DNA of 64,000 nt. It comes from Dendrobates tinctorius (taxonomy: Eukaryota). The position numbers and the translations under genes are program-made. The stretch is from contig NW_027361737.1 of assembly GCF_039654945.1 (NCBI RefSeq), positions 7,440,001-7,504,000 on the forward strand. Direction: 5' to 3'. How positions within the stretch are numbered: position 1 is the stretch's first letter; each line of letters opens with the position of its first letter. Shown in pieces: positions 1 through 64,000 of the stretch. The notes under the pieces are model-generated. The model was not told the origin of the DNA. It saw nothing but the letters and a program-made list of their open reading frames with translations, and ran no database searches.

Positions 1-11680: not shown

Positions 11681-14600
11681 GTACCTCCCCCTTGAGGAGG
11701 GGTCACCGAACCCTCATCCACGCCACCAGGGCGATCAGGGTGAGCCCGATGAAAGGCACGCACCAATCTTTTGGCATGAATATCAGAGGCAGAGACCCAG
11801 GAATTATCCTCCTGACCATAACCCTTCCACTTAACCAAATACTGGAGTCTCCGTCTAGCCAGACGGGAATCCAGTATCTTCTCTACCTCATATTCCATGT
11901 TACCTTCAACTAATACAGGGTCCGGAGGTGCCACCCCAGGGATAACTGGTTCAACAAACCTCTTCAACAAGGACATATGAAACACATTATGAATTTTAAA
12001 TGTGACAGGAAGAGCCAAATGAAAAGAGACCGGATTAATAATCTCCAAAATCTTGTAAGGTCCAATAAATCTAGGCTTAAACTTAGGAGAAGCCACCTTC
12101 ATAGCGATATTATTTGATGATAACTAAACCATATCACCAACCTTAAACTGGGGACCAATGGTCCTATGTCAGTTGGAAAACCGCTGGGCCTTTTCCTGGG
12201 AGAGAGATAACTTATCTACCACTTGGTCCCAGATCTGGTGCATTCTCTCCACCACAGTGTCAACACCTGGGCAGGCAGAGGACTCCACCTGCCCTGAAGA
12301 AAATCGAGGATGAAACCCAAAGTTACAAAAAAAGATGACATCAAAGTGGCAGAACTAGCTCTATTATTTAAAGCAAATTCAGCCAAGGGCAAAAATGAAA
12401 CAAACCCAATCATCCTGATCAGCGGAAATAAAACATCTCAAATACGACTCCAAAGTCTGGTTTGTTCTCTCCGTCTGCCCATTGGTCTGAGGGTGAAAAG
12501 CAGAGGAGAAGGACAACCGAATTCCCAGCTTGGAACAGAAAGTCCTCCAAAATCTAGGCACAAACTGATCTCCTCTGTCAGATACAATGTTCTCAGGAAT
12601 CCCGTGCAAGCGAACCACCTGTTGCAAAAACAGGGGCACCAACTCAGAGGAAGATGGCAACTTAGGGAGTGGTACAAGATGAACCATCTTAGAGAACCTA
12701 TCACAAATCATCCAAATAACAGTCATTCTCTGAGAGACAGGCATATCAGAGATGAAATCCATTGAAATATGGGTCCATGGCCTCCTGGGGATCGGCAAAG
12801 GCATCAACAACCCACTAGAGTGAGAACAAGGTTTAGACTGGGAGCAAGTCCCACAGGACTGCACAAAATTCCTGACATCACGAGACAAGGCGGGCCACCA
12901 AAAAAGACCGACTCACCAGATCTCTAGTACCAAAAATACCTGGATGACCAGCCAATGCAGAGCAATGAACTTCAGACATCACTCTCTTCTTCCACTGGTC
13001 AGGAACATACAACTTTCCACTGGGACAGCGCTCAGGTTTGTCCTCCTGGAACTCTTCCAGAGCATGTCTCAAATCGGGCAAGATGGCAGAAAAAACTACC
13101 CCTTCGCCTAAGATGGTAGCAGGCTTGGTCACCACAGGAGAATCAGCAAAGAAGTTCCTAGAGAGGGCGTCTGCCTTGACATTCTTAGTGCCAGGAAGAA
13201 AAGAGACCACAAAATCAAAACGTGTAAAAAACAAGGCCCACCTAGCCTGTCTAGGGTTCAAGCGTTTGGCCGACTCCAGGTAAATCAAATTCTTGTGGTC
13301 AGTGAGGACCACGACTTGGTGTTTAGCTCCCTCCAACCAATGTCTCCACTCCTCAAATGCCCATTTCATGGCTAACAGTTCCCGATTCCCCACATCATAA
13401 TTACGTTCAGATGGAGAGAACTTTCGGGAAAAGAAAGCACAGGGATTCATTTTATATGTTGCAGGATCCTTTTGGGACAAAACAGCTCCTGCATCAACCT
13501 CAGAAGCGTCCACCTCTACCTGGAACGGGAGTGAAACATCAGGTTGCCGCAAAACCGGGGCAGAAGTGAATCTTCACTTCAGCTCCTGAAAGGAAGAAAC
13601 AGCCTCCGGAGACCAATTCAACACATCAGCACCCTTCCTAGTCAGATCAGTCAATGGCTTGGCAATACTAGAAAATTTTGCTATAAATTTCCGATAAAAA
13701 TTAGCAAAACCCAAAAACTTCTGGAGGGCCTTAAAAGAAGTGGGCTGAACCCAATCATAAATGGCCTGTACCTTGGCCGGGTCCATTTCAATAGTTGACG
13801 GAGACAAAATAAATCCCAAAAATGAAATCCTCTGTACCCCAAAAAGGCATTTCGATCCTTTGACATACAGGGAATTCTCCCTCAAGATCCAGAACACAGT
13901 CCGAAAATGTTCCACATGAGAATCCCAATCCTTGGAGAAGATCAAAATATCATCCAGATAGATAATCAAAAATTTATCCACAAAGTCTCGGAAAATGTCG
14001 TTCATGAAGCACTGGAAGACAGAAGGGGCATTAGTGAGCCCAAAAGGCATCACCAGGTACTCAAAATGTCCCTCCGGAGTATTAAACGCCATCTTCCATT
14101 CATCCCCATGCTTAATGCGGACAAGATTATACGCCCCCCTGAGGTCAAGCTTGGTAAACCAGCAAGCACCTTTAACTCTGGAAAATAGATCCGAAATCAG
14201 GGGTAACGGATACTGATATTTAATAGTAATTTTGTTGAGGGCACAATAATCAATACAAGGCCTTAATGAACCATCCTTTTTGGCCACGAAAAAAAAAACA
14301 GCACCTAAGGGTGAAGAGGATGGTCTAATATGACCCTTCTCCAATGCCTCTTTAATATAGGATCGCATAGCCTCGTGCTCGGGTACAGATAAATTGAAGA
14401 GCCGACCCTTGGGAAATTTACACCCCGGGCTCAGTTCAATTGCACAGTCATAACTCCTATGAGGAGGCAAAGACGCAGACTCATTCTCACTAAATACATC
14501 ATAAAAGTCCGCCAAATAGTCAGGAACATCATGCGACTGAGGAGAGGTGGAAAAAACCGGAGCCTCACTAAGGGCACACCGACAACCCCAACTCACCACA

Positions 14601-15738
14601 GACACAGACTTCCAATCCAAAACTGGATTATGAATTTGCAACCAGGGAAACCCCAGAACAATGGTATCATGCAAATTATGCAACACCAAAAATCTGCAAT
14701 TTTCTTGATGGTCTGGGGCGACCCGCATTACCACCTGGGTCCAAAACTGAGGTTTATTTTTCGCCAAAGGAGTAGCATCAATCCCCCTCAAAGGGATAGG
14801 CGTCCACAGAGGTGTCATCGGAAATCCACAACGTTTAGCAAAATCCAAGTCCATTAGGTTCAGGGCTGCTCCCGAATCCACATAAGCCTTGGCGGAAAAT
14901 GTGGACAGGGAGCAAATCAGAGTAATTGCCAGAAGAAACTTAGGTTGAACACCACCCACAGAAAATGTGTGTGCAAAACGTTTCTCTCGTTTAGGACAGA
15001 CAGAAATAATAAGCGAGGCATCTCCACAAAAAGAAACAGCTTATTACGCCTTCTGAACTCCTGACGTTGCTCCCTGGACAAAACTCTATCACATTGCATA
15101 GGTTCAGACACTGGTTCAACAGGTGGTAACACCTCTCGTGCAGTCCTGCGTTCACGTAAACGCCGATCAACCTGAATGGCTAATGACATAGAATCGTCAA
15201 GACCAGAGGGAACAGGAAATCCCACCATAGTATCTTTTACGGCTTCTGACAAACCCTTCCGAAAGAGAGCAGCCAAGGCATTATCATTCCAAGTAGTAAG
15301 GACCGCCCACTTTTGGAATTTTTCACAGTACAATTCTGCAGAATCTCGACCCTGGCTCAATGCCAACAGGGTCATTTCAGCCTGATCAATAGCATTAGGT
15401 TCGTCATACAACAACCCCAAGGCTTGAAAAAATGCGTTCACATTAGTCAGAATAGGATCATCTGGTTTCAAAGAAAACGCCCAATCCTGGGGATCGCCAC
15501 GCAGCAAAGAGATGACAATTTTAACCTGCTGCGCGGAGCTCCCTGACGAGTTAGGCTTCAAGTCAAAAAATAATTTACAATTATTTTTGAAATTCAAAAA
15601 TTAAGACCGATCCCCAAAAAACACATCAGGAGTAGGGATCTTTGGTTCAGCAGCATGTGAATGAGCAAGGTAGGCGGAAATTCCCCACACTTCCACAGTG
15701 AGCTGCGCCACACGATCATACAATTGCTTTATCTCCAT
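11566..15738 (-). pseudogene. Gypsy gag-pol with C-terminal chromodomain; several stops and frameshifts
   Basis: ORF pieces: 14917-15597 (gag), 13574-14959 (PR/RT), 12878-13552 (RH), 12379-12888 (IN core), 11566-12102 (GPY/F plus EYEVEKILDSR..YLVKWKGY..NSW chromodomain). Confidence 0.93.
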
Positions 15739-15850
15739 TGAGAGAAAAAAATTCCCCCTACGGCCTCAGAGATATAGAGGAAAAAATATACACACTTTTT
15801 TTTTTTTTTACAATTCTTTCCTGCTATTGAGTACCCTAGGATCTGCGGTA

Positions 15851-15862
15851 TGGCGGGTGATT
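15851..15862 (-). promoter_or_regulatory. Self-priming primer binding site, Gypsy copy 2
   Basis: 11/12 inverted complement of LTR 16489-16500, which lies 26 nt downstream of minus-strand TATAA (16526-16522). Confidence 0.72.
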
Positions 15863-15863
15863 C

Positions 15864-16660
15864 TGTTCTGAATGATTCACCGTAGGAGGCAAAAACAGAA
15901 ATACTAGCTAAGTCCAGAAAACCAGAGAAGTTGGCAGCTATCAGATTGCAGACCCCTGAACCTAACAACAACAACTAGCAGTAGCCGTGGGGGGTTCCTA
16001 CGGTGCCCTAGACCCCTCGATCACAGCCGGAGAACTACATAGCCTAAAGACAGAAAGGGAAATCTAAACTGCCTCAGAGCAGACCCCAAAGCAATAGGCA
16101 GCCCCCAACATATAATGACGGTGAAGCAAGATGAAAAAACTCTCACACAGATAGAAAGATAGGCTGAGCAAACGATGGGGCCCAAGCTAACTAAATAGGA
16201 CAGGATAGAAAAGCTGCTGTCTGCAATCCGCCAAAACCCTCTCAAAACAAGAGCCAACAGACTGATAGGGAAAAAAGCCCTGAAGACGCTAGGCTTCAAA
16301 AAGACTATATCAGTACTCAGGTATCTTCTGAAGACAGAGCAAAAAGGAATTCAGCTCACCCAGCAGGGAAAGGCAGAAATCCAGAAAAACAAGGCAAAAC
16401 AAAACCAAAGCACAAATGCAAAAGCAGAGCAGAAAACTTAGCTTTTGAGGAGCAGGAATCAGACTGGTCTCCAAGAATCCCTCAGAGAAATCACCCGCAA
16501 GGCAGAAGGGCGTCAGCTGCCTTATATCCAGTTAGCAATTCCAGTCACCCAGTCATCATCATTCTGCTCAGGTGCTTTGTAATCAGCCTCACTACCTTCC
16601 TTCACCAGAAGAGGGAGTTCATCAGACCTCAATGGTGAAGGGGAAAATGAACTCACAACA
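15864..16660 (-). repeat. 5' LTR of Gypsy copy 2
   Basis: Direct repeat of 10886-11680. Confidence 0.95.
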
Positions 16661-16709
16661 GGTCTTGCTTGAAGCCGGTCCCTGGTGCAAAAAAGGTTGG
16701 GGACCACTA
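16661..16709 (+). mobile_element. Right end of a MER1/Charlie-like hAT MITE split by Gypsy copy 2 (left part about 10560-10885)
   Basis: Removing the LTR element restores CCATGGAAGAATGGTCTTGCTTGAAGCCGGTCCCTGGTGCAAAAAAGGTTGGGGACCACT, which resembles the Charlie/MER1 terminus. Confidence 0.65.
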
Positions 16710-17039
16710 GTGTAGGGGATCTGGGGCCCCGGCAGAAAAAAATGTACACTATGATTTCGCAGCCTATGCTGCATTTCTGTGCCTGCTGTGCAGAGCGAAG
16801 CACATATTGGGCCCGCCTCCCTGCCTGCAGCCAGTCACAGAGTGTATTGCTTCAGACTAGTTCAGTCCCGCCCCTTCCCTGAGCCCTCGCTGTCTATTAG
16901 CTCTCTCAGAGCTGCCTGCCACATGGAGACTCTGGGAAATGTAGTTCCTGGAGGGGTGTGTCTTTGAGGGGGTGTGTCTTTGAGGGGGCCCCGTTTAAAA
17001 GTTTGCTATGGGGCCCAATCAGTTCTAGTTACGCCCCTG

Positions 17040-17268
17040 ATTGAAGTCGATGCATTAGCTGCCATCATCCGACAACGGCTTCAATTTGTTCGTCCCGCAG
17101 CAGTGGAGTACGGCGAGCTCCTACAAAGCTGCACATAAAGGACTGTTCCCTGGTAAAACTGGGGGATACTGAGTCACTGGTGCTCGCAGCAGGCACAGAA
17201 TCCCCACGTCCTCTCCTTGCAGAAACTCCACGCCCACGACCACGTGCCTTACTCCCTGCCTTCTTTAT
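17040..17268 (-). pseudogene. hAT transposase copy A, N-terminal part (start codon mutated ATG>ATA)
   Basis: Homologous to 20324-about 20600. Confidence 0.85.
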
Positions 17269-18939
17269 CTTGGTAGACTGATAAAGATAGGCAGAAAAGT
17301 ACTAAGGGTTTAGTATGCTTATTCCTGAACAGCTGCTAACAGGTATAAGAAGCACTAATTTTATAAAGTGTGGACTAGACTTTAATAGCTAATGTGGCCT
17401 ACACAACTGTAAAGTGGAGTGTTTGGTGAACTTTATTAACTTTTTTTCACAAAAAGACACTGGATGTGCCCAAAGATGTAAAACCGATAGTATCACAAAC
17501 TTTTTGTAGCTATTACAATGCAGGAAGGTAACCTACAATGCAATAGATGAGGCTCCAAAAAATAGGCTAATATTAATCTGGCTGGGGTTGCAGGGCACAA
17601 GCCAGCAGCAAGGCTCCTCTATCTACTCCTATATAGTGTTTGCAAATATTCTAGCTGGATACGGATGGAACCACACTAATAGGAGAAAATCTGGAAAAAT
17701 GAGCAGCACTAATGCAAAAAAGTACAATGTATGAGGCAGTGACGCACGCTGAGCGGACTACAACCAGAGGTGGCTGCAAAACACACTACAGCGTGAGCTG
17801 CACTCACATGCATAGACCTCGCAGACAGCCGTGAACAGTGCTGCAAGGCTGCAGAAAAGCTCCTCTATCTACTCCTATATAGTGTTTTCAAGCAATCTAG
17901 CTGGATACAGATGGAGCCACACTAATAGGAGAAATCAGGAAAAATGAGCTGCACTAATACAAAAAAGGGCAATGTATGAGGCAGTGACGCACGCTGAGCG
18001 GACTACAACCGGAGGTGGCTGCAGAACACATTACAGCGTGAGCTGCACTCACACACAGAGACGTTGCAGACAGCCATGAACAGCGCTGCAAGGCAAAAGA
18101 AAGCTTCTCACACAGCGGTTTCTAAAGTAGCCTGGGTAAAGCACAATAAAGCAATCGCTAGCTCAAACTGTCCCTCGAAGTCAGAACAGCAGTGTCCTGT
18201 CCCTAAGTAAATTCACAGCAGCAGGAACCAAAAATGGCGGCTTTTATAGTGCATCATGACATCATTTCAGCAGCCAATCACAGCCATGCCATTAGTTAAC
18301 ATGCCTAACATGCACAACAGGATGTGCCCACACTTCTTAGGATTCCTCATTGGCTGAATAAAATCAAACTGGCTCATTGCATTATAGGAACTTCTGATTC
18401 CGGTATTCGATATTCTAAAAGTATCGGAACTCCAATTCTGCGAATATTGGCCGATACCCGATATTGCAGTATTGGAATGCTCAACACTAGTGCTGAATAC
18501 TGGACACTACCAGGAAATCAAGTCCTCTGTCCCCATGTAAGTCCTTCCATTCTGGGCTGGTCTAAACTATTAACTCAGTTTATCCCTAGTAATTACCTGT
18601 TGCTGTTCAAAATACAACTTCATCACATGACAATGCAAATTACTAAACATGCAATACTGTAAATGTGCAAAACAGCAAAATCATAATTCAGCACAGATTC
18701 CTCAAGTGATGTGCACAGCAACTCTACTTCTTTACACCTGCATAGGGGAAACCTGTTGAAAGACAATTGGTACGAGTCATGTAATTACTAGTGTTGAGCA
18801 TTCCGATACCGCAAGTATCGGGTATCGGCCGATATTAGCGGTATCGGAATTCCGATACTGACTTCCGATACTTTTGTCATATCGGATTCCGGAATCGGAA
18901 TCGGAAGTTCCCATCATGCTATGAGCCTGCTTGCTTTGA

Positions 18940-19080
18940 TTAAGCCAATGGGAATCCTCCGAAGTGTGGGCACATCCTGTTAGGCATGTAGGCATGTTAA
19001 CTATTGGCATGGCTGTGATTGGCTGCCGAAATGATGTCATGATGCACTATAAAAGCCACCGCAGCCGCCATTTCTGGTCA
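18940..19080 (+). promoter_or_regulatory. Putative Pol II promoter of hAT-B (CCAAT boxes, CRE-like TGATGTCA, TATAAAAG 19048-19055, YY1-like GCCGCCATTT)
   Basis: The motif cluster is conserved in copy A on the minus strand (about 18230-18355). Confidence 0.6.
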
Positions 19081-19219
19081 CTCTGCTGTGAATTCAGTTA
19101 GGGACAGGCTGCTGTAGAAGACTGTGAGGGACAGTTAGAAATAGCGATTCCACCAAACATCTAGTGCTTTACCCAGGCTACATAAACCACCACTGTAGCC
19201 TTCTTTGCCCTAGCAGCAG

Positions 19220-19970
19220 TGTTCACAGCTGTCTGCAAGGGCTGTGTGAGTGCAGCTCACGCTGTGGAGTGGGTCCTGCAGCCACGTCAGGCTGTAGGCC
19301 ACCCAGTGTGATCACTGCTGCCTCATACATCTTTTATTTTTTGAGCTGCATTTTTTACATAATTTCAATCTAGTGTGCTTCCATCCGTATCCATATACGT
19401 TGGTTGCAAACACTAGTAGTAGACAGCGGAGCCTTTCTGCAGCCTTTCAGTGCTAGTGTCCACTTTGCTGCACTGTTCACGGCTGTCAGAGAGGTCTCTG
19501 ACTGTGTGTGAGTGCAGCTCACGCTGAGTAGTGTGTCCTGCAGCTACGTCTGGCTGTAGGACGCTCAGCGTGCGTCAGTGCCTCACACATATTTTTATTT
19601 GAGTGCAGCTCATTTTTTCTTCTATTAGTGTGCATCCATCAGTCTCCATCTACGGTGGTTGCAAACACTATATAGGAGTACACAGCGGAGCCTTTCTGCA
19701 GCCTGTCAGTGCCAGTGCCCACTTAGCTGCACTGTTGACGGCTGTCTGAGAGGTCTCTGACTGTGTGTGAGTGCAGCTCACGCTGAGTAGAGTGTCCTGC
19801 AGCTACGTCTGGTTGTAGGACGCTCAACGTGCGTCACTGCCTCACACATATTTGTCTTTGAGTGCAGCTCATTTTTTCTTCTCCTATTAGTGTGCATCCA
19901 TCCGTATTCATCAACATTGGTTGGTTGCAAACACTATATAGGAGTAGATAGAGGAGCCTTTTTTTCTGGC
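19220..19970 (+). repeat. About 260-bp tandem repeat x3 in the hAT-B 5' region (about 245 bp x2 in copy A, 17620-18090)
   Basis: TGAGTGCAGCTCACGCTG at about 19247, 19509 and 19768. Confidence 0.8.
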
Positions 19971-20323
19971 TTGTGCCCTGCCGGCGCAGCCAGATTAGTA
20001 TTACCCAATTTTTTTGGACCTCATCTTTTGCATTGTAGGTTACCTGCCTGCATTGTAATAGCTCCAAAAAGTTGGTGATACTATCAGTTTCAATTCTTTG
20101 TTCACATACTTTGAGTTTGTTTCCAACAAAGAAACCACAAAAAAAGTTCACCAAACACTACATTTGGAACTTGTGTAGGCCACATCAGCTCCTATTAAAG
20201 TGTAGTCCACACACACACACTTCATAAAATTAGTGTTTCTTGTACCTGTAACCAGCTGTTCAGGAATAAGCACACTAAGGCCCCCCTTTGTACTTTTCTG
20301 CCTATCTTAAGCAGTCTGGCAAG

Positions 20324-23300
20324 ATGAAGAAGGCAGGGAGTAAGGCGCGTGAGCGTGGGCGTGGAGTTTCAGCAGGGAGAGGACGTGGGGATTCTGCAGG
20401 GAGAGGACGTGGGGATTCTGCAGGTAGAGGACGTGGGGATTCTGGGCCTGCTGCGGGCACCAGTGGATCAGCATCCCCCAGTTTTAGCAGGCAACAGTCC
20501 TTTATGTGCAGCTTTGTAGGACCTCAACGTACCCCACTGCTGCGGGAGAAACAAATTGAAGCCGTTGTCGGATGGATGGCAGCTAACGCATCAACTTCAA
20601 TTACTTCCGCATCCTCTCAGGATCAGAGCACCGAAGAGCAACCATCTGTCTCTTCACCACCTGCCAAAGTGCCCAGGCAGTCAGAGAGACATGGACAGGA
20701 GCCATCACAGTCTCTACTTCTGTTCTCGGAATCTGTTGGCTTGGAAAGAGGGGGCCAGCCAAGCAGCATTCCTGAATGTGAAGAAGAGGGAGTATGCAGT
20801 GATGCGCAACTTCTTTGTCCCTCTGAATCTGAAGAGGCGAATGGGCCAGTGCCTATGGTCAGCACACCTCAGTACGCATCAGATGATGACGAGACTCAGT
20901 TGCCACTTTCTGGTGCGTACGGTGCTGGCGAGACAACCCCGGAGAAGCAGCTGTTTGAAGAGGGGAGGGAAGATGATGAGGTCCTTGACCCATCATGGCG
21001 TGAGGAACAGGAAGGTGGTGGGAGCAGCTCGGAGGAAGAGATTCCCCTACCGGCCAAAACAGGAGGCAGAGGGAGGGGGAAGACTTGGTTGCCTGTACCC
21101 TCCACTTCGGCACCCGTTAGGAGCATTCCTCATTCCAAAGGCAAACCGGGCGCTCCCAAGAGTTGCAGTGCGTGGTCCTTTTTTGACACAGTTGCAGATG
21201 ACATTTGCTTTGTCAAATGCAAGCTGTGTCATCAGATAGTCAAAAGAGGGAGAAATGTCAGCAACCTCAATACCACAAATATGTGGAAACATGTGCGCAC
21301 CAAGCACGAGTTGGAGTTGCAGAGACACCCTGAAGACGTAGGCCAACGTACAGCACCACCTACCACCTCTTCAGTTCGTGTTGGGGCCTCTTCCTCCAGC
21401 TCACACACTGCTGGTTCGGCTTCCTCACAGGATCGCCAAGGAAGAACCTCTGCCACTGTTGTCCGGAGACCCTGTCAGACTCCACCCATAGCAGCACGTT
21501 CCCATCCATCACAGCCATCGGTAGCACAGGCATGGGATAAAAGGCGCCCTTACTCGGCAAACCATCCCCGAGCACAGTCTCTGAATGCTGGCATTGCCAA
21601 ACTTCTGGCAGTTGAAATGCTGTCATTCAGGCTGGTGGACACTGACACCTTCCGGGACTTAATGGCATTGGCAGTCCCCCAATACAACGTGCCCAGCCGC
21701 TTTTATTTCAGCAGGCAAGCCGTCCCTGCCCTGCAGAAACATGTTGAGGGCAAAATAAAACATGCGCTACTAAACGCCGTTAGTAGCAAGGTCCACCTGA
21801 CCACTGATGCGTGGACCAGTAACCATGGACAGGGACGATACCTTTCCCTCACTGCCCACTGGGTCAATGTTGTGGAGCCGGGTACAGATCTGGAGAGTGG
21901 CGCTGTACGTGTTCTTCCAACGCCACGGATTGCAGGACTCCAGTCTGTACACATAGACTCCTCCTCCTACTCAAGTTCCTCAGAAACAGCAGAGCAGGAG
22001 CCTGTTACGACCGAGATGAGCACAGCCGTGGCCAAACGTCAACAGGCTGTACTCAAATTAATTTCTTTGGGGAATCGAAGCCACACAGCGCAGGAGCTCT
22101 GGAATGCTATCAAGCTGGAGAGCGATGTGTGGTTTGGGCCAGGGAATCTCCAGCCGGGCTTGGTAGTGTGTGACAATGGCCGAAATCTGGTGGCAGCTCT
22201 TGGCCTAGGCAACCTCACACACATCCCATGTCTGGCACATGTGCTTAACTTGGTCGTGCAGAGCTTTCTGAGGGACTATCCGGATCTTGATGCACTGTTG
22301 CACAAGGTCCGCATAGAGTGCGCTCACTTGCGACGTTCCAGCACGGCAAGATCGCGCCTCGCTGCTCTGCAGCGACAATTTGGCCTTCCGGAACATCGCA
22401 TCATATGTGACCTACCCACCCGGTGGAATTCAACGTTACATATGTTGGAGCGGTTGTGTGAGCAGCAGGCAGCAGTCATGGAGTACCAGCTGCATCAGGC
22501 GCAAACAAGTCGCACTGTGCGCCGTTCACACTTCAGCACCATTGAGTGGGCCTCTATGAAGGACATCTGCCTCGTTTTGCGTGCCTTCGATGAATCCACG
22601 CGGATGGCGAGTGCAGATGATGCACTAGTCAGCATGACTGTCCCCCTTATCTACCTGCTTCAACAAACACTGCAAGCACTAAGGGATGAGGTTTCGGAAG
22701 AGGTGGAGGATGAGGAGTCCCAAATGCCATCTGCTTCTGGACAGTCTGCGCTACGTGTTTCCTCACAAAGGCATAGGCAGGGGACACTTTGTGAGGAGGA
22801 TGAGGAGGAGTCGATGGAGGAGGAAGACATCTCTCCAGAGGAGGGAGGTACAAAAACCTCTACTCAGTATGTACAGCGAGGGTGGGGTGATGCAGAGCAG
22901 GCCGAGGTCACGCCTCAAACAGGGGACAGCGGTTCTTTGGCAGTTGGGAGTCTGCAGCACATGGTTGATTTCATGCTGCAGTGCCTGAGAAACGACCGCC
23001 GCATCGCCCACATTCTCGTCTCGGCTGATTATTGGGTGTACACCCTCCTAGATCCTCGCTACCGGGACAGCGTACAAAGGCTCATACCAACGTTGAACCG
23101 GGAGCGTAAACTGCGGGAGTACGAAGAGTCACTGGTGCAGTCCATAATGTTTTCCATTCCACCCGACAGCATTGTTGCTAGTGCTTTACAAAGCAGCTCT
23201 GTGCGTCGAGGCAGTGGAGGAAACTCTGCACAAAGAGGGAGCAGAGGCAGTGCCGCAGCACAAGGCAAGACCACTATGGCCCAAATGTGGCAAAGTTTTG

Positions 23301-23659
23301 TGTGTCCACCACAATTGTCTACACCATCAGCGACGCCTCGAGTCAGCAGGAGGCAACGCTTCCGTCAGATGGTGTCAGACTACATGTCTTGCCCTGTCGC
23401 TGTACTCCCAGATGGCTCTTCCCCCTTCAAGTTTTGGGTCTCTAAGCTGGATACATGGCCAGAGCTTAGCCAGTATGCATTGGAGGTGCTGGCTTGCCCT
23501 GCTGCCAGTGTATTATCGGAACGTGTCTTTAGTGCCGCAGGTGGTGTACTAACAGACCGTCGCACGCGACTATCTTCCGATAATGTTGACCGGCTGACTT
23601 TTCTGAAAATGAACAAGGCCTGGATCTCCAAAGACTTTGCCATTCCTCTTACAGACTAA
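20324..23659 (+). CDS. Intact hAT transposase (1111 aa): BED zinc finger, DDE core, C-terminal hATC dimerisation domain
   Basis: WSFF..CKLC..TTNMWKHVRTKH (BED), LTTDAWT, VCDNGRN, CLAH, TRWNST and SERVFS. Preceded by a pyrimidine tract plus CAG (ending 20314) that is conserved in copy A and is a probable splice acceptor. Confidence 0.95.
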   Translation: MKKAGSKARERGRGVSAGRGRGDSAGRGRGDSAGRGRGDSGPAAGTSGSASPSFSRQQSFMCSFVGPQRTPLLREKQIEAVVGWMAANASTSITSASSQDQSTEEQPSVSSPPAKVPRQSERHGQEPSQSLLLFSESVGLERGGQPSSIPECEEEGVCSDAQLLCPSESEEANGPVPMVSTPQYASDDDETQLPLSGAYGAGETTPEKQLFEEGREDDEVLDPSWREEQEGGGSSSEEEIPLPAKTGGRGRGKTWLPVPSTSAPVRSIPHSKGKPGAPKSCSAWSFFDTVADDICFVKCKLCHQIVKRGRNVSNLNTTNMWKHVRTKHELELQRHPEDVGQRTAPPTTSSVRVGASSSSSHTAGSASSQDRQGRTSATVVRRPCQTPPIAARSHPSQPSVAQAWDKRRPYSANHPRAQSLNAGIAKLLAVEMLSFRLVDTDTFRDLMALAVPQYNVPSRFYFSRQAVPALQKHVEGKIKHALLNAVSSKVHLTTDAWTSNHGQGRYLSLTAHWVNVVEPGTDLESGAVRVLPTPRIAGLQSVHIDSSSYSSSSETAEQEPVTTEMSTAVAKRQQAVLKLISLGNRSHTAQELWNAIKLESDVWFGPGNLQPGLVVCDNGRNLVAALGLGNLTHIPCLAHVLNLVVQSFLRDYPDLDALLHKVRIECAHLRRSSTARSRLAALQRQFGLPEHRIICDLPTRWNSTLHMLERLCEQQAAVMEYQLHQAQTSRTVRRSHFSTIEWASMKDICLVLRAFDESTRMASADDALVSMTVPLIYLLQQTLQALRDEVSEEVEDEESQMPSASGQSALRVSSQRHRQGTLCEEDEEESMEEEDISPEEGGTKTSTQYVQRGWGDAEQAEVTPQTGDSGSLAVGSLQHMVDFMLQCLRNDRRIAHILVSADYWVYTLLDPRYRDSVQRLIPTLNRERKLREYEESLVQSIMFSIPPDSIVASALQSSSVRRGSGGNSAQRGSRGSAAAQGKTTMAQMWQSFVCPPQLSTPSATPRVSRRQRFRQMVSDYMSCPVAVLPDGSSPFKFWVSKLDTWPELSQYALEVLACPAASVLSERVFSAAGGVLTDRRTRLSSDNVDRLTFLKMNKAWISKDFAIPLTD

Positions 23660-23871
23660 ATTAGTGGTTGGCAACTGTATCCAGGTCTGCTGGTATGTTC
23701 ATTTTTCTACCACCTGAACTATAATCCCTGTGCTTCAACACAGCCAGTTGTCGCTCAGATGTGTTGTCTGCACAGAGAAACACACTAGCTCCTGTGTTAG
23801 TGGGGTTCAGTAACGCCAGCTGATCCCCTGCTGTGTGGACGGCAAAGTCACCAGCTCCATCAACATTCAAA

Positions 23872-24288
23872 CCACTATTGATTTTTAACCGTGCCCAACT
23901 TAGGTCTCTGGCTCCACTGTCTCTACTATTTCCCCTGACCTCCAACCCCGCCATCTACATCTCTGAAGTGGCGTCAGCACAATCTACACTTGTTCCTGTG
24001 TTCCTGTGGCTCAGTCCCATCAGTTTATCCCCTGATGTGTGTCTGGCAAGGTCTCCTGCTCTGTCCACATTCCCATAACCAGTAGTGGGAATGAGGACAG
24101 AGCTGGCGAACTTGCCGGACAAACATCAGGGGATCAACTGACGGGACTGAGCACCAGTAACACAGGAACAAGTGTAGATTGTGCTGACGCCACTTCAGAG
24201 ATGTAGCTGGCGGGGTTGGAGGCCAGGGTAAATAGTAGAGACAGTGGAGCCAGAGGCCTAAGTGGAGCATGGTTAGAATCAGTAGTAG
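23872..24288. repeat. Long inverted repeat 1 (about 205-bp arms, about 10-nt loop)
   Basis: Centre CTGTCCACATTCCCA-TAACCAGTAG-TGGGAATGAGGACAG; arms match outward. Confidence 0.9.
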
Positions 24289-24340
24289 TCAACAACCTCC
24301 ATAAAAACCGCTGCCCATTGGCCTCTGCATGCGGCATGCG

Positions 24341-26815
24341 TAATCCTGGGCTCCAACAGTGTCAGTTGGTGTTCAGAAGTGTCGTCTCCACAGAGCCAAA
24401 CACATTCGTTCAAGTGTTAGTGGGGTTCAGCACTGCCAGCTGTTCCCCTGCTGTGGAGATGGCAAGTCTCCTGCTGCCTACACTTGCCAAAATCCAGTAG
24501 GCCCCAGCCTGCTCCACGCCTAATCCTGGGCTCCAACAGCGTCAGTTGGTGTTCAGAAGTGACATCTCCACAGAGCCAAACACATTCGTTCGAGTGTTAG
24601 TGGGTTTCAGCACTGCCAGCTGTTCCCCTGCTGTGGAGATGGCAAGTCTCCTGCTGCCTTCACCTGCCAAAAGCAACAGGCCCCAGCCTGCTCCTCGCCT
24701 AATCCTGGGCTCCAACAGCGTCAGTTGGTGTTCAGAAGTGTCATCTCCACAGAGCCAAACACATTCGTTCAAGTGTTAGTGGGGTTCAGCACTGCCAGCT
24801 GTTCCCCTGCTGTGGAGATGGCAGTCTCTCCTACTGTCACCTCATTCCAAATACAGTAGGCCTCTGCCTACACCCTCCTATTTCCTGGGCTTCAACACAG
24901 CCAGTTGTAGCTCGGAAGTGTCGTCCACACGGAAAGAGATACTTGCTCCCGTGTCTCAGTGGGGTTCAGTAACGTCAGCTGATCCCCTGCTGTGTGGATG
25001 GCAGTCTCTCCTGCTGTCACCACATTCCAAATACAGTAGGCCTCTGCCTACACCCTCCTATTTCCTGGGCTTCAACACAGCCAGTTGTAGCTCGGAAGTG
25101 CCGTCCACACGGAAAGAGATACTTGCTCCCGTGTCTCAGTGGGGTTCAGTAACGTCAGCTGATCCCCTGCTGTGTGGATGGCAGTCTCTCCTGCTGTCAC
25201 CACATTCCAAATACAGTAGGCCTCTGCCTACACCCTCCTATTTCCTGGGCTTCAACACAGCCAGTTGTAGCTCGGAAGTGCCGTCCACACGGAAAGAGAC
25301 ACTTGCTCCCGTGTCTCAGTGGGGTTCAGTAATGTCAGCTGATCCCCTGCTGTGTGGATGGCAGTCTCTCCTGCTGTCACCACATTCCAAATACAGTAGG
25401 CCTCTGCCTACACCCTCCTATTTCCTGGGCTTCAACACAGCCAGTTGTAGCTCGGAAGTGCCGTCCACACGGAAAGAGATACTTGCTCCCGTGTCTCAGT
25501 GGGGTTCAGTAACGTCAGCTGATCCCCTGCTGTGTGGATGGCAGTCTCTCCTGCTGTCACCACATTCCAAATACAGTAGGCCTCTGCCTACACCCTCCTA
25601 TTTCCTGGGCTTCAACACAGCCAGTTGTAGCTCGGAAGTGCCGTCCACACGGAAAGAGATACTTGCTCCCGTGTCTCAGTGGGGTTGAGTAACGTCAGCT
25701 GATCCCCTGCTGTGTGGATGGCAGTCTCTCCTGCTGTCACCACATTCCAAATACAGTAGGCCTCTGCCTACACCCTCCTATTTCCTGGGCTTCAACACAG
25801 CCAGTTGTAGCTCGGAAGTGCTGTCCACACGGAAAGAGACACTTGCTCCCGTGTCTCAGTGGGGTTCAGTAACGTCAGCTGATCCCCTGCTGTGTGGATG
25901 GCAGTCTCTCCTGCTGTCACCTCATTCCAAATACAGTAGGCCTCTGCCTACACCCTCCTATTTCCTGGGCTTCAACACAGCCAGTTGTAGCTCGGAAGTG
26001 CCGTCCACACGGAAAGAGACACTTGCTCCCGTGTCTCAGTGGGGTTCAGTAACGTCAGCTGATCCCCTGCTGTGTGGATGGCAGTCTCTCCTGCTGTCAC
26101 CTCATTCCAAATACAGTAGGCCTGTGCCTACACCCTCCTATTTCCTGGGCTTCAACACAGCCAGTTGTAGCTCGGAAGTGCCGTCCACACGGAAAGAGAT
26201 ACTTGCTCCCGTGTCTCAGTGGGGTTCAGTAACGTCAGCTGATCCCCTGCTGTGTGGATGGCAGTCTCTCCTGCTGTCACCTCATTCCAAATACAGTAGG
26301 CCTCTGCCTACACCCTCCTATTTCCTGGGCTTCAACACAGCCAGTTGTAGCTCGGAAGTGCCGTCCACACGGAAAGAGACACTTGCTCCCGTGTCTCAGT
26401 GGGGTTCAGTAACGTCAGCTGATCCCCTGCTGTGTGGATGGCAGTCTCTCCTGCTGTCACCACATTCCAAATACAGTAGGCCTCTGCCTACACCCTCCTA
26501 TTTCCTGGGCTTCAACACAGCCAGTTGTAGCTCGGAAGTGCCGTCCACACGGAAAGAGATACTTGCTCCCGTGTCTCAGTGGGGTTCAGTAACGTCAGCT
26601 GATCCCCTGCTGTGTGGATGGCAGTCTCTCCTGCTGTCACCACATTCCAAATACAGTAGGCCTCTGCCTACACCCTCCTATTTCCTGGGCTTCAACACAG
26701 CCAGTTGTAGCTCGGAAGTGCCGTCCACATGGAAAGAGACACTTGCTCCCGTGTCTCAGTGGGGTTCAGTAACGTCAGCTGATCCCCTGCTGTGTGGATG
26801 GCAAAGTCTCCTGCT
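24341..26815 (+). repeat. 180-bp tandem arrays: about 3 units of type 1, then 11 near-identical units of type 2
   Basis: GGGGTTCAGTAACGTCAGCTGATCCCC recurs every 180 bp from 24961 to 26761. Confidence 0.97.
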
Positions 26816-26831
26816 GCCTACACAGTCGTAC

Positions 26832-27237
26832 CACTACTGATTTTTAACCGTGCTCCAATTAGGCCTGTGGCTCCACTGTCTCTCGTATTTCCCCTGTCCT
26901 CCAATCCCGCCAGTTACAGCTCCGAAGTGGCGTCTGCACAATCCACACTTGTTCCTGTGTTACAGGTGTTCAGTCCGGTCAGTTAATCCCCTGATGTGTG
27001 TCCAGCAATGTCGCCTGCTCTGTCCACATTCCCTTTATGGGAATGTGGACAGAGCAGGCGACATTGCCGGACACACATCAGGGGATTAACTGACCGGACT
27101 GAACACCTGTTACACAGGAACAAGTGTGGATTTTGCAGACGCCACTTCGGAGCTGTAACTGGCGGGGTTGGAGGACAGGGGAAATACGAAAATCAGTGAA
27201 GCCACAGGCCTAAGTGGAGCTTGGTTAAAATTAGTAG
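26832..27237. repeat. Long inverted repeat 2 (about 200-bp arms, 5-nt loop)
   Basis: Centre TGTCCACATTCCC-TTTAT-GGGAATGTGGACA; arms match outward. Confidence 0.9.
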
Positions 27238-27797
27238 AAGTCTACAGCCGATCTTAAAATTTCTTCAATGCAGCCTCAGCCTGCTCCGTGCTTGTCCCTG
27301 GGCTTCAACACAGCCAGTTGTTGCTCGGAAGTGCCGTCTTCACAGAGTAAAACACTAGCTCCTGTGTTTGTGGGGTTCAGTAACGTCAGCTGTTCCCCTG
27401 CTGTTTTGATGGCAATCTGTCCTGCTGCCTCCCAATTGACAGCACATCAGGCCTCAGCCTGCTAAGTGCTTGTCCTGGGCTCCAACATCGCCAGTTGCTG
27501 CTCATAACTGACTTTGGCACGGGTACTCCCTCCTGCCCAGCTTGGTTCCAGCCCTGCCTGCTGTTTCCGGGAAGTGTCAATGTCAGTTTGCCACCCCAAG
27601 TTGCCATGTCGTGTTGCGGTTGGGTTAGCCGAGGCTAGGGTGCCAGCAGTTTAGGTGCTTCCTATGTGGACTGCGGGTTCTGGTAAGAAAGGCTTGTTCC
27701 GTAGTGCCAGTAGGACAAGCACCCCCTGTAGGACTGTGTGATTCGGTAACTGCGGCCAGCTTGCGGCATGCCAACTTTGCTTTTCAGGGGTAACTTC

Positions 27798-28826
27798 TGC
27801 TACCCCTCCGGGTTCCAGCACCGTCAGCTGGTTCTCGTCAGAACCTTTGGCCTAGGTGCCTCCATCTCGGTATCCGAGTTCCGGCAACGTCTGCTGGTCC
27901 TTGGTAGTGCTTTGTAGCACAGGTACCTCCTGCTTAGTAACCGGGTTCCAGCACCGTCAGCTGGTCCTCGGTTGTGCCATTGGCTCTTATTCCTTCTGCT
28001 GCCCCTCCGGGTGCCAGCACTGTCAGCTGGTCCTCGCTATTTCCATTTGCTCTTGCAGCTTATGCTACCCCTCCGGGTTCCAGCACCGTCAGCTGGTTCT
28101 CGTCAGAGCCTTTGGCCTAGGTGCCTCCATCTCGGTATCCGAGTTCCGGCAACGTCTGCTGGTCCTTGGTAGTGCTTTGTAGCACAGGTACCTCCTGCTT
28201 AGTAACCGGGTTCCAGCACTGTCAGCTGGTCCTCGGTTGTGCCATTGGCTCTTATTCCTTCTGCTGCCCCTCCGGGTGCCAGCACTGTCAGCTGGTCCTC
28301 GCTATTTCCATTTGCTCTTGCAGCTTATGCTACCCCTCCGGGTTCCAGCACCTTCAGCTGGTTCTCGTCAGAGCCTTTGGCCTAGGTGCCTCCATCTCGG
28401 TATCCGAGTTCCGGCAACGTCTGCTGGTCCTTGGTAGTGCTTTGTAGCACAGGTACCTCCTGCTTAGTAACCGGGTTCCAGCACCGTCAGCTGGTCCTCG
28501 GTTGTGCCATTGGCTCTTATTCCTTCTGCTGCCCCTCCGGGTGCCAGCACAGTCAGCTGGTCCTCGCTATTTCCATTTGCTCTTGCAGCTTATGCTACCC
28601 CTCCGGGTTCCAGCACCGTCAGCTGGTTCTCGTCAGAGCCTTTGGCCTAGGTGCCTCCATCTCGGTATCCGAGTTCCGGCAACGTCTGCTGGTCCTTGGT
28701 AGTGCTTTGTAGCACAGGTACCTCCTGCTTAGTAACCGGGTTCCAGCACCGTCAGCTGGTCCTCGGTAGTGCCATTGGCTCTTGTTCCTTCTGCTGCCCC
28801 TCCGGGTGCCAGTACAGTCAGCTGAT
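27798..28826 (+). repeat. 265-bp tandem repeat (about 3.9 near-identical units)
   Basis: TGCTACCCCTCCGGGTTCCAGCAC at 27798, 28063, 28328 and 28593. Confidence 0.97.
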
Positions 28827-29159
28827 TCAAGAGGACAAAGAACAGGAAGACAACCACCAAGATGCAGAACAACAAGAGAGAGAAGACAAAGAAGCATAAA
28901 AAAACAAAGCAGAAGAACATTAAGCATAAGACTAATACTCTGAGCAAATGATATTATCTTATTTATAAGCAGAAGAAGACTAAGCAGTGTATGGGGGTGA
29001 GTCCGTTCCTCCTCGTGGTGCCCCTGGAAAAGGCCTGCTGCTGCAGGCCAAACTGAACGCGGACAAATCCTGTTGTAAATCTTTTGTGACAGGCAGAACG
29101 GAAGGTGTAAACTTCTAACTTTTCTAGATAACAACTACAGAAATGCCTGACACAAACAA

Positions 29160-29445
29160 GAATATGATGAAGAAGAATAGGAAGAAGATGAAGAAGTTGA
29201 ATATGTAGAATAATAATTGTTGAATAAGAAGAATATGAAGAATGTAAGAAAAGGAAGAAGAAGAAGAATGTAAAAAAAGGAAGTAGAAGAATTTAAAAAA
29301 AGGAAGAAGAAGAATGTAAAAAAAGGAATAAGAAGAATGTAAAAAAAGGAAGTAGAAGAATGTAAAAAAAGGAATAAGAAGAAGAAGAAGGTAAAAAAAG
29401 GAAGAAGAATAAGAAAGAAGAAGAAAGAAGAAAGAAGAAGAAGAC
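29160..29445 (+). repeat. GAA-rich purine tract inside hAT-B
   Basis: Low-complexity AAGAAG/GAATGTAAAAAAAGG units. Confidence 0.9.
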
Positions 29446-29921
29446 ATACATGTCTGGCAAAATATAAATGAGGCTCACATAGTCAATATCTTTGTAACTC
29501 CTAACGTCTTTAAAAAAAAAGTTTAATTCCTGCTATTCCATTTGATTGGGCTAAACCTCTATGGCTTTAATGTCTCCTCCACCTCCCACAATACATTCTA
29601 CATTATTCTTAGTTGTTTTTCTTCATGTAGAATTAACCTACAAGGAAAGAAAGGGTTTTTTTTAATTCCGATATTTTGGCCCCATTGACTTGCATTGGTT
29701 CCCGGTATCGGAATCGGCGATACCGATACTTTTTTTTAAGATCGGCCAATCCATTCCGATCCGATATTTTCAAGTATCGGCTGGTATTGCTCAACTCTAG
29801 TAATTACCAGAAATAATTTTATTCCTAATACATACACACCTGACAGCTTTTTTTGAACCAGCAACAAGTCACCAGCAATGACAGGTTTCTACTTGAGAAC
29901 CAAGATCCATTTTTGCATTAA

Positions 29922-31142
29922 AGCAGTTGTCCAATCCAAATTGATTAGTGTACAGTCACTCTGTGTGACTGCAGACTTATGAATCCCCCCCAGTGCACAG
30001 TGCTTTGCCAGTTTCAGACCTGGGACCAGAAGATATGCATGAGTTATACCATATTATTCAAACTATAAGACGCATTGGACCATAAGAAGCTCCTCAAATT
30101 TTCAGAAGGAAAATGGGGAAAAAAATTAATGCGTCAAATGGGGTCCATCTTACAGTCCTGAATTCATCTTACCCTGGGGGGATCCGCAGCGCTGGTGGCA
30201 GCAAGAGTCAGGCAATTCTGCCAGTGGTCCGATACTGCAGGGCGATGATCTCACTCCCATCCCAGCCTGGTGCGGCAGTTTTGGCAGTGCTTGGTGCTGC
30301 GGGGGACTCTGGCGACATTATGTGAAAGCCTGAAGCCCCTGCAGTTCTATTGCCTTGACGCTTTGGCCTCCGGGAAAATGGCACATGTGCAGATTGAGAT
30401 CTTGGCGAGATCTTGGGAGACAATCTCAATCTGCGCATGCGCCGCCTCCAGTGGCCATTTTCTCGAAGGCCAGATTGATTCCCAAGACACAGATTGAGAT
30501 CTCGTCCCGAGATCTTGGGAGACAAATTCTCTGAGCCAAGATCTCAATCTGCACATGCGCCGCCTTCAGTGGCCATTTTCCTGGAGGCCACAGCATTGAG
30601 GCAATAGAACTGCGGGGATTTGGGCTTTGACATAATGTCGCCAGAGCCCCCCGCAGCACCGAGCACTGACGAAACTGCCACACCATGTCGCTGGAGCCCC
30701 CACAGCACCAAGCACCACCAAAACTGCCACACCAACTGCACAAGGCTGGGATGGGAGCGAGATCATCGTCCTGCAGTGTCGGACTATTGGAAGAATTGTC
30801 CGACTACGGATGCTACCACGCTAACTGTAAGTACACTCCAACTATAAGACGCACCACCTTTTTCTCCCCCAAATTTTGGGGAAAAAAGTGCGTCTTATAG
30901 TCGGAAAAATAAGGTACATACCACAGAATGGCCTTGTTACTAGATGAGGCACTGCCTCGCTCCATACAAGTGTATGGAGCGAGGCCGTGGCCACTGGGCT
31001 GGAGTATGTATAACTCAAACATACCCTCCATGCCTGCATCTGAAACTGGCAAATTCCGGCTGTGCAAAGTGCTGGGGGAATCCATAAGTCTGCATTTAAA
31101 CAGAGGGACAATAGACTTATAGATTTGGAGTGGACAGCCACT
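29922..31142. mobile_element. Kolobok/T2-type MITE (TTAA target) interrupted by a Tc1/mariner-type element
   Basis: TTAA-AGCAGTTGTCCA...TGGACAGCCACT-TTAA, with degenerate inverted arms. Confidence 0.65.
30049..30914. mobile_element. Non-autonomous Tc1/mariner (pogo/Tc2-like) element with a large internal palindrome
   Basis: TA-CCATATTATTCAAACTATAAGACGCA...TGCGTCTTATAGTCGGAAAAATAAGG-TA. Inverted arms at about 30200-30800. Confidence 0.75.
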
Positions 31143-32363
31143 TTAATGACTACAGGATTTGTCTTCTATTTATTTAAATGTATTTTTTATTATTGACTTG
31201 CTTTTTTAAGATTTGTATGATTAATTGCAGTTTTTAAAAAAAATTTTTACACTTTAGCATATATATGATTTTTTTTCAAAAGTCCAAATGCACAATTTTC
31301 CCTATAGTTTCTCTTTTGTTTTCTACCAAATTTAAAATTTATTTTGCCGATTGTGTGTTTTTTTAATTTTTTTTTTATCCTAATATGTATTTTTAACAGA
31401 AATCTAATATTCTACAGCTGTATGTAATATATGATGGAAAACAAGCTGTTTGCCACAGTATGACTGAAAGTCCTCAAAACCTGAATGTAACAGTGGCCAT
31501 AGTTATTCAAAGCTGGCCCAGACAGGAAGATAAGGGACTGCTGAAAAAAGCTAATTCTTTGTATTGATGGAAGAGGAGACTGAATGGCTACTAGATAACC
31601 AGAGTGCTGCAGTATTTCACTCCTGACTGAGGAAACAAGAATAGATGTCTCTACACATTAGATTGTTGGCAGATCCTGCTAAAACATCTGATGTATCATA
31701 ACAATAAATAGCACAATAAAAAAAAAATGTGAATTTTTATGTAATGGAATTATCGGCCTTTGTAGCTAGTTTCGAACTTTAAGAAAAAAACAGAAAAAAA
31801 ACACTTAAAAGAAAACACTTCACTTAATACAGATATGACATCAGAATTGAGAATTTTGATAATGACTGATCAATTCTGGCAGAGAAAGAAGCAGATTTCT
31901 CTGATAAGATATATTACAAAGTGTCTTATTTTCAAGTGTGCTATTGATTTATGAAATTGAAATGACGGTTACTCTTTAATTTTCTAAGCGTAGACGCATA
32001 AAAGTGCACAGAAATATTTTACAGATCTTTTGTTTTTAAAAGCAACATTCTGTTTTTGCATCTTCATTGATACTGAAGAGTTACTTTGTTACATAGTACG
32101 TATGGCCGGAATGACTTGATAACTTGATCCTGTTCATTCTTATTCCTTAATACCTAGCTCCAAGGATTTACACAAATCTCATTTTAGGATCAGCCTAACC
32201 AATTAAGCCTTTTATTGTAAATCAGAAGAAAAAAAACTAACAAAATGTGACTCCAAAAAGTCATAACATATCTTACCCTTAAGTTTAGCATTATGATAAC
32301 TCATTGTGTTAGTCTTATAAATGAGCCATGCAAAATGATAAATTCTGCTCTACTACACGTGTC

Positions 32364-32410
<47 letters not shown>

Positions 32411-32550
32411 ATATATATATATATATACTAGCTGAAGAGCCCGGCACTGCCCGGGCATAGTAACTAACTACGGTCAGTTATAACAAATTATAATGATTAT
32501 ATATGAAGCTGAATGTAGAGCCCCGCCCATTCCGCATAGTCACATTCACT

Positions 32551-33200
32551 ATAATATCCCACATCATCCCGTCAGCCAGAGCTACCGGACTACTACCCAT
32601 AATATCCCACATCATTCCGTCAGCCAGAGCCACTGGACTACTACCCCTAATATCCCACATCATCGCATCAGCTGGAGCCACGGGACAACTACCACTAATA
32701 TCCCACATCTTCCTGTCAGCCAGAGCTACCAGACTACAACCCATAATATCCCACATCGTCCCATTAGCCAGAGCAACTGGACTACTACCACTAATATCCC
32801 TCATTATCCCATCAGCCAGAGCTACCGGACTACTACCCATAATATCCCACATCATTCCGTCAGCTAGAGCCACTGGACTACTACCCCTAATATCCCACAT
32901 CATCGCATCAGCTGGAGCCACGGGACAACTACCACTAATATCCCACATCTTCCCATCAGCCAGAGCTACCAGACTGCAACCCATAATATCCCACATCGTC
33001 CCATTAGCCAGAGCAACTGGACTACTACCACTAATATCCCTCATTATCCCGTCAGCCAGAGCTACCGGACTACTACCCATAATATCCCACATCATCCCAT
33101 CAGCAAGAGCCACTGGACTACTACTCCTAATATCCCACATCATCCCATCAGCCAGAGACACCGGACAACTACCACTAATATCCCACATCATCCCGTCAGC
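32551..33200 (+). repeat. 48-bp minisatellite (about 13.5 units) with 240-bp higher-order period
   Basis: Unit ATAATATCCCACATCATCCCGTCAGCCAGAGCTACCGGACTACTACCC; variant pattern repeats at 32581, 32821 and 33061. Confidence 0.93.
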
Positions 33201-33690
33201 CTGGAGTCAGAACCAGAGGGCTGAGTGGAATGGTCCTAACTTCCATACTGGGGATCCCTTTAAGAGAGGCCTGGCATCAGAACCAGAGATCTGAGTGGAT
33301 TTGCCCTGACTTCCATACCAATGATCCCTTTAATAGAAGAATGAGGTGAGAATCAGAGTGCTGAGGGATTTAACCTAACTTCCATACTGGAGATCCCTTT
33401 AAGAGAGGCCTGGGGTCAGTACCAAAGTGCAGAGTGGATTTTCCCGCACTTCCGCACCGAGGATCCCTTTAAGAGGGGCCTTGGGTCAATACCAGAGCAC
33501 TGAGTGGATTTGCCCTGACTTCCATACAGGAGATCCCTTTAAGAGAGCCTGGGGTCACTACCAGAGCATTTGAAGGCAATTGCCCTGACTTCCATACCGG
33601 GGATCCCTTTAAGAAAGGCCTGGGGTCAAAACCAAACCGCCGGAAGGATTTGCTCTGACTTCCATACTGGAGATCCCTTTAAGAGGGAAG
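33201..33690 (+). repeat. About 70-bp tandem repeat (about 7 diverged units)
   Basis: ACTTCCATACTGGRGATCCCTTTAAGAG recurs about every 70 bp. Confidence 0.9.
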
Positions 33691-33961
33691 ATGTACCTAT
33701 GGGATGGAGGATGTGTGATGGGTATATAACAGTAGGCACGGGAGGGGGGATTCATTTCTGTCATGTCCTCACTGTTCCTTTTGGGGGGCAGACAATCCCT
33801 GGGAACTAGATTTCTCCCACCCGGTCAGTGTCTGCTGAGGTGTCGAGTGGGAAAACTGCTGCTCATAGCAACCAATCACAGCTCAGCTTCTTTTGAACAG
33901 CTATGGTGAAATAAAAGATGCTTCGTGATTGGTTGGCAATACACACATACATTCATTCAGT

Positions 33962-33993
<32 letters not shown>

Positions 33994-34389
33994 TATACAT
34001 AATATATACATAAACATGCACACATGTATTGTGAGGCAGTGAGGGGAATCTTATACAAGAGTCATTATGTGTACCCCACAATGTGTATAGAAGCATACTA
34101 AACCCTCTGGAGTGCATTAATAAAAGCCACAGCTATGGTTACAATGCAAAATGAAACAGTGTGGACTTTGTCAAGATATATGACAAAGTCAGATTGATGC
34201 AAACCTGACATGGGCTTTTATTTTTAGAGAGATCTAGAGGATGGTAGTGGAATGGATCTCTCCCTCCACTCCGGGTCTTGGGACTGGCCCATGTCCACGA
34301 TTCCCATTTAAACTTTCAGTTGAGGCTTGGATGGGTCAGTGTTTGGTTTCCAAGTATCTGAGCAGGGAGCTCTGTGCAGGACAGGTCTG

Positions 34390-34717
34390 TGTAAAGCGTC
34401 ACCGATATCGCTATGTGTGATACTTACCTCCGACTGGCTCCCCCGCTGTCTGTCGCTGATCGCGCAGCTCCATTTCTCATCGGGCGCTTCCTGCTGGGCT
34501 TCCAGCTGGCGCCGACGAGCGACGCGTGGACGCGGGCGGGAGGACGTCAGGATAGCCGCGTTTGAAAGGTAAGTAACGACCGCTGCTGCGTCGCTACATC
34601 GCTGTGAGATCTGCCTGTGTGGAAGCTCACTAGCGACCATTTAGCAATGCACCAGCGATCCTGACCAGGTCGTATCGTTGTCGGGATCGCTGGTGCATCG
34701 CTAAATGTAAAGAGGCC
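34390..34717. mobile_element. Partial Harbinger-type MITE (CGAT/ATCG-rich family)
   Basis: Ends ...ATCGCTAAATGTAAAGAGGCC-TTA. Homologous to 44387-44792, 46530-46908 and 56452-56911. Confidence 0.7.
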
Positions 34718-35376
34718 TTAAGACTGAACACAGGCCAGAGAAGGAAAAGCCAATAACATACCCATGAGTGATACAGCAGTGCTGTCGCCCATGGCAACAC
34801 GATAACAGAGGGTTATGGAAGAACATTCTACGAACCTGAGGATAACGTTTCAGTTATTTTTATAAGCTTACAAAATAAAGATGAAGCCGCTGCATTACAG
34901 TATATATATATAAAGTGCGTATATATATACATATATATATATACATATATATTATATATATGTACTGTATACATTCTAAATATTCTGAAGAAAATATGTT
35001 GCCCAGTGTCTTTACAGTTTCATTTACTCTCTAATCACTCTCAGCTGCTTCGATTACAGCGCTGTGTGTATTCTGGAATAACACGGATATCACAGGAAGA
35101 CCCTGAGGTGTTTCCTGCATTGTTAGATCACGGAGCAAGGCAAAGTAATCTGAATATATTTAGCAAATTTACCAACTTGGCTCAACTTTTGATATTGAAT
35201 TAAATAGAATTTGCCAGTAACTGCTGGTATAAACAATCAATACTAATACAATGCTTCTCCAGGATGTAACACAATCTATTCAGAATAAAGGATGCAATAT
35301 TCTACTAAGAACTGACAGATCAGACCTTATCCTCTATGATTGGTTTAAAATTCTTTAGAATGATACAGGTGATTAA

Positions 35377-35734
35377 GGGTATGTGCACACGCTGCGGATT
35401 CTGCTGCGGTTCCGCAGCGTTTTTGGCCCTGTGGATCAGCAGAAGTTCTGCAGACATGGTACAGTACCATGTAACCCTATGGGTTTTCAAAACTGCTGAG
35501 CTTACGCTGCCTTTTTTTCCACGCGGTTTTGCTGCGGTTTACAAACCGCAGCATGTAAATTCTTTCTGTGGATTCCGCAGCGGTTTGGCACCTGTTCCAT
35601 TGTCCAGGTGTCAAACCGCAGGGGAAAACTGCAGGTAAATCCGCAGGAAAACCACAGGTCACTTTACCTGCGGTTTTACCTGCGGATCCGCGCGGAAAAA
35701 CCCGTAGGTGAATCCGCAGCGTGTGCACATAGCC
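35377..35734. mobile_element. Harbinger-type MITE
   Basis: TIR GGGTATGTGCACACGCTGCGGATT / AATCCGCAGCGTGTGCACATAGCC; TAA/TTA flanks. Confidence 0.85.
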
Positions 35735-36017
35735 TTACAGCAATATGATAATTTTTATAGAATACATTTCTCCAAGCAAATGTGGACTCTTTAATGAAGA
35801 CTGATGCAAAGAAGAAATGAAGCTGTGCCCATGTTATTCAATCACATTGCTATTTACATTATAAAATTTGCTCTGGTAAAATTAAAACTGTGATCCGATT
35901 GGTCTGCATGTCTCATATGTTTCATAGGCAAAAATTTTAATTAAGACAAGTATTTTTGTAAACTCAGTAAATATTCTTCCCTGACATTACTTACTATTGT
36001 TTTAGGAAAAGAGTTTG

Positions 36018-36057
36018 CTTCGGAATATGTTGGCGCTATATAAATAAGATTGTTATT
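36018..36057 (+). mobile_element. L2-type 3' tail fragment
   Basis: CGGAATATGTTGGCGCTATATAAATAAGATT matches the tail of the L2 at 60454 (another copy at about 53966-54002). Confidence 0.6.
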
Positions 36058-36239
36058 AGGGTGATAACATGGCTGTTAGTACATATCCTACATTTTCTGT
36101 ATTTCCTAACAGTGTTGTCACCCAAATATTCTAGACTTCTATAACTGTAATTGTTTATTAATATACTGTGGAAACAGAGGCTATGCTGGTCTTCACTGTG
36201 CCCTCCAAGAAATAAATATATTACTTGTAGTATCATCTG

Positions 36240-36322
36240 TCTGAGATGGTTTAGTGAATCCTGCATTGAGCAGGGGGTTGGACACGATGACCCTGAAGAT
36301 CCCTGTAATTCTATGACTATAA
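36240..36322 (+). mobile_element. CR1 LINE 3' end fragment
   Basis: GGGTTGGACACGATGACCCTGAAGATCCC...TTCTATGA resembles the conserved CR1 3' terminus. Confidence 0.6.
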
Positions 36323-38211
36323 TTGGGTTTCTTTATATTCCAATATGGAACCCGGCATTTTACAAGACAAAACAGGGCCATATTTTGATCAGGTTTATGA
36401 CAGAGGCTCCAATGCAGATGTGAATTAAGCCTAATTCCTTAATCACCAATCAGCCATACGTACAATACACAGCTTCATCGTGTTATAAAAACATAGCTCA
36501 ATCAGGGGTGTAAGGCTGGAGTCACATACAAGCTATAAAAAATCGACCCGTTTTTAACAGACCAGAATCGCGCAAATGTTTCATGAACACTGATCCCTAT
36601 GTCATCCGATTGGAATGCGAGGATGCAATTTTTTCGCATCGAAGCATCCGTGTGACATCCGTATGACGAGATTTTATCGCCGGCTTGCAAAATGGACATA
36701 TAATGGAGCCCAATGACAGGTTAAAACACAAGCAAAATAATAGATATAGCCACATAGAATACATAGAGGAGGCACAGTGGGACAGAAGCTGGCCCCCCAT
36801 CGGCAGCTAACAGTGTGCTCCAGCGCAGCTGTTCTCATCAGTGGTTTGCACCTGTGCTGCTCCAGCCTTTATCTTTGGGGGCCTGCTGCATCCTGCTAGT
36901 GCATTAGTCATTAGACAAGGTATGGTGAGGCTATTTTCTATGATGTGTTTTTGCTAAAATTTACAGGATTTTTAAGTCCTTTTTTCCCTGTCTGTGTACT
37001 TTCTAATTTTATTAATCTTTTAAGTTGGCAGCAACCTTTTAAGAAGACCTCACAATTATACATGACACATTGTAGCTTTGGGTCGAAGAGCTTTTAGTTA
37101 TGCCTCTCAAAGCCATTAAAAGGCATATAGTAATAATAATAATAATAATAAGATTTTTATTTGCTTATTTTTTATTTGCTTCTTCTTTTTTTTAGTTTAT
37201 TAAGATGTAAAGTAGCTCAGTAACACAGACAAGCATCACAAAGTTGTTAGATTGCCAATATTGTCCTGAACTGTAGCAAGACACAAACGCTGATGCATTA
37301 CTGAATCTTCATGGTGTAAGTATAGTGAATGGCTATTGATTTGTCCACTTATATATCACATTAGAGGACAACAGAAAGGCTGAAATGACAATATATCTAA
37401 CAATGATGTATCATATTAGCCCGTAACCATGCTGCTTTATAGATCACCTCTTCTGCTCTCTTGTTTATGGAAGCTAAATTAATATCTTTTCCTGCATTTC
37501 CACCTTTACCATACACTGACGTCAATGCCAGCAGCGCAGGCGACGGCCAAACCAGTGCCCTGGAACAATATCCTAGTACTGTACATGTTTATTATGGCAC
37601 AAGAGGCCGCGACATTACTATTGCAGCCAGACGCCTGCGATTGGGTCCAAATACCCATAATAATATAACCAAAAGGGCGCACCAACTGTGTGAATAAGCC
37701 AATATATAATTGCAAGGCCTAGGTGCCGCAACAGTGGAAAACACAATCAGTAAGGAAGGGAAAAAAAGGCACCACTGCAGTAAGCGCACACTAAACCACA
37801 TAGAATAAATTTTTATTGATGCAAAAGGTAATACATTAAAAACACAATAAAACATGGTAAACCACCCACAATGTATATAAGGTCAAACATGGCACATATA
37901 ACATATCAGACCCAATACAATAATCCATATATTATCCATATACAATCTAACCCCACTATAATACCCATGACCCATGCCCTATATTTAGGCTCATGGAGAC
38001 CAAGGGCAATTGTTGCACAATAATACAATGTTTAATGCAACAAGCCCTGCATAACACCTGATAATGCATGTATACCACATGCGGCCACAGCACAAAGTGG
38101 CCCAGTATATAACCAACATTCAATTGTGCCCCATAAACACTGAAGGTACCACTAGGGGAAAGTGAGGCTACAAAAGAGATATAAAGAAGTGGGTGCTACC
38201 CGAAGACCATA

Positions 38212-38252
38212 CCCCACGCGTATCGCCACAACCCGTGTGGCTTCGTCAGGGG
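38212..38252 (-). ncRNA. Minimal type I hammerhead ribozyme-like motif (variant core)
   Basis: Minus strand reads CCC-CUGACGA-A-GCCACA-cgggu-UGUGGC-GAUA-CGCG-UG-GGG. Confidence 0.7.
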
Positions 38253-38274
38253 AAGTAACTGACCATGGTCCAAG

Positions 38275-38700
38275 CTCCTTAAATACCCTGCTAAGATCCA
38301 GGTGGAAAAAACATGCGTCACAGGAGGGGGCGCCGCCCCCATTTGGAAGTCCAACGGTAAACAGAGGGAAAGCAAAGACCGGCGTCCCGGTCATATGAAA
38401 AAAGATGTCCGCCACGCATGCGCGGTGTGCTCTGCACGCGACCCTGAGCACAAAGTGACAAACGCTCCATCGCGCATGCGCCCAGTGGGATGCAAAAGCT
38501 TTCCCATGGAACGCAAGCCGCCTAGTGAAATGGCCACCACGCATGCGCAGTCTGCTACATAGAACCAAGCGTACAATACGCAAGCTATGCCGCGCCTACG
38601 TCCAGTGGGACGTAACAGGCCTGCCCATGGCACGCTTGGCCTCACATCAATGCCGTGTCTATCAACACGGCGCATACAGCAGTGGCACCAGGGCCATAAC
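38275..38700 (-). promoter_or_regulatory. Putative PLE promoter (CpG-rich, NRF1-like CGCATGCGC x3, TATTTAA about 30 nt upstream of the hammerhead)
   Basis: Motifs at about 38415, 38472 and 38540. Minus-strand TATTTAA at 38285-38279. Confidence 0.5.
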
Positions 38701-39732
38701 GCCGCAAGACACATAATGCTCCCAGGAGCATGACATATAGGGACAGACACAGACAACACCACATGTACAGGTACATAAGGAGGGGAAACAGAGACAAGGA
38801 ACACACAGCCCAAGGGAAAGGAATGAGAAAGGCCAATTAATGGCAGTCACCTCCAAATGTACAAAAAAAGGAGGGCATGATAGTATAATAGCAATAAGAG
38901 CATGGTTCAAAATTGTTCGATGGTATGAGGGGCGGGCACAAAAAGAGGGGCCCAAGCCGGGGCATAACCTAGACCCCAATCTGCAATAAAAGGTAGGTTA
39001 AAAGTAAACCAGCCAGCAACTACTAACCACTTTAATACATGTACGTCCCTATTAGCAAAATCCACATGGATCAATGGCAGAGACCCATGCACGAAATGAA
39101 CTTGTGGTACCTAGAGCATCCATGTCACCACCTAGTCCCTGATACTGAGCACACATACATTACCCCCAAAACAGGAAGGGGATAAATGCGTATGAGGCAT
39201 ATACAGTATACATCAGTGTGCATGACCAGAATATTCAATCAACCCCCACAAGGTACAACCCTGTATCAATCACCACCAAACCACCATAATGAACAATCAA
39301 AAACCAAAATCAACCAAACGGTCCCCATGAGCCCAAATCTAAAAATGCCATTCGGTCCAATATAATTACTGAAACCATGGTAGTAGATCTCTACAGCAAC
39401 CCCACAATACAAAAATCCCAATGGTGTTGGTATCAACTACGGGGATCCAACTGGCCCGGCATCAGCAGAGCCAGCATAACAACCCCAGGACCCCTCCATC
39501 CAAAGTTCAAAACATCCCATAACATATCTAACAGGACAAAAGTGAAACAGCCGGTAACCAAAACTTTATTAATAGTCATGGTACATATAAGGAAAACAGG
39601 ATCCAGTCCCAGCAAATCCTGAGGGTGATCCAGGGGAGTAAAGAACCAACCATCCTCGGCCTTGGTGGTGAAATCCAGACCAAATGACTGCATAGGGAAA
39701 GGAAAGAGGAAAGGGGGAGACAAGATAATTAG

Positions 39733-42111
39733 TCAACCTAAAAACCCTGTGAATAAGAGATCCTCATTTATCCCCCTCGGACTCAATGAGTCCAAGCTAA
39801 AGATCCATCTGGACTCTCTTTGCAGTAGTAATTTCTTAGGTGAACCCCCCCTACTTGATAACACTACCCTCTCCAATCCAACCACCATAGTGCCAGCAAC
39901 CTTACCGGCATGGTGGGTCAGGAAATGGGCCGCCACAGATGTCAAGGTCTTACCCTTAGTATGATCAATACGTGCCAAATTGATTGTCGAGAAGTGTTTC
40001 TGAATCCTCCTACCTAACTCCTGGGAGGTTTGGCCAATATATATCTGATGACATGGACAGAACAACGCATAAACCACACAAGTAGTTTTACAATTAATAT
40101 ATGACATTAATCTGTGTCTGGTACCATCTCTTGGATTCACAAAATAATTCCGGGTAGAGTGCATATGGGGACATATGGTACAATTGCCACATGCAAATGA
40201 CCCCCTTAATGTCATTCCCCTATCCAACCCAACAGTTGGCCTCATGTAATGACTCTTCGTCAGAATATCCCTAAAATTCGGAGCCCTTCTTGCTGTGATA
40301 CAAGGCCGCTCCGATACAAGAGCGGATGTCTGCAAGTCCTTAGTGAGTATGCCCCAATGTCTCCCAAGGATTTCTCTCACCTGTGACCATTGGTTATTGT
40401 ATTGCGTGATGAATCGAGGCATCGAATCTCGAGTCCTCTCCCGTGGAGCCAAGAGGGAATCCTGTGTACATCCAATTGCTCGTTGGTACGCTCGTGAAAT
40501 ACTACCCCGAGGGTAGTTCCTCTTCTTAAAGCGTTTGGTGAGATTGAGGGCTTCCTCCCGGAACACATCATCCGATGTGCAATTTCTGCGCACCCTCAGA
40601 AACTGCCCAACCGGAATCCCATTCCTGGTGTGGGATGGATGGAAGCTGGTATAATCCAGCAAACTATTCGTGGCCGTGGGCTTCCTGAACAGCCTTGTAG
40701 AGATACCACCATTCATCTTAGAAACCGTGAGGTCCAAAAAAGTAACTGAAATAGAGGATATATTATAAGTGAGCATGATGTTATATGGATTAGAATTAAG
40801 TGATCCCATGAAAGCCTCACATTCCTCTACCGTTCCAAGCCAAACAAAGAAAATGTCGTCGATAAAGCGCGACCAATGCCGCACTTTATCCCTGAACATT
40901 CCTGTCACATATACCCGAGTGGCCTCCCACCATCCAAGGAATAGATTTGCCAAAACCGGGGCACACCTAGCCCCCATGGCCACACCTGAGGTCTGGAGGT
41001 AATAAGATCTGTCGAACAAAAAAAAGTTGTGCTTCATAATAAACCCAAGCAGATCCACAATAAATGAATCATGCATTCTATCCGATTGGACTATCAAATC
41101 AAGAAAATACAACAACGATGTAATACCGTCCGAATGATCAATGTTCGAATAAAGCGATTCCACATCGCAAGTAACCAACAGAGCCCCAGGGGGCAGGGTG
41201 ACATCCCGGAATTTCCTAATAAAATTAGACGTATCCTGTATATAGGAAGGTAAGGTCTTAACTATAGGTTGAAGAAAATAGTCAACATAGATGGGCGCAT
41301 TCTCACACAAACTACCTATACTAGCCACTATCGGTCAGCCCGGCTGTTTCACAAGATCCTTATGGACCTTGGGCAACATATAAAATGTAGGCGTAATAGG
41401 ATGCTCGACCCACAAAAATTCCAGCTCTTTCTTATTTATAACACCCAACTCAAGAGCCCTATCCAGTAGTCTTCTAAATTTAATAGAGAAGGGCCCCGTG
41501 GGATCTGATGGTAATCTTTTGTAAAATCGAGCATTATCCAATTGGCGGTGTGCCTCCTCCTGATATAATTCATGCGGCCACAGCACCACATTTCCGCCCT
41601 TATCAGCCTCCTTAATAACAAACAATTTGTTAGACCTGAGATTATCTACGGCTGATCTTTCACCCGCGTGTAAGTTATCCATATGGCGTGACCTCACTGG
41701 AATAGCCAGAAAGTCCTTTTTAACCAGCTCAAAGAACACCCTAATAGCTGGAACCAACGAGAAAGGCGGGGCCACTAGCGATTTATTTTTGTATGGAAAA
41801 CGATTTTTACCATAAGTCGTGTCCTCCTGTAGAAGATCCAAAAGGTCCTGTAGCACCTGGTGATCCGTTTGATCCAAGCCATCAGCCACATATGGTTTAT
41901 TATGTAAAACCTGGAGAACCAAGTGTCTGCAAAAGATATAAAGGTCCTTGACCAAGGTAAATTTATCCACACCCTTCACAGGGGCAAAAGTCAATCCCCT
42001 CTGTAATACAGAGGTTTCCAACGAAGAAAGCTTATATTGAGATAGATTAATAATTTGAAGCACATTCTCCTGTACCTGTGTATCCACGATCCCGTCCTCC
42101 ACAATGTCCAT
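39733..42111 (-). pseudogene. PLE reverse transcriptase + GIY-YIG endonuclease; single nonsense codon at 41335-41337
   Basis: The two in-frame ORFs join as PKVHK...PG*PIVAS (canonical PGRPIV, consistent with CGA>TGA). Other motifs: ADKGG, DVESLY, GVAMG, RFIDD, FLD, CGNCTIC linker, VVYALFCPCHQIYIGQT. Confidence 0.92.
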
Positions 42112-42116
42112 CTCCT

Positions 42117-42872
42117 CTACTTGCGAAAATTCCTGTATTGATTGTATTGCGGGGGCCTTCGTCCCCTGAAGTGTGTGTTCCTTGTGAATGATTGGCCGCC
42201 TGCGACGGCCCCTTCTGGTCCGTTGTCGGCCTCGCTCTCGGCTGAGGATAAAAAATCACTACCAGACGTGTAATCCGGCCTACGGGCCACCTCAGCTGTA
42301 CTGACCGGGGCCCTATCCATAGTGGCCCTCCGTCTCATATTCCCCTTATGCTTCCATAGAAAAACCTGATTCTCCTCAAAATCTCTTCGATCCCTATGAA
42401 ATTTAGATTTTTTCTTATTCGTAATCTCCTTATCATACCTGTTCAGAGTCTCCTTAAGGTTAGTTTTGAAAGGCAACACCTGGGTCGTTTCATCGAAACC
42501 GCCCAATTTTGTGTCCAATTCCTTAATCTGTTTTTTGACTGAAACCAACAGCTCCCTGTCATGTTCCAACAGCATATTCATAATAATACCTGAGCATCGC
42601 AAGAGTCCCTGCTCCCAGGTAGCACGAAAATCTGAGGAAGGCTCCCATGCCGGATATATAGAGACCCTCAGGCCTCTAGGCACAATATTAGATTTAATAT
42701 ATTCTTCCAGGGATCAAATATTCCCCAATTATCAAATAATCCCCAATTTATGTGCTGTTGTCAACTCTGATGTAACGCTGGCAAATTCTGTATTCGGTGT
42801 ATTAATCTTAGAAGAGGAGAAAATATCCGAGGACTGCGCCCTCCAAGCTGCCTCCCTTGTATCCCAATCCAT
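42117..42872 (-). pseudogene. PLE upstream ORF / N-terminal domain (PRGLR motif, coiled coil, basic tail), disrupted near 42710-42750
   Basis: MDWDTREAAW... then SLEEYIKSNIVPRGLRVSIYPAW...W..L.RCS; stop at 42117-42119. Confidence 0.7.
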
Positions 42873-44386
42873 ATCAGGACCAATAACAAGGAAAAAAAGA
42901 GCTGAAAAAAATAATAACAAAAGTTACATAAAAACTATTAAAAAGTGTATAATACACAATAACATATATTATCCCATGCATCAATTATACTACTAATACC
43001 CAGGTCATATAATAATGCACCAGGTCAATACACAACCACATACACTCCTGGTTAAGCGTGTGCAGCCCCCAAGAAAGGTCGGTAAAGGACCGACCGAAAC
43101 ACACAACAATAATAATATAACCAAAAGGGCGCACCAACTGTGTGAATAAGCCAATATATAATTGCAAGGCCTAGGTGCCGCAACAGTGGAAAACACAATC
43201 AGTAAGGAAGGGAAAAAAAGGCACCACTGCAGTAAGCGCACACTAAACCACATAGAATAAATTTTTATTGATGCAAAAGGTAATACATTAAAAACACAAT
43301 AAAACATGGTAAACCACCCACAATGTATATAAGATCAAACATACCCCTCCGTAACAAAAGACAATTGGAGAATTGAAAGTGGAAAGGAGCAAAAACAAAG
43401 AAGCAATGAAGACCGTCCTGTGCAGACGCGCTCATGTTAGACACAGATGTACTGGGTGGGATAGATATATAGATAATTTGGACCATGCTATCACTATTTA
43501 TGGTAGGTTGTAATCAAATGTGAAATTACGATACAAATTTAGGGGTCCCTACAGGGTCGTAATTTTTGGGTGGGTCCAGGTGTTTATCCAATCTGATGTG
43601 TAAAACAGCCTTACTTATCATATGTTTCACTAAGTCTCTGCTGATATCTGCAGTTTGTGTTTCCTTAAGAGTGGACAATACAACCTCTTGGTGCCGTATG
43701 CAATCCAGAATGGGGCACAAATGGGGCAGGCAGACCCAACTGAATTGTAAGGTGGTCTATCAGGTTCCTTCTTGGCATCATTTGTTTTGAAGGGAAGAAT
43801 AGCACTATGTACTGTGAATTACCTAGAAGTACTGTATAAAGGGACACTTCATCCATTGCACTGGCAAGTTGGGTGCTTTTGCCGAAGACTCCTGGGGAAT
43901 TAGGGCAGAGAGGCCCAGGGTTTTCAATTATTCTCATGCTGTTTCTTAATTTTTATGTCTTGTGTAGATTTCACACTGTACACAATGGTTCACATTAAGC
44001 AGTCGTGTCATAATTTCAGTCCGAGTGCTACCCGACAAAACATTGAATCGCGCTCTAACCAATGGTATTCTATGGCGACATGCACAAGTTCAATCTTTTC
44101 CTCAGACCGAGTCTGTCCGAGGAAAAAAAAATCACATCATACACGATTTGCATCCATATATCGGATCGTACCAGGCCAAGCAAGTCAATGAGTCCTTGGA
44201 AAAAAAAACTCGGATGACATCTGGGTACAGTCCGATTTTCACAAACTGACAGAATGGAGAAGATAGAGAATCTTTTTTTTTCCATCTTCTCTTTATCAGA
44301 GAAAATCACATCACTCTAATCAGTGTGTGATCAGCATAATCCGCCAATTCACTCGGATGAGAGAATCTATAGCCGTCTGACCTTAA

Positions 44387-44792
44387 GGCCCTTTTACATT
44401 TAGCGATGCACCAGTGATCCGACCAGCGATCCGACCCGGTCAGGATCGCTGGTGCATCGCTAAATGATCGCTGGTGAGCTTTCACACAGAAAGATCCCAC
44501 AGTGTTGCAGCAGCGACGCAGCGCACGATACTTACCTTTCACACACAGCGATGCTGACGTCCTCCCGCCCGCCTCCACGCGTCACTCGTCTCACACAGCA
44601 GGAAGCCCAGCAGGAAGCAGACAACGAGAAATGGAGCCACCCGATCTCGTGCGATCAGCGATGGACAGCGGGGGAGCCAGTCGGAGGTAAGTATCACACA
44701 CAGCGATATCGCTAGCGATATCGCTATAACATCACAAAATCAGTGACGTTTTAGTGATATTGCTAGTGATATCGCTATGTGTAAAACCCCCT
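44387..44792. mobile_element. Harbinger-type MITE
   Basis: GGCCCTTTTACATTTAGCGAT...ATCGCTATGTGTAAAACCCCC with TWA flanks. Abuts an older MITE at about 44010-44380. Confidence 0.75.
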
Positions 44793-46529
44793 TTAGTCAT
44801 AGGCTGTCTAATACAACTAATAAAATATGGCAAATAGTCCCAGAGCCAAGGGAAAACTGAGTATATTGGCTAATACTAAAACTAAATTTTTGCCAAATAG
44901 TCGGGCGATGCACCAAATTCATCACAGTAACACAATCTGTGAGATGCATTTGGCGACTCTTAATAAACATTAGACATCTTTCTTTTACTTATGCCAACGC
45001 TTATTAGTCTATTTTAACCCATTATCTTATGCCCAAAAAGGCTCAGACGGACAAGACAGTTGGCATAAATTATGACACAATACTGTACATCCACATTTAA
45101 GCAAAAACAAAAAAACAATTATCCAGCATGGCACATAGGGTCTGTCTTTTTTGCCTTAAATTTTAGCAATCTGTTTGAAAAGCTTTGTGCCAGAATTTGT
45201 GCCGGGTGAACACAAAAAAAACAGGAGCAACCACCGTGCCTAGGCCAAGTGTACACTGCGCATGTACTCTTAGTACAAGTCAGGAGCGTACCCGACGTAC
45301 TCTTTCCCAGAGGCCTCAATTCACAAGATGGAAGACAAAACAACCGAAAAGATGGAGGTTTTTGTTCATGCCATTTTTAACAATAGGAAAATGCTATATA
45401 GTGTATATATGAAATATTAATCTTCAATATTTCTGTGAAAAATACAGCAAAAGAGAAGGTACTTAGCACATAGATTGGCCAATATATCTGTGCCCAACTG
45501 CCAACATCCAGGTGTCCTTCATTGTTGGGTCCCTGTCCTGATATGTCACCTCTCCTAGGCAAAAAAGCCTTCAATTTATGGGGCAGGAACGGATCAGCTA
45601 CTTAAAATCACCTGAGGCTTATGGGATTGGGACTGCACATGTCCGAAAAGGATCTGATGCAAACAGAGAAAAGGACCAGCACATCCAAGCTGTGTGAACA
45701 GGTGCCAACCAAAAAAAAATATAACTTTAAAAAATGTACTGTAAGTTTTCACAGCAATTTTGCAGATTATTATTTCATATATACATTACATAGCGTTTTC
45801 CCATTTGTTTATGTCAGTAATGCAGTTTCAAGTTCTAGAGCAGGTCTGGGCAAACTGCGGGCCCGCGGGCCACCAGAGTGTTCACGTGCGGGTAGAGGGG
45901 GGCACTGACACTCACAGCCAGAGGGTTAGAGTCCTCACCTTTGCATGTGAGAGTTAACCTTTACCTCCCTCTTTGCTCCCAGCTTGTACTGTTGTATGTC
46001 CTGTGCAGGACAGGTAAGGGTTAGGTCCCCCATAGTGCTCCCCCTGTGATCTGTGGCTTATCACATCCACTTCATAGACTGCAGTAAGGATTCCCACCCC
46101 CTTCGGTCAGCTCCTGCCCATATGTGATGTGGATCTCTGCATGTGGAGTAGAGGTGGGAGATAACTTTTTTCCAATGTTCCCAATTTATTGCTTGATCAA
46201 CTGCTATTATGTGTTACGATAAGTAATTGCAACAAGTATTGTCAGAATATGTTCACACAACTGTAATACTTGTCCAAGTGCTGTCTATAAAAACAAAAAG
46301 AAACCCAACCTCATACAGAGCACTACTGTAGGAGCGATGTTATGGAATTGAGCTATCCAGATTACAGTCAGAAAATGTCTGTGTGAGAAATGTCACAGCA
46401 CCCAGCGGTCTCTTCTGTATTTCAGATCAGACTCGCCTGTTGAAGACTATGGGTGTGCAAAGATAAAAAAATTGGATCCCATATGAATCATCCGTATAGC
46501 ATCCGATTTTTATGAATACATTTCCATTA

Positions 46530-46908
46530 GGGTACCATTACACCTAGCGATGCACCAGCGATCCCGACAACGATATGGATCGCTGGTGCATCTCTAAGTG
46601 GTCGCTAGTGAGCTGCCACACAGGCAGATCTCACCAGCGACATAGCAGGGGTCGGGGGTCGCTACTTACCTGTCAGACGAGGCGATCCTGACGTCCTCCG
46701 CCCGCGTCCACGCATCGCTCGTCGGCCCCACAGGAAGCCCAGCAGGAAGCACCCGACGAGAAATGATCCAGGACGTTCTAGCAGCGGGGGAGCCGGTCAG
46801 AGGTAAGTATCAGACATACCGATATCGCTAGCAATATCGCTGCTACGTCACAAAATCGGTGACATTACAGCGATATTGCTAGCGATATCGCTATATGTAA
46901 CAGGGGCT
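46530..46908. mobile_element. Harbinger-type MITE
   Basis: TTA-GGGTACCATTACACCTAGCGAT...ATCGCTATATGTAACAGGGGCT-TTA. Confidence 0.75.
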
Positions 46909-47096
46909 TTACTAACACAGGACACTGTATTTCTTTTTTAAAATTTTATTCACTTCTGATGTCTAAAAAGGGATGCCATACAGATGACAATACAGATGGA
47001 AAATCGTCTTTTTCTGGATGAAAATAACTTGTTTTTTTATACGCTCATGTAAACTTCATCACATAAGCAACTGCTTTTTATAAAGTGACAAAATTA

Positions 47097-47463
47097 GGCT
47101 AGTTTCACACTAGCGCTTTTGAGCGCAGGGACGGCCTGCGCACGGCCGCCGCTAAGCCCCGCAGGCCGTGCGCAGTATGCGTTTGGCGGCGCATGCGCCT
47201 TTTTGACGGTGCGCCGAGCGCAACTAAACTGCAGCAGGTTGCGTTTGGCGCAGGTCGGCGCACCGTTAAAAAGGCGCATGCGCCGCCAAACGCATACTGC
47301 GCACAGCCTGCGCCCCCAGTGATAAAGATAGGGGACGCAGGACGCATGCAGCATCATGCGCCGGTAGGCGGAGCTACCGGTGGAGGCGCGGCAGGGGGCG
47401 GGGCTTAGCGGCGGCCGTGCGCAGGCCGTCGCTGCGCTCAAAAGCGCTAGTGTGAAACTAGCC
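47097..47463. mobile_element. Young GC-rich Harbinger-type MITE, doubly palindromic
   Basis: TTA TSD on both sides. TIR GGCTAGTTTCACACTAGCGCTTTTGAGCGCAG extends about 64 bp. Second internal inverted repeat at about 47170-47302. Confidence 0.93.
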
Positions 47464-47480
47464 TTAATTATGCAGAATTA

Positions 47481-48202
47481 AGGGTGATCCGAAACCAAAG
47501 GTGACTTTCATGCTAAATTTAATTCAATAATCTAATCACTTTTCTAATATATTTCAACTAAAAAATTCTACCATTCCCTCTCTACTCTAACTTCCTGTCT
47601 GCTTGTGGTGTTTTTTTTTTTAACTTCCAATGACATTTTTTTTTTTAAATCCCAGTGCATTTTGAGGTACTCACACGGGACATCATTAGGGGGCAGAGAC
47701 TGCGGTCGCTGCCACAGCTGCTTTTCTCACCATGAAAAGAAGCATCATCTGTTTCAGAGACTGGACTGGTCCCTGCCGGGTCATCTCTTCTCCTTAGAGC
47801 CTGCAAGGGAGCGCACTGTCACTGTGCATTCAAAGGAATATAGCACAGGGAGCTCATACTGAGTATATGTCACGATTTACAACCGACGTATTATCCGGTG
47901 AGAAGGACTAGCTGAGCCTCCAAAACAGACATCACTAATGGTGCCTAATTTCAGAGATGGCACAGAGGCTGTGGCAGTGTCCGCAGCGTCTGTCCCCTAA
48001 TGACAGCTCATTCGAGTATCCCAGTATGCAATGGTGAATCTCAAACAAAATGTCATGGGACATTAAAAAAAAAAAAAGACAGGAAGTGAGAATGTACATT
48101 AGGAATTTTTTCATTGAAATATATTAGAAAACTAGATCTGATTATTACACTGAATAGATATACATTTAACATGAAATTCACCTTTGGTTTCGGACCGCCC
48201 CT
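47481..48202. mobile_element. Kolobok/T2-type palindromic MITE
   Basis: AGGGTGATCCGAAACCAAAGGTGA...TCACCTTTGGTTTCGGACCGCCCCT-TTAA. Confidence 0.8.
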
Positions 48203-48287
48203 TTAAGTTCAGCCGATTGGGTCGTCCCTCCACAGCAGTGCCAGTTTCTCCCCTTGGGAAAATTAATCACCCACCCCTGTTCTAGAT

Positions 48288-48449
48288 CAGGGTTCCCCAA
48301 CTCCAGTCCTCAAGGCCCACCAACAGGTCATGTTTTCAGGATTTCCCTTGTATTGTACAGGTGAAGCAATTATCACCCGGGCAATACTAAGGAAATCCTG
48401 AAAACATGACCAGTTGGTGGGCCTTGAGGACTGGAGTTGGGGAACCCTG
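48288..48449. mobile_element. hAT-Charlie MITE (162 bp, palindromic)
   Basis: TIR CAGGGTTCCCCAACTCCAGTCCTCAAGGCCCACCAAC; TSD TTCTAGAT/TTCTAGAG. Confidence 0.9.
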
Positions 48450-48490
48450 TTCTAGAGTAATCATTCTTAGCAATTCAAGGTGCAACCTTA

Positions 48491-48852
48491 GGGTATGTGC
48501 ACACGTTGCGGATTTTGCTGCGGATCCGCAGCGGATTTGGCCCTGCAGATCCGCAGCAGTTTCTACTGCATTGTACAGTACCTTTATAGTCAATGGAAAT
48601 TGAAAAACGCTGTGCACATGCTGCAGATTTTTCCACTCGGATTAGCTGCGGTTTTAAATCCGCAGCATGTCACTTGTGTGGAATCCGCAGCGGTTTGACA
48701 CCTGCTCCATGACCAGGTGTCAAAACACAGGGGAAAACCGCAGGTTAATCCGCACTAAATCCGCAGGTAAAATGCAAGTCACTTGACCTGCGGATTTACC
48801 TAAATCTGGGTGGAAAAAAACACAGCAGATTCCGCAATGTGTGCACACAGCC
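48491..48852. mobile_element. Harbinger-type MITE (same family as 35377-35734)
   Basis: TTA-GGGTATGTGCACAC...GTGTGCACACAGCC-TTA. Confidence 0.85.
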
Positions 48853-49398
48853 TTACAGTTTCTTCTAGTTATATGTTTTTTGGTTGGTACCTGGTCACAC
48901 TAGCTGGTCCTTTTCTCTATACTATCAGACGTATACACCAGACAGTGGCAACAGGCGTAGTGTGCACTTAGCCAAAAAATGTTCTCTCTTCAGCCAATTT
49001 ATTCCATCATTTGGATGCGATATATGAGACCGGACAGATCAGAAAACATCTATAATAAGGCCAATTACACAATGTGCTTGTAAAGCCCTAAAACAGATGG
49101 GTGAGTTACATTTCTGTTAATAGACTAAGAAATAAAACATCATTAGTGTGAATTGTGCACATATCGGCTATACGGTTTTCAGACCATGCATGGCCAAATA
49201 ACAGCTAATTTATTGGGCACATTTTAATGCATAGTATGAATATTAGATACCGCCATAGTTCATATTTCTTTGTTCCTCATCATCTGTGCCCCTCTATGAT
49301 ACCCATATTTATCGTTCCATTACTCTACAGACTTCTCTGTTAATTTACAGGGTGACAGCAATCTATACATTGCATTCTACGACTGTGCAGCTACGGCG

Positions 49399-49417
49399 TG
49401 CGCCGCTAGGTGGCAGG
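49399..49417 (+). promoter_or_regulatory. CTCF-binding motif
   Basis: GCGCCGCTAGGTGGCAG closely matches the CTCF core consensus. Confidence 0.6.
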
Positions 49418-49556
49418 AGAGAGCCTTTCTAGGGGATTTAAATTGCCATCAGACAGATCTGAACAAGAAATATCAGCAGAGAGCTGAGAATTACTGGGCA
49501 TCACTAGCAAGGGGGACTGGGAGAGACACTGATCCTCTGTCACTCCCTGCACAAGC

Positions 49557-49567
49557 ATATAATATAG
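49557..49567 (+). promoter_or_regulatory. Candidate TATA box of the host gene
   Basis: TATAATATA about 160 bp upstream of ATG 49723, in non-repetitive sequence. Confidence 0.4.
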
Positions 49568-49722
49568 CAGCAGCTGAAGGAGGAGCGCTGTCCTACATTG
49601 TGATTTAAGGAGCTCAGCTACATCCCCATCACCAGCCTGCCTGCCTCTGTGATCTTGCATGACCAGGAGCAGCTTTACAGAAAGGGATTCTGTCTGCACT
49701 TTCTGCCTTTCCACTCGGAAGG

Positions 49723-49789
49723 ATGTCAGTTCAGTGGGTGACAGCAGTGTTCTTCCTGGGTGTTGGCTGCAGTGTCCTCTCCACTAAAG
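49723..49789 (+). CDS. Probable first coding exon (67 bp, phase-1 intron) of an unidentified secreted or membrane protein
   Basis: MSVQWVTAVFFLGVGCSVLSTK is signal-peptide-like. AGGATG start context. Strong donor AAG|GTAAGA. Upstream TATA and CTCF motifs. No downstream exon recognised. Confidence 0.6.
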
Positions 49790-51967
49790 GTAAGAAGGCT
49801 CATCCCTGGGCAGGAGCTCTGGGACTTTCCTGTAGACCAGGTCTCCTGTATACAATGCTTGTAGATGAACCTTGCACATCATCTGTATTCTGTGATACTT
49901 TTGGAGGATTGGATTGTGCTGCTGGAAGCTCATGGGATCTGATTCCAGATTTCTCACTTATCAAAATCGTTTATCGCATCTCTTCTCAAGGTTATTACAT
50001 GAAAACATCAGAAAAGTCTACTGTAGTGTCTGGTGTCTAAAGTCCTGAGTGTTTGTAAACTAGACTCGTATCTGCTCTGTGATTGATGGCAGCGGTGCAG
50101 CAACGTGCCCACACCTGGAGTAGTGGAATCCCAATTTCACTTCTAACCTGGTACCCATCGGAAGGCTTCGCGAACACTGGTTTTGGCTGGTTATAATGTG
50201 GAAGGGTGTGCTAATATGTGTAATAAAGATCTGTTCGTGTTAGATTTCACCAAGTCATTGTTTAAGTTGAAGAAGTGCCCAAATCCCCCTGGTATTGATA
50301 TATGATGATGCAATTTGGTTTCAAGGTCTTAATTTGCTGCTAGTAGAAGTGCGATCTTTCTGGCTGTTTCCCCTTTGTGTTCCCTGTACAGGTGTGCGTG
50401 TTACCTTAAGTCTATGGGTCACCTGGTGACATACTGTCGTTGCATGCTCCACTTAATAAGCAATGACTAAATGGTGGAAAGTAATATTTGGAAGAATCCC
50501 ATTTAGTCGATAGTCTGTGCTTGACCTTCTACATATGGCAGGGACTGGGATTAGGACTCCATTTGCATGTTGACTTGTAATTAAAAACTTGCCTTTTATG
50601 CTGAAGATTCGATTTTTTTTTTTCTTTACATTAGTTAGGAAGTTAAAAGTACTTTGGATTTTTGGATTTGCTGCTTTGCCCAAGCTAATGTCAGTTTTCG
50701 ATGTGCTGTATCAGATTGATTGATGGATGGATGTTGGATAGATAGTATAGCATGATAATAAAAAGATGTGATGTAATCAAGGTCTAAAGAGTTTGAGGTT
50801 TATTGAGATTGCACGTAAAAATAAATTTGCAACTTAGTTGACACTTAAGATTGTCCAAGTGTGACTTGGTGTATGGATAGAGCGTGAAGCATTAGTTACA
50901 CTTGCTTGGATTTTCACTACTTGCGAGGAGTCAATAGTTCTTGAGACAGTAAGGTATAACCTGACCTTAATGGGTCACTAGTAACCTTCAAAAGTTCAGC
51001 TAATGAAAAACCAGCTTAGATCCTTCACAGCGATGTAGGAACATGTGTGGTGTAAGATCTAAAGGTGATCATGATGGTAGACGTTTTTCTGGATGTCTTC
51101 TTCCAAGCCTCCCTTCGCCATCCTTCAGTGTGAGCCTACAGCCTGTAAATGTATGCAAGTGCACAAAAAGTAGAAATAAGTTGTGATTCAGTGTCTGGAT
51201 CCCATTGAAATCACTTTTTTTTTGTCCAGTAATGTGGACTGAGCACCAGCAGTTTACAGGACTTCGCAGCTATGATCTGTGTTGTGTTTTGGTTTGTGTT
51301 TATGGCATTTTTTTCATTTTATTTGTTTATTACTCAGTCTTGGAAATGGAAACACGTTTTGTCATACAAAAGACAAGAATAATGAAATTATTAAGAGCAA
51401 GATAAATTGCACCATTTACGGCTTGTGTCTTGACCTTTAGGAATGTTGGCTTATGCTTTCACACTTGCCGGCCCATTCTAATGTCCTTATATATACAGCG
51501 TGTTTATGAATCTACTTTATTGGCTAGTCGGTCCTGCATCCCATTGCTTCCTGCTGTAATATTATGAGCTTTTGTAAGAGAGATTAGACATCTCTAGTGT
51601 TCGGTGCTAAGTGTTGCTCCATGTTAATATGACGGGATTAAATATTATTAGAGAAAAGTCCTGGGAATATTGTAGAGATGATTGATGGCAGCTGGCGGTG
51701 TCATTAAACGCTCGTATACAGATTTTAACTAGTCAATGACTAATATAGTAAATGATGTAAAAGTTTGAAATGTATTTATTATTATTTTGTATGACCTAAT
51801 GTATATGAAATAAAAGGACACCTGAAATACATTTGGTTTTATATTTTGGGTGGCATGATATGATGTGACATTGTTTTTGACAATAATGCATTACATAGTG
51901 CATTTTGAGGATATTTACCCCCTTGTTGTATTGGCTAAAAGTCAAGAAACATTTTATATATGATCTA

Positions 51968-53188
51968 CACTCACTGGCCACTTTATTAGGTACACCATGC
52001 TAGTAAGGGATTGGACCCCCTTTTGCCTTCAGAACTGCCTCAATTCTTCGTGGCAGAGATTCAACAAGGTGCTGGAAGCATTCCTCAGAGATTTTGGACC
52101 ATATTGACATGATGGCATCACACAGTTGGCGCAGATTTGTCGGCTGCACATCCCTGATGCGAATCTCCCGTTCCACCACATCCCAAAGATGCTCTATTGG
52201 ATTGAGATCTGGTGACTGAGGAGGCCATTTGAGTACAGTAAACTCATTGTCATGTTCAAGAAACCAATCTGAGTTGATTCGAGCTTTATGACATGGCGCA
52301 TTATCCTGCTGAAAGTAGCCATCAGATGTTGGGTACATTGTGGTCATAAAGGGATGGACATGGTCAGCAACAATACTCAGGTAGGCTGTGGCGTTGCAAC
52401 GATGCTCAATTGGTACCAAGGGGCCCAAAGAGTGCCCAGAAAAAATTCCCCACACCATGACACCACCACCACCAGCCTGAACCGTTGATACAAGGCAGGA
52501 TGGATCCATGCTTTCATGTTGTTTACGCCAAATTCTGACCCTACCATCCGAATGTCGCAGCAGAAATCGAGACTCATCAGACCAGGCAACGTTTTTCCAA
52601 TCTTCTACTGTCCAATTTCGATGAGCTTGTGCAAATTGTAGCCTCAGTTTCCTGTTCTTAGCTGAGAGGAGTGGTACCCAGTGTGGTCTTCTGCTGCTGT
52701 AGCCCATCTGCCTCAAAGTTCGACGCACTGTGCGTTCAGAGATGCTCTTCTGCCTACCTTGGTTGTAACGGGTGGCAATTTGAGTCACTGTTGCCTTTCT
52801 ATCAGCTCGAACCAGTCTGCCCATTCTCCTCTGACCTCTGGCAACAACATGGCATTTCCGGCCACAGAACTGCCGCTCACTGGATTTTTTTTCTTTTTCG
52901 GACCATTCTCTGTAAACCCTAGAGATGGTTGTGCGTGAAAATCCCAGTAGATCAGCAGTTTCTGAAATTCTCAGACCAGCCCTTCTGGCACCAACAATCA
53001 TGCCACGTTCAAAGGCACTCAAATGACCTTTCTTCCCCATACTGATGCTCGGTTTGAACTGCAGGAGATTGTCTTGACCATGTCTACATGCCTAAATGCA
53101 CTGAGTTGCCGCCATGTGATTGGCTGATTAGAAATTAAGTCTTAACACACAGTTGGACAGGTGTACCTAATAAAGTGGCCAGTGAGTG
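51968..53188 (-). mobile_element. Complete Tc1/mariner DD36E (Incomer-type) transposon
   Basis: Perfect 29-bp TIR CACTCACTGGCCACTTTATTAGGTACACC; TA TSD; 1221 bp. Confidence 0.96.
52000..53040 (-). CDS. Intact DD36E transposase (346 aa)
   Basis: Paired-like [17 protein letters not shown] and SPDLNPIE; 36 residues between the second D and E. Confidence 0.95.
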
Positions 53189-55393
53189 TATATGACATTG
53201 TAGCTTTATTTTTCATTTCTGAGACCACATTTACCATGTACAACATGGAAACCATCATTTGGCTGCTGGTGACTGATCTATCACTGCCTAGTACATCATG
53301 ATATAATGTTTTCTATGGACTCTTGGTCAAAATCATTCACAAGATGTAATGAGATGGAAGATAATGTCATAATTAACGCACCACTTCAGTTCTGGAGTGG
53401 TGCTAGTAACATAAGATCCCTGCACCTAATATTATACTTCTCATCAACCATCTTCAGATCTTACCGGCGTCACTCCTGTTCCGCGCCGCCAAGTTGTTAC
53501 CGCAACTTCTGACTGACTGACCAGAAATCAGAGCTGATAGTCACAAGCTCTCAGTGTTAGTCTGTGAGATCCAGAACCAGGCTGTCTTTTACTTGTATTG
53601 AAAAGTGACCAACGGCTCGCTCCAGCAAACATTGGAGTAATCCAGAAGATGGTGGATGGTAAGCATAAGACTAAGGGTAGGGGTCTTACATTAGTAGAAC
53701 AACTCCAGCAATGCAATGAAAAAAAAAACACTGGAGCTGTGCTTTAAATCTGTCAACAGTAGAGTTGAGTGGAGTGACCTGTGGAGGATCGACTTCAAGT
53801 CTAATGATCTCTCTTGAATTAATTCACAGCAAATCGAATTTTTGGAGAAGATTCATCAAAGCTTGGAAATGTGTATTTCCAACAATCTGCTCTTCTCTGG
53901 TCAGCAGTTACACTACTCAATGATCAATGACAGTAAGCTATAAATTCTAGTGAGTGAGCACAGTGTCTGTAAAGCGTTCTGGAATATGTTGGTGCTATAT
54001 GAGAATTCAAAATAAAAAGTAATTGATGAAAAAGGAATGAAAATCAGTCATGGCTTTGACAGACAACTGTTAGGACTCATTCAGACGTCAGATTTTGTGA
54101 CGTATGAGCAAAACAGACCAAGTTTCATCAGAATTTCATTAGAGTTTGGTCTGAGCTTCATTCGTTTTTCCACTTTTTTCCTATTAGTGAAAAAGCGGAC
54201 AGTACAAGGTGGCGCTTGAGTGATGTGTACTGGTGTTTGAATGAGCCCTTAATTACCTTAGCGGTATACCTCATTAAGAAAAGTCATAAGGGCACTATTT
54301 TGTCAAATGTAACATTCAACCAATCCTACAGGACAGCGTTCTACAGCCTGTCACTCCTCAGATGCTGGTAGTTACAGTGAGTATGCTCGTGGGACATATT
54401 CACGTTTTTATCTGAGGTTCCATTCAAAGTGTTTGCTGTCAACTGTCTCAATTTTGATTGGATGCAGCACAGTTTGTCTGCAGAATCACGTGTACCCATT
54501 ATAATGCTATGGGCTTCTCTGAGTAATGTACCATGGTTTCCATTCATAGAAACTACAATACAGAAGTGAAGTCAACCTGAGTATTAGATAAAATGTCACC
54601 AATTAGCTGTCGCCCGAAATACATTCTGCTGGTCTAAATATTGTGTATTCAAATGTCATAGCGTAAAATATCATTGAATTGATTCCTCTGAATAATACAA
54701 AAGTAATATCCTCCTCCATCTACGGATATCTCATACATAAGTGGAGGTCTGCCTCATATACATTTATTGATAAAAGCTAGAAGTCTGTCTTGGAAACCTG
54801 CTCCGCTTCCCTTTTAATTTGATATGCCGATTGTGTTAGTTGTGGGGATTTATCCTATAATGCTTGATTTAAAGCCTTTTAAGCCTCCAATATTTGTTTT
54901 GTGCTTGTTTTATTTGCTTGTATTAATGGCGGTATATGTAGTAACTCACTAATGTTGTTCTGTTTGTGAATATCTATAAAGAGACTTCTTTGAAAGAACA
55001 AAACTAGTAGGCACTTGAAAAAAATAGTCTCCCCTTAGGTGACCCCTTCATAAAGTATCAGGGAATTGCTAAAATGGTAGTTTAGTTAATAGATATTATC
55101 ATTATCATTGACTTTGAACCCAAGTGTAATATTTTCTTAATGTCTAAGGGACCAGCCTCCATTCGATAAAGAAGAGCACATGTAAGGATCTTTCTATTAA
55201 TCTCATGGTGCCACAAAAACAGCTTTTACTCGGCTATTTCCAAACTTTTCAGAGACCTATTGTAGAGTTGTGCAAAAAGATACCTGTTGACATCCTCAGT
55301 TTTTCTGATTAGCAGGCTCAGCACAATGTCATTGCAGCATGAAACGCGCAAGACGTCGTACCCAAACTTTTACTTCGAAAAACCAAGGTTGCA

Positions 55394-55429
<36 letters not shown>

Positions 55430-55430
<1 letters not shown>

Positions 55431-55731
55431 TTTTTTTTTTTTTGGTCCGGCACCCAGAAAGAAATTCTGGTTAAATCAGTGTTTGCAGGATCCGCCAGAG
55501 AAAAAAACGTTACAAGCTCCGTTTTGAAATTTTTGAGGATGGTGACGGACAGCAACTTTTGGCGGATCCTCACAAAAAACGGATGCAACGGACAGCAATC
55601 CGTCTCAATCCGCCATTAATGCAAGTCAATGGGAAAAAAACGGATCCTCAAAAAAAAATTGAGGATCCGTTTTTTTTTCAAAACCTGGCGGATTGTGACT
55701 GATTGTAAAAAACGGAAGTGTGAAAGAGGCC
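55430..55731. mobile_element. Partial Harbinger-type MITE
   Basis: ACGGATCC-type internal motifs; terminus ...CGGAAGTGTGAAAGAGGCC-TTA. Confidence 0.6.
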
Positions 55732-56451
55732 TTAATGAAACCTATTCTATATTATTTAGTCATCTTTATGTGTTTGCTGCCAACTACAGTGGCTTGGTAG
55801 AGGAGCTCTGATAGCCCAAATGTGGAACGCTCCATCAATGTAAAAATTAATAGGATTTCCCATGTATAAGTCATAAATGTCTAAAGTGAAGAAATCCTTT
55901 TAGCGTCCGGAAAATGGCGGCATTGTTTTTACCGAAGTGTCTTCTCGGTTGTCTTAGTAACTTTTGCGGACACTAACATTCTGGCATTTTTTTTATAATG
56001 AAATTAAAAATAGCCTGTCCATTCTTCACTTGCTATTGCTTTTAGGCATTTCATCGTGGCTTTTAAAGTTGTAAAAAGAAGTGACTACAGATTGAACGTG
56101 TGCACACAAGTCATTGCTCTGCGTTATGCTAGTTTTACCATTTAGGTCCCAGTTGGAAATCTGCCTGAAAAGACATAGTGTGCACAAACCCTAGTATTAG
56201 ATTACATTTTATGATCTATCATCTGTGCAATATTTATTTACCATATTTTTCTTGTTTCTTCAATGTTTTACGTTTTTCTTTTCAAGATTATTTTAATATA
56301 GTTTAATTTATGATATTTTAAAGAGATTGTCCAGTCCTAAAATGAAAAGTTGCAGTCACTATGTGTGACTGCAGAATTGTGAATCCTCCTAGCTACTAGG
56401 ACAACCCCTCTTCAATCTAAATGTTTGCCCCCATTAAAACAAAAACATTTA

Positions 56452-56911
56452 GGGTCCCGTTTCACATAGCGACGCACCAGCGATCCCGACAACGATGTGA
56501 CCTGGTAGGGATCACTGGTGCGTCGCTACATGGACGCTAGTAAGCTGCCAAACAGGCAGATCTCTTCAACGACGCACCAGCTATCCCAACAAAGATGCGA
56601 CCTGGTAAGGATCGCTGGTGTGTTGTCACACAGTAGTTATTCTGAACAATTCCAGCCTGCGTCCCTGAGTTCTGCGGTGCCAAGGAGTTCGATCGTCGGC
56701 ATCAAACACAGTGATGCATGCTGGCCAGCGGAACGCCGCCGATGAAAAAATGGCCCAGGACATTCGAGCATGATCAGCGATATCCAGCAGGGGGGCCGGT
56801 CGCCGCTATGTGTCACATGTAGCGAGATCGCAGGCGAGATCGCTGTTGCGTCACAAAATCGGTGGCGCATCAGCGATCTCACTAGCGATCTCGCTATGTG
56901 AGATGGGGCCT
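56452..56911. mobile_element. Harbinger-type MITE nested in a palindromic T2/Kolobok-type MITE (about 56390-57292)
   Basis: TTA-GGGTCCCGTTTCACATAGCGA...TCGCTATGTGAGATGGGGCCT-TTA. Host arms CTACTAGGACAACCCC / GGGGTTGTCCTAGTAG. Confidence 0.75.
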
Positions 56912-59819
56912 TTACACTCACCTCCAATGCTGGCACCATTCCAGTGGTGTTGGCACTTGCTCTCCCAGGGCTCGCATGAAGCTCTTATGTCACGCAAGTC
57001 CAGCACCCAGTCAGCGCTGGCTTCACTATCCCCCCTTCAAAGAAATCGAAAATCAAGAAAGTCCGAGAGTAGTCACAGCTCTGGCTGCCTGTTGATGTTC
57101 AATTCACAGGGACAGTAAAGCCGGCGCTGATTGAACGCAGGGATCTTGTGACTTAAAAACTTCATGTGAGTCCCATGAAGCCAACATCACTGGAACAGCT
57201 CCAGAATGGGAGGTGAGTATAAGTGTTTGTTTGCCTCCATTAAAATAAAATCAGATTGAGAAGGGGTTGTCCTAGTAGTGGACATCTCCTTTTAAGAAGC
57301 ACTACGATCAAAAGTTTTTATCCTCTTAATATATAACAATCATCATATTATATATCACTGTGTACTTACAATTGCCCATTTCCTTTTCTACCCAGATAAT
57401 TCTTCTCTTTTCTTTGCTCTATATAGAAACAGGAAGTGTCTTGTTCCTGCAGAAATCTTTTCCCTCTTCACCTCCTGACCCAGTTGCTCCCTTCTTTCCC
57501 TGCCAGGGACTTTTGCCGTGATTCATGACTCATACAGGGAATATTGGCCTCCTGTTTCTACATAGAGCTTAGAAGGAGTCAGCTAGTATTTTTCCAATCA
57601 TGTGACATCATAGACCTATTGGAAAACAGAAGTATTAACTTTAGAAGAAGGGCAACGTGAAGAAATGTAAGTACACAGTGCTGTATGATATGATGACTGC
57701 AATATATTAAGAGATTTGTATTTTTGTTTTAGGATGAAATTATCTCCGTTTTCTAATCTCGTATAGCCCTTTCAGAGGCGGCAATGTTCATGGCTATATA
57801 TGGATTTAACAACCCTTAATTTGTAAGTTGTGAATGTTAGATGTGATATTTATCCATGCGCAGCCATAGCGCTGCAGTGTAGCATCATAGCATCATATAT
57901 TTTATTTTTTGCTATCATGGCTAATATTTGTCAGCACGTTTGTGGTAGTTTGTGCTGCTGATTCGCAGATCAGCCCTACAGTATATATATCTGTTTGGCG
58001 CACATCTATTTTATATATCCTCAGGCAATTGACAATATGAGACTGGGTATATTTCCGACTGGGCCTCAGAGGCTCAGTGTACGCCATCGTATCCAGCACC
58101 CCGGGGAGGACTATAAAGCCTATCCTATTTGTAGATGTGCTGCCTCTGTTATTGAAATGCCCACGGGCTGTCACCAGATAAGTGCGGACTCTTCCCAGTA
58201 AACGTCTCTTCAACTTGTATCCTGCTGCTGCAGAGTGAGGCAAATATAGTGGGGAGGGGAACGATGGAGCTTTGGAAGCCAAGATGCCGCCCGCCCCCGT
58301 AGCATATAGATATTTCCATAATTGTTCACAATGTATATCAATTGTCTACAGAGGTGAATGGAGGTGAAGAATATTTTTCTATTTTTTTTTTAATATTCGT
58401 CTACCAAGAAACCAATGTGAATAGTGTCGGTGCCGCATTGGATACTCTATAAATCCTTTGCAGAACACTCTGCATATCAATCCATTGATCTATTGCGCGC
58501 CATTAGACATTTGCCAGTCAAGGAAGGTATCGTGGGATCTGCATGCCGTAATAAGTCAATACGGAGCAGAGGAGAAGGGATTTGATGCATGACACCATTT
58601 TTCACTCTTACTAGTTTCAGAAGAAGAAATAGTAACTCATATCTGGGACAGATTATTAAAATCCAGATGGTTATGTCAGCATAAACTATTAGATTAAAAG
58701 TGACAGGCAGGCAAAGTTTCAATGTCTAGTTATGGTGGTTTCCACCTTAGGAACCAGGGAAGGTGATAAATATTTTATATAAAGAAACTATCATGGTATT
58801 TACTCAACCCAGAATTGCATATTTGTATCAGTAAGATCCGGTATGTGTGTCACAAGTACAAATGTACTGTAGCCGTGATGAATTTTTCATTTGGCACAAC
58901 CGTTATCGGTGCTTTTATGAAACACTGGAGTAAAAAATGTCAAAAGCTAAGATTTTTTTAACTTCTTTGATGGAATATATATTAGTTTTGTTCTTTTACC
59001 CAGTGGAATGTGCAGGTCACGGCTGATGTATTTTTATCCCTCTTTCGACAACGAGCATGAGCGACCACCATTGCTTGTATTGAAGAGTTAATTACGGTAA
59101 AAGTCCCACCAGTTTACAGCAGACTGCTTCACCAGAATGCACAGACTTGTTTTATTTCCCACACAGTCAGACAGCAACAAATATGAGAAGACTGAATAAA
59201 AATAAATGCATAAGTTAGTGAGAAAACATCAAGGAAACATGGGGCATATTTTCTTAAAGAGTTAATTCCCTATCTATTTATTTCTATAATATTAACTTTT
59301 TTCTAATACAGTTTAATTAAAAATTCCCTATTCGTCCCTAATTACACTAACAGCTTTTCTTTATTTCCCTACTTCCTTGCTGATGATGCTTTGTTTGAGA
59401 ATCCCAGTGCATGCTGGGGAACTCAGACAAAGAATCTTCAGCAGTCACTCCCTGAAATGAACAGTCATTAGTGACCTTCATTTCAGAACTAGGCTAGTCC
59501 CTGCGTAATGTGCTGTGTTTGATCTGCATATTGACAGTGCACTCTCACCAGCTCAGATCAGCAGTAACGAGCCAACAACAGAGCGCACTGTCGGTGTGTG
59601 TGTTCCTCCTTTGTCTGAGTAACTCAGCATGCACTAGAATTCTTAAACAAAGCATAATCAAAAAGGAAGTAAGAGAAAAAAAAGAAAAGAAGGTAGTGTA
59701 GTTAGGGAAGGATAGGACATTTCTAATTAAAGTAAGTTACAAAATTGTTTAGATCATGGCCCTAAATAGATAGGGATTTAGGATGAAAATTAATTTATAT
59801 TTTGGACCATGAAAAACAA

Positions 59820-60440
59820 TGAAGACACACTGATGGGAAGAACTGACACACTGATAGGAAAAATGGACACACTGATGGGAAAAGTGGGTGTATACCCACT
59901 TTTTGGGTCCGTATGGACCAAACACTGATAACACTCTGATGGTAAAAATGGAGACATTGACACTGATGGAAAAATGGGTATACGGACCAAACACTGATGA
60001 CACCCTGATGGTAGAAATGGGTATATGGACCAAACACCCTGATGATAAAAAACGGGTATACGGACCAAACACTGATAACACCCTGATGATAAAAAAGGGG
60101 TATACGGACCAAACACTGATAACAACCTTATGGTAAAAATGGAGACACTGATGGTAAAAACGGGTATATGGACCAAACACTGACACCCTGATGATAAAAA
60201 ACGGGTATACGGACCAAACACTGATAACACCCTGATAGTAAAAATGGAGACACTGATGACCCTGGTGGTAAATATGGACACCTTAATGACACTGATGGTA
60301 CCGGACCAAACACTGATGACACCCTAATGGTAAAAATGGAGACACTGATGACCCTGATGTAAAAATGGACACCCTAATGACACTGACACTTATGGTACCG
60401 GACCAAACCCTGATGACACTGATGGCGAAAACGGACACAC
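59820..60440 (+). repeat. Complex minisatellite (ACGGACCAAACACTGAT / ACACTGATG units)
   Basis: Directly visible. Confidence 0.85.
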
Positions 60441-60453
60441 AGACCATATACTG

Positions 60454-61832
60454 TAATCTTTATTTATATAGTGCCAACATATTCCGCAGCGCTTTACAGT
60501 TTAACAGTTTCAAAACACAAGTCATAAGTAACAACGTTAACAATACAGTAATTAAAGTAAAATAAGATGACCCTGCTCGTGAGAGCTTACAATCTACAAA
60601 GAGGTGGGGGAGATACAAAGTACAGGTGTGTATTTACAATGATGGTCCAGCCATCTTGAGAAGGTGGGGGACAGAGATATTGAATTGGCCACATACTCAC
60701 ACTTGCACATAAAATGACTGATTAGTGAACGTGATAGGCTGCTCTGAATAGATGTGTTTTGAGAGAGCGCCTAAAACTGCAAAGTGTGGATAGTCCTAAT
60801 TTCTTGTGGTAGAGCATTCCAGAGGATTGGCGCAGCGCGGGAAAAGTCTTGGAGTCGGGAGTGGGAGGTGCAGAGGTTAGTCGAAAGTCTTTTGCAGAGC
60901 GCAGCGGTCGGCTAGGCCGATAGACAGAAATGAGGGAGGAGGTGTAGGGGGGTGCTCCACTGTGGAGAGCTTTGTGGGTGAGAACAAGTACTTTGAATTG
61001 GACCCTATAGTGAATGGGCAGCCAATGTAAGGACTGGCGAAGAGCGGACGTGTCTGAGTACCGATTAGCCAGGTAGATGACCCTGGCTGCTGCATTAAGT
61101 ATGGACTGGAGAGGGGAAAGTCGAGTAGCGGGGAGGCCAATTAATAGAGCGTTGCAGTAATCCAGGCGTGAGTGGATCAGTGCTACAGTGAGGGTTTTTG
61201 TAGCTTCCATGGTGAGAAAAGGGCGAATTCTGGAGATGTTCTTTAGGTGTAGGTGGCAAGAGCGGGCAAGACATTGTATATGGGATGTGAAGGAGAGGTT
61301 GGTGTCAAACGTAACACCCAGACAGCGTGCCTGCTGCCAGGGTGTTATTATGGTGCCACCCACGGAAAGGGAAATGTCAGATTTAGGGAGGTTAGTAGGT
61401 GACGGGAGCAGAAGAAGTTCAGTTTTTGAGAGGTTAAGTTTCAGATAGAGAGCTGACATGACGTTGGAGACTGCGGACAGACAGTCAATGGCATTCTGTA
61501 GTACAGCGGGGGTAAGGTCGGGGGATGACATATATAGTTGTGTATCATCAGCATAAAGATGGTACTGAAAGCCAAATCTGCTGATGGTCTGTCCAATTGG
61601 GGCCATGTAGAGAGAGAAGAGAAGGAGGCCAAGGACTGAGCCCTGAGGTACCCCGACAGCAAGAGGAAGAGGAGATGACGTGGAGCCAGCGAACAAAACA
61701 CTGAAGGAGTGGTCAGAGAGATAGGAAGAGAACCAGGAGAGAGCAGTGTCCTTAATGCCTAGTGACTGGAGCCTATGGAGTAGGAGACGGTGGTCAACAG
61801 TGTCGAAAGCTGCAGAAAGGTCGAGAAGAATG
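60454..61832 (-). mobile_element. 5'-truncated L2 LINE (RT C-terminal half, 3' UTR and tail)
   Basis: [38 protein letters not shown] and LHWLP. Late frameshift. Tail GCTGCGGAATATGTTGGCACTATATAAATAAAGATTA. Confidence 0.93.
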
Positions 61833-62711
61833 TGGACTTAATAGTACTTTCAGCACTGCTACATCTGTTTGGTAGTGTTGAGTTCTTTTTTTTAAATGAT
61901 TTTGCTAAATGTAAATGGATAATCTAATTTCACCGATATCCCAATGTATACAATGCGTTCTTGAATATACTTAGATTTTCAGAATTAAAGCAGAATCCTG
62001 TGTATTTTTTGACATATTGTATTACACCTTCCTCTCAGTCCTGGAATGATTAACACTGTAAGAAATCCTGTATTCAGCTCCTTCTCCTCTATTCCCCAGC
62101 CAATCAGAGGCTGCGCTGCCATTGCCAGGAGGCGAGTAATTAGTGACAGGGTCATGGCCCCGCGTACATGATATACGTTGGAAGGCCGCTGGGTTCATTC
62201 GCCTTACACGACCACAGTATGTAGCTAGTGTGAGATGCTATATTTACATCTGAGCCTACGTTATGTGTCTCATCGGCAAAGCACAATTACAGTCTGTTAC
62301 CCATTCCCAAAGCAGATATCACCTCTAAAGATCTTTAAAGTCTGTAAATCATTTTGAGAATATTTTATAATATTTTGGGTACAACAAATGTGAGACCAAA
62401 GCAGATGTTAAAGAGCTGATTCCCTGCACTGTTTATCATCCAGCATGGGGGTTTCCACTATATACTATAGAACATAGTCATAATTAAATCGCTACTAAGG
62501 GAGAAATGAATAATGGATGTAAAGCTGACCATAGACATGTCTGCCGCTAATCTAATTTCCTTGAAGGTTGACAGACCCTCATATGTTCTCTGGTGTTGGG
62601 GAAGCGTATTAAACTGACAGCTCCAATTTAAGGCTAAATTATTGAAAAATTTACAGTGGTTTTGGATTGAGTTACATAAAAAATGTCCATAAAAACCACA
62701 ATAGGTTTTAC

Positions 62712-62715
<4 letters not shown>

Positions 62716-62764
<49 letters not shown>
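62716..62764. repeat. (TA)n microsatellite
   Basis: Directly visible. Confidence 0.97.
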
Positions 62765-62767
<3 letters not shown>

Positions 62768-63457
62768 CCAAGAATCCATCGTGTATATTGCTCCTCTAAA
62801 CACGAAATCCTACCTGCAAATGTGACAACCACACAGTGGAAGAACAAAGGCTTATACAGATGTAGTAAAGATTATCGTCGTGACTCATAAAGATATTTTT
62901 ATTAAGTTTATAGAAACCTAATAAATAATAAGTTGGTCATCAACTATATATATAGTGGCAGGATCACATATTCTGTGTTCTTTCTTCTGAACAAAAAGTC
63001 AGACCTTCAGATGTCAGAACAACGCATTGCTGGGTAGTGACATATACAGATGTAGCTAAGGTTATGACTCACATCCCACAACTTCAGTAAAAAAAGATGC
63101 GTCACTTAAAATGGAACCGTATTTTCTACAAACCTGGCATAAATCAATAGTACAGGCAAGCTGCCAGCTCTCTGTAGTGTCATGTGCCTAATATACCATA
63201 TGGAGAGGGGAGGAGAAAGAAGGAGTGAGGAGAGGAAACAGGCAGAGGAAACACAAAAAGCTTGTGCTGAGCTTTCCACAAGTTATCTCACGTCAAGGCA
63301 GCTTACCACTGTTAAATAATTTCTTACAATCTACTGCAGCTTCTCTCTGTGTTTGAAAAAAAAGGAATTAAGAGCAGAAATCCATCTGTCTATGTGTGTA
63401 TGGTAGAGATCATAGATGTTAGTCTCCTGTCGCCAGATCAAGTCGTTTTCATATTAA

Positions 63458-63878
63458 AGGGAATATGTCAGCAGGTTTTTGCTAGGAAATATGACAGCAG
63501 CATAAGGTAGGTGCAGAGACCCTGATTCCAACTATGTATCATTTAGTTTACTGGGTGAAGCAGTTATGATAGTCACAGATTTCTCGGTTCAGTTATAGTG
63601 GAGCTCAGTTGTTGAGCTGTGTATAGCCTGCCCACACCACAGATTTCTGTGTACACTGTATAGTTACCGAAAGCTGCTAATCAATGGTGGGAAGGGGGTT
63701 AGACTCAGATGTAGGAGGATGGTTGTCCTGTAGCGATAATCTCCTGCTGATAATATACTGATGGTATTAAGACAGAATAACGCATACTAGTAAGTGACAT
63801 ATCCCGATAATCAGGGTCTCTGCTCCTACATTACAGTGCATTTAGATTACATAGCAGACACCAGGGGACACATTCCCT
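63458..63878. mobile_element. Kolobok/T2-type MITE
   Basis: TTAA-AGGGAATATGTC...GACACATTCCCT-TTAA, with internal inverted arms (AGAGACCCTGATT / AATCAGGGTCTCT). Confidence 0.75.
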
Positions 63879-64000
63879 TTAACAGGTGAAAATGTAGGAT
63901 ATAAAACATATAATGACCCGAGAGGTTGTTAATCCTCATGTACAAAGAAGATGGCATAGTCTGAAAAGTTACTTGAAAGTACAGTTAAGAGAATTAACAT

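What the first reader, a model, noticed from the sequence alone, without database searches (positions are those of the whole stretch)
23725..28826. About 50 copies of one covarying stem-loop (5-bp stem, ANNGYCA loop) arrayed downstream of an intact hAT transposase
Seen: the about 205-, 180- and 265-bp arrays differ in length and sequence but share one module: lower stem, often a U.U mismatch, a 5-bp upper stem and a 7-nt loop. Examples: TCAGT-AACGTCA-GCTGA (24966-24982), CCAAC-AGCGTCA-GTTGG (24533-24549), TCAAC-ACAGCCA-GTTGT (25072-25088), CCAGC-ACCGTCA-GCTGG (27948-27964), CCGGC-AACGTCT-GCTGG (27881-27897). Stem position 4 switches between G-C and A-T in concert. Several non-WC stem pairs are G.U on the transposase sense strand, but would be A.C on the other strand. 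Loop length and A..GYCA are kept while the spacers diverge. There are 2 modules per 180/205-bp unit and 4 per 265-bp unit. The diverged copy A keeps the module in the same orientation relative to its ORF (6004-6020, 6073-6089). The module differs from the CCGATAC subterminal motifs at the element ends. It does not match IRE, SRE, SECIS, U1A, IRE1 or tRNA-arm consensus as I know them. Inference: a DNA transposon carrying a selected multivalent RNA element (3' UTR protein-binding, localisation or export array, sponge, or small-RNA precursor), or alternatively a dimeric protein site with a 7-bp spacer. I know of no described hAT system like this.
Basis: partly seen in the sequence, partly recalled or inferred. 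Interest (0 to 1): 0.85.

Follow-up and report, generated by a model that had tools for sequence, protein, structure and literature searches.

The report
Hairpin-core repeat arrays inside frog hAT transposon
About 54 copies of a short hairpin-forming motif fill the 5 kb behind the transposase gene of an 11-kb frog jumping gene; they are real, all descend from one old repeat unit, and carry a moderate sequence signature of folding as sense-strand RNA, but no transcript or function has been shown.

Summary
Window 18789-29799 is an 11,011-bp hAT transposon with an 8-bp target duplication (GTAATTAC), 12-nt terminal inverted repeats and an intact 1111-aa BED/hAT open reading frame (ORF). Its 3' non-coding 5.1 kb holds 54 sense-strand modules, plus 4 inverted ones in two palindromes. 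A degenerate head-to-head copy holds 8 more.

The arrays are not independent. The X, Y (180/205-bp units), W (66-nt monomers of the 265-bp unit) and palindrome-arm modules align over about 60 nt, so they are one ancestral monomer amplified. The effective sample is about 15-20 lineages, not 50.

Pairing is kept (76-83% of cells, against 30-47% with slid partners). Both-sided changes occur at four hairpin pairs and two outer-stem pairs, but the relatedness-robust covariation measures do not beat shuffles.

New here: helices found blind to strand carry 65 G.T against 13 A.C mismatches. Controls give a G.T fraction of 0.47±0.10. The sense RNA folds better than shuffles (z -4.3, -5.1); the antisense folds less well.

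I favour a sense-strand hairpin, probably in a long 3' UTR (about 0.4). A function-less hairpin-prone satellite is nearly as likely.

The scan already noted this module in two other copies in this genome. Rfam has no match. This is a new variant of a known kind.

The parts
18781..18788 (.). left 8-bp target-site duplication GTAATTAC
   Evidence: Identical 8-mer on both flanks.
18789..29799 (+). element B: complete hAT transposon, 11,011 bp
   Evidence: TIR TAGTGTTGAGCA against TAGAGTTGAGCA (11/12), target duplication, and CGATAC-type subterminal motifs at both ends.
29800..29807 (.). right 8-bp target-site duplication GTAATTAC
19243..19961 (+). 5' non-coding 259-bp x2.7 tandem array
   Evidence: Tandem Repeats Finder. 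Sense fold z -5.7.
20324..23659 (+). intact intronless transposase ORF, 1111 aa, with zf-BED and the hAT dimerisation domain
   Evidence: Pfam E 1.5e-08 and 4.7e-14. 79% identity to a Ranitomeya variabilis ZBED-like protein. A single terminal stop.
23715..23882 (+). first repeat unit (B0) with X module 23735-23751 and Y module 23807-23823; the X module starts 76 nt after the stop codon
23883..24278 (.). palindrome P1: two 193-nt arms, 90% complementary, each a diverged repeat unit with decayed modules
24341..24828 (+). 180-bp array a (x2.7); modules CCAAC-AGYGTCA-GTTGG and TCAGC-ACTGCCA-GCTGT
24778..26816 (+). 180-bp array b (x11.3, 98% alike); modules TCAAC-ACAGCCA-GTTGT and TCAGT-AACGTCA-GCTGA, plus a 10-14-bp outer stem around the Y module
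26842..27230 (.). palindrome P2: 192-nt arms, 94% complementary, homologous to P1
27285..27600 (+). single diverged units with modules at 27305, 27377, 27482 and 27548
27794..28824 (+). 265-bp array (x3.9) made of four 66-nt monomers W1-W4, each with CCRGC-ANYGTCW-GCTGG
28827..29450 (+). purine-rich (AAG)n tract between the arrays and the 3' subterminal region
5908..18489 (-). copy A: older head-to-head copy, 74-86% identical, ORF broken, interrupted between 9899 and 17040, cut off at 5908
   Evidence: blastn. TIR and stop counts.
5910..6720 (-). copy A 205-bp array (x4.0) with 8 modules, same orientation relative to the ORF

Best explanation
Shown: the modules are the best-kept part of one ancestral repeat monomer of about 70-100 nt. 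That monomer was amplified into several tandem arrays in the 3' non-coding 5 kb of an autonomous hAT transposon.

The core is an interrupted inverted repeat: a 4-6-bp lower stem, a kept T.T mismatch, a 4-5-bp upper stem and a 7-nt loop (ACCGYCA). In the 180-bp units a further 10-14-bp outer stem encloses the second module.

Inferred: the pairing is kept as an intramolecular hairpin of the sense strand. It most probably forms in an RNA that runs from the intronless transposase ORF through the arrays, because no canonical poly(A) signal intervenes. There the many copies would act as a multivalent cis element, for example binding a host RNA-binding protein that affects stability, export or localisation of the transposase message.

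The RNA itself, its ends and any such function are not shown.
For: - Element anatomy.
- One monomer family.
- Pairing is 76% of cells for the module and 83% for the whole unit, against 30-47% when partners are slid.
- Both-sided changes are kept at pairs 12/40, 16/36, 18/34 and 21/31 between the X, Y and W families, with G.U intermediates present. Two more lie in the outer stem between the 180a and 180b arrays (CCACAC/GTGTGG against CTCCAC/GTGGAG).
- Stems are more conserved than loops, and loops more than the rest of the unit: 0.88-1.0, 0.77-0.80 and 0.67.
- Strand test: helices of 10 or more R/Y pairs, found blind to strand, hold 65 G.T against 13 A.C (0.83). The direction is the same in all six unit types. 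The 49 control windows give 0.47±0.10 with a maximum of 0.78, and the ORF gives 80:80.
- Base composition predicts no such bias. Complementary substitution classes between family copies are balanced (X11: A<->G 60, T<->C 61).
- Sense RNA z-scores are -4.3 (180b), -3.7 and -5.1 (265), and -2.2 (205). Antisense gives -0.5 to -0.8, -2.3 to -2.9, and +0.3. ORF controls range from -0.1 to -1.8.
- No AATAAA or ATTAAA lies on the sense strand from the stop codon to the element end.
Against: - No transcript evidence. All runs are contigs whose RNA label is a guess.
- Independent events are few. The measures robust to relatedness do not exceed shuffles: pairs with a both-sided change are 6 observed against 5.3 expected, with 212/500 shuffles at least as high; for the whole unit 2 against 1.9, with 364/500.
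- The G.T excess is partly inherited from the ancestral monomer.
- The 180a unit shows no excess stability (z -0.8).
- The palindrome-arm units have let the hairpins decay.
- Other copies of the family skip the 180-bp arrays or join parts differently, so the arrays are dispensable or unstable (joints 23824>26989 and 24289>27041).
- A related hAT family has a 141-bp 3' array with no module and no excess folding.
- Recent within-array substitutions are too few to test.
Confidence: 0.4

Rival explanations
1. Function-less transposon-internal satellite. A monomer that happened to contain a dyad symmetry was amplified by slippage or unequal exchange. The hairpin core looks conserved through shared descent, array homogenisation and palindrome-keeping mutation such as template switching. 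Hairpin-prone units may simply expand more readily.
For: - All modules are homologous over about 60 nt.
- 11 units are 98% alike.
- The robust covariation measures are not above shuffles.
- The region is rich in DNA-level inverted duplications, P1 and P2.
- The arrays vary between copies.
- A related hAT has an unrelated, unstructured 3' array, so array formation there needs no hairpin.
- Internal arrays are known from other DNA transposons (PMC4079207, PMC3879986).
- Template switching can create mirrored multi-base changes in hairpins (PMC8794818).
Against: - It predicts equal G.T and A.C decay. Observed is 65:13, against 0.47±0.10 in controls, with strand-balanced substitution classes.
- It does not explain folding stability that is in excess mainly on the sense strand.
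- It does not explain the T.T mismatch and 7-nt loop length kept across the X, Y and W families.
Confidence: 0.37
2. A double-stranded DNA site for a dimeric protein, with two half-sites 7 bp apart, arrayed to recruit a host factor or the transposase.
For: - The module has a palindromic core, CARC N7 GYTG.
- The Y and W modules contain CAGCTG and TGACG.
- Arrays of host-factor sites inside transposons exist, such as the Su(Hw) sites of gypsy (my own knowledge).
Against: - The half-site sequence differs between families, and each difference is mirrored in the other arm. A dimer that tolerates both forms would not require that.
- The E-box is lost in X (CAGTTG).
- G.T positions and the kept T.T are asymmetric in duplex DNA.
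- The element's likely transposase-binding motifs are the subterminal CGATAC repeats, not the module.
Confidence: 0.07
3. Small-RNA source. The transcribed arrays, and above all the palindromes P1 and P2, fold into double-stranded RNA that is diced into siRNA or feeds piRNA production, silencing the family.
For: - The 192-nt arms are 90-94% complementary and 5-10 nt apart.
- Perfect-hairpin miRNA models score there, though below threshold.
Against: - The 10-12-bp interrupted module hairpins are too short for Dicer or Drosha substrates.
- The Rfam hits are below their gathering scores (54 against 74 bits) and occur on both strands, as expected of any perfect palindrome.
- This reading explains P1 and P2, not the module.
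Confidence: 0.08

Closest known systems
DNA transposons with internal tandem arrays that seed satellites (Tetris foldback element of Drosophila virilis, PMC4079207; DTC84 MITE of the clam Donax, PMC3879986)
   Same: Tandem repeats lie between the ends of a cut-and-paste element. Unit number varies between copies. Inverted duplications lie nearby.
   Different: Here the element is an autonomous hAT with an intact ORF. Several arrays of different period share one hairpin core, and the helices show a sense-strand G.T bias. Spread of the arrays outside the element was not examined.
Xlsirts of Xenopus: a non-coding RNA of tandem repeats that localises by the early (METRO) pathway to germ plasm (summarised in PMC9624338; unit length 79-81 nt from my own knowledge)
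   Same: It comes from a frog, has tandem short units of similar size, and the repeated unit itself is the RNA element.
   Different: No sequence relation was tested or seen. Xlsirts is not known to me as part of a hAT. Transcription and localisation of the present arrays are untested.
Hairpins created and kept by template switching in replication (PMC8794818)
   Same: Mirrored, sometimes multi-base, changes occur in both arms of a short hairpin without stepwise selection.
   Different: Template switching makes Watson-Crick symmetry and predicts no excess of G.T over A.C on one strand.
Minisatellite 'core' sequences shared by arrays of different unit length (Jeffreys and colleagues, my own knowledge)
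   Same: One short core is shared by arrays with different periods.
   Different: Here the sharing is explained by descent from one monomer within a single element, and the core is a dyad, not a G-rich recombination-like motif.

Membership tests
hAT superfamily DNA transposon | 8-bp target-site duplication | tested here: met
   GTAATTAC at 18781-18788 and 29800-29807.
hAT superfamily DNA transposon | short terminal inverted repeats | tested here: met
   12 nt, 11/12 matching.
hAT superfamily DNA transposon | transposase with BED zinc finger and hAT C-terminal dimerisation domain | tested here: met
   PF02892 E 1.5e-08 and PF05699 E 4.7e-14. Full-length relatives of 1133-1145 aa exist.
hAT superfamily DNA transposon | catalytic DDE/RNase-H-like core intact | not tested
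   Only inferred from the uninterrupted ORF and 97% coverage by relatives that carry PF27039.
Transposon-internal satellite or tandem array | head-to-tail units inside the element, with copy number varying between copies | tested here: met
   Tandem Repeats Finder. Contigs of other copies skip or rejoin the arrays. Copy A has 205-bp units where copy B has 180-bp units.
Any described RNA family (Rfam 15) | match at or above the family's gathering score | tested here: not met
   Only sub-threshold miRNA-model hits on the perfect palindromes. Nothing on the modules at E<=1.
Structured RNA supported by covariation | compensatory changes beyond what relatedness gives | tested here: inconclusive
   Cells and score exceed all 500 shuffles, but the two robust measures do not. 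R-scape on many independent copies could not be run.
Structured RNA supported by covariation | the strand that is folded is transcribed | not testable with these tools
   Runs are contigs without strand, and their RNA label is a guess.
ENE-type triple-helix stabiliser with a downstream A-rich tract | U-rich internal loop of about 5+5 nt in a stem | tested here: not met
   The internal loop is 1-2 U.U only, and Rfam gives no hit. An A-rich (AAG)n tract does follow.
Dimeric double-stranded DNA protein site | an invariant half-site, independent of the partner arm | tested here: not met
   Half-sites differ by family and the differences are mirrored.

The most novel reading that the evidence does not exclude
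A cut-and-paste DNA transposon family of frogs carries, in the 3' UTR of its intronless transposase message, a selected array of 50-90 copies of one RNA hairpin. The array recruits a host RNA-binding protein, for example for export, stabilisation or germ-plasm localisation. That would be an RNA-level adaptation of a kind so far described for retroelements and viruses, not for hAT elements.
Probability: 0.33. Interest if true: 0.8.

Novelty: new variant of a known kind. Interest (0 to 1): 0.5.

Why it matters
Internal tandem arrays of DNA transposons are usually treated as junk or as seeds of satellites. Here several arrays of different period keep one hairpin, and the mismatches are of the kind RNA tolerates, on the coding strand only.

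If transcripts confirm this, it would be a rare case of a DNA transposon investing in an RNA cis element. It would also offer a natural multivalent hairpin array for finding its binding protein, in genomes where hAT elements make up hundreds of megabases (255 Mb in Oophaga pumilio, PMC6278860).

If it is not confirmed, the locus remains a clean example of how descent from one monomer plus array amplification can mimic '50 covarying stem-loops'.

Tried and rejected
- Rfam at E<=1 over 18-31 kb gave only sub-threshold miRNA-model hits on the perfect palindromes.
- A metagenome-collection scan for the Y module gave three single chance matches with no homology to the element.
- I tried to fetch DNA around relatives. 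The Ranitomeya record is too large to serve. Other contigs end 50-500 nt after the stop codon. Only L008 reaches an array, and it is unrelated.
- A protein search with the open frame of the 180-bp array, meant to pull array-bearing contigs, found nothing.
- Read laying returned contigs only, so expression, strand and transcript ends could not be read.
- My first shuffle script hung and was replaced.
- Substitutions within the arrays are too few for a test: 17 variant cells in 13 units.
- Readings rejected: tRNA or 5S-derived satellite (no Rfam hit); ENE (loop too small); transposase-binding sites (the subterminal motif is CGATAC-type); a coding function for the 256- and 340-aa frames in the 180-bp array (explained by a period divisible by 3; no homologues).
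Full report
**What is there.** The finding lies in the 3' non-coding part of a complete hAT transposon, window 18789-29799 (11,011 bp).
- The element has 12-nt terminal inverted repeats that match at 11 of 12 positions.
- It has a perfect 8-bp target duplication, GTAATTAC, on both flanks.
- It has clusters of CGATAC-type motifs just inside both ends.
- Its single uninterrupted ORF (20324-23659, 1111 aa) carries a BED zinc finger and the hAT dimerisation domain.
- The ORF is 79% identical to a ZBED-like protein of the poison frog Ranitomeya variabilis.

A second, older copy (A) lies head-to-head with it on the minus strand (18489 down to 5908). It is 74-86% identical, its ORF is broken, and it is interrupted by about 7 kb.

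**The observation.** A strict scan finds 54 modules. A covariance model built from them finds 66:
- 54 on the sense strand between 23718 and 28842;
- 4 inverted ones in the right arms of two 192-nt palindromes;
- 8 in copy A.

Nothing else in the 64 kb matches except one marginal hit. Counts per unit, orientation, the G-C/A-T switch at stem position 4, and the excess of G.U over A.C all check out.

The arrays are not independent inventions of one module.
- The X modules (CAAC/GTTG), Y modules (CAGY/GCTG), the four 66-nt W monomers of the 265-bp unit and the palindrome arms all align over about 60 nt. This includes about 15 nt beyond the hairpin. Everything behind the ORF therefore descends from one monomer.
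- Eleven 180-bp units are 98% alike. The true sample is therefore roughly 15-20 lineages.
- The loop is a conserved sequence, ACCGYCA, eroded at its CpG. Contigs of other copies read C at 28021 and A at 27883, restoring ACCGTCA and CCAGC.
- Between unit lineages, the stems are the most conserved part (0.88-1.0), then the loops (0.77-0.80), then the rest of the unit (0.67).
- In the 180-bp units the predicted sense fold holds more than the two modules. A 10-14-bp outer stem and a 7-bp hairpin form a three-way junction around the Y module.

**Is pairing maintained?** The module helix is paired in 76% of cells, against 30-46% with slid partners. The whole-unit fold is paired in 83%, against 37-47%.
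- Both-sided changes are kept at pairs 12/40 (U-A, U.G, C-G), 16/36 (C-G, G-C), 18/34 (C-G, U-A) and 21/31 (A-U, G.U, G-C).
- Two more are kept in the outer stem between arrays 180a and 180b.
- These changes split by family, so each is probably one event.
- The two measures that resist relatedness are not above shuffles.
- Formally, covariation is suggestive but inconclusive.

**Which strand?** I looked for helices in purine/pyrimidine space, which is blind to the difference between G.T and A.C.
- In helices of 10 or more pairs the arrays hold 65 G.T against 13 A.C (0.83), with the same direction in all six unit types.
- The 49 control windows give 0.47±0.10 (maximum 0.78), and the ORF gives 80:80.
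- Base composition predicts no bias.
- Complementary substitution classes between family copies are balanced, so a strand-biased mutation process is not evident.
- Sense RNA folds better than dinucleotide shuffles (z -4.3 for 180b; -3.7 and -5.1 for 265). The antisense folds less well (-0.5 to -0.8; -2.3 to -2.9). ORF controls are near zero.
- The 180a unit is an exception.
- Part of the G.T excess is inherited from the ancestral monomer, so I rate its weight as moderate.

**Transcription.** No AATAAA or ATTAAA lies on the sense strand between the stop codon and the element end. A message started upstream of the ORF would therefore be expected to include the arrays.

Direct evidence is lacking. 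All runs holding the sequence are served as contigs, and their RNA label is a guess. They do show three things:
- the family is multi-copy;
- array-bearing relatives at 80-95% likeness exist in a second organism;
- some copies skip the 180-bp arrays or join parts differently.

**Relatives.** A hAT family whose cluster representative is 55% identical in protein (contig L008) also starts a tandem array about 118 nt after its stop codon. Its 141-bp unit is unrelated, lacks the module, and shows no excess folding on either strand. Arrays behind the ORF are thus a habit of this clade. The hairpin is particular to this family.

**Reading.**
- The double-stranded dimer-site idea fits poorly, because half-site differences are mirrored and the E-box is lost in X.
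- A sense-strand hairpin, most simply in the 3' UTR RNA, fits the strand bias, the kept T.T mismatch, the fixed loop length and the conserved stems. I give it about 0.4.
- A function-less, hairpin-prone satellite kept by descent, homogenisation and template switching (PMC8794818) is nearly as likely, at about 0.37. The main evidence against it is the strand bias.
- The palindromes may feed small-RNA pathways, but that does not explain the module.

**Known context.**
- Rfam has no matching family.
- Internal arrays in DNA transposons are known (PMC4079207, PMC3879986).
- Tandem-repeat RNAs that localise in frog oocytes are known (Xlsirts, PMC9624338).
- hAT elements are abundant, and transposons are expressed in ova, in a poison frog (PMC6278860).
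- The scan had already noted the same module in two other copies of this genome (s1-376973, s1-382791). The earlier follow-up reached the same structural conclusion.
- This report adds the strand-blind G.T test, the sense/antisense folding contrast, the outer stem and the comparison with a related family.

Noticed in passing
window 1287-1862: Telomere-like TTAGGG/TCAGGG array of about 97 hexamers with 164- and 292-bp higher-order periods. It abuts the N gap 1863-2096 and lies next to an LTR-retroelement pol ORF (2157-4154, minus strand: protease, RT, RNase H).
   Followed up: no
window 19243-19961 (copy A: 17598-18109): The 5' non-coding part of the hAT has its own 259-bp x2.7 tandem array (245 bp in copy A). 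Its sense RNA folds with z -5.7, against -3.7 for the antisense.
   Followed up: partly
window 23883-24278 and 26842-27230: Two homologous near-perfect palindromes (192-193-nt arms, 90-94% complementary, 5-10 nt apart) bracket the 180-bp arrays. Their arms are diverged repeat units. Rfam miRNA models hit them on both strands below threshold, as any perfect hairpin would.
   Followed up: partly
window 28827-29450: A 620-nt purine-rich (AAG)n tract, 49% A on the sense strand, lies between the last array and the 3' subterminal region.
   Followed up: no
window 20360-20444: A 24-nt x3.5 repeat encodes an Arg-Gly-rich N-terminus of the transposase (GRGRGDSA repeats), a composition typical of RNA-binding RGG/RG tracts.
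   Followed up: no
window 27868, 28133, 28398, 28663: Each 265-bp unit holds a perfect small hairpin, CTCGG-TAT-CCGAG, containing CGGTATC. That 7-mer also occurs in both subterminal regions (18805, 18839, 29703, 29719). It has one independent origin and could be chance.
   Followed up: partly
window 18489-18789: Two hAT copies of the same family face each other with their 5' ends only 299 bp apart.
   Followed up: partly
L008 4150-4531: A related hAT, from host DNA in a metagenome assembly, has a 141-bp x2.7+ tandem array starting about 118 nt after its stop codon. The array contains 23-25-nt sub-repeats and is cut off by the contig end.
   Followed up: partly
window 30193-30818; 32552-33685; 59824-60386: A palindromic MITE-like element lies just beyond the hAT. 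There are also further tandem arrays (48/240 bp, 70/140 bp, 21-105 bp) unrelated to the finding.
   Followed up: no
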